A stretch of DNA of 64,000 bases from the NCBI GenBank assembly GCA_964637115.1, contig CAZWVL010000001.1, positions 1 through 64,000 on the forward strand, in the 5' to 3' direction. The notes below the pieces were generated by a model. The model made no database searches. It saw only the letters and a list, made by a program, of their open reading frames with translations, and was not told the DNA's origin. This document shows positions 1-64,000 of this stretch, one piece after another; position 1 is the stretch's first letter, and every line of letters starts with the position of its first letter. A program made the position numbers and the translations under genes. The DNA comes from an uncultured Methanosarcinales archaeon. GTDB lineage: Archaea > Nanobdellota > Nanobdellia > Woesearchaeales > ARS49.

Positions 1-54
1 CAAATGCGGCCGAATTAGATGGTCTAATGTTGCGGCCAGAAAAGCTTTCTTCAT
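1..54 (-). CDS. Possible 5' fragment of the next operon gene, running off the window (MKKAFLAATLDHLIRPHL...)
   Basis: ATG at 54-52 overlaps the purN TGA (ATGA coupling); frame open to the window edge; too short to identify. Confidence 0.3.
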   Translation of the reverse strand, partial: MKKAFLAATLDHLIRPHL

Positions 55-956
55 CTCTTCAACCATTGTCCCGTAGGCTGATTTTCTAAATGGATCTGGC
101 CCTTCTCGTCAAGGCCAATTTTTCCTAGTGCAATATTGCTTATGGTCCGCGGGAAAACAACCCAGTCGCCCTTAACTTTCAAGCGATCCTGGCAGTCAAC
201 CGAATGCTTGTAAAGAGGGAATAACTGTGCCAGCTCATGCTGCTGAATATCAGGGTGCTCTTTTATGAAATCAGTTATCTCCTGAATTGATTTTGCACTG
301 CCTAACAAAACAGCACGATCTTCTAGCGAAAGTACAGCATCCGGCACTGGTTGCGGATCAGACACTGCAACCACCGGACCTCCATCCAGCTCACGAGTAA
401 CGACATGTACTGATGTGTATACTTCCTTTTCGCCAGCCAGAATGGCTTTTGCGCTTGGAATCCAGCCAAGACCAGTGTATCTTGGCTTTCCAGCATTTTT
501 TCCAGATGCATACTTGACGCGCAAATCACCAGGGTGCACGTTAACAGTGAGAATAGTGTTGGTAAACAATGATGTCTTGACATACTCATCGCCAGCGAGA
601 GCAACACAATCAATGTTATGCGCAGTCAATAATTGCACGGTTATGTTGTCGTATGCTGATCTTATGGGCATATTTTTGTCTTCCTTAATAGAATCAAGCC
701 CGCGCGCCTTGAAAAAATCACGGAAAGAATGAACAATTACTGGCAGCGTCACACCTTTTGAAGAATATTCTGTGCTAATCTTGACCGCATTCGATGACGG
801 CGTGCCTGTGAGCAACATTGTAGGTTCGTACGACGGATTGCCGGCATCTCTCTCTGAAATATAATTCTCGATAATCTTCCGCGCATTCGAACCAGAGCCG
901 TCCAGAGAGATGGCAACACGCATCGGCAAGCCGGGCTTATATAATGGAGTTATCAT
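51..956 (-). CDS. purN: Phosphoribosylglycinamide formyltransferase-like protein (PurN family)
   Basis: N-terminal SLDGSGSNA loop, catalytic NVHP and VHVVTRELDGGPVV motifs; overlaps the purM stop in a pur operon. Confidence 0.8.
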   Translation of the reverse strand: MITPLYKPGLPMRVAISLDGSGSNARKIIENYISERDAGNPSYEPTMLLTGTPSSNAVKISTEYSSKGVTLPVIVHSFRDFFKARGLDSIKEDKNMPIRSAYDNITVQLLTAHNIDCVALAGDEYVKTSLFTNTILTVNVHPGDLRVKYASGKNAGKPRYTGLGWIPSAKAILAGEKEVYTSVHVVTRELDGGPVVAVSDPQPVPDAVLSLEDRAVLLGSAKSIQEITDFIKEHPDIQQHELAQLFPLYKHSVDCQDRLKVKGDWVVFPRTISNIALGKIGLDEKGQIHLENQPTGQWLKR

Positions 957-1999
957 GCTACTTCCCCGGCATAAGTAACGCCTTTTCCTTCAACCACTTC
1001 ACCAATTTTGTAACTCTTCAGATTATGCTTTTCTTTCAAGCGCGCCTGCAAGTCAGGAACAACGCCGCTGTCATTCACAACAGCAATCATTCCAATGCCC
1101 ATATTGAAAGTTCTTCTCATCTCAGCAATTTCAACCGGGCCGTTCTTTTGGATGTAATTGAAGATTGGATGAACAGGCCAGCTACCAACATTGATAATTG
1201 CGCCAAGACCATCTGGCAAAGTATTTGGAACTTTATTCTCCGGGCCGCCTCCAGTAATGTGCGCCATACCTTGAATCTTGTCAGGGAATTCAGCAATAAG
1301 GTCCAAGGTTGGCTTGGTGTAAATTATTGTTGGCCGCAACAAAACATCGGCAACGGTTTCGTTTAATTCCTCTATGCGGCTGTGAATTCCCAGATCGAGC
1401 TTATTGAAGATTACTTTTCTTGCCAAACTGTAACCATTGCTGTGCAAACCGGATGATTCAATACCAAGAAGAGTGGCGCCTTTGCTAACATTCCTGCCGT
1501 CAATAATCTTGCTCTTTTCAACCCTTCCAACAACAAAACCTGCAAGATCAAAATGACCCTGCTGGTACATATCCGGCATTTGCGCAGTTTCGCCGCCCAT
1601 CAATGGAAAACCGCCAATTTCGCATCCTTTTGCAATACCCTTTATGATTTCATAGTGCTGTTTTTCATCAAGCCTGCCCATTGCCATGTAGTCCAAGAAA
1701 AACATTGGTGTTGCGCCTACCCTGCCGAGATCATTTACGCACATCGCAGCTAAGTCAATGCCAACTGTTGTCAACCGATTGGCCATAATGGCGACTAACA
1801 ATTTTGTGCCAACACCATCCGTTGCGCCGATGATATAATGCGTGCCATCATTATACACTGCCTTGAACCCGGCAACATTCGGCCTGATATTTTTATTCCA
1901 AGTTGCCTCCAACAGTGGATTAATCTTCTTTTTCGCCGCTTCAACTTTCGGCACATCAACACCAGAGCCGGCATATGTCATTGGTTGTTCTTCAGTCAT
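953..1999 (-). CDS. purM: Phosphoribosylformylglycinamidine cyclo-ligase (AIR synthetase)
   Basis: TYAGSGVD, TDGVGTK, MCVNDL, GGETAQMP, SSGLHSNGYSL, HITGGG, TFNMGIGM motifs. Confidence 0.97.
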   Translation of the reverse strand: MTEEQPMTYAGSGVDVPKVEAAKKKINPLLEATWNKNIRPNVAGFKAVYNDGTHYIIGATDGVGTKLLVAIMANRLTTVGIDLAAMCVNDLGRVGATPMFFLDYMAMGRLDEKQHYEIIKGIAKGCEIGGFPLMGGETAQMPDMYQQGHFDLAGFVVGRVEKSKIIDGRNVSKGATLLGIESSGLHSNGYSLARKVIFNKLDLGIHSRIEELNETVADVLLRPTIIYTKPTLDLIAEFPDKIQGMAHITGGGPENKVPNTLPDGLGAIINVGSWPVHPIFNYIQKNGPVEIAEMRRTFNMGIGMIAVVNDSGVVPDLQARLKEKHNLKSYKIGEVVEGKGVTYAGEVA

Positions 2000-3342
2000 T
2001 TTTTTCCCTCCCGCTGGATGTCACGCCAGCCGATGTCAGTTCTATAGTGCAGGTTGTCGCCCTCAACAGATACCAGCCGTATGGCGTCAAGCGCTTTCGC
2101 CTGCGCCTCCCTTAATGTATTGCCCTCGGCAACCAAGCTGAACAACCTGCCGCCGTTTGCGTATAGTTTTCCGCTATCGACTCCTGTGCCAACCCTAATT
2201 CCTGCACCGTACACCCTGATTCCGGGCATTTCCATTGCAATTCCAAGGCCGATAATCTGCTTGCCTTTGACTGCATCAACTGCCTTAGAATCAGGATAGC
2301 CCTTTGAAGCGCCAACAATGCAGACACGCGCTTTGTTGTCTTCCGCGATGTCGAGTTTCTGCAGCTCCTGGTTAATGCACGCATATGCAATCTCGTCCAT
2401 TGGCGTTTGAATTCCTGGAATCACAACTTCTGCCTCAGGCGCGCCCCAACGACTGTTGAATTCAACAACTTTTGGACCGTCTTTCGTGACCATAATGCCG
2501 CAATATAGAATTCCTGTGTACGGTGTGCTCCTATCGCGCATACCCCTGATGGTTGGGATTATGATATCACGCGCAATAGTCTCTTTGATTTTGTCATCGA
2601 TTACACCTGCAGGCGCAACCGCGCCCATGCCGCCTGTGTTTGCACCTTGATCTCCCCAAAGCAAACGCTTGTGGTCCTGCGCCGGTTTTACCGTGCGGAA
2701 ATTGAAGTCGTCACTGATTGCGTACACCGATGCCTCCTCTCCAACCATGCCTTCTTCAATGAGGTATGTCTGGCCTGCTTCTTTGAACGATTTCATCGTT
2801 TCAATAGCCTTGATTGCCTCATCAATATTTGTCGCAGGAATTGCGCCCTTGCCAGCACAGAGGCCTGCTGCTTTGATGAACGTCAATATATTCGGCACGC
2901 TGTCGTATCTTCCCTTGGCAAATTCAATGCCATCTTTTTCGTTATCAAATGTCATAAAAACAGGATGCGGAATATTTTCTCGCATCATAAACTTACGCGC
3001 ATATACCTTGTCCCACTCCAATCTCGAAGCAGCTTTTGTCGGTCCGAAGACGGTAAAGCCGTGCTCCTGCAAGAGGTCGACTGTGCCTACCGCAAGCGCA
3101 TCGTCTTGGCAGACGTCAACCAAATCAGGCTTGTATTTTTGCGCAACTGCCAAGAATGACTGAGGGTCTGTCAACTTGCCTGGTGCAATGATAACTTCCT
3201 TCTGTCTGTTATAGCCGATAAAGTCATTTCCAGGAGAAACTATTATTCTCTTAACATTCGAACTTCGCTCATACGCATCAGACAACGCATGCGCTCGCGC
3301 GCTGCTGTCAACAATCATTACTGTCAAATCTTCTTTTGTCAT
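1996..3342 (-). CDS. purD: Phosphoribosylamine-glycine ligase
   Basis: FGPTKAASRLEWDK, KAAGLCAGKG, AQDHKRL, NTGGMGA, EFNSRWGAPE and TANGGR-like (YANGGRL) motifs. Confidence 0.97.
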   Translation of the reverse strand: MTKEDLTVMIVDSSARAHALSDAYERSSNVKRIIVSPGNDFIGYNRQKEVIIAPGKLTDPQSFLAVAQKYKPDLVDVCQDDALAVGTVDLLQEHGFTVFGPTKAASRLEWDKVYARKFMMRENIPHPVFMTFDNEKDGIEFAKGRYDSVPNILTFIKAAGLCAGKGAIPATNIDEAIKAIETMKSFKEAGQTYLIEEGMVGEEASVYAISDDFNFRTVKPAQDHKRLLWGDQGANTGGMGAVAPAGVIDDKIKETIARDIIIPTIRGMRDRSTPYTGILYCGIMVTKDGPKVVEFNSRWGAPEAEVVIPGIQTPMDEIAYACINQELQKLDIAEDNKARVCIVGASKGYPDSKAVDAVKGKQIIGLGIAMEMPGIRVYGAGIRVGTGVDSGKLYANGGRLFSLVAEGNTLREAQAKALDAIRLVSVEGDNLHYRTDIGWRDIQREGKK

Positions 3343-3351
3343 TTTTCCACC

Positions 3352-4155
3352 TCAGCTATAATGTTCAACTGCGTTCCTGAAAACCTGCATTCCAGGGCCT
3401 TCTTCAGGCATTTTTTCACCTGAACGTCTCATCAAACTCCAAACATAAGTCCAGTGAGGCAAATGTGTGAATGCGATAGCTCTCTCAGGATGAGGCATCA
3501 TGCCCAAAATCCTGCCAGATTCATCTGATACTGCTGCAATATCTTCTATAGAGCCATTTGGATTTGCAGGAAGATCCTGGTGATTGCAAATAGTGCCTCT
3601 TATGTATCTCGCCGCAACCAAATTCCTTTCTTTGATCTGATTTAGCGTACTTTCTTCAGCGTAAAATTTTCCTTCACCGTGCGCAATCGGAACCATAAGA
3701 CCATTCATATCCTTCAGCCACGGACTGTGGCTTTTGATAGCCAAATCAACCCATCTGCACTGATATCTGGGAAAATCATTGTGCATCAAAGCCGCAGTTG
3801 TTGCGTCGTACCTGCCATCAACGCCTGGCAAGAGGCCAAAGTTTACTAACAACTGGAAGCCATTGCAAACGCCAAGAATCAAATGGTCCTTATTTTCAGC
3901 AAACTTCAGCATATCGTCATGCAAATTATTCCTTATTCTGTTTGCCCAGACGTATGCGGAGCCAGTGTCGTCACCGTAAGAAAATCCTCCTGGGAACATA
4001 GCAATCTGATAATTATGAATTTTTTTTGGGTCGTCAATCCAATCGTTCATATGCACGATGTCTGCACTTGCTCCAGCTTCCTCAAAAGCGAATTTTGATT
4101 CACGCTCGCAATTCGTGCCGTGCTCCTTCACAATCATTACTAAAGGTTTTGCCAT
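3352..4155 (-). CDS. purQ: FGAM synthase glutaminase subunit
   Basis: GTNCE, FPGGFSYGD, LGVCNGFQ nucleophile elbow, IAHGEG, NPNGS, GMMPHPER; start placed at ATG 4155. Confidence 0.96.
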   Translation of the reverse strand: MAKPLVMIVKEHGTNCERESKFAFEEAGASADIVHMNDWIDDPKKIHNYQIAMFPGGFSYGDDTGSAYVWANRIRNNLHDDMLKFAENKDHLILGVCNGFQLLVNFGLLPGVDGRYDATTAALMHNDFPRYQCRWVDLAIKSHSPWLKDMNGLMVPIAHGEGKFYAEESTLNQIKERNLVAARYIRGTICNHQDLPANPNGSIEDIAAVSDESGRILGMMPHPERAIAFTHLPHWTYVWSLMRRSGEKMPEEGPGMQVFRNAVEHYS

Positions 4156-4156
4156 A

Positions 4157-7100
4157 TCAGTAATCCTCAAAAGTTGACTTGTAAGACTTCAGCATGCTGC
4201 TAACTTTGGCGTTAATTAATTCAGATTCATCGCTTCCAATCACAAACTTGTCATCGTCAGTAATGATTCCAATAGGAGTGTATGCATTATTGCCCATCAT
4301 TTCTTCAAAACGATCCTGTTTTTCAGGGGTAACTGTAACAACAATCCTTCCCATGCTTTCAGAATATAATGCAGAATGCGGTTGTGTCCAATCGCCAGGA
4401 AGGTTATCGATTGAAACAGACAAGCCACGCTTGCCTCCCATTGCGGTCTTGGCCAAAGCAACAGCCAACCCGCCTCTATGAACGCTTTGAGCAGACTCGA
4501 TTAATTCCGTCTCAATACATTTTGCCAATGAACGATAAAGCTCATTATTCTTGACAGCATCAACCTTTGGAACGTAGCCCTTGCCGTGCTGGCCAACCAT
4601 AGACAAGTACTCAGAACCGCCAAGCTCATCGTGAGTTTCACCAAGAACATAAACAACATCGCCAGCAAGCTTTGCATCCAAAGAAACGGCTTTCTTGGAG
4701 TCATCAATAACGCCGAGAGAAGAAATAAGCACAGTAGGCGGAATGGAAATATTTATTTTTTTGCCATCTTCATCAAAACCCTTAAAGTCATTGAACATGC
4801 TGTCCTTGCCAGAAATAAAGGGAGTATCGTAAGCAACAGCAAAATCATAACATGCCTGTGCAGCAGCTTTTAACTGGCCAAGACGCTCCTCCTCCTTTGA
4901 ACTGCACCAGCAAAAGTTGTCCATCAATGCAAGATGGTCAGGATTAGCGCCTGCAGCAATAGCATTCCTGACGGCAGTATCAACAGCGCACGCAGCCATG
5001 TCGTAAGTATCCAAGTCGCTGTACAAAGGATTAATTCCCTGTGAGAGAACAACACCTTTCTTAGATTCAAGCAAAGGCCTTGTGACAGAAGCATCTCCAT
5101 TCACCATGCCCCTGCCCTGCAAAGGCTTCAAATCACTGCCACCCTGCACTTCATGATCAAACTGCCTTGAAATAAACTCATAACTTGCAATATTCTTGCG
5201 AGCAAGCATTGAAAGTAAAGACTCTGTCATATCATCAAGGGATTCCAATTCAGGTTCGCTGTATTCAGGCCTCGTGTACTTTGACGTCTGTTGATGCTTT
5301 GGCAAGCCATCGTGCAGGAATTTAAGAGAAACATCCATTATTGTTTGCGTTTCAGTTTCATTTGAATGCGTGACGGTACAATAACTGGTGTTGGTAAATG
5401 TTCCAATAGATGTTGCTTCCACATCTCTCTTGTCCATATGCGCCTTAAACTTCGCCCAATTTTCAGGAGGAACAGAAAGCAGCATACTCTCTTGGCTTTC
5501 AGAAATCCACGTCTCATAAAATCTTAATCCTGAATATTTTAGCGGTACTTTTTCAAGATGAACAATGCAACCATTTGATTCCCGGCCCATTTCTCCAACA
5601 GCGCAGGACAATCCACCAGCACCCAAATCAGTAATGCTTGTATACAAACCACGGTCTTGAGCTTCAAACAGCGCATCAAACATATTTTTCTCAGTAATCG
5701 GGTCGCCAATCTGTACAGCGCCTGCAGGAGAGCCAGAATGCAAAGCCTCGGAAGAGAAAGTTGCGCCATGAATGCCGTCTCTACCTCTTCTGCCTCCGAG
5801 AAGAACAATATGATCACCAGGCCTTGCACCTTTATCCTGAGAAGGTCTGCCTGCAATAACTTTTGGCATTATTCCAACAGAGCGAACGAAAACCAAGGGA
5901 TTGCCACGATATCTATCATCAAAACAAACACCGCCTTGGGCAGTAGGAATGCCCATACTGTTGCCATATTTATTCACGCCCCTGACAATGCCTTCAAGAA
6001 GCTTTCTTGGAGAAAGCATCTTAATTGTGCGCTCTTGATTCCTGTACAATGGTCTTTTATCATCGGTGTCGCCAGAGCAAAATAAGTAAGCATCCTGGAA
6101 TGGTCTCGCGCCAAGACCAGTTCCAGCACTGTCCCGGATAACTCCCCCCAGGCCTGTCTCTGAACCACCATCAGGGTCAATCGATGAAGGTTTATTGTGT
6201 GTTTCAGCCTTATCTGTAATGTAATGATTCTCATCAAACTCAATAATGCCGGCATTGTCCTTGAATACAGAAACGCAGAAATTCTTTTTGCCAGACTTTT
6301 CCTTGTTTTCAATAACTTTCTTGGTTGCACGCTTTATGTAATGATCGAATAACCCGGTCTTAATGTCATCAATCGGGTCAGCAAAAATAGTATGCTTGCA
6401 ATGCTCAGACCAGGTTTGAGCGATTGCTTCAAGCTCAACATCGGTAGGATTACGGCCGCGCTCCTTAAAATAATCACGCACTGACTGCATGTAATCAAGA
6501 CCCATTGACAAAGGACCGCGTCTGACTTTCTCGAAAAATTTTCCGTCTTTTTCGAGAATATCTCCCAATTTAAGCTTATCATCTGCATATTCGCGCTGCT
6601 TGCGCGTATACTCTTCGGGATTAAGCTCGCGATTATAATCGAAAATGCCTGATGAGCCGATGCGCTGCAGTTCAAAATCATCATAATTCAAAAGATCAAC
6701 AACATCTGCTTTTTGTTCAGCATCAAGCTTAACACGAGGCACAATTGAGCCTGCACTGGATAAAAACTCGTAACGCGACTTAATGGTTGCGCGTTTAATG
6801 GCAGGATTATGCAGGCCATCCGCAATCTTGCTCACATCATCTGCTGAGAGCGAGCCAGAAATGAAGAAAGTCTGCGAAGTATAGACTTTTGGCTGTTCTT
6901 TGAACTTATCCTTGATTTCCTTTTCAACAGTTTCACCTTCACGGTCCTTGACACCAGGCAAGAGGCCAATCTCAACAGCCCAATCAAAAGACTTGGGAGT
7001 GATTGATTCGTAAGGCGCAAAAAGATTCAGCCCCATATATCCGGCTTCTTCGGCAATAGGATTAATCAGCATACCTGCAACAGATTCCAGTTTCTCACGC

Positions 7101-7237
7101 GATAAATCAATATCAACAGTAAAATTGTCCAAACGCTTTACATCAGTTACAGGGAAACCTTCCCTTTGCAGCCTTTCCAACAACGTCGCTGCATTTGCAT
7201 CCCTGTGCTTAGCTCTGCGTTCGATACGGTCTGGCAT
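4157..7237 (-). CDS. purL: FGAM synthase synthetase subunit with N-terminal PurS-like extension (about 1026 aa)
   Basis: QTWSEHCKH, DNAG, ETHNKPS, GRDGIHGATFSS, DLGAGGL, SESQE, QFDHEV, ISGKDS motifs; start moved to ATG 7237, just after the upstream stop at 7239. Confidence 0.95.
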   Translation of the reverse strand: MPDRIERRAKHRDANAATLLERLQREGFPVTDVKRLDNFTVDIDLSREKLESVAGMLINPIAEEAGYMGLNLFAPYESITPKSFDWAVEIGLLPGVKDREGETVEKEIKDKFKEQPKVYTSQTFFISGSLSADDVSKIADGLHNPAIKRATIKSRYEFLSSAGSIVPRVKLDAEQKADVVDLLNYDDFELQRIGSSGIFDYNRELNPEEYTRKQREYADDKLKLGDILEKDGKFFEKVRRGPLSMGLDYMQSVRDYFKERGRNPTDVELEAIAQTWSEHCKHTIFADPIDDIKTGLFDHYIKRATKKVIENKEKSGKKNFCVSVFKDNAGIIEFDENHYITDKAETHNKPSSIDPDGGSETGLGGVIRDSAGTGLGARPFQDAYLFCSGDTDDKRPLYRNQERTIKMLSPRKLLEGIVRGVNKYGNSMGIPTAQGGVCFDDRYRGNPLVFVRSVGIMPKVIAGRPSQDKGARPGDHIVLLGGRRGRDGIHGATFSSEALHSGSPAGAVQIGDPITEKNMFDALFEAQDRGLYTSITDLGAGGLSCAVGEMGRESNGCIVHLEKVPLKYSGLRFYETWISESQESMLLSVPPENWAKFKAHMDKRDVEATSIGTFTNTSYCTVTHSNETETQTIMDVSLKFLHDGLPKHQQTSKYTRPEYSEPELESLDDMTESLLSMLARKNIASYEFISRQFDHEVQGGSDLKPLQGRGMVNGDASVTRPLLESKKGVVLSQGINPLYSDLDTYDMAACAVDTAVRNAIAAGANPDHLALMDNFCWCSSKEEERLGQLKAAAQACYDFAVAYDTPFISGKDSMFNDFKGFDEDGKKINISIPPTVLISSLGVIDDSKKAVSLDAKLAGDVVYVLGETHDELGGSEYLSMVGQHGKGYVPKVDAVKNNELYRSLAKCIETELIESAQSVHRGGLAVALAKTAMGGKRGLSVSIDNLPGDWTQPHSALYSESMGRIVVTVTPEKQDRFEEMMGNNAYTPIGIITDDDKFVIGSDESELINAKVSSMLKSYKSTFEDY

Positions 7238-7238
7238 A

Positions 7239-8723
7239 TTATTTCGCTGTGATTTGGCTTGTATAGAGCTTTGCTGCTTCGTGCGGATTTTCGCTCTCGG
7301 AAATGCCGCGTCCGATAATTCCGTGGTATTTCTTGCCGGCAACCTTGGCCGCATCCCCGATTTTTCCACCTTGCGCAACAAAACCAGGAGAATATAACGT
7401 TGGTTCATCGATGCCTTCTGCCGCGATGACCTCATTTATCTTCTGAATTGCATCAAGCTTATTGCCAGGCACAACAAAGTGTGTGACACCTGCACGTGCG
7501 GCGATCCGATATATTTCAAGTGCACCTTCATCTGTGATGAATCCGCCTTCGCTCTTTGTGTAGGTTGGGTGTGTCATCCAGCCGCCAACTATCACATTTA
7601 ACCCTTTGTCAAGCGCGTGATACAACCAGCCCCGCTCTGATTCGGGCCCTGAGTGCGGGAATAAAATGAAGGTGTCAAATCCCGCAGCTTTCAACTCAGT
7701 GGTCATGTCACGAGGAGTGACATCCTGAATATCATTGCCTAATTTTTGACCGTCGTAAATCAATGGCTTGTTGGTATGCTTTCGTGCAGTTTCAATCCAG
7801 CGCTCCCATCCCTTTCTTCCAGAACGTGCGGGAATCTTGTACCCGCCGATACCATCCACGTCGGCAGTTGACTTAACTATTTCTTCAAACCGCTCAAATG
7901 ATACGTCGCACGCAACAATAACGCTTCGATCAGCGTCAATAATTCGCTGGTCAAGCGGTTTGTCAACGCCAAGTTCACTCTTTGCCTTCTGTGTGCCATA
8001 CACGCGCAGATATTTTGGAATGCGCTCTACTGCTTTTTGGTCAACGTCATCACGTGTCTTCAGCCACGCATGTATTTCAGATGTGTTTACGATAGAAACA
8101 ACCGATGTTCCTGTATCTTTTTCGTATTTATCAATTGCACTCACTCCATCATGGCCTATTTCTTGCCTGTCAACAGCGATTGCAAGAAGCGGCAATTCAA
8201 AATTGCCAAGCTCTTCAAGGTCCTTTCGCGCTTGATATTTTGCATCGCCGGCAGTAAAGACATCATCAAGCTGGGCAATCCTGTTGCCATCTTTTGGTGC
8301 ACGGCCCACAACATATGCCTTTATTTTTTCAGCTTTTGAAAGACTTGACGCTTCGCCGTGTTCCTTTGTAATTTTTCTTGTAAAAAACCAGGGAATATCC
8401 TTGCCTTGCTCGCACATACCTATTGCGGTGGCGATAGCAAGCCCAACGCCTTTCTCAGGAATGCCATACAGCAAATCCACATCAATTTTACTTCCAGCAC
8501 TTATTTCATTCGTATACCTGATGTGCTCTAAAATTGCAGACGCGTACGCTTTGCCTAATTTACTTGTAGTGGCACCATCGTTAAAATCTCCAATGTTAAT
8601 GAAATAAGGAGACATTCTCCCGCTCTTCAATGTCCAGTCGCTTCCTATTTTCAAAGCGCCAGTTTTCAATAGAAACTGAATAAATTCTGATTTGTATGCT
8701 TCAACGTTTACCATATTACTCAC
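7239..8723 (-). CDS. pyrE: Bifunctional orotate phosphoribosyltransferase / OMP decarboxylase fusion (PyrE-PyrF)
   Basis: N-half: LKSGRMSPYFIN and LDDVFTAG PRPP-binding motif. C-half: VIVACD, YDGQKLGNDI, VGGWMTH, SPGFVAQGG, IIGRGI (OMPDC TIM-barrel motifs). Confidence 0.9.
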   Translation of the reverse strand: MSNMVNVEAYKSEFIQFLLKTGALKIGSDWTLKSGRMSPYFINIGDFNDGATTSKLGKAYASAILEHIRYTNEISAGSKIDVDLLYGIPEKGVGLAIATAIGMCEQGKDIPWFFTRKITKEHGEASSLSKAEKIKAYVVGRAPKDGNRIAQLDDVFTAGDAKYQARKDLEELGNFELPLLAIAVDRQEIGHDGVSAIDKYEKDTGTSVVSIVNTSEIHAWLKTRDDVDQKAVERIPKYLRVYGTQKAKSELGVDKPLDQRIIDADRSVIVACDVSFERFEEIVKSTADVDGIGGYKIPARSGRKGWERWIETARKHTNKPLIYDGQKLGNDIQDVTPRDMTTELKAAGFDTFILFPHSGPESERGWLYHALDKGLNVIVGGWMTHPTYTKSEGGFITDEGALEIYRIAARAGVTHFVVPGNKLDAIQKINEVIAAEGIDEPTLYSPGFVAQGGKIGDAAKVAGKKYHGIIGRGISESENPHEAAKLYTSQITAK

Positions 8724-8832
8724 CCTCCTTAGTATTGTAAAGGCGACAGTTCAGTAATATATAAGTAAATCTCGACAAGAATATAGCTATTTGACCATAA
8801 CGCTTAAAAACAACAATTGGTTCAGATGCGAT

Positions 8833-9108
8833 ATGCTTGAAAATCCAATGGTGATGTTTGCCCTGATTGGGGGCTTGGGCGGATTGCTAAGAGCTGCAGT
8901 TGGAGTAAGAAAAGCTTACCTTGCAAAAAGAAAATTCATTCTAAACTATTTTCTGGTAACAGTTATCGGCGCAATTATTATTGGCGCAATTGTCGGCAGC
9001 ATAATCGGCATCAACAAGGCAGTAGCATTATTTGCAGGATATGCAGGAACAGATTTGTTAGAAGGACTTGCAAAAAGCTTCAAGCTGGCGCCGATAAGAA
9101 TAGGATAG
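8833..9108 (+). CDS. Small multi-pass membrane protein
   Basis: Three hydrophobic Gly-rich segments; start at ATG 8833. Confidence 0.7.
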   Translation: MLENPMVMFALIGGLGGLLRAAVGVRKAYLAKRKFILNYFLVTVIGAIIIGAIVGSIIGINKAVALFAGYAGTDLLEGLAKSFKLAPIRIG

Positions 9109-9116
9109 GGTTGTCT

Positions 9117-9887
9117 ATGAAAAGAGGTCAATTAACTGCCGTCATTTTAATTGTATTAACTGTTGGAGTGGTTGCACTGCTCGGCTTGCAAGGCAACATG
9201 AACGCACAAGTCATCCAAGTGCCTATTGGAGCTGTGCGCTTTTATGTTTGCGAAGGCCCATTCAGAGAGCCAGCAAGAATTGAAGCCAGATGTACCTCTT
9301 CCACGGCAGAGAAAAATATTAGAAAATTGCTGGACAACCTTCAAAACTGCAGAGAACAACTTCCTGAAGTGCTAGACGCATTGGAAAACGCGCGCAGTTG
9401 TTTAATAGAAATAGCGGATGATGTTCCCACCTATTCGGGAACCGAGTGTGCGAGAAGCGAGCCATTAGAACCAGATGAAAGTAGTCGGCTGCCGGAGGAT
9501 GCAAGCATCTATGATTCCTGTTTCTACCAAGTCACACAGTACTGCCAGCAAGTAGCACGAATATGGGATCAAGTCAATAAAAGAGTAAGGTACGTAACTG
9601 ACCATTGCATGTGGCCAGAGGCGCGCGCAGCTGAAATCGCGAGAGACTGGTTTATTAATCCTCATCTCACAAAAGACCTGCCTGGCTGGGGTCAAAAAGG
9701 GTCGGGACAATACACGTACACCCTTGGAACCTGCAGACGCGCGCTAGGAACAGAGAATCCATGTGCCCAAAGAAGCACCGAAGGGCCGATTCCGATAGAT
9801 GGAAAAACACAGTCGTTGCCAAAAGTGAAGATACCAAAAACCCAGATAATACTGCCAAAAAAACTAATAATTCAGAAAATTGGATGA
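9117..9887 (+). CDS. Secreted or membrane-anchored Cys-containing hypothetical protein
   Basis: N-terminal basic plus hydrophobic segment, about 10 Cys; GGGTTG RBS-like sequence. Confidence 0.7.
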   Translation: MKRGQLTAVILIVLTVGVVALLGLQGNMNAQVIQVPIGAVRFYVCEGPFREPARIEARCTSSTAEKNIRKLLDNLQNCREQLPEVLDALENARSCLIEIADDVPTYSGTECARSEPLEPDESSRLPEDASIYDSCFYQVTQYCQQVARIWDQVNKRVRYVTDHCMWPEARAAEIARDWFINPHLTKDLPGWGQKGSGQYTYTLGTCRRALGTENPCAQRSTEGPIPIDGKTQSLPKVKIPKTQIILPKKLIIQKIG

Positions 9888-9943
9888 ATTCCCTGCATAC
9901 CTTTATAAAGGGCAGTTCTTTAGTATATTAAGGTGGGTGCCAA

Positions 9944-10081
9944 ATGACATTACTTTACAAAACAAAGTGCCGCGTGTGTGACCAGTTTAAGTTCTTAAAA
10001 GCAAGCTGGGGTGCATGCCTCAAGTGCCACGAAAAACGAGTAGGCAAGTACGCAGGACCAGATAGGAAGAACTATCTGTAG
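9944..10081 (+). CDS. 45-aa zinc-finger microprotein (CxxC-x12-CxxC), absent from the ORF track
   Basis: Translates MTLLYKTKCRVCDQFKFLKASWGACLKCHEKRVGKYAGPDRKNYL*; AGGTGG RBS at 9931-9936. Confidence 0.7.
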   Translation: MTLLYKTKCRVCDQFKFLKASWGACLKCHEKRVGKYAGPDRKNYL

Positions 10082-10163
10082 AGAATTTTGAATAACTATC
10101 TTCTAAGTTGTCAAAATTCTCTTAGAGGACTTTGACTAAAATTCTGATAATTCAAAGTCCTCT
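10080..10163. repeat. Double-hairpin REP-like repeat, copy 1
   Basis: AGAGAATTTTGA..TCAAAATTCTCT-T-AGAGGACTTTGA..TCAAAGTCCTCT; related copies at 22892-23078 and 58225-58304. Confidence 0.9.
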
Positions 10164-10234
10164 TTAAGTCGAATTTCTTTGAGTCAACACTTTAAGAGAT
10201 AATCTATATATGTTTGAGTCAATTACTTGTTTTA

Positions 10235-10900
10235 ATGATAAAAGCGGTATTATTTGATTTAGACAACACACTCATAGACTTCATGAAGATGAAAAGGCAG
10301 GCAACAGATGCCGCTTTAGACGCAATGATAGCATCAGGAGTAAAGTTGAACAAAGAGGAAGCATATTCTGTTCTGAGCGAACTATACGACCATTATGGAA
10401 TAGAACACCAGCACATCTTTGACGAATTCCTGATAAGAACACAGCAGAAAGTTGACTTTAAGATATTGGCGGCTGGTGTTGTGGCATACAGAAAAACAAG
10501 ACTTGTTCATGCAGAAGCATATCCAGGAGTAATGCCAACACTGCTGAAATTAAAACAGAAAGGGCTGAAATTAGGAATAGTATCAGACGCGCCCATATTG
10601 CAAGCGTGGACAAGATTAACTGAAATGAAAATACAGGACTTCTTTGACACGGTAGTAACGTTTGACGACACTGGAGAAAGAAAACCAAGCGCCATGCCAT
10701 TCAACAAAGCATTGGAACAATTAGGAGTAAAGCCAGAAGAAGTATTGCACGTAGGAGACTGGCCGGAAAGAGACATAGCAGGAGCAAAAGCACTCGGAAT
10801 AAAGACTGCATTCGCAAAGTATGGAGCTGTAAAGCCGATGACTGTAAAAGCAGATTATGAACTGGAAAAAATAGAAGATTTGTTAAGCGTGCTCAAATAA
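10235..10900 (+). CDS. HAD-superfamily hydrolase (subfamily IA)
   Basis: FDLDNTL, GIVSD, KP and HVGDWPERDIAGA motifs. Confidence 0.93.
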   Translation: MIKAVLFDLDNTLIDFMKMKRQATDAALDAMIASGVKLNKEEAYSVLSELYDHYGIEHQHIFDEFLIRTQQKVDFKILAAGVVAYRKTRLVHAEAYPGVMPTLLKLKQKGLKLGIVSDAPILQAWTRLTEMKIQDFFDTVVTFDDTGERKPSAMPFNKALEQLGVKPEEVLHVGDWPERDIAGAKALGIKTAFAKYGAVKPMTVKADYELEKIEDLLSVLK

Positions 10901-10943
10901 AATTGAGCAAACACTTAAAAATGGGGAAAAAATAAAGCGCACT

Positions 10944-11636
10944 ATGGATATCAAGCATAAAATATTCGAGCTCTTCGTCAAAAGCAAGCACTTGAGATTC
11001 TCAGACATAGAAAAAGCAATCGGCATCAAAAGCAACACGCTCACTTATTACTTGAACAGCATGGTGAAAGAAGGCATGCTGCAAAAAGAAGATGACGAGT
11101 ACATGCTCAGCACACATGGCGAAAAATTAATCCCGTTTTTCGCGCATATAACTCAAAAATTAACCGGCGGATGCCTACCGGTCGTATTGTCTGCGATTAT
11201 AAAAGACAATCAAATATTGCTGATTAATAGAAAAAAACGACCATACCAAGGATACTGGGGGCTTCCGGGAGGAAAGTTACACTTGGAGGAAAGCTTGGAA
11301 GAATGTGCCTTGCGAGAAGTAAAAGAAGAAACAGGACTGGATTGCACTTTTTCAAATATCGCAGCAATCGTGCATGAAAGAGTAAAAGAAAAAGATGTAT
11401 ACAAACACGCGTTCCTGCTGTTTTTTGTTGTGCTTAAATTGAAAGCAGGCAAGATCACAGAAAGCGAGGAAGGAAGATTAGAATGGTTCCCGCTCAAAAC
11501 TTTACAGCCGGAGAGAATAATACCATCTGATTATCAAATGATAAAGCACCACCTAAAGGAAATAGCTCACATTACCTGTGTCGTAATAGAAGAAAAAGAA
11601 GAAAAATTAATTTCTTACGAGCAGACTAAAACTTAG
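10944..11636 (+). CDS. Winged-HTH (ArsR/HxlR-like) fused to a Nudix hydrolase domain
   Basis: N-terminal LRFSDIEKAIGIKSNTLTYYL wHTH; Nudix box PGGKLHLEESLEECALREVKEETGL. Confidence 0.88.
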   Translation: MDIKHKIFELFVKSKHLRFSDIEKAIGIKSNTLTYYLNSMVKEGMLQKEDDEYMLSTHGEKLIPFFAHITQKLTGGCLPVVLSAIIKDNQILLINRKKRPYQGYWGLPGGKLHLEESLEECALREVKEETGLDCTFSNIAAIVHERVKEKDVYKHAFLLFFVVLKLKAGKITESEEGRLEWFPLKTLQPERIIPSDYQMIKHHLKEIAHITCVVIEEKEEKLISYEQTKT

Positions 11637-11925
11637 CTGCAAATTTTCCAACCAAGGGTGTCGGCTTCTGCTTTCCACTCATTGCGTTAACAACGCTGAT
11701 AATCCACAGTATGAGGACTACAATGTGCCAAATTGGTATCAGCGGAATCGTAATCACCAGAATAGTCAATGCAATAGAAATGACTATCTGAACAATGCCT
11801 AAAGCCAGCCCCTGCTTGCCATAAAACATTGCATATTTGTCCTTCTTGTTTATCAGCCATACCAGAATAAAACCGATAATTGGCAGCGTGCCAATAAATG
11901 CCCAACCTTTTGATTCTTTTGCCAT
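11626..11925 (-). CDS. Small membrane protein (DUF4870-like)
   Basis: Three hydrophobic helices, FYGKQGL and PTPLVGK patterns; AGAGGTG RBS. Confidence 0.75.
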   Translation of the reverse strand: MAKESKGWAFIGTLPIIGFILVWLINKKDKYAMFYGKQGLALGIVQIVISIALTILVITIPLIPIWHIVVLILWIISVVNAMSGKQKPTPLVGKFAAKF

Positions 11926-12031
11926 AATATCACCTCTTTGGCTATAGCAAGGAAAATTGCTTATTGCCTTTAAAAGGGTTACGGTTGTTACACAACATTT
12001 AAAAGCATATAAAGATAGAAGTTAATAAAAA

Positions 12032-13282
12032 ATGATGGTGTTTAATTACGACAATGCGCTGGTTTCCAAACAGAAGATACTTTCAACATCAAAAAAACTG
12101 GTTTCTGAAATAAAAAAGCTGAAAGAAGCAAAAGATTGGTATTCATTCGCGAGTCTGCCACTTGATACAAACACACTGCGCGTTGTAACAGCAGCGGTTT
12201 CTTTGAAGCAGAAACTAAGGCCACGATTAATTGTGGTGGTCGGAATTGGAGGCCCAAATCTTGGAACAATGGCGGTCCAGGAAGCACTGCTGGGCAAGAA
12301 CTGGAATCTCCACAATTCACCGCGAATATTGTATGCGGATACAGTAGATCCTGACGCACTGCAAGTAATAATTGAAGAAATGCAAAATGTGCTGCGCCAA
12401 GGACAGCAAGTACTGCTGAATGGAATCAGCAAAAGCGGCAGCACGACAGAAACAATTGCAAACTTTGAGGTATTGCTTAACGTTCTCAAAAGGCACAGGA
12501 AAGATGCAGAAAAATATGTTGTAGTAATAACAGACAAAGATAATTCTTTATGGAAACTGGCAGTAAAAAATAACTTCTCCGTGCTCGGAATACCAAAACA
12601 TGTTGGAGGAAGATATAGCGTACTCTCAACAGTAGGGCTGTTTTCATTAGGAATGCTGGGAATTAATCTAAAAGAACTTTTGTCTGGTGCTGCGTGGATG
12701 AGAGAAAAATGTTTATCAGAAGTCAAGAAAAATCCTGCGGCAATCGGAGCAAGTTTGCTGTACAATTGCAAGAAAAACATCTATGACAACTGGTTTTTCT
12801 CAACAGACCTTGAAAGTTTAGGCAAATGGCACAGACAATTACTAGCGGAAAGCTGCGGCAAAAATGGAAAAGGAATAACGCCAATAGTGAGCATAGGAAG
12901 CATAGACCTGCACAGCATGGCGCAGCTCGACTTGGGAGGGCCAGCAGATAAATTTACCAATTTTGTGTTCACGCATTTTAATAATACGTTGAAAGTGCCA
13001 TTTTATCCTGAATATAATAAATTGGTGCCGGACTTGCAAAAGAAAGAACTCAATCACATAATGCACGCGATAAGATCTGGTGCTGTTGCAGCTTACAAAA
13101 AAGGAAAGCGTCCGTTTACCGAAATTAAATTGGATGGAAGGAATGCACGCGCAATTGGAGCATTCATACAGCTCAAGTTGATGGAGACGGTATTATTTGC
13201 GAAATTACTTGGAGTAAACCCATTTGACCAGCCGGCAGTGGAGAGTTATAAGAAAGAAACGCGCAGAGTATTAAGTAAATAA
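12032..13282 (+). CDS. pgi: Glucose-6-phosphate isomerase
   Basis: VGIGGPNLG, SKSGSTTET, VGGRYSVLS, QLLAESCGK, NPFDQPAVESYK motifs. Confidence 0.95.
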   Translation: MMVFNYDNALVSKQKILSTSKKLVSEIKKLKEAKDWYSFASLPLDTNTLRVVTAAVSLKQKLRPRLIVVVGIGGPNLGTMAVQEALLGKNWNLHNSPRILYADTVDPDALQVIIEEMQNVLRQGQQVLLNGISKSGSTTETIANFEVLLNVLKRHRKDAEKYVVVITDKDNSLWKLAVKNNFSVLGIPKHVGGRYSVLSTVGLFSLGMLGINLKELLSGAAWMREKCLSEVKKNPAAIGASLLYNCKKNIYDNWFFSTDLESLGKWHRQLLAESCGKNGKGITPIVSIGSIDLHSMAQLDLGGPADKFTNFVFTHFNNTLKVPFYPEYNKLVPDLQKKELNHIMHAIRSGAVAAYKKGKRPFTEIKLDGRNARAIGAFIQLKLMETVLFAKLLGVNPFDQPAVESYKKETRRVLSK

Positions 13283-13999
13283 GCTCACAAGCCAGTCCCA
13301 AAAACTAGCCCAGAAACCTTTCCTTATTTTTGGAACTTTTACAAGCGCCTCATACGGACCAGGCGCAACTTTCTTTGGAAGAGTAACGTTTGCTGGCTGA
13401 GGCAAAGTAATGCTTGACGCGTTAACTTGTGAAGTCACTTTCTCTGCAGCATTTTTCGCTGATTTTTCTTTCATCCTCTGTTCAAAAAAAGAAGGAACAG
13501 AACCAGAACTTGAAGGGATAAGATAATCATTTGACACGATGTTAGACAAGTCCCTGTTGGCGAGATATTTTGCGGCAGCATTACGATCTTTTTCGTCAAG
13601 ACCTGTAATGAGCAATTGAACCTTTCCGTTGCTTTCAAACAATTTAATGTAGCCGACACTGCCGCCCAAGTCCTTATGGCACGGCTCAGGACTGCCCATC
13701 AGCTGATAAGCGGCCTTATTTTCACAAGGGCTTCCAATGACGATTGCATTATGATTGGAAATATTAGAAATCTCAGTATCAAGAGTTGAAGTTCCAATTT
13801 CTGTAGTAACGTTCTCAAACTTTGCAAGACTTGTAGAGATGATTGTTGCAGAAACCACATCCAATGCAGGCGCTTCCTCGCCCACAACATATTTGGCGTT
13901 GAATTTGTTGTTTTTAACAAAAAACTGGGGCCAGTCAGAAATGCTTGTGGCACTAACTACTGGAATAATCAATAACAGCGCAAGCCACCATTTTTTCAT
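13271..13999 (-). CDS. S-layer-like secreted protein
   Basis: Signal peptide; VVGEEAPALDVVSA and IVIGSPCEN patterns typical of archaeal S-layer C-terminal-like domains. Confidence 0.65.
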   Translation of the reverse strand: MKKWWLALLLIIPVVSATSISDWPQFFVKNNKFNAKYVVGEEAPALDVVSATIISTSLAKFENVTTEIGTSTLDTEISNISNHNAIVIGSPCENKAAYQLMGSPEPCHKDLGGSVGYIKLFESNGKVQLLITGLDEKDRNAAAKYLANRDLSNIVSNDYLIPSSSGSVPSFFEQRMKEKSAKNAAEKVTSQVNASSITLPQPANVTLPKKVAPGPYEALVKVPKIRKGFWASFWDWLVSLFT

Positions 14000-14052
14000 A
14001 CTGTTGTTTTAAGCCGCTATTTATTTAAAGATTGTTATTTATGATATTCTAT

Positions 14053-14658
14053 ATGAAAAGAGTGATGTTGCTTCTATTATTAGTATCCTGCACATATGAT
14101 CCTGATGCTGCTCGGTACGTGATAGACGGCGACACGTTTGTGTTGAATAATGGAGATACTATCAGACTTCTGGGCATTGATTCTCCAGAGAAAGGAGACT
14201 TGCTGTATGACCGGGCAGCATATGAATTGCAGCGCAGGATTAATGGCAGACAACTTGTTTTTGAAGGCAAGGAAGCAGACAAGTATGGCAGAAAATTAAG
14301 AGAAGTCTTTGCAGAAGGAACACACGTTAATCTGGAACTCGTACGCGAAGGATGGGCGAGAACATTCATGCACGAAAATTCGAAGTATAAAGCGCTGCTT
14401 GACAAGGCACAGGAAGAAGCGCGAAGGGAACGAAAAGGCATATGGAACGTAAATGATGAGAGTTACAAAAGGCTGAGTGAGAGGTGCGTAAAACTCGGTT
14501 GTCCAACCGGTACGATAGCAGTTGCAAGCAAATACGGGGATGTGTATTATAACTGCGCGTGCGGTGCAGTCTATATTATAACGCCTGAGAATTTAGCTTG
14601 CTTTACTTCTTTACAGGACGCGATCGCTGCAGGATTAAGAGAAACAAGAAGATGTTAA
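14053..14658 (+). CDS. Thermonuclease (SNase) family protein with C-terminal Ada-like metal-binding domain
   Basis: VIDGDTF, IRLLGIDSPE, DKYGRKL, NLELVREGWA, AQEEARRERKGIW; C-terminal SKYGDVYY..C..ITPENL..F....AIAAG; lipobox-like LVSC. Confidence 0.88.
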   Translation: MKRVMLLLLLVSCTYDPDAARYVIDGDTFVLNNGDTIRLLGIDSPEKGDLLYDRAAYELQRRINGRQLVFEGKEADKYGRKLREVFAEGTHVNLELVREGWARTFMHENSKYKALLDKAQEEARRERKGIWNVNDESYKRLSERCVKLGCPTGTIAVASKYGDVYYNCACGAVYIITPENLACFTSLQDAIAAGLRETRRC

Positions 14659-15101
14659 CGAACAAGGCCAGTAAGTTTGGTTTCAGGCCTTACATCGGGT
14701 GATTTCTTGATGTACTCAGGATACTTGGCACCGGGAATTAATGGGCCTTGAGGCGCGGTCAGTGAGTCTCTTGTCACGCCAGCTGGCATCAAACAGCACC
14801 AGTCCTTTGTTGATTCGTCCTGCATGCAAGGAAACGGACCATCTGAATTCTCAAAACCGCAAGTCCACTTGTCCTTGTTAGCAAGCATATACTGCTGGCT
14901 TCGTTGGATAGTCAAGGCCTGAGCATAACCCCTTCCGAACACAATAGGGTTCTCATATGCCTTTTTGAGGCCAGGACCATAAAGTTTGCTTCCATAACCG
15001 TAACCAGCAGAAGCTCCAGTGATGGAAGCGTCATTAAGCATTACAGCACCAACTGAAATAACAACAATTGCCAAAATGCCAACGATAACGTGATTTTCCA
15101 T
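14655..15101 (-). CDS. Membrane-anchored hypothetical protein
   Basis: N-terminal hydrophobic segment followed by SITGA; GGTGA RBS. Confidence 0.7.
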   Translation of the reverse strand: MENHVIVGILAIVVISVGAVMLNDASITGASAGYGYGSKLYGPGLKKAYENPIVFGRGYAQALTIQRSQQYMLANKDKWTCGFENSDGPFPCMQDESTKDWCCLMPAGVTRDSLTAPQGPLIPGAKYPEYIKKSPDVRPETKLTGLVR

Positions 15102-15162
15102 TAGTCACCTTTTTGTATCATTCAGAGCAGGCGGGTATATATGCTTATTGTAGTATAGTATA

Positions 15163-15246
15163 TGCGGACGGCAGGATTTGAACCTGCGAAGGCACTAAGC
15201 CACTGGCTCCTGAAGCCAGCCCGTTAGACCGCTCCGGCACGTCCGC
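15163..15246 (-). tRNA. tRNA-Leu(CAG)
   Basis: GCGGACG acceptor stem, CTGGC-TTCAGGA-GCCAG anticodon arm, long variable arm, GGTTCAAATCC T-arm, A73. Confidence 0.97.
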
Positions 15247-15281
15247 GCGAGAATAAGTCCTTTGATGACTGTATATAAACT

Positions 15282-15785
15282 TTATTCTCTGCTGAAAACA
15301 TCCTTTGGCTTCAGCAAGGTAATTGTTGCCCGTCTGTCAAAAAGCTCTATTCTTAGAATCTTTTGAGGATGTTCTGAGATTTTGCCCCGCAGCCAGGGCT
15401 TAATTGAATCAAGAATCTGCTCTATTTTTAATGAAGTCCTGTGAGGCAGGATTTCGATAACGTACTGGTCATCTGAAAGAATAAGATCTTTGATTTCTTC
15501 TTTAAAGGTGGTCTTGATGGCGTCTAAGGTGGCATCGCACCAATAATCAGCAGGAACCCACTTGATGGTAAATTTGATTGCATCAGGGTCGCTTGCTGCT
15601 ATATCGCGCAATTCTTCAATAACGTCGCGCGACTTGAGAACTGTGGAAACGCCGATGATTCCTGGAACTAATAATTCCTGCGTTGATTTCTGGTCGCCGA
15701 GCTTTGTCAGCAAATTATGAATTTCATTCTTGCCGGCAAGATAGCCGCCGGAAGAACTGTAATATACGATTAGATTAGGGTCCAT
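15282..15785 (-). CDS. THUMP-domain RNA-binding protein
   Basis: KWVPADYWC and HPQKILRIELF patterns and size match archaeal stand-alone THUMP proteins. Confidence 0.75.
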   Translation of the reverse strand: MDPNLIVYYSSSGGYLAGKNEIHNLLTKLGDQKSTQELLVPGIIGVSTVLKSRDVIEELRDIAASDPDAIKFTIKWVPADYWCDATLDAIKTTFKEEIKDLILSDDQYVIEILPHRTSLKIEQILDSIKPWLRGKISEHPQKILRIELFDRRATITLLKPKDVFSRE

Positions 15786-16858
15786 TGTTCTTCCTTCAAC
15801 GTGCCCTGTTTTAAAGTTTTCCTGTCAGCAAGGGTATGCACGCTAATGCCGACAAGACGAATTCTTCTGCCGTCTTTCAAGAATGGTTCGAGTTGTTCGG
15901 ATGCAGTTGTATGAAGAATTTTTACACTGTCAGTATATTCTTCCAAAGTTTTGCTCTTGGTGTGAGTGTCGAAATCTTCGTAACGGACTTTTAATGTGAT
16001 ATTTTTAAACAGGAAATCCTGCTCTTTCAGCTCCCGATAAATTTCGCGAATCATGTCGTCAATCATCGCCATGATGAAGCGCTTGTTTTTAGTATCACGC
16101 TCAAACGTGTACTGTCTGCCGATGCTCTTTGTAATCCATTCCTCGCTGACAGCTCTATTGTCAATACCGCGCGCCATGTTATGAAGATCTTCTCCAAAAG
16201 AACCCATTTCCTGCATAAGCATCTCTTTCGGCATCTTTACAACATCCTCAACTGTAATAATGCCGAGGGAATTAAGATGAGATTCTGTTTTTGGACCGAT
16301 GCCGTATAGGGCGCCGACTTTTTTAGGGTTAAGGAAATTTTCCACTTCTTCAGGACGGACAACTGTGAGGCCGTCTGGCTTGTTCTCGCCAGCGGCAATC
16401 TTTGCAAGTAACTTGTTTGGGCCAATTCCGACGCTGCAAGTCAAGCGCTCTTTTTCAAGAACTTCTTTCTTGATTAATTTGGCGAGCTCTATTGCTTCTT
16501 CGTAACTTTTGCAGCGATCGCTGACGTCAAAATAGGCTTCGTCTACAGATACCTGTTCAAACTTGTCAGCAAATTGGCGGAAAATGCGCATCACGTTACG
16601 AGATGCTTCGTAGTAGAGCGACCCGTTCACTGGCAGAAATACGGCAGTTGGACATTTGTGCCAAGCAGTAGAGATAGGCATAGCGCTCTTGATGCCATAT
16701 TTGCGGGCTTCGTAATTGCTGGTGCATACCACTCCCCTGCCTTTGCCTGCTTTAGGATTAGCGCCAACAACCACCGGCTTTCCTTTAAGTTCAGGATTCT
16801 CGCGCTCTTCAACCTGCGCAAAGAAATAATCCATGTCAACGAGCATTATGATGCGCAT
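15770..16858 (-). CDS. dinB: DNA polymerase IV (Y family)
   Basis: VDMDYFFAQVE, CTSNYEARKYGI, SVDEAYFD, SVGIGPNKLLAKIA, LYGIGPKT; start moved to ATG 16858. Confidence 0.96.
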   Translation of the reverse strand: MRIIMLVDMDYFFAQVEERENPELKGKPVVVGANPKAGKGRGVVCTSNYEARKYGIKSAMPISTAWHKCPTAVFLPVNGSLYYEASRNVMRIFRQFADKFEQVSVDEAYFDVSDRCKSYEEAIELAKLIKKEVLEKERLTCSVGIGPNKLLAKIAAGENKPDGLTVVRPEEVENFLNPKKVGALYGIGPKTESHLNSLGIITVEDVVKMPKEMLMQEMGSFGEDLHNMARGIDNRAVSEEWITKSIGRQYTFERDTKNKRFIMAMIDDMIREIYRELKEQDFLFKNITLKVRYEDFDTHTKSKTLEEYTDSVKILHTTASEQLEPFLKDGRRIRLVGISVHTLADRKTLKQGTLKEEQWTLI

Positions 16859-16912
16859 CACCGTACAGGGGTCCACATAATTTTTAAACCTTGCGCGCAC
16901 TTGTCCAGTGAG

Positions 16913-17656
16913 ATGAAGCTGCTTCCTATTGTCAAAGAATTGGAAAGTATGGATAATAAGGAAAGACTGGCATCCTTGAAAAGAATTCTTAAAAAGCACA
17001 AAGTGGCATTTATTTCGGAAAGATATGACGGCGGGGAGAACATAATCATCGGCAAGGGAAATGTTCTATTTGTTGCACATCATGATACGGTTAATGGCAG
17101 TCCCGGAGCAAATGACAATGCTTCTGCAATGGCAGTGCTTATTGGTCTGGCAAAAGCACGGAAAGCAGCCATTGTTATTTTTGATGAGGAAGAAATAGGT
17201 TATGTGGGTGCAGCAGCGTACATCAAGAAACATAACCTGCCAGAAGTTGTAGTTGATTTAGAAATGATGGGCAGAGGAGACATGATGGCAATCTGGCCAG
17301 TGGCTGAAGAACGGCCTTTGCTTGGAAAGATAAGAAAAGCTCTCAAAAAAGTCCTTCATTTTGAAGAAGCCAAAAAAGTGCCCATCTTCTGGGCGGATTT
17401 CACCGCATTTAGGGAGGCAGGACTGAAAGATGCTTGGAGCCTGACACTTGTGCCTTCATCTGAGAAAGAACTTATCAGAAATTTTGCAACAAACCCTTTT
17501 ATGACAACAATCTTGGCATTGATAGGCAGGATGCCTGACTTTTTCAAATGTTATCACTCAAAAAATGACAACAGCAGCAAATTGTCAGAAAAATCACTTC
17601 AATTATCACTGAAAGCGGTTATTTCTGTCTATGACGAATTAAAACGGAAGGCCTGA
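16913..17656 (+). CDS. M28 family peptidase
   Basis: AHHDTV, GANDNASAMAVL, FDEEEIG, DLEMMG, YHSKND zinc-binding motifs; start ATG 16913. Confidence 0.88.
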   Translation: MKLLPIVKELESMDNKERLASLKRILKKHKVAFISERYDGGENIIIGKGNVLFVAHHDTVNGSPGANDNASAMAVLIGLAKARKAAIVIFDEEEIGYVGAAAYIKKHNLPEVVVDLEMMGRGDMMAIWPVAEERPLLGKIRKALKKVLHFEEAKKVPIFWADFTAFREAGLKDAWSLTLVPSSEKELIRNFATNPFMTTILALIGRMPDFFKCYHSKNDNSSKLSEKSLQLSLKAVISVYDELKRKA

Positions 17657-18052
17657 ATGCACGCGCTCAGAGCCAGCCTGCCTATGCAGGTCCTTCAGAA
17701 TGCCGGCAAATGTCCTGTCTTTAAGTAAGAAAATGATTTTTCTGAAGCCCATGTTTACTTTCACGCCGCGCTGCTGCAATAAAGATTTTATTTTGATGCA
17801 CTTTTCATTGCTTTTCCTGTCGCCGTCGTATAACAGAATAACGGGCTTTTCCGTGTACGTGATTGCGTCAACGAAATCCTCAATAGGGTCCATAGGGTAA
17901 ACAACATTTTTGCATTTCAATGATTTCAGAATATCACGGCCTTTCTTGTGTTGGCAGACAATTAGATATTTCTTGCTGGCGTTCTTGATATGCTGCATCC
18001 AGTGAATCAGCTTGTCAATGTCACCGACCTTAGAATAATTCTTTCTGGGCAT
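17639..18052 (-). CDS. Small Toprim-domain protein (possibly degenerate)
   Basis: VILLYDGD DxD motif; the usual N-terminal acidic residue (IVEG) appears as IVCQH; GAGGTG RBS. Confidence 0.7.
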   Translation of the reverse strand: MPRKNYSKVGDIDKLIHWMQHIKNASKKYLIVCQHKKGRDILKSLKCKNVVYPMDPIEDFVDAITYTEKPVILLYDGDRKSNEKCIKIKSLLQQRGVKVNMGFRKIIFLLKDRTFAGILKDLHRQAGSERVHSGLPF

Positions 18053-18105
18053 GCACACCTCTTGAATGAAGAAGATGCAAGAGTCTATATAAAGATTACT
18101 TAATG

Positions 18106-18750
18106 CTAATTCTTTCTTACCCGCTCAGAATATTGCATTATTGCATGCTCGATTCCTCTTGAAAACATCATCTGCGGGTCTGCCAGCTTGCTTGGATGGC
18201 GTACTTCGTAAGTTGTTACCTTTTCATTCTTGAAGGCAGCCAATTTCGAAATGTCTAATGCATCCTCTGTGGGTTTCATAATTGTGTTGAGCGTGAAATA
18301 TATCAATCCTGGATATATTTTTTTATCTTGGACAACTATAACCTCGGCGATGGGTCCAGGGCCAAGGTGAGTGCAATTTATCAGGGTGTATTTCAACAAT
18401 GCATTCTGATATTCCGACTCTTGCTTTTTCAACCCCCCCATCCGTTCGCTTAGTTTGCTTGTTGTGTCATTATGCTTGCTTCTTGTTTCTATTGCAATTT
18501 GGGCAATTTTTCCAAACGCACAACGTTTACCTTTGCCTTCAATTATCATCAGGTCAGAAATGCTATATCCTGTATCACTTGGCGGCAAGTTTTTTACAAT
18601 GATTTGTTTCATTCCCTCAATCGACGCAGCTTGTCTTGAAATCTCAGCAGCAATTCTGCCGTAATGCTGTGAAAGCTCTTCCATTACCTGGGCTCTCGCT
18701 TCCTGGATTTTTAGCAGTTCAGCCTCCAACCTGCGTATTTCATTGTTCAT
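18106..18750 (-). CDS. Hypothetical protein with N-terminal coiled coil
   Basis: 214-aa ORF with upstream TATATAAA box; no motif recognised. Confidence 0.7.
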   Translation of the reverse strand: MNNEIRRLEAELLKIQEARAQVMEELSQHYGRIAAEISRQAASIEGMKQIIVKNLPPSDTGYSISDLMIIEGKGKRCAFGKIAQIAIETRSKHNDTTSKLSERMGGLKKQESEYQNALLKYTLINCTHLGPGPIAEVIVVQDKKIYPGLIYFTLNTIMKPTEDALDISKLAAFKNEKVTTYEVRHPSKLADPQMMFSRGIEHAIMQYSERVRKN

Positions 18751-18899
18751 TGAAACGTGAAATGATTGTTTCTTTATATACTTTTCAGTAGTGATTAAGT
18801 ATTGTTTTCTATATTGTAATTATATCGATTCCACGTCTGAAAACGAAACCATTATAAAGGGTAAAAGAAACCGTATATTCCAAGAGATAGAGAGATAGC

Positions 18900-19006
18900 G
18901 GGGCGGTGCCCCGATTGTTGAAACTGGTTCTATATGGGCTGGTTTCTAATGGTACTATCTTTCTTTTCTCTAATACGATAGGAACCAATCGAAACCAGGT
19001 TCGGAG
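18900..19006 (+). promoter_or_regulatory. Structured 5' leader of the DEAD-box helicase gene
   Basis: GGGGC-GGT-GCCCC hairpin (18900-18912) and long stem CTGGTTTC..CTATC / GATAG..GAAACCAG (18939-18998), ending just before the GGAG RBS. Confidence 0.5.
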
Positions 19007-19011
19007 ATAAA

Positions 19012-20253
19012 ATGAAATTTAGTGAATTAAATCTAAAGCCAGAGCTATTAACAGCTCTGCAAAAACTCAAATACGAAAACCCGACAGAAGTACAGGAAAA
19101 AGCAATCCCATTACTTTTACAAGGAAAAGATTTGGTAGTTAGAAGCAAGACCGGCAGCGGCAAAACATTCGCTTTCTTGCTGCCGATTTTGCAAAACCTA
19201 ACACCAGAAAGAAAATTACAAGCATTGATACTTTCACCAACACGTGAATTGGCACAACAGACAGACAAAGAAGCACACAAATTACTGCCAAACGCTAAAA
19301 CAGTGCTGTTATACGGAGGAGTGAGCATAGCCCCGCAAATGGACCTGCTTGACAGCGGTGCACAAATTGCAGTTGCAACGCCTGGAAGAGTACTTGACCA
19401 TCTGGCACGCAGAACCATAGACTTTTCAAACGTAAGATTTGTAGTCCTTGACGAAGCAGACAGAATGCTCGACATGGGATTCATCGACGATGTCGAGAAG
19501 ATTTTGCGCGCCACGCCAAAAAACAGGCAAACAATGCTGTTCTCAGCAACAATGCCTGGACAGGTAATCAATATTTCACAGCGCTACATGAAGGACCCGG
19601 AGACATTAATGCTCCAGCAGGACGAAATTACCGTCAAGAAAATCAAGCAGCGCGTATTAGGAATTGACAGAAAGCTAAAACTTGATCTTCTTATGAAAAT
19701 CCTGAAAGACAAAGATGTTAAGAAAACAATGGTTTTCTGCAACACAAAAGACTGGGCAGAAAGACTGGGAGATATCCTATGGAAAAAACGTTTTAATGCA
19801 ACCAGCATCCACTCAGGATTAAGCCAGAACAAGAGAAACAAAGTTATCTTTGATTTTAATTCGGGCAGGTACAATGTTCTTGTAGCAACAGACGTTGCAG
19901 CAAGAGGACTGCATATCGAAGGAGTCACGCATGTCGTGAATTATGACATTCCGCGCAATCCAAAGGACTATGTCCACAGAATTGGGCGCACCGGCAGAGC
20001 CGGCAAAGAAGGAGATGCCATCACGTTCGTGACTCAGATAGATGAGCACCTGCTCAGAGCGGTTGAATCAGAAATCCAGATGTTTTTGGTAGTGGAGCAC
20101 ATAACTCCAGAAGGCAAAATTTTGACTCCACCACGAGACAGGTCGCACTTGGAAACACCACAGCATACTCCATTGGCTCACGGGCTAAGATCAGAAGAAA
20201 TCAAGATACACACGCATTCTGACAGCTCAGGAGACGACTGGGGATTGGATTAA
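19012..20253 (+). CDS. DEAD-box RNA helicase
   Basis: Q motif, KTGSGKT, PTRELA, TPGR, DEAD, SAT, ARGL and HRIGRTGRAG motifs. Confidence 0.97.
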   Translation: MKFSELNLKPELLTALQKLKYENPTEVQEKAIPLLLQGKDLVVRSKTGSGKTFAFLLPILQNLTPERKLQALILSPTRELAQQTDKEAHKLLPNAKTVLLYGGVSIAPQMDLLDSGAQIAVATPGRVLDHLARRTIDFSNVRFVVLDEADRMLDMGFIDDVEKILRATPKNRQTMLFSATMPGQVINISQRYMKDPETLMLQQDEITVKKIKQRVLGIDRKLKLDLLMKILKDKDVKKTMVFCNTKDWAERLGDILWKKRFNATSIHSGLSQNKRNKVIFDFNSGRYNVLVATDVAARGLHIEGVTHVVNYDIPRNPKDYVHRIGRTGRAGKEGDAITFVTQIDEHLLRAVESEIQMFLVVEHITPEGKILTPPRDRSHLETPQHTPLAHGLRSEEIKIHTHSDSSGDDWGLD

Positions 20254-20822
20254 GGCTTGGCGTAAGTAGGCAGGTAGCTATTCAATTCCAAGCGTGCACG
20301 ATACATCCTGCTCATAACCGTGCCAATAGGAATCTGCTTGATTGCAGCAACCTGTTCGTATGTATGTCCGTCTGCCACTAACTTTAGAATTTCCTGTGAA
20401 CTGGTTTGAAGCTTTTGCATAGCCTGAATAAGCTGTGGTGAAACCTCATCTTTGACAAAATCAGGATCTTCTGGCTGCATATTCTCTTTGATGCGCAATT
20501 GCTTGGCAATCCTTCGGTTATGTTTAGTGGCAATCGTATCGTGACGTCCTCTTGAAATGTAGTCGTTTCTGATAGTTGTATACATCCACGCTTTCAAATT
20601 AGTTTGGTCCAAGGAAGGCATCTTTTCAGCAAGTTTCACATATGTATCCTGTACGACATCTTCTGCAAGCTGGGCATTGCCAGTGATCTTTTTTGCATAT
20701 CTTAGAAATGCATCATACTGCTTTACGATGTCATCAGGAATCTTAATAGGCGCTCTAGGAACGACTACTTGTTCCAAGCTAACGGATACAGGAGTTTCAA
20801 CAGATAAAATGTCTTCGCTCAT
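20250..20822 (-). CDS. ECF-type (sigma-70 group 4) sigma factor homolog
   Basis: Region 2: AEDVVQDTYVK..LKAWMYTTIRN. Region 4: GHTYEQVA..IPIGTVMSRMYRAR. Confidence 0.9.
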   Translation of the reverse strand: MSEDILSVETPVSVSLEQVVVPRAPIKIPDDIVKQYDAFLRYAKKITGNAQLAEDVVQDTYVKLAEKMPSLDQTNLKAWMYTTIRNDYISRGRHDTIATKHNRRIAKQLRIKENMQPEDPDFVKDEVSPQLIQAMQKLQTSSQEILKLVADGHTYEQVAAIKQIPIGTVMSRMYRARLELNSYLPTYAKP

Positions 20823-20863
20823 GAGCCTTGGAAGGCATATTAACTATATAAATTTAACTGTTT

Positions 20864-20883
20864 TTGTCACTTGATAGTGATAA
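20864..20883. promoter_or_regulatory. Palindromic motif TTGTCAC-TTGATA-GTGATAA, 11 bp upstream of the ECF gene TATA box (20845-20852)
   Basis: Seen directly; member of the motif family described in the findings. Confidence 0.7.
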
Positions 20884-20889
20884 TAAATC

Positions 20890-22275
20890 TTAGAGCAGCT
20901 TGTTCTTGATGCCACTCAGCTCATTCTTGCGGCCGCGGCTATCGCCACATGTCGAAGAAATAGTGTATTTCCTGCTTTCATAACCCTGCACATATACCTG
21001 CACGTGCCCGCCTTCTGCGTGCTCCACAGCAAGGCCGAGCTGGCCGAGCTGGTTAGCGATTTCTCCCGTAATCTTTCTTGGCGCGGACTTAAAAATGCTG
21101 TCAAGTGTTTCTACAATGTGGTTGCGCTGGCCTGAAGGCTTGTTCAGCTCAAGGAATGCCTTGAGCAGGTCTTCGCGTCGCGAATCCTTGTGCGTGTAGT
21201 TCTGCTGGCCTTGAAGGAGATAAATGAGCATGTCTCGCAATTCGCCAGCATACAATTCTGCCATGGGAGGGAAACGTAGCACGTTTTCATAACCGGGCCT
21301 GCGTAAGCTGTTTTGTGCAATCAGGCTCTCGAGCGCGTCAATTTTGGCATAACATTCTTTAAGTTCTTTTTCACGGCGCGTGACTTCATCAATCGCAAGT
21401 TGAATCGCTTCGTCCTGGGTTGTGGCTTTGAGTAGTTCCAGTTGCTTACCTGTTTTCATACTTTTGATTCCATCAAAGCGGAGTTCGGCAGGGAACGTAC
21501 CCAGCAATGCCTGCTCGCGAATGGCTTCGTAGAGAGTGGTTTCCATATCCTTGGTTTCAGTGGGCAGGATGATTTTGCGAATGCCCGTCGGCCAGTAAAT
21601 TCCAACTGCCCCGCTATGCGCGTTGCGTCCGCTCGTGCGATTGCGAAGCTTGAATGAAAAGTCGCGAGTTGGCTCAACGAGAACATGTGCCATTCCGCCG
21701 AGCGCGTGCGCAACGCGGTCCGGATGTGCGATGGGAAATCCTTGGTTATCCCTGCTCAGATAGACGACTGGCAGTTTGTTTTTGGATTGGTTGTATATGA
21801 TTTCTGCGACGAACTCAAGATCATCTTCTATGAGCATAAATGGCTCTTTTTTTGGGTACAACATGGTGCCGTCCTGTCCACCTTTGAGTTCGTCCAAAAT
21901 GTCATTGACGATGCGGGGTTTATTTGCTCCTGCCGGCGCACCGCCAATCTTCTTGAGCTCATAATCATGAGTTACGGATACGAGAAATTCTTTTTCACCG
22001 CGCCTTGAGGCGACATCTGTAGTGCGGACTGTGCGGTCATCGGTTTCAATCAGGCGGGTTGCGTAGAGCTCGCGTTTACCTTCATTAACGCGCACTGTTT
22101 CAACACTGACGTGATTTTTCTGGTAGGAGAAGCCATCCTGCGCAATTTTGTCGAGGTCTGCCCGCGGAACATTTCTGTGAGGGCTGCTGGAAATCCAGGT
22201 CTGGATAGTGCTTGCAAGGTGTTCAATACTTTTGTTGCGATTAACTGGAAATACAGCGCAATATGTCTTTGCCAT
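20890..22275 (-). CDS. Hypothetical protein (about 461 aa), bacterial-like, with possible C-terminal HicA-like domain
   Basis: Long ORF, visibly GC-richer than its neighbours; C-terminal GGHVQV..TISSTCGDSRG; start placed at ATG 22275 from TATA spacing. Confidence 0.75.
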   Translation of the reverse strand: MAKTYCAVFPVNRNKSIEHLASTIQTWISSSPHRNVPRADLDKIAQDGFSYQKNHVSVETVRVNEGKRELYATRLIETDDRTVRTTDVASRRGEKEFLVSVTHDYELKKIGGAPAGANKPRIVNDILDELKGGQDGTMLYPKKEPFMLIEDDLEFVAEIIYNQSKNKLPVVYLSRDNQGFPIAHPDRVAHALGGMAHVLVEPTRDFSFKLRNRTSGRNAHSGAVGIYWPTGIRKIILPTETKDMETTLYEAIREQALLGTFPAELRFDGIKSMKTGKQLELLKATTQDEAIQLAIDEVTRREKELKECYAKIDALESLIAQNSLRRPGYENVLRFPPMAELYAGELRDMLIYLLQGQQNYTHKDSRREDLLKAFLELNKPSGQRNHIVETLDSIFKSAPRKITGEIANQLGQLGLAVEHAEGGHVQVYVQGYESRKYTISSTCGDSRGRKNELSGIKNKLL

Positions 22276-22317
22276 TGTGGTATGCATTGAAAAGGCATTT
22301 ATAAATCTTTCTTTCTT

Positions 22318-22337
22318 GTGTCACTAGATAGTAGTTA
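22318..22337. promoter_or_regulatory. Palindromic motif copy GTGTCAC-TAGATA-GTAGTTA, 12 bp upstream of TATA 22298-22305
   Basis: Seen directly. Confidence 0.55.
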
Positions 22338-22409
22338 TGATGGCTTCCGCAAGCTTTAAAAGCAACTCCCTTGTTTCCTATTCTATTGTAGTAGTGGGAG
22401 GGGATTTGA

Positions 22410-22880
22410 GTGAAGAACGAATTAACAACGGCAATTTGTATTGCTCTTTGTGCGGTATTAGCAGTAGCAGTGAGCGCAGTAATGTAAGTGGTAGTTCTAA
22501 CAAGCTATTTGAGGCCTGTAGTACAAGACCTGGGTGCAAGAATAACTGAAACGGCAAACGGCTTTGTAGCAGAAGGATCTAATTACAGATTAGAAATAAA
22601 TGAGAAACAGACGTCAGTTACCTACAGGGATTCAAGCGTTGAAATCGACATGTCGAAAATGAGCAAAATAATGATGAATTATGAAATCAAAAATGGTTCA
22701 AGGCGCCAGCAAATTGAAGTCCTCAAAGCATCCAAAACAGAAATCGCAAAACAAGTCTTAAACGGAATAAGAGGAGACATACGAACACTGGCAATGACTG
22801 AAGAACTTGAAGATGCGGTTATCTTAATTGAAGAACAAATAAAATACCGGGGCAGATCAGAGCCGGCTTACACCAAATAA
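22410..22880 (+). pseudogene. Membrane-anchored hypothetical protein interrupted by an in-frame TAA at 22485-22487
   Basis: GGAGGGG RBS, then GTG 22410 and a hydrophobic stretch that continues in frame across the TAA into the 22488-22880 ORF. Confidence 0.5.
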
Positions 22881-22891
22881 CTATTTTCTGC

Positions 22892-23078
22892 AGAGGACTT
22901 TGAATGACTACATTTTTGTCAAACATCGGAAATCCTTACGCGGATTTCCGAGTGTGATCAAGAACCACTGCGATAAGTTGACATTTTGGTGCTATTCACG
23001 TCACCTTCTTTAGCAGGTGGTTCTTGACAGTCCTCTTAGATAATTTTGACTATTTTTGATAAATATTCAAAATTATCT
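22892..23078. repeat. Double-hairpin REP-like repeat, copy 2, interrupted by a 106-bp insertion
   Basis: AGAGGACTTTGAA..GTCAA[insert 22923-23028]AGTCCTCT-T-AGATAATTTTGAC..TTCAAAATTATCT. Confidence 0.85.
22923..23028. mobile_element. Putative non-autonomous palindromic mini-element
   Basis: Splits an arm that is intact in the other two repeat copies; contains TCGGAAATCC/GGATTTCCGA and TCAAGAACCAC/GTGGTTCTTGA inverted repeats; no target duplication. Confidence 0.5.
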
Positions 23079-23420
23079 GCAATCAACTTTAGCCAAAGCA
23101 TCGCCAACCTTGTCAAGATTTTCATGCAAAACTTTCTTTGCTTCATCCGACAAGTCATATTCCTGCGCAAAAGTGGCAAGCCAGGCTTTTGCATCCCTTA
23201 AAGTATTGGCAGCAGGTTTCATAGAATTCCCATCAACCTTGCCTGATGCGTCACAAGTAACGCCCCTGAGCTTGTCTGAAAATTCATCAACTTTTTGATG
23301 CAAGACTTTCATCGCCTCAGCAGCAACATCGTATTCTGTTTTGAAAACTGAAAGCCAGTTCTTGAAATCGCGCACTGAATTCTCAACATCGCGAACTGAT
23401 TTATCCATTATTTTTGCCAT
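23073..23420 (-). CDS. Helical hypothetical protein made of two tandem repeats of about 45 aa
   Basis: RDFKNWLSVFKTEYDVAAEAMKVLHQKVD versus RDAKAWLATFAQEYDLSDEAKKVLHENLD; GAGGTG RBS. Confidence 0.8.
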   Translation of the reverse strand: MAKIMDKSVRDVENSVRDFKNWLSVFKTEYDVAAEAMKVLHQKVDEFSDKLRGVTCDASGKVDGNSMKPAANTLRDAKAWLATFAQEYDLSDEAKKVLHENLDKVGDALAKVDCR

Positions 23421-23487
23421 ATTGATGCACCTCGTTTAATATTATAATAGCTCTGAAAATGCCACGGTATAAAAAATTTTAGGTACT

Positions 23488-23691
23488 CTACTGGTTTCTA
23501 TTGTTAATACCAAACCAGTCATGCAGTCCGCACCAGCCAAAGAAGCTCTCCACCAATGCAATCCAGCCAATAATTGCCACGAGCAGATTTGCCCACGGAG
23601 CAGCAAACTGGGGTGCAAAAGGTCCAAGCCACCAAATGGCGAGTACAAACCTGAATATTCTATCAAGTTTTCCTAAGTTCTGTTTTACCAT
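23488..23691 (-). CDS. DUF2892 (YgaP-like) small membrane protein
   Basis: NLGKLDRIFR start, two hydrophobic segments, GWCGL...FGIN. Confidence 0.8.
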   Translation of the reverse strand: MVKQNLGKLDRIFRFVLAIWWLGPFAPQFAAPWANLLVAIIGWIALVESFFGWCGLHDWFGINNRNQ

Positions 23692-23779
23692 AGAGGAAAG
23701 AGCTGCGTTGCTCAATATTAATTTTGGGTACGACAATACGTACGCAACCCATTAATAATACGGGAGCTTGCAAAGATAT

Positions 23780-24064
23780 ATGAAAATGGCAGCAGTAATT
23801 CTGTTTGCAGTCGCGATTTTTGCAGTAGTTGCGCTGGTAAATATGAACAAAGCAAGCCCAAGCGCATATGTTGTCCAGCCGTCCACGGACAGAGTTCTCG
23901 GCTATTGTCCAGTCAGTCAGGCTAATTTAGAATGCTACATAGGCGGAAGAGAAGGGATATGCAATTGCAGGACATTAGACGACTACCTGCCATTATACTG
24001 GCAGAGAGACAACTGCGCCTGTGTTGTACCTTCATACATTCAAGGAGTATGGCCGCAACCTTAA
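23780..24064 (+). CDS. Small secreted or anchored Cys-rich protein
   Basis: N-terminal hydrophobic segment, six Cys. Confidence 0.6.
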   Translation: MKMAAVILFAVAIFAVVALVNMNKASPSAYVVQPSTDRVLGYCPVSQANLECYIGGREGICNCRTLDDYLPLYWQRDNCACVVPSYIQGVWPQP

Positions 24065-24067
24065 TTT

Positions 24068-24481
24068 TCACTTGAATGATTTATTTTTAACTGGCAGTCC
24101 AGCGACGTCCCACGCTTTCATGCCGCCGTTCAAATGGTATAAGTTCGTGTAACCAAGGTCCTGCAACTGCTTGACAGCAGATTCACTCATCCTGCCAGAC
24201 CTGCAGTACACAAGAATTGGCGCGTTTTTGTCTTTCGGCAGCTGGTCGACGTGTGCAGGAATGTTTTCCCAGTCTTCTATAATTGCGTCTGTCTTCTCAA
24301 GCTCGCCTTCGTAAGGTGTATGCACGTTAAGAACAAACAAACCCATTTCTTCTTTTTTGTCCAGAAGCTCCTTTACCTTTTCAGGAGGCAGATTTTGGAA
24401 CGTGTCAGAATGTTTTTCTTTGATTTGAGGTGTTTGAGAACACGCTACCAGCAAAATGAACAATGCGGAAATTATTTTCAT
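24068..24481 (-). CDS. Rhodanese-domain lipoprotein
   Basis: Lipobox-like LVAC; active-site loop YCRSGRMS; HLNGGMKAW. Confidence 0.9.
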   Translation of the reverse strand: MKIISALFILLVACSQTPQIKEKHSDTFQNLPPEKVKELLDKKEEMGLFVLNVHTPYEGELEKTDAIIEDWENIPAHVDQLPKDKNAPILVYCRSGRMSESAVKQLQDLGYTNLYHLNGGMKAWDVAGLPVKNKSFK

Positions 24482-25050
24482 GCCGCAACAGCTGTCTTGG
24501 GCTTCGCAGCGGTTTTCTTTGTCTGCTTGGTTGTAAATTCTTCAACAAGAATCGCGCACTTGCACGGCAATTTGTAAGAAGCACGCTTCATAGCACGCCT
24601 TGCAAGAGGAATATGCTCTTTGTAAGTCTTGATTGTGAAAATCGGCTGGCCCGCATAAATCCTTGCAGCAATGCCAATCGGCTTGCCGTAGTTGTGCGCC
24701 ATACCAGTAGACAAACGGTCTGCACCTGCACCAGAAGCCAATGGGTTCTCCCTAATAATGTGGTGCGGGAAACATCTCATCTGGAAAAAGTAACCGGCCT
24801 TTCCCAAAGCGCCTTCCAGAACTCTGTTGGAAGTCTGACGCGCGCTTTCCAAAGCTGCATCACGAATCTGCAAATCAGACTTTGCGACCAAATGAAGCTT
24901 CACAGTAAAGTTCTCCTGAGTGCCGCCAGTATATCTTGAAATCCTGTTAGCAGGACGAGCAGCAACATAACAGAGCTTCTTGTACTTTGACCATCGAGTG
25001 TAGGCTCTCTTGAGGTCTCTGTAGCAACAAAACTTTCGTAATCGGGCCAT
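24478..25050 (-). CDS. rpl10e: 50S ribosomal protein L10e (uL16)
   Basis: LESARQTSNR, FPHHIIRENPLASGAGADRLSTGM, GKPIG, ASYKLP. Confidence 0.97.
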   Translation of the reverse strand: MARLRKFCCYRDLKRAYTRWSKYKKLCYVAARPANRISRYTGGTQENFTVKLHLVAKSDLQIRDAALESARQTSNRVLEGALGKAGYFFQMRCFPHHIIRENPLASGAGADRLSTGMAHNYGKPIGIAARIYAGQPIFTIKTYKEHIPLARRAMKRASYKLPCKCAILVEEFTTKQTKKTAAKPKTAVAA

Positions 25051-25095
25051 AACAAAGAAACTTCAATAGGGGATTTATAAAGCTTTCTACGTCAT

Positions 25096-25150
25096 ATGAA
25101 CTGTTCGATGCCTGTACTATTCTTCTATCCTTGATCTAAGACGTTTATAA
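25096..25150 (+). promoter_or_regulatory. Promoter module ATGAACTGTTCGAT ... CTAAGACGTTTATAA
   Basis: Both elements recur at 25575-25610 in front of the next gene. Confidence 0.55.
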
Positions 25151-25206
25151 TCATTCCCTGGCATGAATATTCCAAAGAGGTGCACAACCTCAGGAGGAAA
25201 AACAAA

Positions 25207-25578
25207 ATGCAAGCGACATTGAATCCACCCGCAAAATCAATTGACACTGTTGTGCAAGAGCGCACACCAATTCAACTCGTCTTCATTGAAGCCGCAATAC
25301 GCGATCAGCAAAACTTTAGAGAACGCGGCGATGACAAAAACATGATGAAAATGTACAGAACGGCAGCAGAAGCGCTTGATGAACTTGGTGAATACGGGCA
25401 TTTTATGCGCACACATGAACAGCTTGGAGAACTCTGGGAGCAAGCAGCCGAACAACTCCAAGGAACGCAACATTACGCAGAACACTACCACTGCGTCATC
25501 AGCGCAATTAACCATTACAAAGACGCTAACAAATGGGACAGAGCATATGGGGCCTTTAGAAACCTGTACCGACAATGA
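25207..25578 (+). CDS. Helical hypothetical protein
   Basis: AGGAGG RBS, ATG 25207. Confidence 0.7.
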   Translation: MQATLNPPAKSIDTVVQERTPIQLVFIEAAIRDQQNFRERGDDKNMMKMYRTAAEALDELGEYGHFMRTHEQLGELWEQAAEQLQGTQHYAEHYHCVISAINHYKDANKWDRAYGAFRNLYRQ

Positions 25579-25610
25579 ACCGTTCGATAAATGACCTAAG
25601 ACGTTTATAA
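25575..25610 (+). promoter_or_regulatory. Promoter module ATGAACCGTTCGAT ... CTAAGACGTTTATAA
   Basis: Near-duplicate of the elements at 25096-25150. Confidence 0.55.
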
Positions 25611-25637
25611 ATATAACAAAACTAGGAGGCATGTAAT

Positions 25638-26120
25638 ATGACAACAATGATAAAAACAATATTGGTTGTTTTGGTGATGGCGATGATTGGAGCATCAGCG
25701 CTTTTTGTCAGCGCGATAACACAGCAGCACGCCATCAGCGAAGCCGAAGCAAAAGCAATAGCACAACAAACAATTGAAGGAGAAATCTCTGAAGTAGAAA
25801 TTGAGAGCGACGTATACGAAGTAGATGTAAGGAAAGATGGAACAGAGCAAGAAGTTACAATCAGCGCTCAAACAGGAGAAGTGCTCAGCGTTGAAGAAGA
25901 CGATGACAGCAACGAGGGTCCAGACGTTCCAATCACGGGAAGTGCACTTGAGCGAGCAAGCGCAGCTGCATTAGCGTACATTGGCGAAGGAAAAGTAACG
26001 GACTCTGAAATTGGGGACGAAGAAGGATATTACGAAATTGAGATAAGGCTGAACAATGGCCGAGAAGTAGATGTCCATCTTGATGAGAACTTCAATGTGC
26101 TTAGCACGGAATACGACTAG
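25638..26120 (+). CDS. Secreted tandem PepSY-domain protein
   Basis: Signal peptide; ISEAEAKAIA..YEVDV..VTISAQTGEVL and YEIEIRL..VDVHLDENFNVL repeats; acidic. Confidence 0.88.
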   Translation: MTTMIKTILVVLVMAMIGASALFVSAITQQHAISEAEAKAIAQQTIEGEISEVEIESDVYEVDVRKDGTEQEVTISAQTGEVLSVEEDDDSNEGPDVPITGSALERASAAALAYIGEGKVTDSEIGDEEGYYEIEIRLNNGREVDVHLDENFNVLSTEYD

Positions 26121-26218
26121 GAACATTTATATTTCGCAAGGAAATGAAATTTCCTGCGCCCAGAAAACCTTTTAGTTTTCTTGGGTTTATTTTTATTCAA
26201 TATAATGTGGTGATAATC

Positions 26219-26578
26219 ATGAACAAACAAACTAAAATCATCTGTTTAATAACAATGTTTTTGCTGTCAACAACAGCAGTATTTGCTCAAGAAGAAAACG
26301 ATGATTGGCAGGTATTCGGCCTAGAAGGAGAAAAACTATTCAACCTGGGCAGCGGAATACTCTCAACAATACTCTTCGTACTCACGTTTATTGCATACCG
26401 AAGAACCAAGCAAAGCAGACTGCTCTACGTGTCTTCTGCCTTTTTCCTGTTCGCAGTAAAAAGCTACCTTGGCGCACTCGAATTATTCTTTGAAGAAATG
26501 GCGTGGATTGATCCAACAGCAGCGGTTTTTAACTTTGCAATACTGTTATGCTTCTTTTGGGGAATCATGAAAAAATAG
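26219..26578 (+). CDS. Membrane protein (about four hydrophobic segments)
   Basis: Hydrophobic segments; 4 bp upstream of the wHTH regulator. Confidence 0.75.
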   Translation: MNKQTKIICLITMFLLSTTAVFAQEENDDWQVFGLEGEKLFNLGSGILSTILFVLTFIAYRRTKQSRLLYVSSAFFLFAVKSYLGALELFFEEMAWIDPTAAVFNFAILLCFFWGIMKK

Positions 26579-26582
26579 GTGC

Positions 26583-27125
26583 ATGATGTCTTATATGTCC
26601 GATAACGACAAGAAAATACTTGAGCTGGAAACGAGAAAAAAGATCTATCTGGTGATTAAAGAATTCGCCGGCAGCCACTTCAGAGAAATACAAAGAAAAA
26701 GTGAGCTGGCAGTCGGCTCAGTACAACACCACCTGCACTCTCTAGTAAAAAGTGGTCTAATAAGAGAAGTCAAGAAAGGCAACAACATCGTTTATTTTCC
26801 ACGTGAATTCGAATCAGGAAATACTATTCTGCTTGGCTTATTACGGCAGGAAAGCATCAGGAAAATCATCTTATTCGTAATGACCAACAAAGGCTGCAAC
26901 CACGAGCAAATCGTCAAGTACGTTAACCTTTCGCCCTCTACAATCTCCTGGCACCTCAAAAAATTACAACAAGAAGGAATCGTTAAGGCAGACAAACAAG
27001 GAAGAAAAACATTCTACAAACTCATGTGCGATGAAAAAGAGATTGTTAATTTACTGATAACATATCAGGAAAGCTTTGTAGATATTCTTGTGGACAGAGT
27101 CGTTGAGATGTGGAGCCTTGAATGA
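26583..27125 (+). CDS. Double winged-HTH (ArsR-like) transcription regulator
   Basis: Two wHTH units: GSHFREIQRKSELAVGSVQHHL and GCNHEQIVKYVNLSPSTISWHLKKL. Confidence 0.9.
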   Translation: MMSYMSDNDKKILELETRKKIYLVIKEFAGSHFREIQRKSELAVGSVQHHLHSLVKSGLIREVKKGNNIVYFPREFESGNTILLGLLRQESIRKIILFVMTNKGCNHEQIVKYVNLSPSTISWHLKKLQQEGIVKADKQGRKTFYKLMCDEKEIVNLLITYQESFVDILVDRVVEMWSLE

Positions 27126-27134
27126 CTGCCAAAT

Positions 27135-28451
27135 CTACTTGTCTTTAGGAATATCCTTGATATAACGCTTCTTGTCCGCCGTGCTGTCAAAATATTTCTT
27201 GCGCTCGGAAGGAGTAAAGTGCCTGTCGGCTTTCTGCTGTTCGTTGCCCAATTCTTTATAAATTTGTGTGAAACGGTCAGCGCTCATTTCGTATTTGACG
27301 TCGCCAAAACTGACGGTAACGCGCTCTTTAGAATAAGTAATGACTTCCTGCGGCACGTTTTCAACAGGAATTGTTGGTTGTGATGGACGATAGACCAGGA
27401 GTCCCACTGCAAGAATTGAAGCGCCGGTAGCAGCAAGCCAGCCAGTCCACTTGCCAGCTCGTGCACGAACAAGTTTTTTCTCCAAATCTTGATTAGCTGT
27501 TGCCAGTTTGCCGTTTTGTTCAAGTGCAAATAATATTTGGCTTTTTTGATTTACAACAAGCGCTTCCCGATCATTATACCATGCCAAATGTTTGGCGCTT
27601 TCTTCTGTTTTTTCTTTACGCGCCTTTGTTGCGTCCACAAGTTTTTTTTCAAGACCTTCTTTTTCACTAGTCAGATCTCCAAGCAAACCGTTCAATGCAA
27701 CAATTGTGGCTTCTTTTTTGTCAGTCTCTCCTCTTGCCATACCAAGCTCTGCCTTGAGTTTATCGGTAAATTCAACTGCATCATGCCGAATGCTGGTAAT
27801 CTGTGTATCCTGAACTTCTATGCGCTTGTATGCAGCCTGAAGCAAGTTTCCAAGCCTGATGACGTCAGGAACGGAAGACGCTTTCAAAATTTCTGTGAAT
27901 TCCCTCTGCAGGTCCCTGTACGCATATTCAAAAGCAGCAGTTCTCCTCTCAACCTGCTGCGCAATTCTGACTTCTTCTGTCAAAGGTCTTGTTGTCAATT
28001 CCATTATTTTAGCGGCAAGTTTGTGCATATGTGGGGGAGAATCACTTTGCAGGGTGCCAACCATACCAAGATCTGTTCCTATTTCAAGTCTGAACGCAGC
28101 AGAAACCCATCTTCTGTAGGCTTCGAATGCTTTTGGGTGGTTTGTCTTGAAAGAATCTATTTCATCAGGAGTTAGATTGCATTGCGCAAGATATTGCTCT
28201 GGGTTAAACGAGTGGTAACTTTCCTTAACAGGTTGACCGGTGGCTGGGTCAATAACAGGCTGACCGGTTTTGAGGTCTTTAACCATATATTGCTCTAAAT
28301 TTGCGGTGTCAACTCTCTGAGTTATTTGCCCTTTCAAAAACATACGGATGGTATCTTCAGGCAAATTATCTATTTCCAGCAGTCTATCAGCCAGTTTTCT
28401 CTTCCAATCATCAGGGCTTTTAACTCCCTGACTGCCAGTTTGGTCCCCCAT
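27135..28451 (-). CDS. Coiled-coil protein with a single TM helix near the C-terminus
   Basis: Heptad-rich middle, WTGWLAATGASILAVGLLVY TM; start at ATG 28451 inferred from TTTAAAAG box at 28482-28475 (alternative start 28493). Confidence 0.75.
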   Translation of the reverse strand: MGDQTGSQGVKSPDDWKRKLADRLLEIDNLPEDTIRMFLKGQITQRVDTANLEQYMVKDLKTGQPVIDPATGQPVKESYHSFNPEQYLAQCNLTPDEIDSFKTNHPKAFEAYRRWVSAAFRLEIGTDLGMVGTLQSDSPPHMHKLAAKIMELTTRPLTEEVRIAQQVERRTAAFEYAYRDLQREFTEILKASSVPDVIRLGNLLQAAYKRIEVQDTQITSIRHDAVEFTDKLKAELGMARGETDKKEATIVALNGLLGDLTSEKEGLEKKLVDATKARKEKTEESAKHLAWYNDREALVVNQKSQILFALEQNGKLATANQDLEKKLVRARAGKWTGWLAATGASILAVGLLVYRPSQPTIPVENVPQEVITYSKERVTVSFGDVKYEMSADRFTQIYKELGNEQQKADRHFTPSERKKYFDSTADKKRYIKDIPKDK

Positions 28452-28495
28452 GGCCTTAACTGAACCATTCCCCCCTTTTAAATCTTGTGTCATTT

Positions 28496-28515
28496 TAACC
28501 ACTCTATAGTAGAAA
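28496..28515. promoter_or_regulatory. Palindromic motif copy TAACCAC-TCTATA-GTAGAAA, 13 bp upstream of the TATA box
   Basis: Seen directly; degenerate. Confidence 0.45.
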
Positions 28516-28609
28516 CCCTGTGTTTCCTCTTCAAATATGGCTGGCAGCACCTCATTTAAATAATTTCTGCACAGGAACGTTTTTAAACTCTATGTTATAC
28601 TTTCCGATT

Positions 28610-29428
28610 ATGAAGAAATGGGTAATAGGGGCAATTGTAATTCTTGCAATACTCATAGGCACAGGTTATTTCCTATTAGCGCCGCCATCAGTCGCAGCTG
28701 CCATATTATATGTAGAAAGCGGCGATGTACAGGTAAACACGGGTAAAGGATGGCATCCAGCAACAGATGAAATGGAACTAAAACAAGGAAACCAGATCAA
28801 AACAGGAGAAGGCGAAGCAACAGTCATACTGCAGGAAGGAGAAGTTGTGCACCTGCAGCCAAACACAGAAATCAAACTTGACTCCATCAGTGGAGAAAGC
28901 ATAAAATTATCACAGACAGTTGGAGAAACGTGGAATAAAGTCACGAAGATATCCGGCGTTTCAGAGTTTACAATCGAAACACCAAGCACAGTAGCTACAG
29001 TCAGAGGAACTGAGTTCATGCTCAACGAGGAACAACTGGACGTTGAAGACGGAGAAGTAGATTATGAACTAAAAGCCGATAAAAAGAAAATCAAAGTCAG
29101 AGCGCACAAGAAAGCAATGAAAAATCTCATGCAAGAAGAAGACATGAGCGAAGAAGATCTTTCACGCTTCAAACAATTCTCTGAAAAATATGCGAATGCA
29201 CTGAAACGCATCAGAGCGCGAGAAATCAAAAAGAATGGCGTGTTCATCAAAATGGCAGAGAAAAAAGGCATTACAAGAGAACAAATGGAACAAGATCTGA
29301 AAGACATGGATGAAGGCATAAAAAACGAAGATGAATTCTATGAAAAAGTTCCTGACGCCATGAAGCCAAGAGCAAAACGCATATACTTGCTAACTAAGGA
29401 AATCAAACGCGCACGCGCAAAGCAATGA
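28610..29428 (+). CDS. FecR-domain protein with N-terminal membrane anchor
   Basis: VESGDVQV..GW, LKQGNQIKTG, FTIETPSTVATVRGTEF, VEDGEV. Confidence 0.88.
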   Translation: MKKWVIGAIVILAILIGTGYFLLAPPSVAAAILYVESGDVQVNTGKGWHPATDEMELKQGNQIKTGEGEATVILQEGEVVHLQPNTEIKLDSISGESIKLSQTVGETWNKVTKISGVSEFTIETPSTVATVRGTEFMLNEEQLDVEDGEVDYELKADKKKIKVRAHKKAMKNLMQEEDMSEEDLSRFKQFSEKYANALKRIRAREIKKNGVFIKMAEKKGITREQMEQDLKDMDEGIKNEDEFYEKVPDAMKPRAKRIYLLTKEIKRARAKQ

Positions 29429-31083
29429 AGCTAACTGTTGTTGTATCAATTGTTACAGGACTTGTTCTTGTCCTGTTAGCATATTTGGGAGTATTCTACA
29501 CGTGGAATCTTGGCGTAACTGATGTTTTGTATGGCGGCAAACCGGCGTTGCAGAATATCAAGATAATAGCAATTGACGACAAAAGCCTGCAGGAAATAGG
29601 CAGATGGCCGTGGGACAGAACAGTATGGGTAGACCTTCTGAACTCTACCAGTTCAGCCACTGTCGTTGCATTTGATGTCGCGTTCTTCGAACCAACAAAA
29701 GATGATGCGGCAGTTGGAGAAGCAATGCGAAAAGCAAGCAACGTCATAATAGCACAGGAATACGACTTCAGCAGAAAAGTGGATTTGATTCCAGCAGAAG
29801 GATTTGCAAATGTGCAGACGGCAATGATAAACATTTACACAGACCAAGAAGGAGTGAGCAGAAGTGTACCAGTAATACTTGAAGGAAAACAATCTTTATC
29901 GCTTGCTGTTGCACAAAAATACATCGGCAGAGAACTAACCATTCCGCAACAAAAAATGATTGTAAACTTTGCAGGCGGACCAGGAAGCTATCAGACTTAT
30001 TCAGCATCAGACGTGATAAACGGAAGAGTGCCTGCGAATGAATTTGAAAATGCAATAATATTCATCGGCGCAACAGCTCCAGACCTGCACGACGATTATC
30101 CAGTGCCAACATCACACAAAAAACGCATGCCGGGAGTGGAGATACACGCGCACGCCGTGCAAACAATACTTGCAAAACAATATCTACGCCACCAGAGTTT
30201 CGGTTCACTTGTCATAGTAATACTGGCAATATCAATAATCAGCGGACTGTTATATGGAACTCTGAAAATTCGCTACGGCACTCCAATCTTAATCCTTCTG
30301 CTCATCGGATATTTTGTCGTCAGCATATTCATTTTCAAACGAGGACTTATTCTGAATTTAATATATCCTACATTGACTATTGTAGCAACCTCGCTGACTT
30401 CAATCAGCTACATAGCCGCTTCTGAGACAAAACACAAAAAGTACATTCTTGGAATATTCGGCAAGTACGTCTCAAAAGACGTTGTTGACCATTTGCTGAA
30501 AAGTGAAAAATCAATAGAATTGGGCGGAACAGAAAGAGAAGTAACATCAATGTTTGCAGACATCAGAGGCTTTACAGCAATGTCAGAAAAGATGACGCCG
30601 CACCAAGTCATCACATTCCTAAACCACTATTTTGGCGATATGACTGATTTAATATTTGCACACGAAGGAACACTTGACAAATATGTGGGAGACGCTCTTT
30701 TTGCGCTTTGGGGCTCACCGCTTCCTGACAAAGACCACGCGTATAAAGCAGTTAAGTGCGCTCTTGCAATCCAGGAAAAGCTCAAAACACAGCATCGAAA
30801 AGACATTCCGCCGATAAACTTAGGAATAGGAATCTGTTCAGGCCCGGCAGTTGTAGGCAATATGGGCTCGCCTCAAAGACAAGAGTTTACGGCCATAGGT
30901 GACACGATAAACACATCATCACGGCTCAGCGGAACAGCAAGCGGTGGGCAGGTAATGATAACAGACTCAACTTATCAGATGATTAAGGACAAGGTTATTG
31001 CCAAAAAACTAGAGCCGCTAAAAGTAAAAGGCAAAGAAAAAATGCTGACAGTGTATGAAGTTGTTGGACTTAAAGCTACGTAA
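29425..31083 (+). CDS. CHASE2-domain class III adenylate/guanylate cyclase
   Basis: IIAIDDKSLQEIGRWPWDR and MPGVEIHAHAV (CHASE2); three TM helices; MFADIRGFT, TLDKYVGD, AIGDTINTSSRL (cyclase; K at substrate site suggests ATP). Confidence 0.94.
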   Translation: MKLTVVVSIVTGLVLVLLAYLGVFYTWNLGVTDVLYGGKPALQNIKIIAIDDKSLQEIGRWPWDRTVWVDLLNSTSSATVVAFDVAFFEPTKDDAAVGEAMRKASNVIIAQEYDFSRKVDLIPAEGFANVQTAMINIYTDQEGVSRSVPVILEGKQSLSLAVAQKYIGRELTIPQQKMIVNFAGGPGSYQTYSASDVINGRVPANEFENAIIFIGATAPDLHDDYPVPTSHKKRMPGVEIHAHAVQTILAKQYLRHQSFGSLVIVILAISIISGLLYGTLKIRYGTPILILLLIGYFVVSIFIFKRGLILNLIYPTLTIVATSLTSISYIAASETKHKKYILGIFGKYVSKDVVDHLLKSEKSIELGGTEREVTSMFADIRGFTAMSEKMTPHQVITFLNHYFGDMTDLIFAHEGTLDKYVGDALFALWGSPLPDKDHAYKAVKCALAIQEKLKTQHRKDIPPINLGIGICSGPAVVGNMGSPQRQEFTAIGDTINTSSRLSGTASGGQVMITDSTYQMIKDKVIAKKLEPLKVKGKEKMLTVYEVVGLKAT

Positions 31084-31096
31084 TTCTAAATATTGA

Positions 31097-31185
31097 CCGC
31101 GCCGGTCCTTTGGATTGATTTTTTCTCCGCCACACAGAGTTAAGGCGGAGAAAAAATCACCTTGGAAACTGCCGAGGCGGCGCGG
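31097..31185. other. Multi-stem structured intergenic element between convergent genes
   Basis: CCGCGCCG/CGGCGCGG closing stem enclosing a perfect 16-bp stem TGATTTTTTCTCCGCC/GGCGGAGAAAAAATCA and two short hairpins. Confidence 0.6.
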
Positions 31186-31198
31186 CTAAAGCAAGAGG

Positions 31199-32626
31199 TC
31201 AAAGCCCAGCAAGAAAATCCTTAACAACCATGGTTGCTCTAACGTCATCCTCGTTGTAATCAAGAATTCTCTGCAAAAGCTCCCTTTCCTTAGTTTCCAA
31301 AAACTGCAAGTAAAGAACAATACTTTCCTGTGCGTCAGCCATACCCCTATACCTGAAACCAAGAAATTTACTAATTTCCTTCAACGACATAGTCATTGTA
31401 GGAAAAATTACGTTCTTCCTCACCAAAGAAAGAACGTCAATCATGTTGTTGAGAATATTTGAAACGTTCACCTTGTATTTTTGGCCCAATGAAGCAATAT
31501 GCGTTCTTTCATACGGGCCATAATGATAGATGGGCGCGTCAGGAAACTTCTTCACATAAGCGAGAAAATCGTGCAGCATCCTTCCTTCATCAGTCAAAGC
31601 TTCTGCAACAAAAGGGCGGAAATGTGCGCCATTATTGTCCTTCACCAACAACCCAATGAGATAATCAGTCTTTACCATGCCTTCTTCAGTTTCTAATTCA
31701 TCCGTTCCCTCAAAATCCAAGAACAATTCAACACCTGTTTTTGGCAGGTTGGGCTTGGAGAGAATTATTGGTTTTTTATCAATCCATGCCTGCGCGTACA
31801 ATTTTATTTTTTTAAGAGTTGGCTCTGGAATATCAAGTTCAACCGGCTGCGTAGCCAGCTGCTTAACAGTTAAAATTCCGGCAAAATTAAGTTTTTTCTT
31901 CAATGCAGGGCCAACATTCGGAACTATGGAGATATCGTTAGTTTCGACAGCCCGCTTGTTGCAATAGTTTTCCCACGGCCACTTGCAGGATTTTGCTGTT
32001 GGCGAAATTTGCTTGCCATTCCAGACTTCTTTTATGCCTGCAAGAATTTGAAGCAGTTCATCCTTGTACTCATCATATTCGTACTCAAACTCTTCCTGTT
32101 CCCTGTTAATAAGGTAGAATTTTGCGGGTGTGTAAAGTTGCACTTTGCCAATCAGGTAAGTATAGAACGCTGCCTGCATAATGTATTCGTGCTTGATATG
32201 TTTCGCACTCTTGATTTCCTTGACAATATAATAGTGATTGCCAAATGTACTGGAATGATCGTTTCTTCTTTCGATGACATCGGTAATACCGTAGATGTCT
32301 TCAGGCAAGTAAAATAACGGAGCGCCAGTCAAAACCTTTGAGCCTTTCTGGCAGGCATCTAAAACCTGCTTGAAACCAGTTTCAAAAGAAAGCATGGGAA
32401 TTTCAACAGCATCCGGAAATAAATCAGCACGCACGTTTTTCTCGTGCTGGATGCCTCTTTCAAACAGCAAATGCATGTACTTGTTTTCAGGCTCCCTTTC
32501 TTCAGGTGGAGCAAACGCATCGCACCAAACAATAAAAGGGCTGATGCAATATTTCAGTACAGTGCTTCCAGTAATGGTGAACTTAGAACGATGCTTTCCG
32601 GCAAGACAGCTCTCGAATACGTCCAT
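31199..32626 (-). CDS. TM0106-family RecB-like nuclease with C-terminal RNase H-like domain
   Basis: PD-(D/E)xK-like GITDVIE..VKEIKSAK..QAAFY; HhH-like IVPNVG; FLDFEG and YNEDDVRAT. Confidence 0.9.
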   Translation of the reverse strand: MDVFESCLAGKHRSKFTITGSTVLKYCISPFIVWCDAFAPPEEREPENKYMHLLFERGIQHEKNVRADLFPDAVEIPMLSFETGFKQVLDACQKGSKVLTGAPLFYLPEDIYGITDVIERRNDHSSTFGNHYYIVKEIKSAKHIKHEYIMQAAFYTYLIGKVQLYTPAKFYLINREQEEFEYEYDEYKDELLQILAGIKEVWNGKQISPTAKSCKWPWENYCNKRAVETNDISIVPNVGPALKKKLNFAGILTVKQLATQPVELDIPEPTLKKIKLYAQAWIDKKPIILSKPNLPKTGVELFLDFEGTDELETEEGMVKTDYLIGLLVKDNNGAHFRPFVAEALTDEGRMLHDFLAYVKKFPDAPIYHYGPYERTHIASLGQKYKVNVSNILNNMIDVLSLVRKNVIFPTMTMSLKEISKFLGFRYRGMADAQESIVLYLQFLETKERELLQRILDYNEDDVRATMVVKDFLAGL

Positions 32627-32689
32627 TATTCAAATCCTGTACGCTACCTTTATAAAATCTTGCGGCTTTTAATATGAAAAAGAGGAAGC

Positions 32690-33319
32690 ATGAAGCATCA
32701 ATTATTGATATTCTTGACTATTGGTATGGTAGTCTTCTTCGCACTCATGAGCATGAAAGAACCTTTCATAACTGGGGCTGCAAGCACAGAAGAAAATGTA
32801 AAAAGCTACGCAATGGTTTTGGATAATGTAATAACAAACTTTTTTGGCATTCACGACATTAATTTTCCAAATGGAAAGTGCGGCGACATCGCTCAAGAAT
32901 TGTACAGCAACATAGCATTCTCTTCACTTGACACAACGGCTGGCTATGGTACAACCGGCCCTGACCGGATAGCAACCCTGAATTTCGTCGTTGATAGAAC
33001 AGAAAAGTATGGCACCGTCGACATGGCCAAAGGCAGTGAAATAATTCAAGATGGCACAACTGACAGTTTCATCAGCATCAACACTGAAACCATTGTTCGC
33101 GTTCCAAAAGAAGTAAGGACAACCTATTTCTCAATGGACCTGTATGGCATATCCAACGGGGCATTTATAATATCACACGGGTCATTCTCAACTCCCTCAG
33201 TTGACTGCACATTCATAACGAGAAACAGCATGGCAATCTGCGATTGTGTATCGCACCCAATCACCGGAATCAGAGTTGCAGGCATCACAGGCCTGCGCCC
33301 AGTAGAGAGAAACATTTAA
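32690..33319 (+). CDS. Membrane-anchored hypothetical protein
   Basis: N-terminal TM followed by ITGAA; GAGG RBS. Confidence 0.7.
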   Translation: MKHQLLIFLTIGMVVFFALMSMKEPFITGAASTEENVKSYAMVLDNVITNFFGIHDINFPNGKCGDIAQELYSNIAFSSLDTTAGYGTTGPDRIATLNFVVDRTEKYGTVDMAKGSEIIQDGTTDSFISINTETIVRVPKEVRTTYFSMDLYGISNGAFIISHGSFSTPSVDCTFITRNSMAICDCVSHPITGIRVAGITGLRPVERNI

Positions 33320-33368
33320 ATACTCTCTGCCAGTGTACGATAATCTATATTGAAAAAGTGAGTGAAAA

Positions 33369-33719
33369 ATGACAAATGATAGTGCTGACACAGCTGTGCT
33401 GGAATCAGTTAAAGCAGAATTTAAAGAAGCAAAGCATTCAGATATTGAGGCGCGTTTAAAACTATCTGACCTTGGCAAGAGCGTAGATCTTGGTGACTTA
33501 GCAGACGTTCATGTCGAGCGATGTGTTGATGATTCTTATCATCTTGAAAACTTTATGTACGTGTCTGACGGCCGGTGGGAAAAGTCAGATGTTGGTGTGC
33601 GAGTTCCGCTGACTGATAAAGACATCAAAGAAATAAAAAATGGCAAGTACGTCCTGATAGGGCCTATGCGAAACTGGCGCAACGGCGGAGAATACGCTCT
33701 CTGCAAGAAGTACAAATAA
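33369..33719 (+). CDS. Hypothetical protein
   Basis: 116-aa ORF with GTGAGTG RBS-like sequence. Confidence 0.6.
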   Translation: MTNDSADTAVLESVKAEFKEAKHSDIEARLKLSDLGKSVDLGDLADVHVERCVDDSYHLENFMYVSDGRWEKSDVGVRVPLTDKDIKEIKNGKYVLIGPMRNWRNGGEYALCKKYK

Positions 33720-33788
33720 TTCTTAACAGTAATATTTATAAAGGCAAAACGTAATCACGTTCTTTAGACAAAAAAGAGGTTGATAGTA

Positions 33789-34442
33789 ATGCGGTTAAAC
33801 AAAAAAGCAGCACTAGAACTATCTATTACAGCAATTGTCGTTCTCATCATCGCAATAACGGTTCTCGGCTTAAGTATTGGCTTTATCAAAAAACAGTTCG
33901 GAGGAAGCGGCAAAATACTCGAAGAACAGCTCGCCAGTATCAAACAGAAGCTCAGAGACGATATACGAACAGGAGGCGACCTGCTGGTATTTTCAGTACC
34001 TGACCAGGTCAACGTCGGCAAGCCGAGCGGTATTGTCATCGGCGTGAGAAATACTGCACAAAATACTGACGGCGACAGAATCTGTTTCAGAGTAGAAGTC
34101 AGCTGCATCAAACCATTCACGCCAAACACTCCTTGCGTCTCAGACCAGCCGGGACCGCCATTCGAAACAGTAGCAGTTGGCGGCTATGATGCTGTCAACA
34201 ACGATTTTGTAGCGGGAAATCACAATTGGTTCAAAAGCATCCTCGGACAATTTGACTTGAAAAACTTCGAAGGAGACGTCTATGACGCCATATTACTTGT
34301 CAGAGCAGTAAAGCCTGACAGCTATCAAATGGAAATCAATGTCTATAAAGAGCCCAATGACAAAGCCTGCAAAGACCAAGGTTTCTCAGACCCGGCAAAA
34401 GAATTATACGCGAGCAAATCATTCTTCCTGAACGTGGTGTAA
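33789..34442 (+). CDS. Class III signal peptide (pilin-like) protein
   Basis: NKKAA-LELSITAIVVLIIAITVLGL prepilin cleavage pattern. Confidence 0.85.
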   Translation: MRLNKKAALELSITAIVVLIIAITVLGLSIGFIKKQFGGSGKILEEQLASIKQKLRDDIRTGGDLLVFSVPDQVNVGKPSGIVIGVRNTAQNTDGDRICFRVEVSCIKPFTPNTPCVSDQPGPPFETVAVGGYDAVNNDFVAGNHNWFKSILGQFDLKNFEGDVYDAILLVRAVKPDSYQMEINVYKEPNDKACKDQGFSDPAKELYASKSFFLNVV

Positions 34443-34443
34443 A

Positions 34444-34659
34444 ATGACCAAAAGACGATTAGCAGCACACGAAGAATTCGAAATAATGAAAATAGTTTTG
34501 GACAAGTTCCTGTGGATAGGCGCAGCACTAATGTTCTGGGGAATCTTCAAGAGCATTACAACAAGCTTTATGGACGGATTCTGGTATATACTGGCAGGGG
34601 CATTAGTCATGCTCGTATTCGCCTGGATTGTCATCAAAGAATTCGAAGCGATAAGATAA
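34444..34659 (+). CDS. Small two-TM membrane protein
   Basis: Two hydrophobic helices; adjacent to the pilin-like gene. Confidence 0.75.
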   Translation: MTKRRLAAHEEFEIMKIVLDKFLWIGAALMFWGIFKSITTSFMDGFWYILAGALVMLVFAWIVIKEFEAIR

Positions 34660-34693
34660 TATTTATAAATCACTGTAACAGAGATGTTCTAAA

Positions 34694-36070
34694 ATGAGGT
34701 GCAATCTTATATTTATTCTAAGTGTGGCAGCACTAATCATACTTGCAGGCTGCGGCGGAGAATGCAAGACGGCAGCAGACTGCAAAGGAAAGCCAGCAAG
34801 CGCATTTACGCCGGCGTGCACAGACAAAACGTGCGTGTACACGCCAATACCAAACGTTTGTGGCAACAACGCCTGTGAAACAGGAGAAGACAAAGGAAAC
34901 TGCGAAATAGACTGCGGCGCGTGCAAAGGACAAGTGCAAGGCAGCAAGTATCTATTCTATACTAAAGTAGGTGACAAGTGCCTTGAAGATGTAGACGCAT
35001 CAAAGATTAAACCAGTCTATAGTAGTGCAGAAATACCAAGCGGCGGAGACAGATTCAAACTCGATACTGTTTACAGCCAGCCATTCAATCTAAAACGCGA
35101 CACATTCGGATTAACAATAACCCTTGGAGAACAAGGAGCGAACAACAGAGACGAACACATACTGAATGTAGAGTTGACGGCAACAACAAAAGACAGAAGA
35201 ACAATTTCTCTGGCGCGGCAAACTGTTGACAAGTACCTATGGACAACAGGCAGCGCAATAAAAGAAGATATTATCTTGGATTTTCCAACAGCAGAAATAG
35301 AAGGAGAGTTAACGAATTTAATACTTAAAATACAGTATGAATATTCATTGATTCTGGCAGGCAAGAAAACACAAAAACAAGGAATCCTGCAAAACAGGTA
35401 CAAAGAAACATTTGTATTTGTCAAACCATCTTCAACATATCCGTGCCCGGCAAACTGCAACGACAACAATCCAGGAACAAGAGACTTCTGCAACGTACAA
35501 ACAAACTACTTCTGCAAACACGAGCCAATACCAAACATGTGTGGAAACGGCAAGTGCGACGGAGCAGAAAATAAATGCACGTGTCCGCAAGACTGCGGAG
35601 TCTGCCCAGGAAGCGCAGGAACATTCTTGGAATATACGTGTCAAGGAACCAATTGCGTAACACAAATGAAAACAGGCGCAACACAGCAGCCAAGCACGTT
35701 ATTTGACGATAGAAGCCTTGGGCCAGTACAATTGCAAAACAATTACAAGTTCAAAAACCCATTCAACATCAAAACGGACAAGTTTGAGCTTGACTTCAAG
35801 ACGTACAGAGTAGACCCTGCAGTGTCAAACGTCAAAATTGACACAGTCAGAATACTGGAAGGACAAGAGCAACTCGCAGAAATAACTGTAGATAAAGAAC
35901 TCAGCGACAAAATAACTTCAGTAGAAGTACAAATTCCTTCTATAATCGAACCAGAAGAAGAACACAACCTACTGCTGGCAGTCTGGTATACGTACACGCA
36001 AAACGATCAGGAAAAACAGGGAAGCTATCAAAAACCATTAGGAAAGATAACCCTGATAAACCCAGGATGA
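34694..36070 (+). CDS. Cys-rich secreted or lipoprotein surface protein
   Basis: LAGC lipobox-like; repeated CGN.xC...E...C..DC modules. Confidence 0.85.
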   Translation: MRCNLIFILSVAALIILAGCGGECKTAADCKGKPASAFTPACTDKTCVYTPIPNVCGNNACETGEDKGNCEIDCGACKGQVQGSKYLFYTKVGDKCLEDVDASKIKPVYSSAEIPSGGDRFKLDTVYSQPFNLKRDTFGLTITLGEQGANNRDEHILNVELTATTKDRRTISLARQTVDKYLWTTGSAIKEDIILDFPTAEIEGELTNLILKIQYEYSLILAGKKTQKQGILQNRYKETFVFVKPSSTYPCPANCNDNNPGTRDFCNVQTNYFCKHEPIPNMCGNGKCDGAENKCTCPQDCGVCPGSAGTFLEYTCQGTNCVTQMKTGATQQPSTLFDDRSLGPVQLQNNYKFKNPFNIKTDKFELDFKTYRVDPAVSNVKIDTVRILEGQEQLAEITVDKELSDKITSVEVQIPSIIEPEEEHNLLLAVWYTYTQNDQEKQGSYQKPLGKITLINPG

Positions 36071-36708
36071 CGAACAAAAAGGGTATGGAATTGAGTATCG
36101 GGCTCATAGTCATTCTCATATTGTCAATACTTATTTTTTCTCTTTCACTATACTTTTTATTCAAATGGTTCGGCCAAGCAGAAGAACTCAAAGCAGAAAT
36201 AGACAGAGCAACACACGAACAAATACTAACTGCATTAAAGTCAGGAAATCAATTGGTAGCAATACCAATTGCGATACAGGAACAGAAACGCGGCAACAAG
36301 GTCACGTTTGGAGTTGGAATAAGAAATTTGGCGGCAGAGAAGCAGTTCAGCATGGCAGCAGCGTTCTCAGGAGCATATATGCCGAATGGCAACGCCATCT
36401 GCACAGCAGGAGAATCCTGCGCTTTTTACATTGAAGAACACTGGCTGGGCGGATTTGCAACAACACCGACGTTTACCTTGAAGAAAAATGAAGAAAAAAT
36501 ACTGCCATTATTAATAAAAACAGATGTTAACATAGACGCAGGAAGAACTACACCGAAAGGAGACTACACGTTCAATGTGTGCGTATATGATAAAAAACTT
36601 CGTGATGACGGCACGCCGCCAGCAGCCTGCAGTGCAGGACAATTTTCGTATAATCCAGGAGAGTTCTACACCGCGAAGATATATCAGGTGACTGTGAAAG
36701 TTGTTTAA
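36067..36708 (+). CDS. Class III signal peptide (pilin-like) protein
   Basis: NKKG-MELSIGLIVILILSIL cleavage pattern; ATGA overlap with the upstream gene. Confidence 0.85.
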   Translation: MTNKKGMELSIGLIVILILSILIFSLSLYFLFKWFGQAEELKAEIDRATHEQILTALKSGNQLVAIPIAIQEQKRGNKVTFGVGIRNLAAEKQFSMAAAFSGAYMPNGNAICTAGESCAFYIEEHWLGGFATTPTFTLKKNEEKILPLLIKTDVNIDAGRTTPKGDYTFNVCVYDKKLRDDGTPPAACSAGQFSYNPGEFYTAKIYQVTVKVV

Positions 36709-36971
36709 CACATACGTCCTTTATGCACAACAGGACGGTCGCGGAACTTCTTTCGCAAGTAAAGCATATCATTCGATGCCTTCATCACAGTCTCCTGGTC
36801 TTTTGTAACGTTTCTTAATTGCAAAAGACGCCTGATGACGGGAGCGTAACCATCACGCTTGACCAACTTTTCAAGAATTCTCCTTCTTTTTGTTTGCGGC
36901 AAGCTCTTGCTCCAGCCGCCCAGCTTGCCGGACTCAAAATGAGCCCACTTGCGGACATATTTCTTTGGCAT
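36705..36971 (-). CDS. Small basic hypothetical protein
   Basis: 88-aa Lys/Arg-rich ORF starting MPKKY. Confidence 0.6.
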   Translation of the reverse strand: MPKKYVRKWAHFESGKLGGWSKSLPQTKRRRILEKLVKRDGYAPVIRRLLQLRNVTKDQETVMKASNDMLYLRKKFRDRPVVHKGRMC

Positions 36972-37033
36972 TACAGATAAAAAGATAACGTGCAATAAAA
37001 GAGTTCATAGTCACGAGAGAGTTAAAGCAGAAT

Positions 37034-37927
37034 CTACAAAGCTGATCTGTCAGCTTTACGTCCAGGATCAACGTATTTCAATACCATCGTTTCAGCAACT
37101 GTTTCAATCTTGCTACCAACCTGTCTATCGCTCCTATGCAAAGGCTGATAAATGGTTAAATGCAAAGCAGGGCCGAAACGGCTGTTTCTGGCAGGAGTTG
37201 ATGAAGCAAAATCATTGCGAATATCTATGCCGAATCTTTTTCCAAACTCTGCCAATGGGAATCCAGCAAGTTCAGCCTTTTCAGCCATTTCATAAAAGAG
37301 CGCCACTTCCTGAACGGAATTGTACAAATTAACTATTTGGCTCTCTGCTTCGGGTGTAAAGTCTCCGTTAAATGTCTTTTTTAAGTGAACCTGAGGCAGC
37401 ACTGCATAATCTTGAGGTTTTATTTTAAACTCTGGAATCGTTTCGTATCGATCAGATAATTTCATCACATCGCACAGCTCTTTCAATTTCATTCTAGGCA
37501 AAAGACCAGAAACAGTTCCTATAAAACTCAATTCAGCAGAATATGATTGCCCAGGGAAGTCGCCTTGATAAGGAATTATTTCTTTTGAATAATGCCATGT
37601 CTTGAAAATAGGCAGGCCTGCACGAGTTACGAATACACCTCTCCCTTTTCTGAAATCCAAATCAGTGCTGGATTCGGCGTTATAGAGCTCACGTTCAACC
37701 CGTGAGTGTTCAAGTCTGACAGGAGGATTATATTCAAACCTTGCTTTGTATGAATGTTCTCGTGCTTTCCCATTAGATTTGGCTTGGCCATCGCTAAGAG
37801 TCACGTTCATCCGGGAAGAAGTAAAATTTTGGGAATTAGCACGCAATATTCTGCCAGTTTGTTTTAATTCCACTTCAGGCAACGTAAAATTCAGTGCAAC
37901 CGCTGCTTCCAAAGTCGATATAAACAT
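37034..37927 (-). CDS. Hypothetical protein
   Basis: 297-aa ORF, GGGGAT RBS-like, upstream TATA. Confidence 0.7.
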   Translation of the reverse strand: MFISTLEAAVALNFTLPEVELKQTGRILRANSQNFTSSRMNVTLSDGQAKSNGKAREHSYKARFEYNPPVRLEHSRVERELYNAESSTDLDFRKGRGVFVTRAGLPIFKTWHYSKEIIPYQGDFPGQSYSAELSFIGTVSGLLPRMKLKELCDVMKLSDRYETIPEFKIKPQDYAVLPQVHLKKTFNGDFTPEAESQIVNLYNSVQEVALFYEMAEKAELAGFPLAEFGKRFGIDIRNDFASSTPARNSRFGPALHLTIYQPLHRSDRQVGSKIETVAETMVLKYVDPGRKADRSAL

Positions 37928-37993
37928 TTTTATCCCCAGGTCCGGGCTGCCCTTTTGGTATAAAAGCTTTATTGTAATGCCGTATACTAGAAG

Positions 37994-38455
37994 TTACCTA
38001 AACGTCCCAACCATAATGCCCTTTACATTCTCATATGGAACCAGCCATTGGTCCGAGTCAGGATTTGCAGTACCTTTTGTTTGATAATATGTCTTGCCAT
38101 CCTGTTTTGTTATATCAATAACCATGTGCAAGACAGTGCCGGCAACAGAAGGCTCGTAGAACGAAATCACATCGCCAACGCGAATCTCATCAGCAGATTC
38201 TGGAGTTTTCTCAAACACAACAGAATCGTGCGTGATTAAAGGCGCCATAGAGTCAGAACTTACTTTTGCGTACTTCAAACCCGGATAATCAATCTGCACC
38301 AGGTCTTCAAATACCTTGATAGCATCAAAAGGAATCCGCTGCGTGCTCTCCACTACTGCATTAGTTGTGGCAAGTCGTGTTTCAGCAGGGAGAGGCACTT
38401 GCAGCGAGAAACCTAATAAAAAGAATACGATTGCTATTAACACCCCTTTAATCAT
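37994..38455 (-). CDS. Signal peptidase I-like (S26) protein
   Basis: N-terminal TM; VSSDSMAP serine motif, GDVISF, VLHMV, TKGTAN. Confidence 0.8.
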   Translation of the reverse strand: MIKGVLIAIVFFLLGFSLQVPLPAETRLATTNAVVESTQRIPFDAIKVFEDLVQIDYPGLKYAKVSSDSMAPLITHDSVVFEKTPESADEIRVGDVISFYEPSVAGTVLHMVIDITKQDGKTYYQTKGTANPDSDQWLVPYENVKGIMVGTFR

Positions 38456-38612
38456 ATGAACCCCTAATTAACCCCATTTCAGTTAATACACTGACGCATT
38501 AAAAAGATTCATTGTCACGACTGAGTGAAACGGCAAAGAAAGCTGTACCAGTATACAAAAAAGTAACCTTTTTATAGTAGCCTGACTAACACTGCTTGTG
38601 AAAAGAGAGCAT

Positions 38613-38640
38613 CGCCAAACAAGTTTGGCGGGTCTTTTTT
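38613..38640 (+). terminator. Terminator-like hairpin plus T6 tract in the leader of the 38664 gene
   Basis: CGCCAAA/TTTGGCG stem followed by GGTCTTTTTT; lies downstream of a TTTTTATA box. Confidence 0.4.
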
Positions 38641-38663
38641 ACTTTGTAAAAAAAGGTGAATGA

Positions 38664-40520
38664 GTGAAGGCGGTAACCCTACTGATATTATTGTTGCTTG
38701 CGACAGCTGCACATGCAGCAAGTGTCACGTTAACGCCAGCAACAGTATACGAAACAACAAAAGCGTGGCAAACGCTAAGTGTTAACAATTACAAAGGCAG
38801 CTCCATAATTTCTAAAGTTACCGTAACATCTCCTGATTTGCTGATAACCGGGGCAGAGACTTATCTTGGCTGGACAACAACCCAAACAGCTTCTGTCGCA
38901 GAATGGAAAAACGGAAGCATTGGAAGCAACATTAAAGACGCAGCATTCGAATTTGAAGTAAGCGCTCCAACGGTAAGCGAAAATACGACTGCAGATGTAA
39001 CAGTATCGTTTGATTCTTCTAACAATGGAATGACTATCACCATACTTAATGATGCAACACCCCCAACAATCACAAACATAAAACCAAACGACTACGCAAA
39101 AGCAAACAATCCAGCACAGCCAGTTAGCGTTAACGTCACTGACGCTGAGACAAGCGTGTCAAGCGTTACTTATTCCTTCAACAATTGCCTTAGTGGAGCA
39201 GACACGAACGTTTCACTGACAAAAACAGGAGACCTGTATACAGGCACGGCAGACTTTACTGCATACGACGAAGGAATGAAAGCGTGCTACAAAATAATTG
39301 CGAAGAATGCTCCGGGAGAAGTTGCAACAGTAACAGGTGAATTATTATTTGACGGCACAGCACCAAGCGCTTCCATAATTTCACCAACAGGATTTGCCAC
39401 AGAAACAACAGACTTTGTCTTTAACGCAACAGACAACATTGCAACGACATTATCCTGCGAGCTAAAATTAGGCACGACAACACTTGACACAGTAAATGTT
39501 GCTAATGGCACAACAGTAACTGTAGGAAAAAACCTGAGCAGCTTTGACGAAGGCAGCCAGACGTGGACAGTAACGTGCACAGACGGAGTGGGATTGAGCG
39601 TGACGCGCGCGCAGGCAATATTACTTGACAAACTGCCCCCATCAATAACTCTCGAATACAACTCAATGGTTCCACGAACAACATCGAGCCAGTTCACAGC
39701 AACAGTGGTTGATACGGTTGGACTGGCAAGCGTAAACGCAACATTTGACGGAAATACAGCAATGTTAGCACAATCAGGCAACACGTTCACGGGCAGCTTC
39801 AGCTCAAACACGCTGGGAACGAAAACCTTGACTATTGAGGCAAAGGATGACGCAGGACACATTGCAATAAAGACAGTTGATGTCGTAATTGTGCCAAATC
39901 ACGTCCTCACACTCAGCTTATCGCCATCAAATGCGAACCCTGGAGAAACAATAACGGCATCAGGCACGCTAACTGCAGACGGTAATGTGTCTGTTAACAA
40001 AGTGATTGTGAAGAGTCCAAGCGGTGACGACATTGTTGACTTGAGCGGCAATGATTACTCAAGTACCTTTACTGCACCAAGTGCAGGAACTTACGTTATA
40101 ACAGCAGAGTTTACTGAAGGCGGATACACGTACAAAGCAAGTGCAACATTGACAGTGGCTGGAGCAGGACAACAACAAACATACTACCAAAACGGAATTG
40201 GCGCAGAAGCGTGGAGAACAAGCGGCTACGTCAAACCAGATGAAGAACCACAACAAAACCCTGACGGAAATGGCAACCAGCTGACAGAAGAGACTCCTCC
40301 ATCAGCAGCACCAGCAGAATACGAACCACTGCCACCAGAAGAACCACGCTCGGCTATCACGCCAAAAACAACAGGCGTCTTTGACCTAGGCGGAACAATC
40401 AAATGGCTGGCATTACTATTAGCACTCGCACTGTTGATTGGACTTGGCACTTATGCCTGGAACAAGCGCGGCAAAAAAGAAGACGGCATAGACTGGAACG
40501 GCTATTTCAAGCAAGACTAA
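38664..40520 (+). CDS. Large secreted Ig-like, Thr-rich surface protein with C-terminal TM anchor
   Basis: GTG start with AGGTGA RBS; signal peptide; repeated D.TPP.I beta-sandwich starts; Pro/Glu linker; C-terminal TM plus basic tail. Confidence 0.88.
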   Translation: MKAVTLLILLLLATAAHAASVTLTPATVYETTKAWQTLSVNNYKGSSIISKVTVTSPDLLITGAETYLGWTTTQTASVAEWKNGSIGSNIKDAAFEFEVSAPTVSENTTADVTVSFDSSNNGMTITILNDATPPTITNIKPNDYAKANNPAQPVSVNVTDAETSVSSVTYSFNNCLSGADTNVSLTKTGDLYTGTADFTAYDEGMKACYKIIAKNAPGEVATVTGELLFDGTAPSASIISPTGFATETTDFVFNATDNIATTLSCELKLGTTTLDTVNVANGTTVTVGKNLSSFDEGSQTWTVTCTDGVGLSVTRAQAILLDKLPPSITLEYNSMVPRTTSSQFTATVVDTVGLASVNATFDGNTAMLAQSGNTFTGSFSSNTLGTKTLTIEAKDDAGHIAIKTVDVVIVPNHVLTLSLSPSNANPGETITASGTLTADGNVSVNKVIVKSPSGDDIVDLSGNDYSSTFTAPSAGTYVITAEFTEGGYTYKASATLTVAGAGQQQTYYQNGIGAEAWRTSGYVKPDEEPQQNPDGNGNQLTEETPPSAAPAEYEPLPPEEPRSAITPKTTGVFDLGGTIKWLALLLALALLIGLGTYAWNKRGKKEDGIDWNGYFKQD

Positions 40521-41330
40521 ATGGTGCTGGAACAATTCCTTGACAGAAAGTTTGTTGTCCAGCATACCTTCTTCGTTTTTATTTTAAGCGCTTTGTACGT
40601 ATTTGTTGCATATGCAGTAGAGTACTTGTTCTTTCCCAATCAAGGGCTTGCAATAGTTCTTCTTGTTACTATATTGCTTGTTCCGAGCCTGCATCATCTT
40701 GTTGTCATAGAAGAAAAACTGGAAAGCAAAGGAGCATCACATTTCTGGAAAAGACACAAAACCATAATACAATGCTATGTAGGGGCATTTCTTGGCCTGC
40801 TGGTTGGATTTCTCATCCTGGGCTTTGTAAATCCATCAACACTTGATTTTCAAAGAATACAGCTTGAACAAGAACACCTGAAGCCGGAAATTATCTCAAC
40901 ATTCTTAGGCCAGCCATACGAGCCAGACATGGCAACAACTATCGCTTTATTTTCACACAACATAATGTATCTGCTGATAGGCTTTGTATTATCAATCTTT
41001 TATGGTGCGGGCGCGATATTTCTTGTAACGTATAACGCATCATTCTTTGCAGCATTTGTGATAGAGTTGTTTAGCAAATGGGCAGCTGCAGGACAACTTG
41101 CGGCTGTTTCACTTGTTCATTTGCTGCCTGAGAGTGCTGGGTACATTTTAACAGCGATTGCAGGAGCAGAAATATCACGCGCACTAATACACGAAAAAGT
41201 AACAGGAGACGCGTTCAGAAACGTGCTGAAGAACTGCTTCTTGCTGCTGGTATTTGCTGTTTTGTTTGTTCTTTTGGCAGCGTTCCTGGAAACGTATGTG
41301 ACTGCGACGTTTTTTCATAGTGTTATTTGA
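40521..41330 (+). CDS. Stage II sporulation protein M (SpoIIM/DUF95)-like membrane protein
   Basis: Multiple TMs; LFSHN and HLLPESAGYILTAIAG motifs. Confidence 0.8.
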   Translation: MVLEQFLDRKFVVQHTFFVFILSALYVFVAYAVEYLFFPNQGLAIVLLVTILLVPSLHHLVVIEEKLESKGASHFWKRHKTIIQCYVGAFLGLLVGFLILGFVNPSTLDFQRIQLEQEHLKPEIISTFLGQPYEPDMATTIALFSHNIMYLLIGFVLSIFYGAGAIFLVTYNASFFAAFVIELFSKWAAAGQLAAVSLVHLLPESAGYILTAIAGAEISRALIHEKVTGDAFRNVLKNCFLLLVFAVLFVLLAAFLETYVTATFFHSVI

Positions 41331-41457
41331 TAATTTCCGGGTTTTTTGATATTTTCTGTAAATCTTCCAGACACACTCGTAAAGTTTACAATTTCTTCGA
41401 CGAAAGAAACTTTAAGGAGTAAAACAAATAGAAAAATGCTGGCTAACGCCAGCAAAC

Positions 41458-41574
41458 GCCGGCGACGGTAAATCAGGTTTACCAGCAGCTTGAGCAGCTG
41501 TGACCCGTAAGGGTTTCGGGGTTCAAATACTTTTCGGTTGCTGGTCCGAAAGGTTGACAATCCCCGCGCCGGCG
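41458..41574 (+). tRNA. Atypical class II tRNA, anticodon read as GAG (Leu), Ser-like acceptor with G73, 33-nt intron at position 59/60 (41528-41560)
   Basis: GCCGGCG/CGCCGGC acceptor; GGTAAA/TTTACC D-stem; GCAGC-TTGAGCA-GCTGT; ACCC-GTAA-GGGT variable arm; CGGGG-TTCAAA^T-CCCCG T-arm with bulge-helix-bulge geometry. Confidence 0.85.
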
Positions 41575-41660
41575 CACATTTTAACACTGAAATAAAGCTT
41601 TGAATAAATGGGGGTTTGAACTGGAGGAAAGGGCGAGGTTTCCGAAAGATTTAAATACTA

Positions 41661-41682
41661 ATTGTCACTATAAAGTGACAAT
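41661..41682. promoter_or_regulatory. Perfect palindrome ATTGTCAC-TATAAA-GTGACAAT between the TATA box (41650-41657) and the start codon
   Basis: Seen directly; repressor-type position. Confidence 0.75.
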
Positions 41683-42828
41683 ATGGTGGTTTCACAAGGG
41701 TTGCTGGAACGTGTACAACAGCTAAAGCAGGAATATGGCATCGGCTCCAAACAGGCGTTTGAATATGTTTCTGCGATACAAAAATACGATGCTCTACTCA
41801 CCAAAGTGCAAACTTCTCAAATTAAACTTCAAACCTCTATGGACCAGCTCAATAGCTTGATGGGCATACGGAAACAGAAAAAAAACAGCACGCCGTCAGT
41901 CGACGAACTCATCAATGTCTGTGACACTTTCCGGCTCGTGTTCAGGGGCTTAGACGTGCGTGACGTGGCAGATTCGCCCAAAAAGGACTTCACGCACACA
42001 TTTGCGATCTTGCAATCCTGCTACAGCGGCACTCCTGCATATCACGTGCTAGACACGCCTGCGCTTGATTCTTTTCTTACGGAGCAAATGCATAAAGCGT
42101 GCGCGGCAGACCCTGCCCAGCGCAACAAACTCATCAACATCACAAAAAATCTGTATGAGCTCGTGGTTTACAACTATTTCATTGAAGAAAGACGTCAGCC
42201 GGTCACTGAAGAAAAACAACTCCGTGGTGTTGCTAAAGCAATCACTACGTCTTTTGACGTGAATCCACGTAGCCTGCATAGAAGGCTAAGAAATCTGGAT
42301 TCCCTGCGCGCCATTGACTCGCTTTCGCTGAAAGACACGCTATACGGAATGCACGGTCATCTGATCGAGCTTGAAGGCATTCCTGGGGACCGGCTTTCGT
42401 GCTACGCGCGCGGAGTACTTGAACAGACCTTGCACTCCGTTGATACCGAACGGCGCATTGCACTGCAGTATATCCGTTCCACGACAGACACTACGCTTCC
42501 GAAAGACGTGCGTATTTCTAATGCGCTTAAGGAACTTGGCAAGGAACTGCGCCTAAGTAGGGTGCCGACTTTTGACCTCATGGATGGTGATGCGTCTGAG
42601 CCTGACTTTGATGAAGGTGTTGCGTTTTGTGCGGGCCGCAAGAAAGCAGATGAACTAGAGAGTTTCAAGCCTGTGCCTGTCGTAAAACGCTCAGCCGAAA
42701 GCATTTATCCTCTTCTTCGTGGAACAGCCACACGCCAAGAAGCACGGGACTACCGCGCGAATGAAGCGACGTACACCACGCGCGCAATTCTTGAAAATGC
42801 AAACTGGTTAAAAAAAATACTCTCTTGA
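41683..42828 (+). CDS. Hypothetical protein
   Basis: 381-aa ORF with TTTAAATA box 25 bp upstream; no motif recognised. Confidence 0.75.
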   Translation: MVVSQGLLERVQQLKQEYGIGSKQAFEYVSAIQKYDALLTKVQTSQIKLQTSMDQLNSLMGIRKQKKNSTPSVDELINVCDTFRLVFRGLDVRDVADSPKKDFTHTFAILQSCYSGTPAYHVLDTPALDSFLTEQMHKACAADPAQRNKLINITKNLYELVVYNYFIEERRQPVTEEKQLRGVAKAITTSFDVNPRSLHRRLRNLDSLRAIDSLSLKDTLYGMHGHLIELEGIPGDRLSCYARGVLEQTLHSVDTERRIALQYIRSTTDTTLPKDVRISNALKELGKELRLSRVPTFDLMDGDASEPDFDEGVAFCAGRKKADELESFKPVPVVKRSAESIYPLLRGTATRQEARDYRANEATYTTRAILENANWLKKILS

Positions 42829-42845
42829 GCTTGCCAATAGTAAAA

Positions 42846-45203
42846 CTATTTCTCGGTTAGTAATTTATCGTACAATGATTTTGAGACTCCCTTTTTGAGT
42901 TCTTTATCAAGTTGTTCCATGAATTGTTCCCGTTGAGAAGGCGGTGGAAGTCGCATCCGTAATTTAAATTCATCCTCATCCATCCTTCCAGCCTCATACT
43001 GCTTAGTTACCTCAGCAACATACTTGTCTTCTGCAATCCGATTTCTTTTCTTATCAACTTCACGTTTCACATCCTTATTTTTAAGAATGCTTTGTTCGCT
43101 GTCAAACGCGTCTTGTGCATTTGCTTTTGTGTATTCTGTCAAGTCCTTGTAAGTTTTTTCATCAAGTGGAATCTTTCTCAATATGGCATCATCAGGAGTT
43201 TCCAATATTTTTTCAATGCTCGTCATCATTTTTTTCCATTCAATTCCCGTCTCGGGTGTAATATCCTCTTCGCTTCCAGAAAAAATGTCAATTTCGTCCA
43301 GGACACACGCACGGCACACGCGCCTATATGCTTTAACACGCGCGTCGATATCGCGCACGCCCTGCATCGTACGCTGTTCTTTATACATATTATACTCTTT
43401 CGTTACTCGTGCGTGTTCCTTCTGCGTATCAACCTCGTACAAACGTTCCACTGCCAAGGCCAATGCTTTTTCTGCTTTAGCAAAATCTTTTTCCTTATAT
43501 GCTCCCATTGCTTCAACAATCTTCTCGTATGCGCTGGCTTTTTTGGCTGCATAATCATTCTTTGTTTCAAACTCTTTCACCAAAACATCCAGCTCGCGTC
43601 TCTTTTCCTCACTTTTCTTTTCTTGGCTGAAATCATCTTTCTTCCAATCCTCAGCCAATTTCAATGCTTTATTGTAACTTTCAAAGACGCTGCTGATAGT
43701 TTTCTGATGATTGGCCAATGTAGCAATGTCCACGCTGTTACGCGACATTTCAATAAGGCTCTTCTGCCTCAGAGTTTCGTATGACTTATTCGCTGCTGCT
43801 CTTATTGCATCTGCGGTAGACACGCTGGAATTTATCTCTGCAATATAATTTTCAACACGCACATTGCGTATACGTTCAGGCTCTTTGGCTTTATGCAATG
43901 ACGTGGCAAGCGCAACAAGTGCGCCAGAAACCGCTGCAGTTGCCAACCATTTCAGACCCTGCTTTCTCAACCTTCTTGTAGTAGGCACAATGAATGACGT
44001 TATTGGGCGTGCTTTAATGCGCCTGCCATCCATCCAGCGCTTCAAATCATCATAAAATGCATTTGCAGACTCATAACGCTTATCGGGATCCTTTGCAGTA
44101 GCCTTGTGAACAATTGCTGCCAGATTCCTGTCAACCTTTTTGTTAAGAAGACGGATGTTTGTTGGGATTCCATTAAGAATAGTTGCGGCACGTTCAGCAA
44201 AGCTTTGGCCTTGGAAGTTATGCACGTATTCCCCTGCCAACATATGATACAATGTTGCACCAATACCAAACACGTCAGTTCGTACATCAACAGGATCAGT
44301 GCCGCTTACTTGTTCAGGCGCCATGTAAGCAAGCGTGCCGACGGTCATTGTACTTTCCTGCTTCTTAATCAGCATTGCAAGACCATAATCAGCCAGCGTC
44401 GCCTTATCTTTATTCTTTTCTTTATCTTTATACATGATATTTCCTGGTTTGATGTCCCTGTGCAGAATTCCTTTATCATGTGCGATTTCAAGCTGCTCTG
44501 CAACTTGAATCACCGTGTTTACGAAATAATCTATGTCAGCTTGGTTGCAGATATACTCTATCTTAGGCTCCCCAGCCGGTACTTCTTCCTTTTTTACAAT
44601 CTTCGTGAGATTTCTCCAAATGCCTGAAGAGGTGGGCACTCCGAACTGCTTATCCATCCGATTTTTAGCTGAGCCGCCTTCAAGCAATTCCATTGCGATA
44701 AACATGTTTCCCTTCCATTCAGAAAAGTCATAAACTTGGAGTATGTTTCTTCCTTGAAGGTTCGCAAGTGAAGTTGCTTCAGTCTCAAATTGCTCAAGTT
44801 CTATAGGAGACGCATTGGTGTTCTTCAAAAACTTCAATGCCACCTGCCGTTTTAATTTAATATGCCGTGCACGGTAAATAATTCCGCTCGCTCCTTCTCC
44901 AATATAAGTTGTATTGGACTCCTTGTCCGGGTTTTCTTCAATTTGATACGCGTCAACCCTGTCGCCCACTTTCAATTTCTGCAAGTCAACCGGCGGATTA
45001 ATCTGTTCTGCAGCACCAACAACAAGCGTCTCCAAGGGCCCGGCACCTTGCGCTTCAGGCGTTGGTTTCGGTGGCTTGGGACCGATGGATGCGTCAAGCA
45101 ACGATTCATCTATATTTTTCAGGAAGTCTGGGAGGCTGCTTTCTTGACCTGCATTCTGGCCTTCTTCTTGAGGCCCGTCAGTCGAATCCTTATCATCCGG
45201 CAT
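42846..45203 (-). CDS. Hanks-type Ser/Thr protein kinase with TM helix and long C-terminal helical region
   Basis: IGEGASG, VALK, HRDIKPGN, DYG, GTLAYMAPEQ, TDVFGIG, PDKRY; TM WLATAAVSGALVALA. Confidence 0.95.
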   Translation of the reverse strand: MPDDKDSTDGPQEEGQNAGQESSLPDFLKNIDESLLDASIGPKPPKPTPEAQGAGPLETLVVGAAEQINPPVDLQKLKVGDRVDAYQIEENPDKESNTTYIGEGASGIIYRARHIKLKRQVALKFLKNTNASPIELEQFETEATSLANLQGRNILQVYDFSEWKGNMFIAMELLEGGSAKNRMDKQFGVPTSSGIWRNLTKIVKKEEVPAGEPKIEYICNQADIDYFVNTVIQVAEQLEIAHDKGILHRDIKPGNIMYKDKEKNKDKATLADYGLAMLIKKQESTMTVGTLAYMAPEQVSGTDPVDVRTDVFGIGATLYHMLAGEYVHNFQGQSFAERAATILNGIPTNIRLLNKKVDRNLAAIVHKATAKDPDKRYESANAFYDDLKRWMDGRRIKARPITSFIVPTTRRLRKQGLKWLATAAVSGALVALATSLHKAKEPERIRNVRVENYIAEINSSVSTADAIRAAANKSYETLRQKSLIEMSRNSVDIATLANHQKTISSVFESYNKALKLAEDWKKDDFSQEKKSEEKRRELDVLVKEFETKNDYAAKKASAYEKIVEAMGAYKEKDFAKAEKALALAVERLYEVDTQKEHARVTKEYNMYKEQRTMQGVRDIDARVKAYRRVCRACVLDEIDIFSGSEEDITPETGIEWKKMMTSIEKILETPDDAILRKIPLDEKTYKDLTEYTKANAQDAFDSEQSILKNKDVKREVDKKRNRIAEDKYVAEVTKQYEAGRMDEDEFKLRMRLPPPSQREQFMEQLDKELKKGVSKSLYDKLLTEK

Positions 45204-45256
45204 ATTTACTTAAGAGCAGCTATCGTATAAAAAGGTTACTTAACAGAGCAGAAATA

Positions 45257-45276
45257 CACCTACTCTTCAGTGGTTA
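45257..45276. promoter_or_regulatory. Palindromic motif copy CACCTAC-TCTTCA-GTGGTTA, 12 bp upstream of TATA 45289-45296
   Basis: Seen directly; degenerate left half. Confidence 0.45.
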
Positions 45277-45318
45277 TAGTTCGGAAGCTTTATATAATGA
45301 GAGCATCTGAAAAAAAGC

Positions 45319-46113
45319 ATGATAAAGTATCTGAGACAGGCCTATTCAATAGCCAGACCATTGGTCATGACAGGAATTCTTGCAATAACCGGCTGTGCAG
45401 ATACAATAACAAGGACAGAATACGAAGCAGCGAGAAAAAAAGATGAAGAAACAGCACAAATGATCCGCGAACAGCTTACCGCTGCCGACAGCCGGTACGA
45501 AAAAGCATTAACTGACCTCAAAAAACTTGTCACAGAACGCACAAGCATACCTGAGCTCATGCCACTCGTTGGGAAAGCAAAGGCAGACATTCTTGAACAA
45601 CTTCAAAAAGACTACAACGATCTCACTGAAAAATTAAAGACAGAGGGAGAAAAGCTTGAACGCACCCGCAGAACAACAGTTTCTGACTTGGAACAACAAA
45701 AAAGATGGTTCGAGCAAACTGCAAAACCAGCGATCGGCAATCCTGAAAGTGCTGAAAAGCCAGCAGATGGCGTTTACAAAGACAGGATAAGAATAGACAA
45801 CCACGACACACGCCTTGCAAACCAAAAAAAAGCATTTCACGATCTCGAGCAGAATCTCGTCTACCATCGCACTGTCCAGGAATGGAGCTACTCCATATAT
45901 GTTGAATTCCGCAACAACATCGAACTAAGCGCAGAAGACCTCCAGAAAAAAATTGAAGCGTTAAACTCAGCAAAACCAGAAGAACGCGCAACAGCGCTGG
46001 AAACATTTGAACGGGATGTGGCGATTTTTGAAAAAAAGATTGAGAATCTATACCAGCAACAAAAGGAAAAGCGGAAAAAAGTGCCGCCAAGGCCTGGGGA
46101 AAAAAATGATTGA
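45319..46113 (+). CDS. Coiled-coil lipoprotein-like protein
   Basis: Lipobox ILAITG-C; heptad-rich. Confidence 0.8.
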   Translation: MIKYLRQAYSIARPLVMTGILAITGCADTITRTEYEAARKKDEETAQMIREQLTAADSRYEKALTDLKKLVTERTSIPELMPLVGKAKADILEQLQKDYNDLTEKLKTEGEKLERTRRTTVSDLEQQKRWFEQTAKPAIGNPESAEKPADGVYKDRIRIDNHDTRLANQKKAFHDLEQNLVYHRTVQEWSYSIYVEFRNNIELSAEDLQKKIEALNSAKPEERATALETFERDVAIFEKKIENLYQQQKEKRKKVPPRPGEKND

Positions 46114-47515
46114 CAAAATATTACGCAGATTACTTTTCTTGGGCGCTCTCGCCACAGCAGGATGCGCAAGCACTGTCAAAGAAGAAGAATTTCTCGCATA
46201 CACGGCAAAATCTGAAATGACTGCAAAGTCACTAAGAGAAGATATAGCCACGGCGCAGAAAAAAACAATGGAAGTAAACGCGCGCTATGACATTCTGCTT
46301 AAAAGCATTGAAGACTTAAACGCGCGAATGTCAGTTTCTTCAATTGACAGTTACGCAGTAGGACTGGAAGAACAGGCAACAAAACAAGCGCGACAATATG
46401 CGCAATTAGTGCGTTCCATCGTAGCACTGCAAAAAAAAGGATGGGAGCTTGGTGACACAACGACTAAGGGAATTAACCAGTTACGTGCAGATTCAACATC
46501 AACTGATAACTCGCTCGACGCAAAAATCTTAGAGCTGAAAAAATTACATGAAGATGCCATAAAAGCATATGAAACGTTCAAAAAAGATGATTATGCAGAC
46601 TTCAAAGATCGAAACTTGCGAGAAACTTCAGCACAAAGGCAAAAAATAGAAACCTTTGAGACCGGCTTGAGAAATCTTTCACGTGTCATTGCGCTCCTGG
46701 AAAAACGCCCAGATCATCCAAAAGCATTGGAACAAGACGGAGAAGGGGCAACGGAATTTGCGTGCGCTGAACTGCACAGACAAATGTTGGGATTCAAGGC
46801 AGCTTCAATAGAACCAACAGCAGATTATGCAACACGCGAAGATATCTCACGCATACTGGTTACACCAGTGAACGCAGAACTTGTAGAACGCGTCCTTGGA
46901 AATATGGCTGTTGGCAATCTGGACCTTGACAGCAAAATAGAACTCTACTCAAAAGCCATAGATGTTTTATCCAATGATTATTCATATCGCGAACGACTTT
47001 ATGGCGTTGCTAATAATAGAAGTGCAATGCTGGCTGTACTAGACGAACTCATCATTCTAAAATTAAAATTACTCGTTGGCCAGGAAGAGTCCACTGTAAT
47101 GAATTATGTTAACGGTTATGCCAAATTTCCTTTCATAAGCAGGCAAAGAAACGACAACCGTGTTCTGCTGGACCTTTTCAGCGGTTTGGGAAGGAAAGGT
47201 GCGGACCTTGGAGAAGTGCTCCTCACCTTCAACGACGGAAAACTTGCCATAGTACAAACCGGGCCAGATGGAAGCTATGTAGCGCTGCTTCAATCGCCAC
47301 AAGAAACTTTCAGACAACAAGTTGTACTAACAAACAATAGTGAAACCGATGCGCACAACCAGCTATTATTCGAGCGTGACAAAAAGACATACATAAACGA
47401 AAAAGAAGAACTCAAGCGTTCTTATACTGATTTAGAACTGCAGCAGCAAACTGACATTCTCCGCAAAAAATACGAGCACTTGTTTGAACCTTTAAATAAA
47501 CAATTAAACAAATAG
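46106..47515 (+). CDS. Coiled-coil lipoprotein-like protein
   Basis: Lipobox ALATAG-C; start moved to ATG 46106, overlapping the upstream stop. Confidence 0.8.
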   Translation: MIDKILRRLLFLGALATAGCASTVKEEEFLAYTAKSEMTAKSLREDIATAQKKTMEVNARYDILLKSIEDLNARMSVSSIDSYAVGLEEQATKQARQYAQLVRSIVALQKKGWELGDTTTKGINQLRADSTSTDNSLDAKILELKKLHEDAIKAYETFKKDDYADFKDRNLRETSAQRQKIETFETGLRNLSRVIALLEKRPDHPKALEQDGEGATEFACAELHRQMLGFKAASIEPTADYATREDISRILVTPVNAELVERVLGNMAVGNLDLDSKIELYSKAIDVLSNDYSYRERLYGVANNRSAMLAVLDELIILKLKLLVGQEESTVMNYVNGYAKFPFISRQRNDNRVLLDLFSGLGRKGADLGEVLLTFNDGKLAIVQTGPDGSYVALLQSPQETFRQQVVLTNNSETDAHNQLLFERDKKTYINEKEELKRSYTDLELQQQTDILRKKYEHLFEPLNKQLNK

Positions 47516-47542
47516 GCGTTTGAAGGAGAAGGTTTGTTATTC

Positions 47543-48427
47543 TTATCGTTTTGCGAGATCAAAAAGACCTTTTGATACTCTTTCTAGTTCTTTCTTAATT
47601 AAAAGTTTATCGACCCAACGCTTCGGAATACCACTAAAGCCGTAATGAGCCCCCGCGATAGCACCTGCTATTGCACAGGTGGTGTCCGCATCCCCTCCTT
47701 GATTAACAACAGCTATCAGCGTATCTTCAAATGAAGTGCGAGTGAAAAGGCCGTATGATGCTGCTTGAATAGTATCTATGATGTAGCCAGATGGCCTAAA
47801 CATTGCAGATTTTTGATAGAGACAAGAAATCAATCTCCCATCAATGGAAAGCTCAGCGGCTTTTTGCTGAGCTTCGGGTAGGGAGGCACCTGCCAATAAT
47901 TGTGCAATTAGCTCATTTACCAACACGCAGGCAGACAAACACAAAGAGTTCGCATGTGTTATTGAAGAATCTTCCTTGCTATAATGCGCCCTTTTCTTCG
48001 CGTCCTTCCAATAAACAATCCCAATCGGGGCACAACGCATAGCACTTCCATTAGCAGCAGAAGGTGCAGGTACCCCGGAGGAGACTGGACTCACTCCTTG
48101 CTTTAATGCCTTCAAAGCTGTTCTTGTTGTAACCCCCATGTCCACTGGACCACTTTCCATCCACTCGACGTATTTCTTCGCAGCATCAAAAATATCATAT
48201 CCTGAACAAGCAATAAGTGAATTGGCAAGACACAATGCCATATCGGTATCATCACTTACCTCTCCAGGTTCAACAGAAAGCCAACCTCCACCAATTATTT
48301 CCTTATGAACACCGTGTTGTTTCCAAATCTCGTCAGGACTCATACGTTCAACAGTCAAACCTAAAGCATCGCCAACAGCAAGACCAAACATACACCCCAT
48401 TACCTGATCGAGAAGATCGTTCCCCAT
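47543..48427 (-). CDS. ADP-ribosylglycohydrolase (DraG/ARH family)
   Basis: GLAVGDALG, SDDTDM, ANGSAMR, ITH and GGDADTTCAIAG motifs. Confidence 0.95.
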   Translation of the reverse strand: MGNDLLDQVMGCMFGLAVGDALGLTVERMSPDEIWKQHGVHKEIIGGGWLSVEPGEVSDDTDMALCLANSLIACSGYDIFDAAKKYVEWMESGPVDMGVTTRTALKALKQGVSPVSSGVPAPSAANGSAMRCAPIGIVYWKDAKKRAHYSKEDSSITHANSLCLSACVLVNELIAQLLAGASLPEAQQKAAELSIDGRLISCLYQKSAMFRPSGYIIDTIQAASYGLFTRTSFEDTLIAVVNQGGDADTTCAIAGAIAGAHYGFSGIPKRWVDKLLIKKELERVSKGLFDLAKR

Positions 48428-48476
48428 ATGACATTAAGAGATCTTGTCATTTATAGGCCTTTCGCATCAATAACCA

Positions 48477-49139
48477 TCAGAAGCTTCTGCTTTTTTTGCG
48501 GTTAAATCCACTCACCAACTGTTTCAGCGCCTTCTCGGGATTCTTGGCGTTTGTAACGGCGTGGGCAACAAGAATGCCTTTTGCACCAAGCTTGATGGTT
48601 TTTGCGACGTCTTCGCGCGAGTGAACACCTGCGCCGCACAGAATAGGAATGTTTTTGATTTTATGCGTTGTGCGCGTTATTATCTCAGGTTTTGCTTCCG
48701 AAATCGAGATGTTTCCGCCAATCAACTCGGGAGGTTCAATCGCAATAATATCTGGCTTGAATTTTGCAACTTTAACAGCCATTGCAGGAGTGCTTGCGCA
48801 GACAACAGACAGCATTCCCAAAGAACGCAAGCGCTGAATTGTTGCCTTAATCTGCGCCAAAGGAATCTGGTGCTCAGAATGATTAATTAAACTGCCAATA
48901 GCTCCCATCTGCTGAACACTTTCAGGAAGAATCCAGCCAGTCTTTGCACCAAACTCGATAGCGTCAACGTGCTGGGCAAGAACTGGAATATTTGTACCGG
49001 CAACTGCAAGAATGTCGGCTGGTTGGACTGCAACAACAATATTAGCCTTCTTGGCAAGTTTTGCGCAAATTTTTGCTAATTTAATTGCATTCAATCCTGT
49101 AGAACTCTTATAAGCCTTGAAATTAATGATGGCGAGCAT
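48477..49139 (-). CDS. tpiA: Triosephosphate isomerase, archaeal type
   Basis: INFKAY, LINHSE, IAIEPPELIG, LCGAGV. Confidence 0.97.
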   Translation of the reverse strand: MLAIINFKAYKSSTGLNAIKLAKICAKLAKKANIVVAVQPADILAVAGTNIPVLAQHVDAIEFGAKTGWILPESVQQMGAIGSLINHSEHQIPLAQIKATIQRLRSLGMLSVVCASTPAMAVKVAKFKPDIIAIEPPELIGGNISISEAKPEIITRTTHKIKNIPILCGAGVHSREDVAKTIKLGAKGILVAHAVTNAKNPEKALKQLVSGFNRKKSRSF

Positions 49140-49450
49140 CAGCCAAGAATCGCTGTCAGCTTCTTTTTTAGCGTAGCTTCGTCCTGAAAGCCGACAACAC
49201 GGTCAACCTCTTCACCGTTTTTGTACACAATCAAACAAGGAATACCGAGCACGCCATTCTGTTGGGCAAGATTTGCGTTATCATCAACGTTCAGCTTTGC
49301 AAACTTCACATTCTTCATTTCATGTGACAATTTGTCAACAACAGGAGCAATCATCTTGCAGGGGCCGCACCAAGGAGCCCAGAAATCAACCACGACAGGC
49401 TTGTCGCTCTTCAAAACTTCCTGCTCAAAGTTTTGTTCGCTTACTTCCAT
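49139..49450 (-). CDS. trxA: Thioredoxin
   Basis: WCGPC active site; start moved to ATG 49450. Confidence 0.96.
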   Translation of the reverse strand: MEVSEQNFEQEVLKSDKPVVVDFWAPWCGPCKMIAPVVDKLSHEMKNVKFAKLNVDDNANLAQQNGVLGIPCLIVYKNGEEVDRVVGFQDEATLKKKLTAILG

Positions 49451-50009
49451 TTTCAACCCCCATATGATGAGTTTCAACCTCTTTTGAAACAGGCAGCCTC
49501 TTTGTCGGCTTTATCAAATATTTTTTCGTGTCTTTATCCAAGTCAAGGAAGTCGTCTGCAACTTCAATAGATTTTGCACTTGCAGACTTGCCGAATGCAA
49601 CTACTTCAACACGGCAGCCCAATGCGCGCTTCAAGTGTTCGATAAGCGGTACGAAGTCGCCATCGCCGCTTACCAGTACAATCGTGTCAAGTCTGGGAGC
49701 AAGCTCGATGCAGTCCATTGCAATGCCAATGTCCCAGTCGCCCTTCTTTGCACCGCCGTAAAATATCTGCAAATCCTTAGCACGAATCTCAAAACCAATA
49801 TGGCCAAGAGCATCAAAGAACTTTTCTTTGCTAAGATCTTCAGTCTTGATAACATATGCCAAAGCGCGGACCAAAGTCCTGCCTTTAACTGCATCCTGCA
49901 AAATTGCCTTGAAATTAACGTGCGCATTGTAGACAAACCTTGCAGAATAATACAGGTTTTGCACGTCAACAAATACACCAACTCTTTGCGCATTATGTAT
50001 TTCACTCAT
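49425..50009 (-). CDS. NYN-domain (LabA/DUF88) protein
   Basis: VFVDVQNLY, KKGDWDIGIAMD, VSGDGDF. Confidence 0.93.
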   Translation of the reverse strand: MSEIHNAQRVGVFVDVQNLYYSARFVYNAHVNFKAILQDAVKGRTLVRALAYVIKTEDLSKEKFFDALGHIGFEIRAKDLQIFYGGAKKGDWDIGIAMDCIELAPRLDTIVLVSGDGDFVPLIEHLKRALGCRVEVVAFGKSASAKSIEVADDFLDLDKDTKKYLIKPTKRLPVSKEVETHHMGVENGSKRTKL

Positions 50010-50013
50010 AGTA

Positions 50014-50154
50014 TCACACTCTTAGTTTGGCTTCATAGCCGCAGGCGCTGCATATAATTCTATTTGTTTCAGGGTCAAACGACAGCGTCATCTTATAGCA
50101 TTTAGGGCAACGCTGCGAAACGCCAGTTGGCAGTACCTCTTTTGGGAAAGCCAT
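50014..50154 (-). CDS. 46-aa zinc-ribbon microprotein, absent from the ORF track
   Basis: Translates MAFPKEVLPTGVSQRCPKCYKMTLSFDPETNRIICSACGYEAKLRV*; stop 4 bp before the NYN start. Confidence 0.75.
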   Translation of the reverse strand: MAFPKEVLPTGVSQRCPKCYKMTLSFDPETNRIICSACGYEAKLRV

Positions 50155-50200
50155 GTAACTGCAATTTATTCTGCGTTTAAAAAGGTTGCTAAATAGATTG

Positions 50201-50220
50201 TTGTTACTGTGTAGGGGTTA
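50201..50220. promoter_or_regulatory. Palindromic motif copy TTGTTAC-TGTGTA-GGGGTTA, 11 bp upstream of TATA 50232-50239
   Basis: Seen directly; degenerate right half. Confidence 0.45.
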
Positions 50221-50261
50221 TAGCAGATAGTTTTATAAAGTTGAATAAGTCAGACTATGAT

Positions 50262-50978
50262 ATGGAAGACGAAATGCCATTGGCAGTCATTGCTGATTCG
50301 CACAAAGAACTCTGGAATATGTATCGTAATGTCAGCGCACTTGCTGAGATAGACTGTCATACCACAGATTCGCGCGAAGATGTTCTTAACAAATTGCCAG
50401 ATGCGAAACTCCTAATCGTGAACAAGCAAAACTTGTCTTTTGCAGGAATGGCGCGCGGTGCAGGATATAAAGGAAGAGTTGTATTCGCAACCGGCGGAAA
50501 TGTGCAATATGGAGATTACAAAGAACTTGGCGTGGATGAAGTCTTGATGAAACCATTTAAAACTTCTGAATTACAAGGAATAATCACGAAACACACTTCT
50601 CCACAGAAACGCATACTGATAGTTGAAGATGACGGAACAACTCGCTTAGCATTGTCAACAAAAATCCGCAAAATGGGCTACATTGCTTCGACAGCATTAA
50701 ATGCTGAAGAAGGAATGGAGAAATTTGTCTCAGTGCACGCAGTTATAACAGATATAAGTCAGCCTAACAGCCAAGGAGGTTACTGGCTTCTCGACAAAAT
50801 AAGAGAAAAGTATGATGGAAAGCAACTTCCAGTCGTACTCATGAGCTCAATGGACATTGATATTGGAAAAGCTCAAGGAGCCAATGCATTCATGTCTAAG
50901 CCATTCGAAATGAGCATATTAGAAAAGATTGTGGACGCCGTAGTCCCGCAACATTTAAAACCAAACAGAGAGCAATAA
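50262..50978 (+). CDS. Tandem response-regulator receiver protein (degenerate REC plus REC)
   Basis: C-terminal ILIVEDD..VITDIS..LMSS..FMSKPF; N-terminal unit keeps LMKPF but lacks the acidic pocket; start ATG 50262 from TATA spacing. Confidence 0.85.
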   Translation: MEDEMPLAVIADSHKELWNMYRNVSALAEIDCHTTDSREDVLNKLPDAKLLIVNKQNLSFAGMARGAGYKGRVVFATGGNVQYGDYKELGVDEVLMKPFKTSELQGIITKHTSPQKRILIVEDDGTTRLALSTKIRKMGYIASTALNAEEGMEKFVSVHAVITDISQPNSQGGYWLLDKIREKYDGKQLPVVLMSSMDIDIGKAQGANAFMSKPFEMSILEKIVDAVVPQHLKPNREQ

Positions 50979-50983
50979 TTCTC

Positions 50984-53389
50984 GTGACAAACTTTTATCC
51001 GACGGATATAACATATACGGTAAAGAACGGCAAGCCAATAATACAGCTCTACGGCCGCACGACAGAAGGAAAACAGATTTGCGTACTGGATGAGGACTTT
51101 GAGCCATACTTCTACGTTGTTGGCAACGTGGATAAAGAAGTACTAAAGGCACTAAAACAAGATGACTATCAAGTTGTCAAAATAGAAAAAGTAAAGAAAA
51201 ACTTGAATGAACATCCAATAGACGCTTTCAAAGTTTTTGTCAACATACCAAAAGGAGTTCCAGCGCTAAAAGATTTGGCAAAAGAACTGCCTGGCGTGGA
51301 CGGAGTCTACGAATACGACATTCTTTACACGCGCAGATATCTCATTGACAAAGGAATTATTCCATTAACATTGACAACAGTTGAAGGCAAAGAAGTTCCG
51401 TGGCAGTCAAGAGTACCGTGCATCAAAGCAGAGAAGATAATGCCAGCAAGCGATGAGATACTTAATCCGAAACTGCTTGCTGTTGACATTGAGACTTATA
51501 ATCCGGACAATAAAATGAACCCGAAAAAGAATCCCATTCTAATGATAGGTTTGTACGGCAAAGACTTCTCAAGAGTTGTAACGTGGAAAAAGTTTGAGAC
51601 GCAAGAAAAGTATATAGAATTCGTGCCGACAGAAGCAGACATGCTGCAAAGATTTGTGGAACTTGTGAATGATTTCGGTCCGGACATGATTGTAGGCTAC
51701 TTCACAGACGGATTTGACTTTCCCTACATTGATGAGCGCGCTAAGGTGAACAAAGTCAAGATAGACATTGGCCTTGATTACAGTAACCTTGAAATTTTCG
51801 GCAAACAACAGTCAGAGGCAAAAATCGCCGGATTAGCGCACATAGACATCTTCAAATTCATCAGAAAAGTCATTGCTCGCTCGCTAAAAACAGACAGTTA
51901 TTCACTTGATGCAGTTGCCGGAGAACTGCTTGGAGAAAGAAAACACAAAGTAGACATGGAAACGTTCTTCAAAGCATGGGACAAGGGCGGAAAAGAACTT
52001 GAAGAGTATTGCAGGTATAACCTGCAGGATTGTATTTTAACGTATAAGCTTACAGAAAAAGTATTGCCTAACTTAATCGAGTTTGTAAGAATAATCAGGC
52101 TGCCGCCATACGACATAAACAGAATGACATTCTCAACATTCGTAGAATGGTACTTGATGAACCAAGCAAGCGCCAGAAATGAAATATTGTTGAACAGGCC
52201 GAACAAAAGAGACGAACTTGCCAGAATGGGCGACAGAATCAAAGGAGCGTTTGTTTACGAGCCAAAACCAGGATTCTACCAGAACATAGCAGTATTTGAC
52301 TTCAGAAGCCTGTACCCGAGCATAATTGCTTCGCACAATATCAGCAAAGGAACACTGAACTGTGATTGCTGCAAAGATACACCAAATGTAGAAACAGAAA
52401 GAGGAACATTCTGGTATTGTGCAAAAAGAAAAGGACTCTTTAGCACGGTAATTTCAGATTTAATTGTACGCAGAGGAGAAATTAAAAAACAATTGAAAAC
52501 ATCAAAAGACCCGCTGCTTGCTGCACGTTCGGAAGCGCTGAAAGTGCTTGCAAATAGCTTTTACGGCTATATGGGATTTGCGCCGGCAAGATACTATAGT
52601 ATAGAATGCGCTGAGAGCACAACAGCTTGGGCAAGACACTATATTCATAAGGCAATTGAATCTGCACGGCAAGCCGGATTTACGGTCCTTTATTCAGATA
52701 CTGACTCAGTGTTCCTGCTTTTGGATAAGAAAACGAAAGAGGATGCTCTGGCATTAATGGAAAAAATTAACAAAGACCTTCCCGGATTAATGGAGCTTGA
52801 CTATGAAGGACATTATCCAGCAGGCATCTTTGTTTCGCTGAAAGCAGGAGAATCAGGGGCGAAGAAAAAATATGCTTTGATTGATGACAAAAACAACATG
52901 AAAATCAAAGGTTTTGAAAGCGTCAGAAGAAACTGGAGTGCAATTGCGAAAGACGTCCAAAGAAAAGTGCTTGAAATAATCCTGAAAGAGCACGACGCAA
53001 AGAAAGCAAAAGATTATGTGAAAACGGTTGTTGACGAACTGAGAAAAAACGCAATTCCGCTGGACAAAGTAGTTGTTCACACGGCATTATCAAAAGGAAC
53101 AAGCTCTTATGCAGCTATCGGACCTCACGTTGCAGCCGCGCAAAGAATGGAAGCGAAAGGGCAATCGGTAGGAGCAGGAAGCGTAATTCATTACGTAGTC
53201 ATCAAAGGCAAAGGCAAGATAAGAGATAAGGTCAAGCTGCCGGAAGAAACAACGCAGGAAGAGTATGACGGAGAATATTACATACAGAATCAAGTCCTGC
53301 CAGGCGTAGAAAGAATATTTGCAGTTTTAGGAATAAAAGTGGATGACTTGGTAAGTTCCACAAAGCAGAGCTCGCTGGCGGGATTTTAG
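50984..53389 (+). CDS. polB: Family B DNA polymerase
   Basis: Exonuclease AVDIETY, FDFPY, YNLQD; polymerase DFRSLYPS, KVLANSFYGY, YSDTDS; GTG start. Confidence 0.97.
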   Translation: MTNFYPTDITYTVKNGKPIIQLYGRTTEGKQICVLDEDFEPYFYVVGNVDKEVLKALKQDDYQVVKIEKVKKNLNEHPIDAFKVFVNIPKGVPALKDLAKELPGVDGVYEYDILYTRRYLIDKGIIPLTLTTVEGKEVPWQSRVPCIKAEKIMPASDEILNPKLLAVDIETYNPDNKMNPKKNPILMIGLYGKDFSRVVTWKKFETQEKYIEFVPTEADMLQRFVELVNDFGPDMIVGYFTDGFDFPYIDERAKVNKVKIDIGLDYSNLEIFGKQQSEAKIAGLAHIDIFKFIRKVIARSLKTDSYSLDAVAGELLGERKHKVDMETFFKAWDKGGKELEEYCRYNLQDCILTYKLTEKVLPNLIEFVRIIRLPPYDINRMTFSTFVEWYLMNQASARNEILLNRPNKRDELARMGDRIKGAFVYEPKPGFYQNIAVFDFRSLYPSIIASHNISKGTLNCDCCKDTPNVETERGTFWYCAKRKGLFSTVISDLIVRRGEIKKQLKTSKDPLLAARSEALKVLANSFYGYMGFAPARYYSIECAESTTAWARHYIHKAIESARQAGFTVLYSDTDSVFLLLDKKTKEDALALMEKINKDLPGLMELDYEGHYPAGIFVSLKAGESGAKKKYALIDDKNNMKIKGFESVRRNWSAIAKDVQRKVLEIILKEHDAKKAKDYVKTVVDELRKNAIPLDKVVVHTALSKGTSSYAAIGPHVAAAQRMEAKGQSVGAGSVIHYVVIKGKGKIRDKVKLPEETTQEEYDGEYYIQNQVLPGVERIFAVLGIKVDDLVSSTKQSSLAGF

Positions 53390-53430
53390 GCAAAACTTTA
53401 AAACACCTCCTTCTATTTATCAATAAAAAA

Positions 53431-54657
53431 ATGGTGAGCAACGAGTTAAAGAAAACAGCGCAGCAGCTGCTAGACCTGACGGTGCGGTTATCTGACGCTA
53501 TAGAAGCAAATGATTATTCAAAAATTCCTTCAATGCTGAGCGAATTTGATGCGCGGCTAAACGCGTTTAACTATTTCGCAAGAAAAGAATCGCCAGCCTT
53601 TCTTGAAGACAGGCGTTCAGTGCTTTCAAATGAAGAAAACAAATTGCGTCAAAACCCTTTCAGGTCTCCAAATGATTTCAAAGGAGCATCCATTATAGCG
53701 AGCAACATTCTGCGCATCCTGCAAAAAACACTTGACTTCTTTGAAGGCAAGCTCCCTGACCCGGCCAATCGATACATCATATATGCGCTCGCTCTTGTTT
53801 TCAGCATCTATCGTTACCGCATTCAGGCAAATGAGGAGCGCGTAGCGGCAATATTGGTAACCAAAGAACACGAAGAATTGTTCAGCGGCAACAGCGAACG
53901 CATCCTGCCAGAACACGGCAGGCACGCGGAAGATAATGCATTAATACAGGCAAGCAAAAAGAAATATGACGTTGCCGGGTCAACGATATTCATTTCCAGC
54001 TTGCCATGCTACAGAAAAAAAGTCCTTCAATTGCAGACTGAGAATAACAATGTTCTGAGCTGGAAAGTGGTTCGGCATACTGACGCACAATATATGGGGC
54101 AGACAATAACATGGAAAAGAGCGCAGCTACGAATGCCAAAGGCACAATACTGGACTGTAGATTTCATGCCAGGAGTACCTGTTTATGAAGTTTATTTGGA
54201 TCCTGAAAGGACAAAATCAGAAGTGTATTACGTATATGACGGCGTATTCCTGCCAAAAGAGCTTAGAAATTACTTTTCTGACGCATCAGGCAGATACGTC
54301 GAGATAGAAGAAGGATGCGCTGTCATGCTTGCAATGATGGGAATCAAGCAAGTATTCTATTTATATTATGAAGAGCTATACGCAAAAGCTATTAATTTCC
54401 TCAAAGAGAGAAATGTGCTTATTGACTTGATAGAGCACGTTTTAACCATTCAAAAGTATGAAAGCAAACAGCTAAGAACTGAAAAAATTGATCTTTTCCA
54501 CAACATAATGTCAAAAGCAAAACATCCAGAAGCAAAAAATCTGGATGAGATACGCCAATATGTCTTTCAGCTCTGTGAAGAGCTCGAAATCTCAGATCCA
54601 TACGAATTCATGAGGAAAAAATTCGGAATTGATTTCCCAGAACTTCTCAAGGCCTAG
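53431..54657 (+). CDS. Cytidine/dCMP-deaminase-fold protein with a large insertion in the PCxxC motif
   Basis: VAAILV..HAEDNALIQA..GSTIFISSLPC, then 102 aa, then CAVMLAMMGIKQVFY. Confidence 0.75.
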   Translation: MVSNELKKTAQQLLDLTVRLSDAIEANDYSKIPSMLSEFDARLNAFNYFARKESPAFLEDRRSVLSNEENKLRQNPFRSPNDFKGASIIASNILRILQKTLDFFEGKLPDPANRYIIYALALVFSIYRYRIQANEERVAAILVTKEHEELFSGNSERILPEHGRHAEDNALIQASKKKYDVAGSTIFISSLPCYRKKVLQLQTENNNVLSWKVVRHTDAQYMGQTITWKRAQLRMPKAQYWTVDFMPGVPVYEVYLDPERTKSEVYYVYDGVFLPKELRNYFSDASGRYVEIEEGCAVMLAMMGIKQVFYLYYEELYAKAINFLKERNVLIDLIEHVLTIQKYESKQLRTEKIDLFHNIMSKAKHPEAKNLDEIRQYVFQLCEELEISDPYEFMRKKFGIDFPELLKA

Positions 54658-55405
54658 TTTGTTTGCCGAGATACCCGTTATAGCAAAGGTTTGCTTTTAG
54701 AAGTTGCTTGAATGTCTTGGATGATGGACAGAGCGTATCATTCTCTCTTTCAAACTTCTCGTGCTCAACAGTTGTAATCTGGAACTCGCAACGATGAATA
54801 TGACGGATATCGCCAGGCTTTGGCAATTCATCAGCAAGCGGACTGCGATAGATATCAGAACCTTTGTACATATATCGAACAGAAAATGAGCCTCCAAACG
54901 GATCACCAAATGAGAATCCAATGAACGTCTCGAGTTCAGGGTGTTTCAGTGCACCATCGTATACTTTTCCCTTGTATTCGACAAGCTGAGAAAAACTGTT
55001 TCCATTTTTATGAACTGCATCCTCTACAACATTCGCTTCATTTGCATCAAAATTTGGCGGAATGAGCAAGATACCCTCTTTACCGGCCTGACGGGCAAGA
55101 TCGCATAATGCCGCATTCACATTAGGAGCTTTTGTCCAAATATCTGCCGCTCCATTTATTGGTTTTCCATTGGCATATGAAAACTTCACAACAACGGGCT
55201 TCTTTTTAGTCGTTAAAGCATACACAACATTAGGACTTCTTTCCATAAATCCAGCATAAAAAAGAGTGTCAACAGCATCCTTCAAAGTCTTTGGGATAAT
55301 CTCACCATTCACATCGACAGACCCTTCAGCAACCTGGAAAACAGTATCTTCAACTACAATGCGCGCGATATTTCCTTTATTCCTGAATGCTTCTATCAAC
55401 TTCAT
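54647..55405 (-). CDS. Hypothetical protein
   Basis: 252-aa ORF coupled (ATGA) to the RNase Z-like gene. Confidence 0.7.
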   Translation of the reverse strand: MKLIEAFRNKGNIARIVVEDTVFQVAEGSVDVNGEIIPKTLKDAVDTLFYAGFMERSPNVVYALTTKKKPVVVKFSYANGKPINGAADIWTKAPNVNAALCDLARQAGKEGILLIPPNFDANEANVVEDAVHKNGNSFSQLVEYKGKVYDGALKHPELETFIGFSFGDPFGGSFSVRYMYKGSDIYRSPLADELPKPGDIRHIHRCEFQITTVEHEKFERENDTLCPSSKTFKQLLKANLCYNGYLGKQTRP

Positions 55406-56358
55406 CGTGTTTTCTCAAAGATTTGTGCTGCTTCAGCAATCAACTGTTCAGGATCATAACGCTGGCTGAAATGCATCAGCACAAGCTCTCCCACATTGCA
55501 AGCTTTTGCAATTTCAGCTGCCTGCGAAGCAGTAAGGTGATGATTCTTCCTTGCAATGTCAACATCAACAGAAGAATGATTGGATTCACAATATAAAATA
55601 TCTGCGCCTTTTGCAATCTGTGCAACCTTTTCTATGGTTCCATCCTCGAACACAAAATCAGTAACGTAAACAACACGCTTGCCCTTGCGTGTTTCCAGCA
55701 GAGCGGAAAGCTCATCAAATTGATACTGCTTTCCACCAATGTGCATAGGATGTTTTGTTTCTTTTTCAGCCTGGGTTTTCAAAGCCTCGAGCCAGGGACC
55801 AGGACGTAAATTCGAATCAGCCAGCGCTTCCTTGGAAATTCCAACGCGATCATATTCCTCGAACACATATCCGAGTGAAGGAATTCCGTGATTCAGTTCA
55901 ACAAAACGAATGCGATAATCAGGAGTTTGGTGAATGACGTCTCCTGTTAATTGTGTTTTTCTGGTAATTTTTCCTTCAAGATCATCAGAAATGGAAATAG
56001 AAGTTTTAGTCATTTCACCCTTGTCAAGTTCGCAAATGTCAACAAGAACGGCGCCACGACCTGCAAGATTCCACGTGTATGCCTTGATTTTTGAACGCAC
56101 GGAATTGGTAATTCCGTTCGGACCAAAAACAGTCACGCGTTTGTTTTCTGCATGCTGCTTTAAGCCAACAATCTCGTCAAAGCCGACGAAATGGTCCATA
56201 TGGGTGTGAGAAATGTAAACATTTGTCAAAGGCTTGACAAGGTCCATTCCATAAGATGCCCGGCCGCAGTCAAACAGGTGTGTTTCAGAGCCAAATTTCA
56301 CGTACACGCCCGGACTTCGCTTCTCCCCATTCAAAAAACCAGTTTCCATTTCATGCAC
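55402..56358 (-). CDS. rnz: Ribonuclease Z-like metallo-beta-lactamase
   Basis: LFDCG, SHTHMDH, LNHGIPSLGY, exosite-like PGPW, YVTD, NHHLT, LMHFSQRY. Confidence 0.8.
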   Translation of the reverse strand: MHEMETGFLNGEKRSPGVYVKFGSETHLFDCGRASYGMDLVKPLTNVYISHTHMDHFVGFDEIVGLKQHAENKRVTVFGPNGITNSVRSKIKAYTWNLAGRGAVLVDICELDKGEMTKTSISISDDLEGKITRKTQLTGDVIHQTPDYRIRFVELNHGIPSLGYVFEEYDRVGISKEALADSNLRPGPWLEALKTQAEKETKHPMHIGGKQYQFDELSALLETRKGKRVVYVTDFVFEDGTIEKVAQIAKGADILYCESNHSSVDVDIARKNHHLTASQAAEIAKACNVGELVLMHFSQRYDPEQLIAEAAQIFEKTR

Positions 56359-56407
56359 TCGACTAACACGGGTGAATATACCCTTATTTTTAAACCTTTG
56401 TATTGTT

Positions 56408-56427
56408 TAATTACTTTATAGTGGTGA
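56408..56427. promoter_or_regulatory. Palindromic motif copy TAATTAC-TTTATA-GTGGTGA between divergent TATA boxes (13 bp and 12 bp away)
   Basis: TTTAAATA at 56440-56447 (+) and TTTAAAAA at 56394-56387 (-). Confidence 0.5.
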
Positions 56428-56469
56428 ATATGGGAAAGATTTAAATATGTCCCTTTATTAATTCTATTT

Positions 56470-57984
56470 ATGAAAAAGACACTTGCAGCGCTCTTGATGG
56501 CAGGAGCATCGCTTATAGGATGCGATAAACCAAAGCAAAAATTGGTAATTCAGCCTATTGAGCAGACTGTCAAAGTGCAGAGGCCTGTAAGCGATAATCA
56601 AGCGGAATCTGAAGACGAAGCACAATTGAGAAAACTCATAGAAAAAGAGATGCGAAAACAGGATGCCTGGGCAGCAGATGTTGTGCGTCAAAACTATACC
56701 ACTGCAGAAGGCACTGAATGGGTCAGCTTAGTTCGTGAAAAAAAGATGAAAAGTGAAAAACTTATCGGCCACATTGCCGCATACAGCGAAAAAGACGACC
56801 AAATCATACTGCCAATGAGCGAAAAGCCAGAGGAAGACGCGCAGCTTATCGATGCTGTAGACCACGAGCTCTGGCACGTAATATTTGATCACGAAGGAAA
56901 CAAGGGAGTTTTCTTTGGCAAAAACTACAAAGGGCCAACTGAAGCAGACGTTACAGCACACTGCAATGCAAAAATGATGCAGCCAGAATACGCAAAACTC
57001 AAACAAGATGTCAACATCAGCCTTCGACTGGATGCAATTAACAGAAAAATCAACGACCTTGCCTCTTTCTACTCAAACCTTCTGATCCAATCATTAGAGA
57101 AGCAAACCAAGATTTCAAAAGAGCTTGAAGAAATGCCAGAAAAAACTCTTGGATTTATATCAGAAGCAGACAGGACAAAAGCAAATGAAACACTCCAACG
57201 CGTCCAGGAATCATACACAAAGCTTCGAGAAGAGTTTATGAGCCTAAAAAAATGGTATGAGCAAAGTCTTGTCCCGCTTGGCAATTCAGCACTTACACCT
57301 GAACGCATTTCATCCATTGAAAAAGAAGTTGAGCAGAAAGCAAGTTTGCTTCAGCCGCACGCAAGCTTAGGAAAGGATACTGAAAAAGCAAGCGATTTGA
57401 TCTACACTATTGTTTTTGCGGCACAAGACAAAGCACACGAAGCACGTGTTGCAGAACTAAAAAAGCAAATCGAAGCCAATGAATTTGGCAGGCGTGAAAC
57501 ATATGAAAAACGCCTCAACTCTGAAAATAAGTTTCACGAATTGAGCAAAGAAATGCGTTCTCTACGCAAAATGAACCTTTCAGACTTAAATATGTCACGA
57601 CTTGATTCCGTTATGGGCGAGCTGAAAGGCAGCTTAAATGAGCAAAGGCTGAATGATATTTTCAGCCCAAACGAAACAATGGCGCGCATTGTAGATGCAA
57701 TGTACAGCCTTGACTTCGGCCAGCCAACACTACAGAAATTCCAGCCGTCTGAAAATGATTTAGAATTCCTTTTACGCTTCACCTACAGAGGACAGCCGCT
57801 ATTCCGAAAAGGTGTCGAAAAGTACAGGCTTGGAATTCAAATGACAAAGGACGGCATTACGCCTGAAAAAATCAAGGAACAGCTTGAGTATGCCACGGAA
57901 TTCTCGTACAAAGGAAAAACGTACAGCTGGCCGGAAACAGACTTCAGAATAAAGGGCTCCATACCACATGATGAAAAAGATTAA
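56470..57984 (+). CDS. Lipoprotein-like protein with HExxH (zincin-like) motif and coiled coils
   Basis: Lipobox SLIG-C; IDAVDHELWHVIFD. Confidence 0.8.
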   Translation: MKKTLAALLMAGASLIGCDKPKQKLVIQPIEQTVKVQRPVSDNQAESEDEAQLRKLIEKEMRKQDAWAADVVRQNYTTAEGTEWVSLVREKKMKSEKLIGHIAAYSEKDDQIILPMSEKPEEDAQLIDAVDHELWHVIFDHEGNKGVFFGKNYKGPTEADVTAHCNAKMMQPEYAKLKQDVNISLRLDAINRKINDLASFYSNLLIQSLEKQTKISKELEEMPEKTLGFISEADRTKANETLQRVQESYTKLREEFMSLKKWYEQSLVPLGNSALTPERISSIEKEVEQKASLLQPHASLGKDTEKASDLIYTIVFAAQDKAHEARVAELKKQIEANEFGRRETYEKRLNSENKFHELSKEMRSLRKMNLSDLNMSRLDSVMGELKGSLNEQRLNDIFSPNETMARIVDAMYSLDFGQPTLQKFQPSENDLEFLLRFTYRGQPLFRKGVEKYRLGIQMTKDGITPEKIKEQLEYATEFSYKGKTYSWPETDFRIKGSIPHDEKD

Positions 57985-58079
57985 GTTTTATATAAATTCT
58001 ACAGGTTAAATATAAAACGCTGAAAGACAATCATATAGAAACTACATCTTAAAAGAGGCAAGTACTGGAGGGAGTGACA

Positions 58080-58226
58080 ATGGAGCCAATAAAATACTTT
58101 GATGCAGTAGATATGGTAGAGCCGCACTGCAAGGGATGCCAGCATATCATGCATTACGACAAAGACGCTACTTTTGACAACGAAAAACAAGTATTGAACT
58201 GCAGATATTGCGGAACTGTTCTATAG
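58080..58226 (+). CDS. 48-aa zinc-ribbon microprotein, absent from the ORF track
   Basis: Translates MEPIKYFDAVDMVEPHCKGCQHIMHYDKDATFDNEKQVLNCRYCGTVL*; GGAGGGAG RBS. Confidence 0.75.
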   Translation: MEPIKYFDAVDMVEPHCKGCQHIMHYDKDATFDNEKQVLNCRYCGTVL

Positions 58227-58304
58227 AGGACTTTGAATAACTATATTTTTGTCAAAGTCCTCTTAGAGAATTTTGACTATTTTGATAGATATTCAAAATT
58301 CTCT
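58225..58304. repeat. Double-hairpin REP-like repeat, copy 3
   Basis: AGAGGACTTTGAA..GTCAAAGTCCTCT-T-AGAGAATTTTGAC..TTCAAAATTCTCT. Confidence 0.9.
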
Positions 58305-58314
58305 TTAGAAAGCA

Positions 58315-58364
58315 TCGAAAATCCTAGATTTTCGGGGCTCTCGAAATCCCTCAAGGGATTTCGA
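58315..58364. repeat. Pair of TCGAAATC-type hairpins adjoining repeat copy 3
   Basis: CGAAAATC-CTA-GATTTTCG and TCGAAATCCC-TCAA-GGGATTTCGA; similar to 22926-22951. Confidence 0.7.
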
Positions 58365-58399
58365 AAGCTTTAAAAAGCCCCCACTATAACCGCAAACAC

Positions 58400-58963
58400 A
58401 TGGGTGTCTACAAATATTTAGTGCAGAACTGGCGGGAAAACCAGATGACGGCAGATTTGAAGCGTGCCCGCTTAATAGCATGGCGACGCGAGCCTGCCAC
58501 TAACAGAATAGAACATCCTACAAGACTTGACAGGGCACGCGCACTTGGTTATAGGGCAAAACTTGGCGTGTTTATTGCAAGACAAAGAGTCAGCAGAGGC
58601 TCGCACCGAAGACCAGACTGGAGCGGTGGAAGACATTCACACAACATGGGCGCGCGCATGAACTTGCGCAAGAATTACCAATTAATAGCAGAAGAAAGAG
58701 CTGCTCAAACATATCCAAACTGTGAAGTTCTCAACTCATATTATGTAACAGAAGACGGCAAACATTATTGGTTTGAAGTAATCTTTGCAGACAGCGCACA
58801 CCCAAGCGTGCTGGCTGACAAAAGAATGGTTGCAGTCAGGCAGCCTGGAAGAGTATTCCGTGGATTAACCAGCGCCGGCAGAAGAACTCGCGGTCTGCTG
58901 AACAAAGGCATGGGTTCAGAAAAAGCCAGGCCGTCACGCAGAGCACATTCACGAAGACTATAA
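58400..58963 (+). CDS. rpl15e: 50S ribosomal protein L15e
   Basis: RIEHPTRLDRARALGY, IAEERA, VLNSYYV.EDG..YWFEVI, RVFRGLTSAGR. Confidence 0.98.
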   Translation: MGVYKYLVQNWRENQMTADLKRARLIAWRREPATNRIEHPTRLDRARALGYRAKLGVFIARQRVSRGSHRRPDWSGGRHSHNMGARMNLRKNYQLIAEERAAQTYPNCEVLNSYYVTEDGKHYWFEVIFADSAHPSVLADKRMVAVRQPGRVFRGLTSAGRRTRGLLNKGMGSEKARPSRRAHSRRL

Positions 58964-58986
58964 TTTTGGAAAACTTTCGGGGCAGT

Positions 58987-59030
58987 GCTGAGCAAGTTCA
59001 GCGTGTCTCAAAATTCAGTGGAATTTCGAG
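58987..59030. repeat. Two short hairpins downstream of rpl15e
   Basis: GCTGAGC/GTTCAGC and CTCAAAATTC-AGTG-GAATTTCGAG, the latter resembling the TCGAAATC hairpin family. Confidence 0.5.
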
Positions 59031-59234
59031 GTGGTTGGTTTGCCCAAAAAGAAGGAAGAAAAACACGAAGAATTAGATAAAGAAGAAGAAACAAACGACG
59101 ACTACGTCAAGGACGACGAGAAAGACCTTGCAGTCAAGGACGACGACGTCGAGTATGAAGAAGATTTAGAAGCTTCTGAAGAAAAAACCGAAGAAACCGA
59201 AGAGCCAGCTGCAGAAGACTGGAGCGACGAGTGA
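59031..59234 (+). CDS. Small highly acidic, probably disordered protein
   Basis: Asp/Glu-dominated ORF; true start may be TTG 59040 after GAGGTG. Confidence 0.6.
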   Translation: MVGLPKKKEEKHEELDKEEETNDDYVKDDEKDLAVKDDDVEYEEDLEASEEKTEETEEPAAEDWSDE

Positions 59235-59339
59235 ATTTTCATCTTTTTTGTTCTATGTTAACTTTCTTAAAGTAGTTACTTAAATTAATAAATAGACTAA
59301 TGTGCAATTATTCTATATTTACGCGAGGCGGATTAGAAG

Positions 59340-60137
59340 ATGAGAAACACACAAGGTTCTTTTGGTTTATCTGTTATGATAGTGGCAGTAATTGCTTCAC
59401 TAATTGTAATATTGGCAACGGTTGCACAATACCCCACACCAACAATTAGTCCTACAATTACACCTACTGCTCCGCCGACACCCGATCCGACTTCAACGCC
59501 GACACCGACTGAGATATCGTTCACGCCTACACCGACTGAGGAAAAAGTTGACTTATGCCACAAAAATCGTCCTGACGCACGATACTGGTTTATCATTAAT
59601 GTTGATAAATCCGCGGAAGCAGCGCATTTAGGTCACGGAGATTTCCCGCCAGACAATCCTCCAATACAGCTGCGAGTGGATTGCCCGAAATTTCACAGTT
59701 GTCCACACGAAGAAGGGGATACAGTGGTACGCGATTGTGGAATGGGACAACGTGCCGGTGTCTGTTCGTGTGGTTGCGAGGTAAAATTGCGTGACGGTAG
59801 TATAAAATTCGAAATCTGCAAACCAAACTCAAATGCGTGCGGTTGGTATAGCTGCAAATACGACATCAAAAAGAGCAAGCTGGTGACCTCATGCGCTGAT
59901 ACCCCTGTTCTCAGCCGTCGATTCTGCAGGTGTACTATTCAAGACCGTGAAACTGGTGAAATGAGCGAAGAGGTATGCCACAAAATTGCGAATCACAATT
60001 GCATTTCACAAAATTGTGATGCAAGTCCATTCGATGAGGTGTTGGAAGACTGTACAGATACTGGCAATCGGTGCGAGTGCTTGGTTAAAGTATACACCCC
60101 GCTGAGAGGACATATCGAAAAACGAGGGTGCGTTTGA
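59340..60137 (+). CDS. Membrane-anchored Cys-rich surface protein with Pro/Thr stalk
   Basis: N-terminal TM, PTPT linker, CH..I.V..SA..AHL.HGD motif, about 20 Cys. Confidence 0.8.
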   Translation: MRNTQGSFGLSVMIVAVIASLIVILATVAQYPTPTISPTITPTAPPTPDPTSTPTPTEISFTPTPTEEKVDLCHKNRPDARYWFIINVDKSAEAAHLGHGDFPPDNPPIQLRVDCPKFHSCPHEEGDTVVRDCGMGQRAGVCSCGCEVKLRDGSIKFEICKPNSNACGWYSCKYDIKKSKLVTSCADTPVLSRRFCRCTIQDRETGEMSEEVCHKIANHNCISQNCDASPFDEVLEDCTDTGNRCECLVKVYTPLRGHIEKRGCV

Positions 60138-60219
60138 AAAACTTGAAGCAAAGATTAAGGAACTTCTGGAAAAGTAATTTTTCTAAAATTTTATATGGCG
60201 CTCATATTTCTTGTTTACT

Positions 60220-60624
60220 ATGACAAGACTTGAAGTAAATCATTCTTTGTATATAGTTGCTGGATGGTTCTGGGACTCGCGAACAGAAGACGGTTCAGGC
60301 AGGTATCTATTTGGTGGAGATTTTGAACTTAAGGGGCAGCGCCTTGAAGGACGGTTGTCAGATGATTGCGGAACATCGCGCATTACTGGCGTGATGACGC
60401 CAACGGTGCTTGAATTCAAGAAAACATATAATCCAAATGGCCATCGCAAAAAACTGACATATAATTACAAGTTCGAGAAAAAGAGCGGCATCTGGGTAGG
60501 CGGCTGGCACTGGAATGAAATAGAAACCACTTATGTCGATACTAACCCTTCCCTGCAGGCGCGCTGCCGGACGCTGTGTGTTTGGGATACTTATCTGGCG
60601 ATGAATGCGCTCATTCGACGATAA
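60220..60624 (+). CDS. Hypothetical beta-rich protein
   Basis: ATG 60220 about 24 bp after TTTTATAT; aromatic-rich. Confidence 0.65.
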   Translation: MTRLEVNHSLYIVAGWFWDSRTEDGSGRYLFGGDFELKGQRLEGRLSDDCGTSRITGVMTPTVLEFKKTYNPNGHRKKLTYNYKFEKKSGIWVGGWHWNEIETTYVDTNPSLQARCRTLCVWDTYLAMNALIRR

Positions 60625-60684
60625 GTCCTTTTAATGCCCTTCTTTATATAGCTTCTAATATATAGTCTAAACCGTTCTATTATG

Positions 60685-60704
60685 TTGTCACTTGATAGTG
60701 CTAA
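60685..60704. promoter_or_regulatory. Palindromic motif copy TTGTCAC-TTGATA-GTGCTAA, 12 bp upstream of TATA 60717-60724
   Basis: First 16 nt identical to the copy at 20864. Confidence 0.7.
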
Positions 60705-60763
60705 TTAAACGAAACCTTTATATATTGGTGTTTCTTTTACTCCTCTCTGGGGGTATCAAAACC

Positions 60764-62266
60764 ATGGATAACGATACAAACGAATCACTTGAATCAGTAA
60801 CATCAAGATCTAGCTTCTTCGGCAAAGTTGCAGTTACAGGAGCGTTTTTAGCAACCCTCGCAGGATGTTTCAACGCAGGCGGGCACTACCCAGCAACCCC
60901 AGAAGCACGCGCACGAATCAAAAGAGTGGCAGAAACACAGGATTACAAAGCATCGTTAAGTGATGTTGAAAAAGCCCATTTCTCGCCAGAAGCACTTGAT
61001 CCAACAAAGTCTCCGGCTATTTACCAGTTACCTCCAACGCTTGACGGCGTAATTGACGCTGCAGCAAAGAACGGAACTTTTGCCGCAACAGGACCAGAAG
61101 TTGCAACTTACAATTCAATCAAAGAACAAAACAAAATAATCAATGAACTTGTAAAATCAGCAAACGTCAGACGTGCAGTTGTTAATGATATAAAGCATAA
61201 CGTTTCATACAACGCAATTGTATATGAGCCGGTTTCAAAAACAGACCTTCTGGCAATTGATTACAACTTGAAAAAACTCAGAACAGAAGTTGAAAAAGCA
61301 TCATATGCAGGCAGACAATCATTGCAAACAAAACTTGCAGATGACAAAGAACTGCAGGCAATGCTCAACTGGAACAGAGAGATGCTTGATGGAAAAGAAG
61401 TTGACGGCAAAATGATTGGCGGAATTGCTCAACTTGCAATAGCACGTTCTGACATTAATCACCACGAATTTTTCTTGAGCACCATAAACGAAAGTGAATT
61501 ACTTGCAGGCGCAATCCGCAAAAGCACCACAGGTGCTGACGTTTATGCAAATGGCGAAAAAGCCTGGCAGAAAATAATGAACGATCCTGTAGGCGGCACG
61601 GGCGGCATAATTGATCAGGCAAGCCCTGTTGGAGAGGCATACGGTGACTTCGGCAACAAGAAAATCTCAGAATTATACGAAGCAATCAAGGTAAACTTAC
61701 GCAAAGAAGCAGCAGCATATGGCAGACATTCAAAACACGAAATCGGCCAGAAACACTACTTCCACGCAAAAAGCATACTCGACCAAGCACACGCAATAAA
61801 TGCACTTACAGACGAAGAAGTTGCAGCTGCAGAGAAATATATTACTGCAGACCTTGCAAGCACTGTTAACGGAAACCTGCCGGATGAGCCAAGCGTTGGC
61901 ATTTGTGAAAGACTCTGGTCAATATTTCCATTATGGCAGTTTTACGTTGCATACAGAAGCGCAGGACCTGCATTCTCAAAAGACACTGCAACACCAGACA
62001 GCATAGTTCAATTGCTTGAAGATGGTGCAGTGCAAAGATACGGAGCAGGAACGGGTTCAAACGTAAAGGGAAGCACTGCAGATGACATTTGGGACTTTGC
62101 ATTATCAACAGGCTCAATTGTGGTTGAAGGAGGAGCAACATATTTCCTCGTAAAGGCCTATAACAGACACAAAAAGAGCAGCGACAGCGGAAGCTCAGGG
62201 TCAGGCTCATCAACACCATCGTCAGGCGGTACTGATATTATCACACCGGGAACAGGTCCAAGATGA
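60764..62266 (+). CDS. Lipoprotein-like hypothetical protein
   Basis: FLATLAG-C lipobox after an extended N-region; Ser/Gly-rich tail; start placed at ATG 60764. Confidence 0.8.
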   Translation: MDNDTNESLESVTSRSSFFGKVAVTGAFLATLAGCFNAGGHYPATPEARARIKRVAETQDYKASLSDVEKAHFSPEALDPTKSPAIYQLPPTLDGVIDAAAKNGTFAATGPEVATYNSIKEQNKIINELVKSANVRRAVVNDIKHNVSYNAIVYEPVSKTDLLAIDYNLKKLRTEVEKASYAGRQSLQTKLADDKELQAMLNWNREMLDGKEVDGKMIGGIAQLAIARSDINHHEFFLSTINESELLAGAIRKSTTGADVYANGEKAWQKIMNDPVGGTGGIIDQASPVGEAYGDFGNKKISELYEAIKVNLRKEAAAYGRHSKHEIGQKHYFHAKSILDQAHAINALTDEEVAAAEKYITADLASTVNGNLPDEPSVGICERLWSIFPLWQFYVAYRSAGPAFSKDTATPDSIVQLLEDGAVQRYGAGTGSNVKGSTADDIWDFALSTGSIVVEGGATYFLVKAYNRHKKSSDSGSSGSGSSTPSSGGTDIITPGTGPR

Positions 62267-64000
62267 AAAAGATACTTTTAGCACTACTTGCACTTTTGAT
62301 CGTACCAGCAGTTTATGCAGCAGTTGACGTTACTTATGTGTTCAACCAGAACAATGTTGAAGTAAGCATGTACAACTGCAATGATTCAACCTGTTCACAA
62401 GTAACACCATTCTCAGGCAGTATTATAGATGGACCATCTGTAACAGACGGCACTATTACTATAAGGTATCCAGACGCACTTGCAACACCATTCGGCTATG
62501 CAGGATTCTTTGTCAGCAAAGGATACAGACCATTAGAATTACACTCAACAAGACACACAGGCGGACAAAGCGGACTCGCTCCACCTATAACTGTAAACGC
62601 AGAATTCACAAAATACCCAGTAGTCTGCCGCGCAGTTGTATCAGAATTAAACTTTGTAAACGAATTACAACCAAACATACCATTAGTAGTTAACACCACA
62701 GCAAAACTTGACGCGCAAACATCCTCAGCATTCCAGCTTACAGACAATGATGTTGGTTATGTACCAGCAGAATTCAAGCAGGAATACTACGGCGCAGACA
62801 CAATTGTCAAGATGGAAGTATTGCAGAACAGCAACGTCATACATTCACAACAGCAGGAATTCAGCGCAGTCAAAGGAAACTCACTGATTGCAGACAGCAC
62901 CGTGCCTGTGCAGTTTACCTATTTGCCAAGCGCAACAGGAGACTTCACAGTCAAGGTAACAGCACAAGTCGTTGACGACCAGTGCGCCTCAACAGAAGAC
63001 CAGAACGCACAAGGAGCATTCTCAGTACTCGCTGCAGCGCCACAAGGCCAGTTCTACACAATACTTAACGGATTGACAGTCAACAACACGCACCCGCGCG
63101 TTGGACAGCCAGTCCTTGTTTCATATAACAAGATAACCAACCACGCAGACGGTTCCGGTGTATTAACTCCGATACAAACTAACGTTACATACTCAGTCAA
63201 AAACGGCGCAACAAACGTGTTCAGCCACATTACAACCCTTTACGTGAACCCAGACGCTTTAACACCAGTCACGTACTCATTCGTATTCACGCCAACAGCA
63301 GCAGGCGTACATACTATAACAGTTAATGGTTTCTCAAACTCAATCCTGCCAGTAAGCCAGCTTGAAATAAAGGACACGGAAACAATGCAGTTGAACGTTA
63401 TCGGCTCAATGAGCTACAAAGTAGTATTCTCAGTCAACAACGGAGCAAGCGGATTACCAATAGAAAATGCAACAGTAAGCCTTTCGGGCATAGGAAGCAA
63501 CCTGACAAACGCGCAGGGAGTAATTGTGTTCCCAATAGTACCTGAAGGAATGTACACTTACACAGTATCAGCAGCAAACTTCAGCACAAAGCGCGGCGAC
63601 TTAAGAGTAACAAGCGACGTAACAAAAGCAGTTGTATTACACCCTGGAGAAAATGAATCAGTTGCAAACACTGCACCATACATGAACCTGCCTGACAATT
63701 TCCAATTACAAGTAAACGGCGCAAGAAGCTTCAACTTCTTCCCATACGTACAAGACGACCAAGACCGCGACTCAGAATTAAAGCTAACAGTCATCAGTGG
63801 AGACACTGACATTACAGTTGACATCAACCCAGACGGCCAAGTAACATTCATACCAGACACAGGCTTTACTGGAAGTAACACAATCAGATTCCAATTAAGC
63901 GACACGCAGAACGCAACAGCAACAGACAGCATTGTAGTCAGTGTAGTTGCAGGCGGAGCAGCAGCTCCAGTATTCTCAACAATACCAGAAATCGAAACAA
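62263..64000 (+). CDS. Large secreted Ig-like / PEGA / cadherin-like surface protein, truncated by the window end (absent from the ORF track)
   Basis: ATG overlapping the upstream TGA; signal peptide MKKILLALLALLIVPAVYA; frame read open to 64000; PIENATV..TNAQG..GMYTYTVSA and NTAP..QDD..FIPDTGFTG modules. Confidence 0.88.
   Translation, partial: MKKILLALLALLIVPAVYAAVDVTYVFNQNNVEVSMYNCNDSTCSQVTPFSGSIIDGPSVTDGTITIRYPDALATPFGYAGFFVSKGYRPLELHSTRHTGGQSGLAPPITVNAEFTKYPVVCRAVVSELNFVNELQPNIPLVVNTTAKLDAQTSSAFQLTDNDVGYVPAEFKQEYYGADTIVKMEVLQNSNVIHSQQQEFSAVKGNSLIADSTVPVQFTYLPSATGDFTVKVTAQVVDDQCASTEDQNAQGAFSVLAAAPQGQFYTILNGLTVNNTHPRVGQPVLVSYNKITNHADGSGVLTPIQTNVTYSVKNGATNVFSHITTLYVNPDALTPVTYSFVFTPTAAGVHTITVNGFSNSILPVSQLEIKDTETMQLNVIGSMSYKVVFSVNNGASGLPIENATVSLSGIGSNLTNAQGVIVFPIVPEGMYTYTVSAANFSTKRGDLRVTSDVTKAVVLHPGENESVANTAPYMNLPDNFQLQVNGARSFNFFPYVQDDQDRDSELKLTVISGDTDITVDINPDGQVTFIPDTGFTGSNTIRFQLSDTQNATATDSIVVSVVAGGAAAPVFSTIPEIET

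Follow-up and report, generated by a model that had tools for sequence, protein, structure and literature searches.

The 64,000-nucleotide stretch of DNA analyzed here (hereafter the window) encodes a structurally complete ECF-type sigma-70 factor, comprising sigma-2 and sigma-4 domains, and the gene is resident in a Woesearchaeota (DPANN) genome, where it belongs to the accessory gene content (Table 1). Our best guess, which stays tentative, is that the protein regulates transcription within the archaeal cell in an accessory role. An earlier note made from the sequence alone had ascribed a complete region 2 and a complete region 4 to this 190-residue protein, and this description is borne out by the three motifs quoted there (AEDVVQDTY, KAWMYTTIRN, and IPIGTVMSR, 3/3 found), by Pfam and NCBIfam, and by the AF2 fold. 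Pfam analysis reports hits with Sigma70_r2 (PF04542; 45 bits for a cut-off of 24, residues 37-91) and Sigma70_r4_2 (PF08281; 37.4 bits for a cut-off of 25.7, residues 130-180), the sigma-2 and sigma-4 domains extending over residues ~30-110 and ~130-185, respectively. Regions 1.2 (PF00140) and 3 (PF04539) did not return any Pfam match in the protein, which, with its 190 residues and devoid of regions 1.1, 1.2, and 3, falls within the ECF definition (about 160-220 residues). The ECF superfamily model TIGR02937 of NCBIfam is reached with 73.4 bits (cut-off 42.9). The ECF group assignment called for by the earlier note stops at this superfamily level, as none of the described subfamilies of NCBIfam is reached (PRK12511, 86.6 versus 185; TIGR02985, 81.6 versus 126.4). 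The AF2 model (pLDDT 89) exhibits two helical domains connected by a linker and preceded by an acidic N-terminal stretch of low model confidence. The top ~25 Foldseek matches of this model are all ECF sigma factors (probability 1.00), among them SigH, SigE, SigL, SigW, AlgU, and sigmaE, and superposition on solved ECF sigma factors yields rmsd values of 1.5 Å for region 2 and 1.6-2.1 Å for region 4, while phmmer searches against the ECF chains of the PDB return E-values of 2e-13 to 6e-6. The protein thus shares with its bacterial counterparts, namely SigH (5zx2, 6kon), SigE, and SigL of M. tuberculosis, SigW of B. subtilis (5wuq), AlgU of P. aeruginosa (6in7), and sigmaE of E. coli (1or7, 6jbq), the two-domain fold and the conserved motifs of regions 2.2 and 4.2. 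In contrast with them, it is only 20-35% identical to any bacterial ECF factor and reaches no ECF subfamily model, it resides in an archaeon without bacterial polymerase, its gene carries an archaeal TATA promoter in place of an autoregulated ECF promoter, and it is devoid of an anti-sigma partner.

Table 1. Position of the sigma gene, its neighbors, and the promoter elements in the window
Feature	Position	Strand	Basis and remarks
ECF-type sigma-70 family gene	20250..20822	-	190 aa; ORF, Pfam, NCBIfam, AF2, Foldseek, phmmer against PDB
DEAD-box helicase gene	19012..20253	+	Pfam; 3' end overlaps the sigma stop codon
Sigma TATA box TTTATATA	20845..20852	-	-30 to -23 from the ATG; sequence and genome-wide TATA peak
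Palindromic operator-like motif TCACTATCAAGTGAC	20866..20880	.	Conserved with adjoining spacer at the L058 sigma promoter
461-aa gene	20890..22275	-	ORF to 22287, probable start M5; 461 aa in other assemblies
TATA box TTTATAAA of the 461-aa gene	22298..22305	-	-30 to -23 from the ATG at 22275
Operator copy 2 (exact), ACTATCTAGTGAC	22320..22332	-	14 nt upstream of the TTTATAAA TATA box
Ribosomal protein uL16 (L10e) gene	24478..25050	-	Pfam PF00252, 90.6 bits
Operator copy 3 (exact)	60687..60699	.	Plus strand: 16 nt upstream of the TATA box of the 500-aa gene
500-aa membrane or secreted protein gene	60764-62266	+	No Pfam family

An identical locus is found in 6 other, independent assemblies, contigs of other assemblies bridge positions 15138-22427 and 18917-24718 at 100% identity, and the read depth is even between 12 and 30 kb in four runs. 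The organism is present in freshwater sediments at a depth of 12-43x. The contig integrity that the earlier note wished to see confirmed by coverage is therefore established, and chimerism of the locus, which that note had named as refuting, is excluded by the bridging contigs and the even depth. The sigma gene displays a GC content, GC3, and codon use typical of the host (GC z -0.3, codon score in the 71st percentile), the first 148 kb of the contig C1 resemble the other contigs in tetranucleotide make-up, and the genes on either side share 65-90% identity with those of same-genus genomes that were binned independently. The bin has an estimated contamination of 4.25%, and C1 is its largest contig with a compositionally odd last 40 kb, both of which would suit a mis-binned or chimeric bacterial fragment. 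However, within the reach of these data such an artefact is refuted, and it is extremely improbable in view of the bridging contigs, the even depth, the conserved flanking genes, the archaeal promoter, and the host-typical codon use. The transcription machinery of the genome includes TBP and a single archaeal RpoB; no bacterial RNA polymerase, the other refuting observation named beforehand, was found in the bin, and a single Rpo1N per genome is present in 46/46 genomes of the order. Three sigma genes are found in the genome, one of which possesses regions 2, 3, and 4. Together, the host composition, the archaeal promoter, the synteny in other genera, and the archaeal clade of the protein support the proposal of a domesticated gene over that of a recently arrived bacterial fragment.

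Transcription of the sigma gene probably starts at an archaeal TATA promoter and yields a leaderless mRNA, as its upstream sequence indicates. TATA-like hexamers start at positions -31 to -27 in about a third of the genes, a proportion that holds for C1 as well as for the other contigs, and the TTTATATA box, located 23-30 bp upstream of the ATG as originally described, occupies this position, the most frequent one for leaderless archaeal promoters in the genome. The archaeal promoter put forward for the gene by the earlier note is hence upheld, and a leaderless TATA layout is likewise observed upstream of DPANN ECF-like genes in other genomes. No motif of an ECF-type autoregulatory promoter (-35 AAC, -10 CGT) is present upstream of the sigma gene. 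The palindromic motif reported near the TATA box does exist, but not at the 11 bp previously given: TCACTATCAAGTGAC lies 14 nt upstream of the box, a distance that becomes 13 nt when the motif is taken to include the flanking C. The promoter of a 38%-identical sigma gene at the related locus L058 retains this candidate operator together with the adjoining spacer. The 13-mer ACTATC[AT]AGTGAC has three exact copies in the 1.27-Mb genome versus ~0.08 expected, and all three are located inside the window and in promoters. The candidate operator is thus common to the sigma gene and to the neighboring 461-residue protein gene, which has its own promoter; the third copy precedes a gene for a 500-residue protein. 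Of note, a GTGAC-N17/18-TATA geometry is found at the promoters of both the sigma gene and its neighbor. A wide regulon was considered and discarded, the ~30 copies at two mismatches being below the shuffled expectation of 66, and the AGTGAC hexamer is not enriched upstream of TATA boxes. A loose end at position 20884 in the run X1 could have represented a strain without the 461-residue protein gene; its sequence is that of the flank of the operator copy at 60.7 kb, and it is therefore assigned to a repeat-induced join. The palindromic nature of the operator points to a regulator that binds as a dimer, and not to a monomeric sigma-4 domain, so the sigma protein need not be what binds it.

The DEAD-box helicase, 79-89% identical in 11/14 genomes of the same genus, is the conserved anchor of the slot that houses the sigma gene. 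Sigma genes lie at or just past the helicase 3' end in three genera and at the locus L058, and those found in this slot across the three genera display three different architectures. Within the genus, the content of the slot between the helicase and a 115-residue protein gene varies in almost every genome: a PIN toxin-like gene occupies it in G004, the positional sigma homologue of G009 is a 111-residue remnant restricted to sigma-2, and the slots of G013 and G003 are devoid of any sigma gene. Sigma70_r2 does not return any match in 5/14 genomes of the same genus (88-100% complete). PF04542 is present in 39/77 genomes of the family, a tally that takes in five unpublished genomes, and in 19/29 genera, and relatives also hold primary-like sigma factors comprising regions 1.2 to 4. 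In a quick tree, whose cited clades are moderately supported (SH-aLRT 86-91), the window sigma groups with P0040-P0043 (SH-aLRT 91), and the sister lineage of this group comprises the ECF-like genes of G011, G022, and G046 together with P0124. P0124 is located on an archaeal contig, as are the other placed members of the clade, and P0040 lies within a syntenic island of a related contig. One neighboring clade includes a Sphingobacterium ECF factor. Scanning metagenome contigs with the sigma protein as single query returned four remote partial matches only.

The sigma protein diverges fast, with 26-40% identity between relatives against 65-87% for its neighbors; at such identities, between-species dS would be saturated. 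In G011, the sigma is 26% identical and the helicase 87%; at L058 the values are 38% for the sigma and 65-85% for the flanking genes, and in a third relative 40% for the sigma and 76% for the neighboring 461-residue protein. Such divergence is as compatible with conflict, relaxed constraint, or swapping as it is with regulation. All five strain-level variants in the sigma coding sequence are synonymous (5/5). Among clade members that are 23-39% identical, D55 (in AEDxVQ) and R172 (in the GT.MSR..RAR recognition helix) are invariant, and Q58 and the remaining residues of the recognition helix are retained in most. Relaxed selection and absence from relatives, anticipated as counter-evidence in the earlier note, are thus half seen: the gene is accessory, evolves very fast, and is truncated or missing in several genomes of the same genus. 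It is dispensable, being swapped, truncated, or lost at the conserved helicase slot.

The 461-residue protein did not return any Pfam match and resembles the PADLOC candidate HEC-07 (E 4e-10). Its AF2 model (pLDDT 85) has no fold match in the PDB with E <0.001, with weak matches to thioredoxin-like and START-like domains only, and its homologues are found in Woesearchaeota and Nanoarchaeia. These homologues, along with a cluster mate of the genome, are the basis for the lineage name used here. In one relative, the pair is kept, the homologue P0192 (76% identity) directly preceding the sigma P0042, and the more distant homologues do not adjoin a sigma gene. The protein is not recognizable as an anti-sigma factor. 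The FecR-domain protein encoded 8 kb away (28520-29428) was also rejected as a candidate, as it is devoid of a cytoplasmic N-terminal anti-sigma domain. As previously noted from the sequence, there is no recognizable anti-sigma gene next to the sigma gene, Pfam reporting no match with anti-sigma families among the neighboring proteins. The surroundings also include a HVO_0163-type regulator, an S-layer gene, and, 3.7 kb from the sigma gene, the informational gene encoding uL16, which is 82% identical to its copy on the syntenic contig L058.

The variability of the slot invites another explanation, according to which the sigma gene is the cargo of a variable conflict island (defence, mobile, or virus-derived), being an island-only regulator or a decaying gene without a general role in the host. 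The turnover of slot content in nearly every genome of the genus, the PIN toxin-like gene of G004, and the HEC-07 match in the slot of the window all point in this direction, as do the atypical composition of the 461-residue protein gene (GC z 2.5, codon use in the 7th percentile), the fast sigma divergence with its truncated G009 remnant, and the best PHROG match of the sigma, a phage sigma family (PHROG 1740, E 7e-20). Phage sigma factors are alike in being encoded outside the genome whose polymerase might be used; unlike them, the window sigma is not surrounded by virus genes and occupies a chromosomal, syntenic position. Moreover, no integrase, repeat, or virus gene is seen in the island, the composition of the sigma gene is that of the host, its strain-level changes are all synonymous, and the adjacency of helicase and sigma persists in three genera. 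A cargo gene is unlikely.

In the explanation that we favor, without holding it for certain, the sigma gene would be transcribed as a leaderless mRNA from its archaeal TATA promoter, whose palindromic operator it shares with the neighboring 461-residue protein gene and with one other gene. The sigma protein would then regulate, inside the archaeon and in a sequence-specific manner, the transcription of a limited set of genes that varies between strains, contacting DNA through the conserved helix-turn-helix of sigma-4 and possibly also through sigma-2. A further reading makes it an initiation factor for the archaeal polymerase, with sigma-2 seated on the clamp coiled-coil of Rpo1N and sigma-4 on the flap of Rpo2, giving rise to a sigma-directed class of promoters beside those of TBP/TFB. 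The core-binding motif of region 2.2, in which D55 is invariant and Q58 nearly so, would be in line with such docking, and the archaeal polymerase is the only one available. Its Woesearchaeal clamp coiled-coil and that of beta-prime are homologues, three sigma genes are maintained in the genome, including one with regions 2, 3, and 4, and primary-like sigma factors (regions 1.2 to 4) occur in relatives. However, BLASTP alignment of this coiled-coil indicates that I, L, and H replace R275, E295, and A302 of the E. coli beta-prime. These three residues are said to be required for sigma-70 binding, reportedly from work by Arthur, Anthony and Burgess in 2000. Furthermore, genomes of the order with and without sigma genes have the same, invariant coiled-coil, the sigma genes are dispensable, and no bacterial-type promoter motif is present at the sigma gene. 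Complex prediction with alignments for sigma-2 (residues 26-116) and the Rpo1N clamp (416 residues) gave a score of 0.00, which is evidence neither way. Docking on the archaeal polymerase by the canonical bacterial interface looks unlikely, and an initiation factor of this kind is quite improbable. The same low credence is given to a broader scheme in which the window sigma and the two other sigma factors dock on the archaeal polymerase as a second route of promoter selection next to TBP/TFB, maybe via GTGAC-N17/18-TATA, or, in a variant, the window sigma acts as an effector on the polymerase of a bacterial partner.

The sigma might also be delivered to a bacterial partner or prey and redirect the polymerase of that cell in the manner of phage sigma factors, in line with the action on a bacterial partner that the earlier note had put forward. 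The protein does retain sequence features by which bacterial sigma factors bind polymerase and DNA, in an archaeal genome that holds no bacterial polymerase of its own. However, it is devoid of a signal peptide or any other export feature, no linkage of its gene to secretion or surface genes is seen, and no host is known for any Woesearchaeon (PMC11606122), which together make delivery very unlikely. An accessory regulator inside the archaeon remains the explanation that we prefer.

The occurrence of a sigma gene in an archaeon, as described in the earlier note, was already in print: Castelle et al. 2021 (PMC8204110) reported that sigma-70 genes without anti-sigma factors are prevalent in Woesearchaeota and excluded mis-binning for the DPANN sigma-70 genes. 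Like those genes (fam00359; Front Microbiol 12:660052, PMC8204110), the window sigma is a correctly binned Woesearchaeota sigma-70 without anti-sigma factor, and it coexists with TBP and TFB-type transcription. Since the question has been in print since 2021, the locus adds no new category. In contrast with that study, which holds no locus-level description, the window adds the slot, its three architectures, the fast divergence with synonymous-only strain variation, and the shared operator. The locus constitutes a well-defined test case, combining a short foldable protein, a mapped archaeal promoter, and a candidate operator in three promoters with a conserved chromosomal slot in which sigma types interchange, so binding and in vitro transcription experiments are easy to design. 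Sigma factors define transcription initiation in bacteria, and archaea are expected to do without them; intact and selected sigma genes in archaea that possess only an archaeal polymerase pose a real mechanistic question.

The 190-residue product of the sigma gene contains all three motifs quoted in the earlier note, and Pfam reports hits with Sigma70_r2 (45 bits) and Sigma70_r4_2 (37.4 bits), each exceeding its cut-off; neither region 3 nor region 1.2 is matched. The ECF superfamily model TIGR02937 of NCBIfam is matched at 73.4 bits (cut-off 42.9), the protein staying below every cut-off of the ECF subfamily models. The AlphaFold2 model, for which 79 homologues served as input, has a mean pLDDT of 89, with values above 94 in each of its two domains. 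Its closest PDB structures are all ECF sigmas (M. tuberculosis SigH, SigE and SigL; SigW, AlgU and sigmaE), single domains superposing within 1.5-2.1 Å, and a phmmer search of PDB sequences is concordant.

Coordinates of the sigma genes, operator copies and other features. L001 and L003 are stretches of contig C1; L048 is the locus of the related genome G009.
Feature	Position	Strand	Basis or remark
ECF-type sigma-70 gene, 190 aa	window 20250-20822	minus	ORF and domains
Further sigma-70 gene, 190 aa, regions 2 and 4	C1:77605-78177 (L001:1204-1776)	minus	domains
Further sigma-70 gene, at least 719 aa, C-terminal regions 2, 3 and 4	C1:~111470-113629 (L003:106-2265)	plus	domains
Operator, exact copy	window 20866-20880		sigma gene promoter
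Operator, exact copy	window 22320-22332		promoter of 461-aa gene
Operator, exact copy	window 60687-60699		promoter of 500-aa membrane or secreted protein gene at 60764
Operator, one mismatch	window 41664-41679
Operator, one mismatch	C1:152588-152600
461-aa gene, upstream of sigma gene	window 20890-22287	minus	ORF; likely start ATG 22275
DEAD-box helicase gene	window 19012-20253	plus	slot anchor; 79-89% identical in 11 of 14 same-genus genomes
111-aa ORF, G009	L048:2740-3075	minus	sigma-2 part (AEDAVQGAF) alone kept; same convergent position at helicase 3' end
FGAM synthase, large single-chain, 1092 aa	window 4157-7435	minus
FecR-domain and CHASE2 cyclase genes	window 28520-31083	plus	overlapping
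RNase_H_2 superfamily protein, 475 aa	window 31199-32626	minus
Ser/Thr protein kinase, 785 aa	window 42846-45203	minus

The description of the gene as domesticated, put forward in the earlier note, is supported by its host-typical composition, its archaeal promoter and the exclusion of chimerism. In GC, GC3 and codon use the gene is like the rest of the genome (1.27 Mb, 27 contigs, 98% complete), and the archaeal promoter claimed for the gene is indeed present, its TATA box TTTATATA lying at -30 to -23 from the ATG, on the genome-wide mode. About one third of the genes carry a TATA-like hexamer starting at -31 to -27, with the same frequency on C1 and elsewhere, and the Shine-Dalgarno signal is weak, the hallmark of leaderless archaeal transcription. 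The genome encodes TBP and a single RpoB, of archaeal type; no second polymerase was found beside it, hence none of the bacterial kind that the earlier note had considered, and exactly one Rpo1N occurs in 46 of 46 sampled genomes of the order. That the protein is an effector aimed at a bacterial partner appears highly improbable. In tetranucleotide composition, C1:1-148k is indistinguishable from the remaining contigs; the final ~40 kb of this 191-kb contig, the first 64 kb of which make up the window, is a strong outlier (C1:148000-191339). A uL16/L10e gene lies 3.7 kb from the sigma gene, the window also encodes an HVO_0163-type double winged-helix regulator and an S-layer-like gene, and cluster mates and homologues of the neighbouring 461-aa gene are named Candidatus Woesearchaeota or Nanoarchaeia. 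The locus is found in six assemblies from two studies at 99.5-100% identity. Contig integrity, for which a coverage check had been proposed, is confirmed by even depth across 12-30 kb in four runs, with contigs spanning 15138-22427 and 18917-24718. Composition, promoters, linked genes, assemblies and depth together rule out chimerism or mis-binning as far as the data reach.

At tRNA-Leu CAG (15163-15246), numerous loose contig ends coincide with a spike in depth (15161-15208) in all four runs. The simplest explanation is that the tRNA is shared with contigs from other organisms; the loose ends could also mark an integration site. Like the sigma gene, the FGAM synthase, Ser/Thr kinase and RNase_H_2 genes on C1 are bacterial- or eukaryote-flavoured. 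This archaeal genome also encodes a sensor pair of bacterial style, in which the gene for a membrane-anchored FecR-domain protein extends into the beginning of a CHASE2-adenylate/guanylate cyclase gene; a cytoplasmic anti-sigma domain is lacking from the FecR protein.

Sigma-70 genes have been reported as "particularly prevalent in Woesearchaeota" by Castelle et al. (2021, PMC8204110), who ruled out mis-binning and found no anti-sigma factors for them. The present gene belongs to this already known phenomenon, to which locus-level detail is a useful addition. Of the 77 genomes in this GTDB family, 39 contain Sigma70_r2 (five unpublished: G010, G023, G070, G086 and G088), which is present in 19 of 29 genera. 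C1 carries all three sigma genes of the genome studied here. The one at 77.6 kb has orthologues in four same-genus genomes, adjoining a conserved 216-aa membrane protein and an 88-aa winged-helix gene, and the longest has relatives (~720-780 aa) in other genera. An exhaustive search with the window sigma returned 16,343 sigma matches, only four of them close (P0040-P0043, 37-40% identity). The P0040 contig shares its gene order, which includes M28 peptidase, helicase and uL16, with 16.9-27.1 kb of the window, its flanking genes being 65-85% identical as against 38% for the sigma, and P0042 (40%) directly follows a 76%-identical homologue of the 461-aa gene. In a quick maximum-likelihood tree, the window sigma groups with these four (SH-aLRT 91), sister to ECF-like genes of three other genomes (G011, G022, G046) and P0124, whose contig is archaeal (diphthamide synthase, archaeal helicase, ATP-dependent ligase). 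The gene is thus a member of an ECF-like lineage diversifying within DPANN archaea.

Beyond the helicase 3' end, the sequence differs from genome to genome. The ECF sigma gene of the window is convergent with the helicase gene and overlaps it, as is a 174-aa ECF sigma (26% identical) in G011; a co-occurring G011-type allele shows up in one run through a loose contig end at 20254. In G012, G002, G004 (together with a PIN gene) and the unpublished G010, the slot is occupied by primary-like sigmas that are 400-450 aa long and contain regions 1.2, 2, 3 and 4, and G013 and G003 have no sigma there. The 111-aa ORF of G009, a 100% complete genome without any other Sigma70_r2 match, is an apparent remnant of an ECF gene. 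In other genera, G083 again has a convergent ECF-like gene after its helicase, an orthologue with 69% identity, and a 53%-identical helicase adjoins a sigma of ~720 aa in G075 and G076. Since the arrangement recurs across genera while its occupants vary, the slot looks old and its occupant quickly replaced.

Relaxed selection with absence from relatives had been named as evidence against domestication. Absence is partly seen: among the same-genus genomes, the gene is missing in 5 of 14 and truncated in one, and it diverges far faster than its neighbours. Against relaxed selection, each of the five strain-level variants within the coding sequence is a synonymous change at a third position, and D55 (region 2.2 motif) and R172 (region 4.2 recognition helix) are invariant among clade members only 23-39% identical, Q58 being altered in one of eight. 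We regard it as unlikely that the gene is island cargo or in decay.

ACTATC[AT]AGTGAC, the near-palindromic operator, occurs three times without mismatch in the genome (~0.08 expected). Each of these copies lies inside the window, with a TATA box 13-16 nt downstream. The palindromic form suggests a site for a dimeric archaeal regulator. In the syntenic contig L058, the sigma promoter keeps operator and spacer, although the sigma proteins are 38% identical. A broad regulon was rejected. The 461-aa protein has no Pfam family, and its AlphaFold2 model (pLDDT 85) no clear PDB match; in PADLOC its match is to HEC-07, a candidate defence protein (E 4e-10), and its homologues (34-76% identity) occur in Woesearchaeota and Nanoarchaeia. 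Its gene is atypical in composition (GC z 2.5; codon use at the 7th percentile).

BLASTP aligns E. coli beta-prime R275, E295 and A302, residues reported to be required for sigma-70 binding, with I, L and H in the Woesearchaeal clamp coiled-coil. It is doubtful that the protein docks on the archaeal polymerase in the canonical way, because these residues differ and the coiled-coil is invariant throughout the order, whatever the sigma content. A true archaeal initiation factor is quite improbable. The best-supported reading, with function predicted, is that the sigma protein would act as an accessory, sequence-specific transcription regulator inside the archaeon.

What the first reader, a model, noticed from the sequence alone, without database searches (positions are those of the whole stretch)
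41458..41574. tRNA with conflicting identity: Leu anticodon, Ser-type acceptor and Sec-like D-arm
Seen: 7/5 cloverleaf starting GCCG with discriminator G73, A8-C9 in place of U8, a 6-bp D-stem (GGTAAA/TTTACC), a long variable arm, and anticodon loop TT-GAG-CA with a pyrimidine at 37. The normal tRNA-Leu(CAG) in this window has GCGG.., U8, G37 and A73. Established: A73 is a major LeuRS determinant, SerRS reads the long variable arm, archaeal tRNA-Ser typically has G73, and extended D-stems with G73 occur in tRNA-Sec. An alternative reading is Ser(TGA) in an expanded 9-nt loop (CT-TGA-GCAG). Conserved Leu positions in the helicase use CTT (VLDEAD, 19447) and CTC (MLDMG, 19468), arguing against wholesale CUY-to-Ser recoding. 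Inference: a mistranslating, frameshifting or non-ribosomal tRNA, or a lineage-specific identity set.
Basis: partly seen in the sequence, partly recalled or inferred. Interest (0 to 1): 0.7.

Follow-up and report, generated by a model that had tools for sequence, protein, structure and literature searches.

The report
Serine-type tRNA with leucine anticodon
A tiny groundwater archaeon (Woesearchaeota) has an extra, intron-split tRNA gene that is built like a serine tRNA but reads common leucine codons. It belongs to a family of more than 100 such genes in related archaea, with fast-changing anticodons, that I could not find described in the literature and that may mistranslate on purpose or serve a non-ribosomal role.

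Summary
Window 41458-41574(+) is a real 117-nt class-II tRNA gene with a 7/5 fold, G73, A8-C9, anticodon loop UUGAGCA (GAG, C37) and a long variable arm. ARAGORN and Rfam miss it only because a 33-nt bulge-helix-bulge intron sits in the T-loop (59/60).

It is not the genome's tRNA-Leu(GAG). A canonical A73 copy exists, and CUY codons, 3.4% of all codons, behave as Leu.

The gene belongs to an accessory, non-syntenic family. I collected about 130 copies, 0 to about 14 per genome, in 27 of 151 sampled genomes of the order. All hits were within that one order, whose public records are titled Woesearchaeota or Nanoarchaeia.

The family derives from tRNA-Ser: same length, Ser-type GNRA variable arm, G73 in 100 of 101 copies. 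Its covariance model scores the genome's own tRNA-Ser at 49-62 bits and tRNA-Leu at 11-34.

Anticodons switch almost at random on the gene tree, yet 87% keep A35, so they read Leu, Phe, Ile or Val codons.

Most likely it is spliced, charged with serine by the single SerRS, and acts as a low-level or conditional mistranslator or a non-ribosomal Ser-tRNA. Charging and expression are untested. The Sec-like, frameshift and 9-nt-loop readings are rejected.

This scan has already noted the same family in other genomes.

The parts
41380..41406 (+). Family-specific upstream module (TAAAGTTTACAATTTCTTCGACGAAAG). It is shared by many family genes in other genomes, mostly at a fixed spacing, and is absent upstream of this genome's canonical tRNA genes.
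   Evidence: Upstream flanks of 101 family genes compared with upstream flanks of 37 canonical tRNAs of G000. Its function as a regulator binding site is inferred.
41407..41419 (+). BRE/TATA-like promoter element AAACTTTAAGGAG, about 40-50 nt upstream of the mature 5' end. It resembles the AAAGCTTTAAAAG elements of canonical tRNA genes here.
   Evidence: by sequence comparison only. Transcription was not shown.
41420..41436 (+). A-rich tract, conserved in the family. It reads as a T-run on the minus strand.
41437..41454 (.). GC hairpin (GCTGGC-TAAC-GCCAGC) in the predicted 5' leader. On the minus strand it is followed by TTTTT, so it looks like a terminator. About a third of family genes have an equivalent hairpin with a different sequence.
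41458..41574 (+). Precursor tRNA gene, 117 nt, from position 1 to discriminator G73. CCA is not encoded, as in this genome's other tRNAs.
   Evidence: (112.6 bits, E = 1e-19).
41458..41464 (+). Acceptor stem, 5' strand GCCGGCG. It pairs with 41567-41573.
   Evidence: 99% of family cells paired, 6 of 7 pairs with compensatory changes.
41465..41466 (+). A8-C9 linker. U8 occurs in 82 of 101 relatives and A8 in 16.
41467..41483 (+). D-arm GGTA-AATCAGGTT-TACC, a 4-bp stem with G18G19 in the loop. Two extra A-U pairs are possible in this copy.
41485..41501 (+). Anticodon arm: stem GCAGC/GCTGT (G30:C40 present) and loop UUGAGCA. The anticodon GAG is at 41492-41494 and C37 at 41495.
41502..41516 (+). 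Long variable arm: G44, a 4-bp stem ACCC/GGGT, a GUAA tetraloop, then UU. The GNRA loop matches this genome's tRNA-Ser (GCAA/GAAA) and not its tRNA-Leu (UUAGU).
41517..41527 (+). T-stem 5' strand CGGGG followed by T-loop positions 54-59 (TTCAAA). TTCA also forms the central helix of the BHB motif.
41528..41560 (+). 33-nt intron at 59/60; cuts at 57/58 to 60/61 would give the same mature sequence. The 5' bulge is AAT (41526-41528). The inner helix is ACTTTTCGG/CCGAAAGGT (41529-41537 with 41546-41554). The central-helix strand TGAC (41555-41558) makes 3 bp plus one U.C mismatch. The 3' bulge is AAT (41559-41561).
   Evidence: In the family the central helix has 4 bp in 93 of 101 members and the 3' bulge has 3 nt in 99 of 101. 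Splicing itself is inferred.
41561..41574 (+). U60, T-stem 3' strand CCCCG, acceptor 3' strand CGCCGGC, and discriminator G73.
   Evidence: G73 in 100 of 101 members.
41575..41582 (+). CACATTTT, a T-run of the kind that ends archaeal transcripts. Most family genes have C-A/C-C followed by Ts at this place.
   Evidence: the terminator role is inferred.

Best explanation
Shown: this is an intact, selected, supernumerary class-II tRNA gene. It belongs to an accessory gene family restricted, in the genomes searched, to one DPANN order whose public records are titled Woesearchaeota or Nanoarchaeia. The family descends from a tRNA-Ser gene that already carried a T-loop intron.

Inferred pathway:
1. 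The gene is transcribed from its own BRE/TATA-like promoter with a short hairpin leader.
2. The single EndA of the genome removes the 33-nt intron at the bulge-helix-bulge motif, restoring a normal T-loop (UUCAAAU).
3. CCA is added.
4. The genome's only SerRS, which does not read anticodons, charges the tRNA with serine. It would do so through G73, G30:C40 and the Ser-type long variable arm. G73 and the lack of a Leu-type variable-arm loop should keep LeuRS off.

The product would be Ser-tRNA(GAG). It would compete with the canonical Leu-tRNA(GAG) for CUC and CUU codons. It would then cause low-level or conditional Leu-to-Ser mistranslation, or else be kept out of the ribosome and used as a serine carrier.

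The family's anticodons turn over very fast but stay within G34-A35-N36, which reads NUY codons for Leu, Phe, Ile and Val. So the anticodon is under some selection even though it does not match the tRNA body.
For: Real, selected gene:
- Fold z = -5.3.
- ARAGORN calls a tRNA once the insert is removed.
- The covariance model finds about 100 strong homologues in 77 family genomes and in 27 of 151 sampled genomes of the order.
- 95.7% of pair cells are paired and 31 of 36 pairs covary.
- The hBHBh' motif is conserved.
- The genome has an EndA gene. Alpha4-type EndAs of DPANN are associated with disrupted tRNA genes (PMC5829648).
- A promoter-like element and a T-run are present.
- The DNA is present in sediment metagenome runs from two studies.

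Serine ancestry and identity:
- R1 scores the genome's tRNA-Ser at 62.5, 58.2 and 49.1 bits, tRNA-Leu at 33.6, 32.7 and 10.9, Ile at 32.5 and Phe at 24.9.
- The spliced length is 84 nt, equal to tRNA-Ser(UGA). The alignment to tRNA-Ser is 63-68% identical with 4-5 gaps, against 59-60% with 6-12 gaps for tRNA-Leu.
- The variable arm CCGNAAGG is like tRNA-Ser.
- G73 is present in 100 of 101 members and G30:C40 in 67 of 101.
- True tRNA-Ser(UGA) and tRNA-Ser(GGA) genes with the same T-loop intron exist in related MAGs.
- The genome has one bacterial-type SerRS.

Supernumerary, with no recoding:
- Canonical Leu(GAG) with A73 is present here, and at 92-95% identity in four copy-bearing relatives.
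- Canonical Phe(GAA) and Ile(GAU) coexist with family copies carrying the same anticodons.
- CTT and CTC codons of G000 align to Leu in 63% and 61% of cases and to Ser in 1.0%, like the other Leu codons.

Anticodon behaviour:
- GAA 27, GAG 22, GAU 16 and CAG 9 lead the list; A35 is kept in 87% of members.
- In close pairs the loop differs at 0.23-0.56 per site, against 0.18 for the intron and 0.035 for the acceptor stem.
- The gene tree needs 60 anticodon changes, against 63.1 +/- 2.3 for shuffled labels. The host-genus label needs 52 against 71.8 +/- 2.0.
Against: No expression, splicing or charging data exist; no RNA run was listed.

CUY codons make up 33.5 per 1000 codons. Efficient Ser insertion at those codons would be very damaging.

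This copy has features expected to weaken a decoding tRNA: A8 in place of U8, C37, and a U.C mismatch in the BHB central helix. In the family, 13% have C33 and 22% have C37.

The restriction of anticodons to hydrophobic codon boxes is what one would expect if the cargo were a hydrophobic amino acid, not serine.

Identity rules are known for only a few archaea and none for DPANN.

The acceptor stem is more uniform than SerRS should require. That could point to another partner protein, or to recent spread of the gene.
Confidence: 0.5

Rival explanations
1. The tRNA is charged with leucine, or with the amino acid its anticodon specifies, under a lineage-specific identity set. It would then be a harmless extra isoacceptor, or a conservative Leu-for-Phe/Ile/Val substituter.
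For: 40% of family anticodons are Leu and another 47% are Phe, Ile or Val. That is the set selection would tolerate for a hydrophobic cargo. LeuRS does not read anticodons and uses the long variable arm. Archaeal identity rules are poorly known (PMC9976931). The nematode nev-tRNAs are class-II tRNAs that carry Leu whatever their anticodon (PMC3333845).
Against: G73 is invariant (100 of 101), while all canonical tRNA-Leu of this genome have A73. G73 blocks LeuRS in H. volcanii. The variable-arm loop is Ser-type GNRA and not the Leu-type UUAGU. The family model prefers tRNA-Ser by 25-30 bits. Members with GAA or GAU anticodons lack the A73 of the canonical tRNA-Phe and tRNA-Ile that sit beside them in the same genomes.
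Confidence: 0.2
2. The RNA is made and perhaps serylated but does not work in ordinary decoding. It could be a serine donor for a tRNA-dependent reaction. It could be a decoy or target for an anticodon-loop nuclease or a modification enzyme that reads U33-G34-A35. Or it could be the RNA component of a small mobile, toxin-antitoxin-like module controlled by an antisense transcript.
For: - The gene is accessory and non-syntenic. The 381-aa gene next to it has no homologue in 14 congeners, and in G001 the family gene sits in a different gap of the same gene block.
- Copies cluster in variable islands.
- A family-specific upstream module is carried along with the gene.
- U33, G34 and A35 are conserved while position 36 is free, and 22% of members have C37.
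- The tRNA gene is bracketed on the minus strand by a promoter-like CAAAGCTTTATTTCAG (41602-41587) and a hairpin followed by a T-run (41454-41437).
Against: - No conserved partner protein lies within +/-1.5 to 4 kb.
- No conserved minus-strand promoter is seen across the family.
- No att-like repeat is present.
- No hit was found in viral contigs.
- The tRNA core needed for an L-shape is kept: G18G19, T54-C56, A58 and G53:C61. This fits a molecule that meets the standard tRNA machinery.
Confidence: 0.22
3. It is a decaying tRNA-Ser pseudogene, or a leftover integration site, with no function of its own.
For: This copy has A8, C37 and a mismatch in the BHB central helix. The anticodon loop evolves faster than any other part.
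Against: All stems are kept by compensatory changes across more than 100 copies. G73, the BHB motif, the promoter module and the terminator are conserved. The family persists across many taxonomic families of the order. U33, G34 and A35 are not randomised. No partial repeat of the 3' end was found.
Confidence: 0.04
4. It is a tRNA-Sec relative, a frameshift or quadruplet decoder, or a Ser(UGA) tRNA with a 9-nt anticodon loop.
For: G73, a long variable arm, A8 and a possible 6-bp D-stem in this copy. TGA can be read in the loop if pair 31:39 is opened.
Against: The fold is 7/5, not 9/4 or 8/5. The anticodon is not UCA. The 6-bp D-stem is possible in only 20 of 101 relatives. The loop is 7 nt in 99 of 101 members and pair 31:39 covaries. 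Most relatives read CUGA.., which puts no UGA in register.
Confidence: 0.02

Closest known systems
allo-tRNAs of bacteria (Mukai et al. 2017, PMC5389517; reviewed in PMC7609411)
   Same: Both are extra tRNAs with SerRS identity elements (G73, long variable arm) and highly diverse non-Ser anticodons. Both have a patchy distribution, multiple copies, and a possible link to mobile or toxin-antitoxin-type elements. Some allo-tRNAs insert Ser at Leu codons when expressed in E. coli.
   Different: Allo-tRNAs are defined by an 8/4 or 9/3 acceptor/T fold derived from tRNA-Sec-like structures, and they are bacterial. This family is 7/5, archaeal, derived from ordinary tRNA-Ser, always carries a T-loop BHB intron, and concentrates on G-A-N anticodons instead of UAU, GCG and GUC.
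Nematode nev-tRNAs (Hamashima et al. 2012, PMC3333845)
   Same: Both are class-II (long variable arm) tRNAs whose anticodon matches neither Leu nor Ser rules. Both are lineage-specific and coexist with a standard genetic code. nev-tRNAs are charged according to the tRNA body and not the anticodon, and can decode in vitro.
   Different: nev-tRNAs derive from tRNA-Leu, are charged with Leu, tend to match rare codons and are eukaryotic. This gene derives from tRNA-Ser and matches common codons (CUY = 33.5 per 1000). Its family switches anticodons very fast.
tRNA-Ser(CAG) of CUG-clade yeasts
   Same: A serine tRNA body with a leucine-box anticodon that arose by a small change in the anticodon loop of a tRNA-Ser. 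(This comparison rests on my own knowledge, not on a paper read here.)
   Different: In the yeasts it is the decoder of CUG, and the codon is reassigned or ambiguous genome-wide. Here a canonical tRNA-Leu(GAG) is present and CUY codons sit at Leu positions.
Archaeal tRNA genes with non-canonical BHB introns (Thermoproteales, ARMAN and other DPANN; PMC3239211, PMC5829648)
   Same: An hBHBh' motif lies outside position 37/38 and is removed by EndA. Standard tRNA finders miss such genes.
   Different: Those introns interrupt ordinary tRNAs whose identity and anticodon agree. Here the 59/60 intron is the hallmark of a whole family whose identity and anticodon disagree.

Membership tests
Archaeal tRNA-Leu | Discriminator A73 | tested here: not met
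   G at 41574. G73 is present in 100 of 101 family members, while all canonical tRNA-Leu of G000 have A73.
Archaeal tRNA-Leu | Leu-type long variable arm (loop UUAGU in this genome's tRNA-Leu) | tested here: not met
   The loop is GUAA (GNRA), as in this genome's tRNA-Ser. R1 scores tRNA-Leu at only 11-34 bits.
Archaeal tRNA-Leu | Leu anticodon | tested here: met
   GAG at 41492-41494. However, close relatives carry GAA or GCG.
tRNA-Ser (by aminoacylation identity) | Long variable arm of Ser size and orientation | tested here: met
   The variable region is 15 nt with a 4-bp stem. It aligns without gaps in the D- and variable arms to tRNA-Ser(UGA) and tRNA-Ser(GGA) in the model alignment. The spliced length is 84 nt.
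tRNA-Ser (by aminoacylation identity) | G73, and G30:C40 as the secondary element (PMC9976931) | tested here: met
   Both are present in this gene. In the family, G73 occurs in 100 of 101 members and G30:C40 in 67 of 101.
tRNA-Ser (by aminoacylation identity) | Serylation by SerRS | not testable with these tools
   One bacterial-type SerRS gene is present.
tRNA-Ser (by decoding) | Ser anticodon (NGA or GCU) | tested here: not met
   The anticodon is GAG. Only 1 of 99 family members in A2 has a Ser anticodon.
tRNA-Sec | 13-bp acceptor/T branch (9/4 in archaea, 8/5 in bacteria) | tested here: not met
   The fold is 7/5 here and throughout the family.
tRNA-Sec | Anticodon UCA | tested here: not met
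   The anticodon is GAG.
tRNA-Sec | 6-bp D-stem with a 4-nt loop | tested here: inconclusive
   A 6-bp stem with a 5-nt loop can be drawn in this copy. It is possible in only 20 of 101 relatives.
allo-tRNA | 8/4 or 9/3 cloverleaf | tested here: not met
   The fold is 7/5.
allo-tRNA | SerRS identity elements combined with diverse non-Ser anticodons | tested here: met
nev-tRNA | Class-II body whose anticodon belongs to another amino acid, coexisting with the standard code | tested here: met
nev-tRNA | Derived from tRNA-Leu and charged with Leu | tested here: not met
   The ancestry is tRNA-Ser. Charging was not tested.
Archaeal BHB intron | Two 3-nt bulges on opposite strands, separated by a 4-bp helix and flanked by helices | tested here: met
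   In the family the central helix has 4 bp in 93 of 101 members and the 3' bulge has 3 nt in 99 of 101. The inner and outer helices covary. This copy has 3 bp plus one U.C mismatch, i.e. a slightly relaxed motif.
Archaeal BHB intron | Splicing endonuclease encoded in the genome | tested here: met
   One endA gene of 175 aa matches TIGR00324 at 112 bits. Cleavage was not tested.
Codon reassignment (CUG-clade type) | The mismatched tRNA is the decoder of the codon, and the codon sits at positions of the new amino acid | tested here: not met
   A canonical tRNA-Leu(GAG) is present. CTT and CTC align to Leu in 63% and 61% of cases and to Ser in 1.0%.

The most novel reading that the evidence does not exclude
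Woesearchaeota carry a mobile, separately regulated family of deliberately mismatched tRNAs that put serine at hydrophobic NUY codons (Leu, Phe, Ile, Val). The family would be kept by selection because of that effect. One possibility is a tRNA-based toxin or abortive-infection or addiction module, perhaps held in check by a cis-antisense RNA. Another is a switch that diversifies the proteome. Rapid anticodon switching would then be the evolutionary signature of an arms race.
Probability: 0.2. Interest if true: 0.9.

Novelty: new variant of a known kind. Interest (0 to 1): 0.75.

Why it matters
Natural tRNAs whose body and anticodon disagree are rare. The known cases are the bacterial allo-tRNAs, the nematode nev-tRNAs and the CUG-clade yeast tRNA-Ser(CAG). 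Each has informed thinking on how the genetic code can be bent, and the allo-tRNAs have also served as chassis for code engineering.

This would be the first archaeal case. It is also an unusually large and clean one:
- about 130 copies collected here;
- a diagnostic T-loop intron;
- a clear tRNA-Ser origin;
- near-random anticodon turnover that nevertheless stays within hydrophobic codon boxes.

Two practical points follow. Standard annotation misses every member, so tRNA sets of DPANN genomes are incomplete. Tools that infer the genetic code from tRNA content could be misled by such genes.

If charging with Ser is confirmed, the family gives a tractable system for asking why cells keep tRNAs that should be toxic.

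Tried and rejected
- **Default tRNA detection.** Default ARAGORN, Rfam at gathering threshold and Rfam at E-value threshold do not see the gene. The T-loop insert explains this.
- **RNA evidence.** No RNA holder was listed for the locus.
- **Conserved neighbours.** None within +/-1.5 kb in 8 loci, in a wider set, or within +/-4 kb in 65 loci. Pfam finds nothing informative next to the gene, only a SpoIIM-like protein and a Ser/Thr kinase.
- **Integration-site idea.** No repeat of the tRNA 3' end in the window and no GC anomaly.
- **Viral carriage.** A strict family pattern gave 0 hits in viral contigs.
- **Second SerRS or dedicated synthetase.** Only one SerRS was found among four class-IIa hits.
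- **Family members as sole decoders.** I asked whether GAA members replace canonical tRNA-Phe. A first BLAST found none in four genomes. A pattern search then found canonical A73 tRNA-Phe, some with introns, in G001, G004, G032 and G090. G025 remains unresolved.
- **Conserved antisense promoter.** Not seen across the family.
- **Intron as antisense to another RNA.** Only one 13-nt match in the genome, which is about what chance gives.
- **Paralogous proteins beside family copies.** A protein family interspersed with family tRNAs in two genomes has no Pfam match.
- **9-nt-loop Ser(UGA), Sec-like and frameshift readings.** Rejected on comparative grounds.
Full report
**What is there.**
Window 41458-41574(+) folds into a cloverleaf with a 7-bp acceptor stem, a 5-bp T-stem, a long variable arm and a 7-nt anticodon loop UUGAGCA. 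The minimum free energy is -56.7 kcal/mol against -37.4 +/- 3.6 for shuffles (z = -5.3). ARAGORN and Rfam miss it because 40 nt, not 7, lie between the two strands of the T-stem. Removing 33 nt restores UUCAAAU, and ARAGORN then calls an 85-nt tRNA-Leu(gag) at default settings.

**The insert is a bulge-helix-bulge intron.**
In an alignment of 25 homologues, RNAalifold recovers the following from the outside in:
- the T-stem as outer helix, which covaries;
- a 3-nt bulge on the 3' side whose last base, T, is invariant;
- a 4-bp central helix formed by T-loop UUCA and intron UGAA;
- a 3-nt bulge on the 5' side;
- a covarying inner helix.

Cutting after the second bulge base places the intron at 59/60. 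Across 101 homologues the central helix has 4 bp in 93 and the 3' bulge has 3 nt in 99. This copy has one U.C mismatch in the central helix. The genome encodes one EndA of 175 aa. Alpha4-type EndAs of DPANN archaea have been linked to disrupted tRNA genes (PMC5829648). Splicing itself is inferred.

**It is not the genome's tRNA-Leu(GAG).**
The 1.27-Mb assembly (27 contigs, 98% complete) has a canonical tRNA-Leu(GAG) with A73 at C16:2425-2510. It also has a canonical tRNA-Ser(UGA) at C15:7119-7202.

**It is one of a large family.**
- BLAST, then a covariance model (R1), found about 100 strong matches of 107-145 nt in the 77 genomes of the same taxonomic family. Copy number ranges from 0 to about 14 per genome. 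In the same genus, G002, G003, G006, G011 and G012 show no family-level match, only the weaker matches that ordinary tRNA-Ser genes give.
- In samples of the order, 27 of 151 genomes had matches. In a sample of the phylum, all hits fell in the same order.
- An exact-pattern scan of 185,579 species genomes gave 65 hits. Nearly all are in records titled Candidatus Woesearchaeota, Nanoarchaeia or Nanoarchaeota. Several carry automatic 'Methanosarcinales' labels, two are labelled Undinarchaeota and one is a bacterial MAG label.
- Contig lengths identify relatives G032, G025 and G090 as Woesearchaeota MAGs.
- On the 101-sequence alignment, 95.7% of pair cells are standard pairs and 31 of 36 pairs have compensatory changes. 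The covariation score is 0.528 against 0.086 or less for slid controls. That alignment is fitted to the model.

**The family comes from tRNA-Ser.**
- R1 scores this genome's tRNA-Ser genes at 62.5, 58.2 and 49.1 bits. It scores tRNA-Leu at 33.6, 32.7 and 10.9, tRNA-Ile at 32.5 and tRNA-Phe at 24.9.
- The spliced gene is 84 nt, the same as tRNA-Ser(UGA). It aligns to tRNA-Ser with fewer gaps than to tRNA-Leu.
- The variable arm (YCCGNAAGGR, a GNRA loop) is that of the genome's tRNA-Ser and not the UUAGU-loop arm of its tRNA-Leu.
- G73 is present in 100 of 101 members. G30:C40 is present in 67 of 101, including this one.
- Among 29 further members from the pattern scan, two are true tRNA-Ser(UGA) genes and one is a tRNA-Ser(GGA). 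The GGA gene also has an anticodon-loop intron. All three carry the same T-loop intron. The likely ancestor is therefore an intron-bearing tRNA-Ser.
- By published rules, serine identity depends on the variable arm and not on the anticodon. G73 and then G30:C40 are the strong elements for bacterial-type and archaeal SerRS. G73 blocks LeuRS in Haloferax volcanii (PMC9976931). The genome has a single, bacterial-type SerRS.

**Anticodons.**
- In 99 members with a 7-nt loop the anticodons are GAA 27, GAG 22, GAU 16, CAG 9, GUC 5 and CAA 4. GCG, CUC, UAG, AAG and GAC occur twice each, and GCC, ACG, CAC, UAC, GCU and UAA once each. So 87% have A35 and read Leu, Phe, Ile or Val codons. U33 is kept in 86 of 99 and a purine at position 37 in 77 of 99. 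The 29 additional members show the same spectrum.
- The closest relatives of this gene, in the same genus, carry GAA (L002) and GCG (L003).
- In 39 close pairs, at least 85% identical outside the loop, the seven loop positions differ at 0.23-0.56 per site. The intron differs at 0.18, the variable arm at 0.20 and the acceptor stem at 0.035.
- On a tree built without the loop columns, the anticodon needs 60 changes against 63.1 +/- 2.3 for shuffled labels. The genus of the host genome needs 52 against 71.8 +/- 2.0 (0 of 300 shuffles as low). The tree therefore carries signal, and the anticodon is almost uncoupled from it.
- In short, anticodons switch very fast but within a restricted set.

**The family is supernumerary and the code is standard.**
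- Canonical tRNA-Leu(GAG) at 92-95% identity and canonical tRNA-Ile(GAU) are present in genomes with many copies.
- Canonical A73 tRNA-Phe(GAA) was found in G001, G004, G010, G017, G032, G090 and the closed genome G160.
- In ThrRS, CTT and CTC of this genome fall on columns conserved as Leu in 9 of 10 cases.
- Over 259 protein pairs against relatives, CTT and CTC align to Leu in 63% and 61% of cases and to Ser in 1.0%, like the other four Leu codons.
- CUY codons are common, at 33.5 per 1000 codons.

**Genomic setting.**
- No protein gene is conserved beside family members.
- The gene lies at the edge of a 7.2-kb variable stretch (about 41331-48504) between genes that are syntenic in congeners.
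- The adjacent 381-aa ORF has no homologue in 14 genomes of the genus.
- In G001 the family gene, with about 125 nt of upstream sequence, sits in another intergenic gap of the same block.
- Copies often cluster on a contig.
- Family genes share an upstream module (AAACTTTACGG..TTTCTCGTCGA..), a TTTAAG-type box and an A-rich tract. This genome's canonical tRNA promoters lack all three. About a third, including this one, have a GC hairpin in the predicted leader.
- A T-run follows the gene.

**Interpretation.**
The shown facts are these. This is a selected, intron-containing tRNA gene, derived from tRNA-Ser, supernumerary and accessory, with fast-switching anticodons held to G-A-N, in a genome with the standard code.

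The inferred steps are transcription, BHB splicing, CCA addition, serylation by SerRS, and rejection by LeuRS.

What the Ser-tRNA(GAG) then does is open. It may mistranslate Leu as Ser at a low level or under particular conditions. It may instead act away from the ribosome.

One observation fits the serine reading poorly. The preference for hydrophobic codon boxes would be natural if the cargo were hydrophobic (rival 1), or if damage were the selected effect (the novel case).

I found no description of such an archaeal family in the held literature. The nearest described systems are the bacterial allo-tRNAs (PMC5389517, PMC7609411), the nematode nev-tRNAs (PMC3333845) and the CUG-clade yeast tRNA-Ser(CAG).

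**Earlier notes of this scan.**
The scan's notes report the same kind of gene in other Woesearchaeota-like genomes. I used them as leads only, for the nev-tRNA comparison and the antisense idea.

**Unpublished genomes.**
Some rows come from genomes marked unpublished:
- G010: L002, L020, L109 and L145.
- G023: L058.
- G081: L049.

G094-G096, G099 and G196 enter only the tallies. The statement that the closest relative L002 carries GAA, and the canonical tRNA-Phe in G010, rest on G010. No conclusion depends on these genomes alone, because L003 from G014 and the other rows show the same pattern.

Noticed in passing
window 41437-41454 (minus strand) and 41587-41602 (minus strand): The tRNA gene is bracketed on the minus strand. 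Downstream of it lies a BRE/TATA-like CAAAGCTTTATTTCAG. Just upstream of its 5' end lies a 7-bp hairpin followed by TTTTT. Together they could give a roughly 130-nt cis-antisense RNA covering the whole precursor. The A-rich tract (a T-run on the minus strand) is present in the whole family, but the minus-strand promoter is not conserved.
   Followed up: partly
window 41380-41436; upstream flanks of loci L009-L105: A conserved upstream module (AAACTTTACGG-N-TTTCTCGTCGA, then CTTTAAGAAG, then an A-rich tract) travels with family genes. It is absent from canonical tRNA promoters of this genome. It may be a binding site for a dedicated regulator.
   Followed up: partly
L148:9446-19263, L149:230-10326, L150:3685-5386: In two Woesearchaeota genomes (G025 contig 17, G090 contig 1), family tRNA genes are interspersed with a paralogous protein family of 175-614 aa. 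The proteins share an N-terminal motif MSDERLRELERKWxETG and have no Pfam match.
   Followed up: partly
window 41331-48504: A 7.2-kb variable stretch lies between genes that are syntenic in congeners. It holds the 381-aa orphan ORF (41683-42828; no homologue in 14 genomes of the genus), a Hanks-type Ser/Thr kinase (42846-45203, minus strand) and two ORFs with no Pfam match (45319-46113, 46007-47515). Parts of the kinase region do occur in G005 and G014.
   Followed up: partly
G000 C2:17030-17196: ARAGORN's tRNA-Ser(gct) call with a 78-nt 'intron' looks false: the fold is poor and the sequence resembles coding DNA. AGY codons align to Ser, so a real tRNA-Ser(GCU) must exist. It is probably broken by several introns and was found by neither ARAGORN nor R1.
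   Followed up: no
L220:4179-4294, L261:2885-3000, L249:7413-7551: These are true tRNA-Ser genes with the same T-loop intron as the family. L220 and L261, on contigs labelled Undinarchaeota, carry UGA. L249, in a Woesearchaeota MAG, carries GGA and also has an anticodon-loop intron. They are likely models of the family's ancestor. The Ser(UGA) loop CUUGAAA differs from the commonest family loop CUGAAAC by a single-base shift.
   Followed up: partly
L106-L110, L114, L116: A sub-group of the family has a longer, different variable arm (GACAYT...) and canonical-looking loops with G37: CUGAAGA (Phe type), CUGAUGA and CUCAAGA. These copies look better suited to decoding than the window's copy.
   Followed up: no
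L258:3775-3891: One family gene lies on a contig binned as the bacterium 'Candidatus Auribacter fodinae' (SURF_26). The record name carries the same Ga0104751 prefix as the contigs of the Woesearchaeota MAG SURF_65, so the contig is probably mis-binned.
   Followed up: no
L165:1493-1588, L167, L141, L142, L144: Canonical tRNA-Phe and tRNA-Ile genes of relatives carry introns at or near 37/38-41 that differ between sister genomes. A plain BLAST with an intron-less tRNA query therefore misses them.
   Followed up: partly

Follow-up and report, generated by a model that had tools for sequence, protein, structure and literature searches.

A predicted archaeal zinc deaminase with a conserved folded domain between its two zinc cysteines

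Introduction

Can a deaminase of the cytidine-deaminase fold still assemble its zinc site when the two cysteines of its PCxxC motif, canonically two residues apart, are separated by a hundred, and what is the stretch that separates them? This question is raised by a single gene in a window of archaeal DNA (the window being the whole stretch analysed here, 64,000 nt). The source genome, from a tiny DPANN-type archaeon, is a 1.27-Mb assembly of 27 contigs, in which L15e, PolB and TIM are encoded near the deaminase. To our knowledge, the accessory biology of DPANN archaea is almost unexplored. A sequence-only reading of the window had noted the separated cysteines, had proposed a new deaminase subfamily with an inserted substrate-binding domain, and had pointed to ADAR/Tad1 as a precedent for such a spacing, which Iyer et al. 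(2011) indeed describe (PMC3239186). The inserts on record inside CxxC are a three-stranded cap over the substrate pocket in Tad1/ADAR, a short insert with a His in RibD, and a zinc-chelating insert in nematode AID-like proteins (PMC3239186).

Results

A deaminase core interrupted at the PCxxC motif

The open reading frame encodes a protein of 408 aa (P0001; Table 1), and its translation, Pfam and HMMER all bore out the motifs and the gap that had been read from the DNA. RVAAILV corresponds to residues 137-143 and HAEDNALIQA to residues 165-174, and GSTIFISSLPC ends at Cys193 (codon start 54007). The continuation expected after PC, CAVMLAMMGIKQVFY, begins only at Cys296 (codon 54316), so that 102 residues lie between Cys193 and Cys296 and the canonical two-residue spacer of PCxxC is absent. 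The PF00383 match, which covers residues 131-194 and positions 19-84 of the 102 in the profile, ended at PC and scored 31.4 bits, above the gathering cut-off of 25 (E 1.8e-7). The S-TIM5 dCMP deaminase (4p9c) was aligned by HMMER as two pieces, residues 164-195 and 296-325 of the archaeal protein. The second piece corresponds to residues 101-129 of 4p9c and places Cys296 on the second Cys of the 4p9c PCxxC motif. The TATA-box-like element upstream of the start codon (Table 1) suggests that the gene has its own promoter and may be transcribed into a leaderless mRNA.

Table 1. Features of the deaminase locus, with positions in the 64,000-nt window.
Feature	Position	Strand	Evidence
Accessory island, about 4.6 kb, polB to rpl15e, four genes	53390..57981	.	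Comparison with four same-genus genomes
TATA-box-like TTTAAAA, about 30 nt 5′ of the deaminase ATG	53397..53403	+	Read from sequence
Predicted split-motif zinc deaminase gene (408 aa, P0001)	53431..54657	+	Open ORF, Pfam, HMMER, alignment, AlphaFold2 model
N-terminal four-helix bundle, residues 1-108	53431..53754	+	
Deaminase core, first half, residues 109-193: helix-1, strands 1-2, HAE helix-2, strand-3 to Pro192-Cys193	53755..54009	+	PF00383; invariants N154, H165, A166, E167, C193
Insert between the predicted zinc cysteines, residues 194-295, a domain of eight beta strands	54010..54315	+	Length in 11 members, AlphaFold2
Deaminase core, second half, residues 296-334: helix-3 from Cys296, strand-4 to Tyr310, helix-4, strand-5	54316..54432	+	HMMER to 4p9c; invariants G295, C296, Y310
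C-terminal helical region, residues 335-408; D389 conserved, basic-FGI motif close to the C-terminus	54433..54654	+	Alignment, model
Partner gene, 252 aa (P0018), no known family	54647..55405	-	Convergent with the deaminase gene, 3′ ends overlapping by 11 nt
RNase Z paralog, 318 aa	55402..56358	-	NF002558 E 2.4e-75; stop overlaps partner start by 4 nt
Island cargo gene, 504-aa predicted lipoprotein with HELWH (zincin-like) motif and long helical stretches	56470..57984	+	

A tiny and sparsely distributed family

The deaminase family is tiny. Among 1.84 billion cluster representatives scanned exhaustively with HMMER, only 10 were relatives, one of them 90% identical to the deaminase and the others 24-34% identical. 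In the resulting 11-sequence alignment, N154, H165, A166, E167, C193, E277, G295, C296 and Y310 are invariant, and Ala170 of the HAExNA motif is kept in 9 of the 11 sequences. The spacing between the two cysteines is 101-110 residues in every member. Mean pairwise identity is 31-34% in the two core halves, 23% in the insert and 17% in the N-terminal domain.

Full-length members were found in three genomes only (G000, G303 and G317) of a 401-genome sample of the phylum, and a second sample, 401 genomes of the order with G000 included, yielded no further member. When genome contigs were scanned for loci with a four-sequence alignment, a relative was identified in one Candidatus Woesearchaeota MAG (L035/G420); nothing was found in the viral contigs and metagenome contigs scanned for deaminase loci. 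A profile word search recovered three family members only. The tallies include the unpublished genomes G010, G416, G023, G380 and G270, all of which were negative for the family and none of which underlies a positive result.

At its C-terminus, the 736-aa family member P0011 weakly matches YqeY/GatB (Pfam E 4.8e-5; PHROG 1460 E 9.5e-6); at 23.9 bits, the match is below the Pfam cut-off of 27, and it occurs in this member only. A YqeY-type domain enhances tRNA affinity (PMC1865053).

A model of the fold with helix-3 at the predicted zinc site

AlphaFold2 supplied with the 11-sequence alignment gave a model with a pLDDT of 84.2 and a pTM of 0.73; a single-sequence run without the alignment reached a pLDDT of 37. 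The model has the alpha/beta/alpha fold of the deaminases, with helix-3 returning to the predicted zinc site, and its structural superposition spans residues 110 to 334. Residues 156-161 form a short loop of low confidence. The structure comparison values were 12.7 for the PBCV-1 dCMP/dCTP deaminase, 12-13 for RibD/RibG, about 12 for TadA and 10.8 for CDAT8. The catalytic zinc is predicted to be held by His165, Cys193 and Cys296, with Glu167 as the proton shuttle. From the superposition and the sequence alignment to 4p9c, we infer that the His and the two Cys converge on one zinc.

The extra helical domains flanking the core, which had been estimated from the sequence at about 135 aa and 95 aa, are present in the model at smaller sizes. 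As the helix at residues 111-133 is helix-1 of the core, the N-terminal extra domain comprises about 108 aa. The C-terminal helical part has about 75 aa.

The gap is a conserved beta domain

The model resolves the stretch between the cysteines into eight strands (residues 195-205, 208-216, 225-231, 239-243, 251-255, 262-269, 272-284 and 287-294), with a pLDDT mostly around 90 that drops at residues 230-250. Conserved positions within the insert are W228, E253, S263, V265 and PRExRxY at 275-281, and no Cys or His position is conserved inside it among the 11 sequences. Of the description of the insert as aromatic and basic, the first half held (F, W and Y make up 15.7% of residues) and the second did not, its net charge being a marginal +1 here and -3 to +6 across the family.

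A gap located between two catalytic residues superficially resembles an intein insertion site, and it might be mobile or spurious, whether a mini-intein, an in-frame intron or an assembly artefact; the protein might also be a catalytically dead scaffold. Against these possibilities, an insert of like length with its own conserved motifs is present in all 11 members at 22-34% identity, and AlphaFold2 packs it confidently on the core as a beta domain. No Hint/intein match was found for the deaminase in Pfam. The segment before Cys296 reads EIEEG, without the C-terminal His-Asn of an intein, and the N-terminal nucleophile pattern is also absent. The base composition is even across the DNA that encodes the insert, and the catalytic residues are all invariant. 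Since the insert is conserved, lacks both the Hint match and the His-Asn, and shows even composition, we consider it very unlikely that the gap is an intein, intron or artefact or that the enzyme is dead, and we give these explanations hardly any credence. The gap is a conserved folded domain rather than an intein or an artefact, in agreement with the sequence-only reading, which had already noted the missing His-Asn.

A search of the ESM Atlas with the insert found no sequence relative (0.76). Foldseek paired the structure with beta-barrel or tunnel folds (GFP-like, START and triphosphate-tunnel enzymes) at a probability of at most 0.2, which is no evidence of kinship, and searches with the whole model were dominated by the helical bundle and the core. 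No recognisable nucleic-acid-binding fold was found in the insert.

The gene lies on an accessory island

The deaminase gene follows polB, which ends at 53389, by 41 bp, as had been noted from the sequence. This adjacency is incidental, because the gene belongs to a 4.6-kb island absent from relatives of the same genus (Table 1). In G006, G011, G003 and G009, polB is followed directly by rpl15e, and the intergenic DNA of these four genomes aligns with the window at 53307-53388 and resumes at 57981-58227. A functional link between the deaminase and polB was considered and rejected, since the four genomes have polB-rpl15e without the island. No convincing flanking repeats were found at the island borders, and no Rfam RNA families in 50000-59000. 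Known defence genes flanking the deaminase within the window were not found either, PADLOC included. The island also encodes the predicted lipoprotein, whose homologue in G317 lies on a separate contig, away from the deaminase module. The host carries a separate gene for a kinase-dCMP-deaminase fusion, which is conserved in its genus; the split-motif deaminase is therefore regarded as an accessory gene.

A partner gene and an RNase Z paralog accompany the deaminase

The convergent neighbour of the deaminase gene encodes a protein with the invariant motif GKxYDGxLxxPELxxF. In G317 (E 2e-9), as in G303 (E 6e-42, 31% identity), a homologue of this partner lies directly next to the deaminase gene. 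Within the 401-genome phylum sample, the partner occurs in the same three genomes as the deaminase, always adjacent and convergent, apart from one weak match in G203, and it abuts the deaminase gene in three of the four loci read. A near-identical partner copy, P0020, is encoded on a contig of 4216 nt, the same reported size as the contig of the family member P0002, which suggests that the two genes are adjacent on one contig. The partner matched no family in Pfam, NCBIfam, PADLOC, PHROGs or PDB, and the ESM Atlas gave only weak leads to rolling-circle Rep-like clusters, under the recognition mark. Profile-profile comparison of the deaminase with the partner produced only an insignificant match of 18 columns, and complex prediction for the two proteins, run without controls, gave a score of 0.00, which counts neither for nor against binding.

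The RNase Z paralog probably forms an operon with the partner, since its stop codon overlaps the partner start. It falls under the curated cut-offs (253.7 vs 315 bits for NF002558; 158.7 vs 292.95 for TIGR02651) and keeps the metal ligands of the canonical host RNase Z, namely HxHxDH (H51, H53, D55, H56), H157, D234, H274 and H296. G000 and G317 each have a canonical RNase Z elsewhere as well, the canonical copy of the host genome scoring 322.9 bits. The NF002558-type paralog was found in 2 of the 401 genomes (G000 and G317), in both upstream of the partner and beside the module. In G303, it is replaced by a P-loop kinase-like gene and a gene of no known family. Near the deaminase of the Woesearchaeota MAG, neither partner nor paralog was found, and the partner was not found anywhere in that genome. 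The linkage of deaminase, partner and paralog is thus strong and not universal.

Discussion

We place the family, a very small clade not described before, within the cytidine-deaminase fold as a descendant of its dCMP-deaminase/ComE branch. [quoted passage not shown] The family keeps two of these marks, NA after HxE and Tyr310 between strand-4 and helix-4 (11/11). The third is missing, as the alignment has a gap where the canonical archaeal dCMP deaminases from related genomes carry about 25 residues with Cys and His. For this segment only we used a MAFFT alignment with canonical deaminases (A4), which put their PCxxC helix on the start of the insert. In ordinary dCMP deaminases, the strand-2/helix-2 flap limits the pocket to a free nucleotide (PMC3239186). 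The nearest matches in sequence and structure are mononucleotide deaminases at 23-24% identity. The marks of Tad1 (an Asp two residues before HxE, two adjacent Arg in helix-2 and DK in helix-3) are absent from the family alignment. With a conserved and folded insert and intact catalytic residues, the proposal of a distinct deaminase subfamily with an inserted domain stands.

How might such an enzyme work? It would be an active zinc-dependent hydrolytic deaminase with a conserved beta domain of eight strands and about 100 residues in the place normally filled by the two-residue PCxxC spacer. In the model, this domain would exit the core right after Cys193 and re-enter it just before Cys296; because it leaves and re-enters at the cysteines, its base is expected on the rim of the active site, at the position of the Tad1/ADAR cap. 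The insert may thus be a substrate-recognition lid, and the substrate may be larger than free dCMP, most likely a tRNA-type RNA. With the 252-aa partner and the extra RNase Z-like metallo-nuclease, the deaminase would act as one component of an accessory module that is horizontally mobile. We favour RNA or tRNA over free nucleotides because a dCMP-type flap has been lost and a lid gained at the Tad1/ADAR position, because an RNase Z-type nuclease belongs to the module, because P0011 has a weak YqeY/GatB-like match, and because CDAT8 is a precedent in the dCMP clade for archaeal tRNA editing. Taken as a whole, this reading of a zinc hydrolytic deaminase with the insert as lid, an RNA or tRNA-type substrate and an accessory setting seems to us somewhat better than an even bet. 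A more specific version is speculative, and we consider it unlikely in its entirety: the island could be an archaeal RNA-directed system, in which a deaminase guided by its insert edits tRNA or tRNA-like RNA and, with the RNase Z-type nuclease and the partner of new fold, edits or processes cellular RNA or disables viral RNAs.

Three features that had no place in the sequence-only reading all lean towards RNA or tRNA: the co-inherited partner, the RNase Z paralog, and the fusion of one member to a YqeY-like domain. Several observations count the other way. The nearest relatives are mononucleotide deaminases, and Asn154 and Tyr310, the residues that the dCMP clade uses for nucleotide binding, are conserved; the insert is barely basic, and the YqeY match is sub-threshold and confined to one member. 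For the module, the Woesearchaeota MAG without partner and paralog and G303 without the paralog are likewise contrary cases.

Alternatively, the enzyme could deaminate a mononucleotide such as dCMP, CMP, dCTP or a modified cytosine nucleotide, either for salvage in a scavenging host or for nucleotide depletion or conversion during virus infection, with the insert serving allostery or oligomerisation. The best sequence and fold matches are dCMP deaminases, the family keeps the nucleotide-contact marks (N154, NA and Y310), a P-loop kinase-like gene lies beside the module in G303, and the rarity and island location of the gene fit an accessory, possibly antiviral, function. However, a kinase-dCMP-deaminase fusion is already conserved in the host, the flap that confines dCMP deaminases to free nucleotides is absent, and no role would be left for the RNase Z paralog or the YqeY-like domain. 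Antiviral nucleotide depletion, which had been suggested from the sequence, is not supported, since models of anti-phage dCTP deaminases match only about 40 generic residues (HAE..PC) and the neighbours in the window are not known defence genes. We regard a mononucleotide substrate as rather unlikely, though worth keeping in view. The tight co-occurrence of deaminase and partner, both rare, patchy and island-borne, would also fit a conflict pair in which the deaminase mutates nucleic acid or damages RNA as a toxin and the 252-aa partner inhibits it, and among novel deaminase clades many are toxins that come with an immunity gene of their own (PMC3239186). Yet the two genes are convergent and not co-transcribed, the partner being instead in a probable operon with the nuclease; no domain for secretion or delivery is present in the deaminase, whose N-terminal domain looks like a cytoplasmic helical bundle; and the member in the Woesearchaeota MAG is entirely without a partner. 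A toxin-immunity pair therefore appears quite improbable. The reading that we prefer remains an RNA- or tRNA-type deaminase with the insert as its lid.

Inserts in CxxC are an established theme, known from ADAR/Tad1 and RibD. What is new is the form it takes in the dCMP branch, a conserved domain with eight strands and about 100 aa, of which our literature search found no description. The deaminase fold can take up an entire folded domain between two of the three predicted zinc ligands. Inserts at this position overlie the substrate pocket, which makes the domain an obvious candidate for a new target-recognition module, the property wanted in editing deaminases. The deaminase, its partner and the spare RNase Z-type nuclease together make up a small DPANN gene module that had gone unnoticed.

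Comparison with known systems places the core closest to the dCMP deaminase/ComE clade (PF00383; S-TIM5 4p9c/4p9e, human DCTD 2w4l, S. mutans dCD 2hvw), with which the family shares the helix-4 division, HAExNA in helix-2, a Ser/Thr in strand-3 four residues before PC, and the helix-3/strand-4 pattern C-A-x-M-h-x-x-x-G-I-K-x-V-x-Y, in which the Tyr follows strand-4. It differs from that clade in the distance between the zinc cysteines (101-110 residues vs 2) and in its extra N-terminal four-helix bundle and C-terminal helical region. The curated models, among them the ComEB equivalog TIGR02571 (19 bits; cut-off 219), scored far below their cut-offs. The anti-phage dCTP deaminases (NF041025; PADLOC dCTPase) have the HAE..PC core in common with the family but a different domain architecture. 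NF041025 matched residues 152-193 only, with 20.4 bits against a cut-off of 400 and hence no full-length match, and the PADLOC dCTPase matched residues 159-194 only (E 3e-4).

The other enzymes with an interrupted motif differ in what they insert. RibD has a short insert with a conserved His together with a reductase domain, whereas here no Cys or His of the insert is conserved and there is no reductase domain. The nematode AID/APOBEC-like insert chelates zinc, a role for which the present insert lacks the conserved Cys or His. CDAT8, the dCMP-clade enzyme that edits archaeal tRNA (PMC3239186), is the C8-to-U8 editor of Methanopyrus kandleri (PDB 3g8q). It has a normal PCxxC and binds tRNA through a THUMP domain; no THUMP domain was found in the deaminase by Pfam. 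The RNA-acting enzymes Tad1 (ADAT1) and ADAR carry an insert inside CxxC that caps the substrate pocket (PMC3239186). It has three strands, is shorter and shows poor conservation, in contrast to the conserved, eight-stranded insert of about 102 aa described here, and the core of the archaeal deaminase is closer to dCMP deaminases than to Tad1/ADAR. The present family is a more extreme and better conserved case of a split zinc motif than the ADAR/Tad1 cap, and one that arose in a different branch of the fold.

Genes surrounding the deaminase and its relatives

The deaminase island between polB and rpl15e contains the gene for a 504-aa predicted lipoprotein with the signal MKKTLAALLMAGASLIGC, a HELWH zincin-like motif and extended helical stretches. 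Searches of Pfam, NCBIfam, PADLOC and PHROGs returned no family match for this protein, and its homologue in G317, another deaminase-positive genome, lies on a different contig. The deaminase and lipoprotein genes carry a similar 16-nt stretch (TTCTATTTAT.AA.AA) directly 5′ of their start codons, which may represent a promoter or 5′ element common to both genes, or chance. Upstream of polB, the window harbors ordinary genes that are syntenic in relatives, encoding an ADP-ribosylglycohydrolase, triosephosphate isomerase, an NYN-domain protein and a receiver-domain protein.

In the Woesearchaeota MAG, the deaminase family member is accompanied by genes for a JAB-motif protein, a metallophosphoesterase matching the PADLOC candidate PDC-S10 (E 5.9e-14), a functionally unassigned 144-aa product, an RNase T-type exonuclease and, in convergent orientation, a 945-aa protein of no family. 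These flanking genes may constitute another accessory context for the same deaminase.

The conserved GKxYDGxLxxPELxxF region of the 252-aa partner (P0018) was also present in a 376-aa protein of G203, whose neighbor is a secreted protein of vWA-like type; searches of this genome revealed no split deaminase. The C-terminal motif of the deaminase (P0001, residues 384-401), L-x-I-x-D-x-x-E-F-x-x-K-x-F-G-I, resembles the invariant PELExF..FG of the partner (residues 152-169), but the profile-profile match was not significant (E 0.16). In G303, a deaminase-positive genome, a 1200-aa ORF with a LAGLIDADG-bearing intein and a second Hint-like match runs into a LonB protease gene; the arrangement may be an intein-interrupted LonB.

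Locations of the features described
Feature	Location	Strand
504-aa lipoprotein gene	window 56470-57984	+
16-nt stretch, before deaminase gene	window 53411-53426	
16-nt stretch, before lipoprotein gene	window 56462-56477	
Genes upstream of polB	window 47543-50978	
Surroundings of MAG deaminase	L035 5591-7547 and 8998-12510 (JAHFSP010000011)	
376-aa partner-like protein	L038 1138-2268 (G203:C26)	-
1200-aa ORF with intein	L033 3593-7195 (G303:C17)	-
Intein/LonB stretch, second coordinates	L033 2235-3779 (G303:C17)	-
dCMP deaminase fusion, 353 aa	G000:C2:54480-55541 (L047 481-1542)	
Mismatch endonuclease NucS gene	L047 1555-2292	

Housekeeping dCMP deaminase of the host

The host genome (G000) also encodes a housekeeping dCMP deaminase as a fusion protein, with a P-loop (dNMP-kinase-like) domain at the N-terminus, and nucS is the next gene. 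Related genomes commonly have open frames of ~340-385 aa around the dCMP deaminase match, similar in length to the host fusion.
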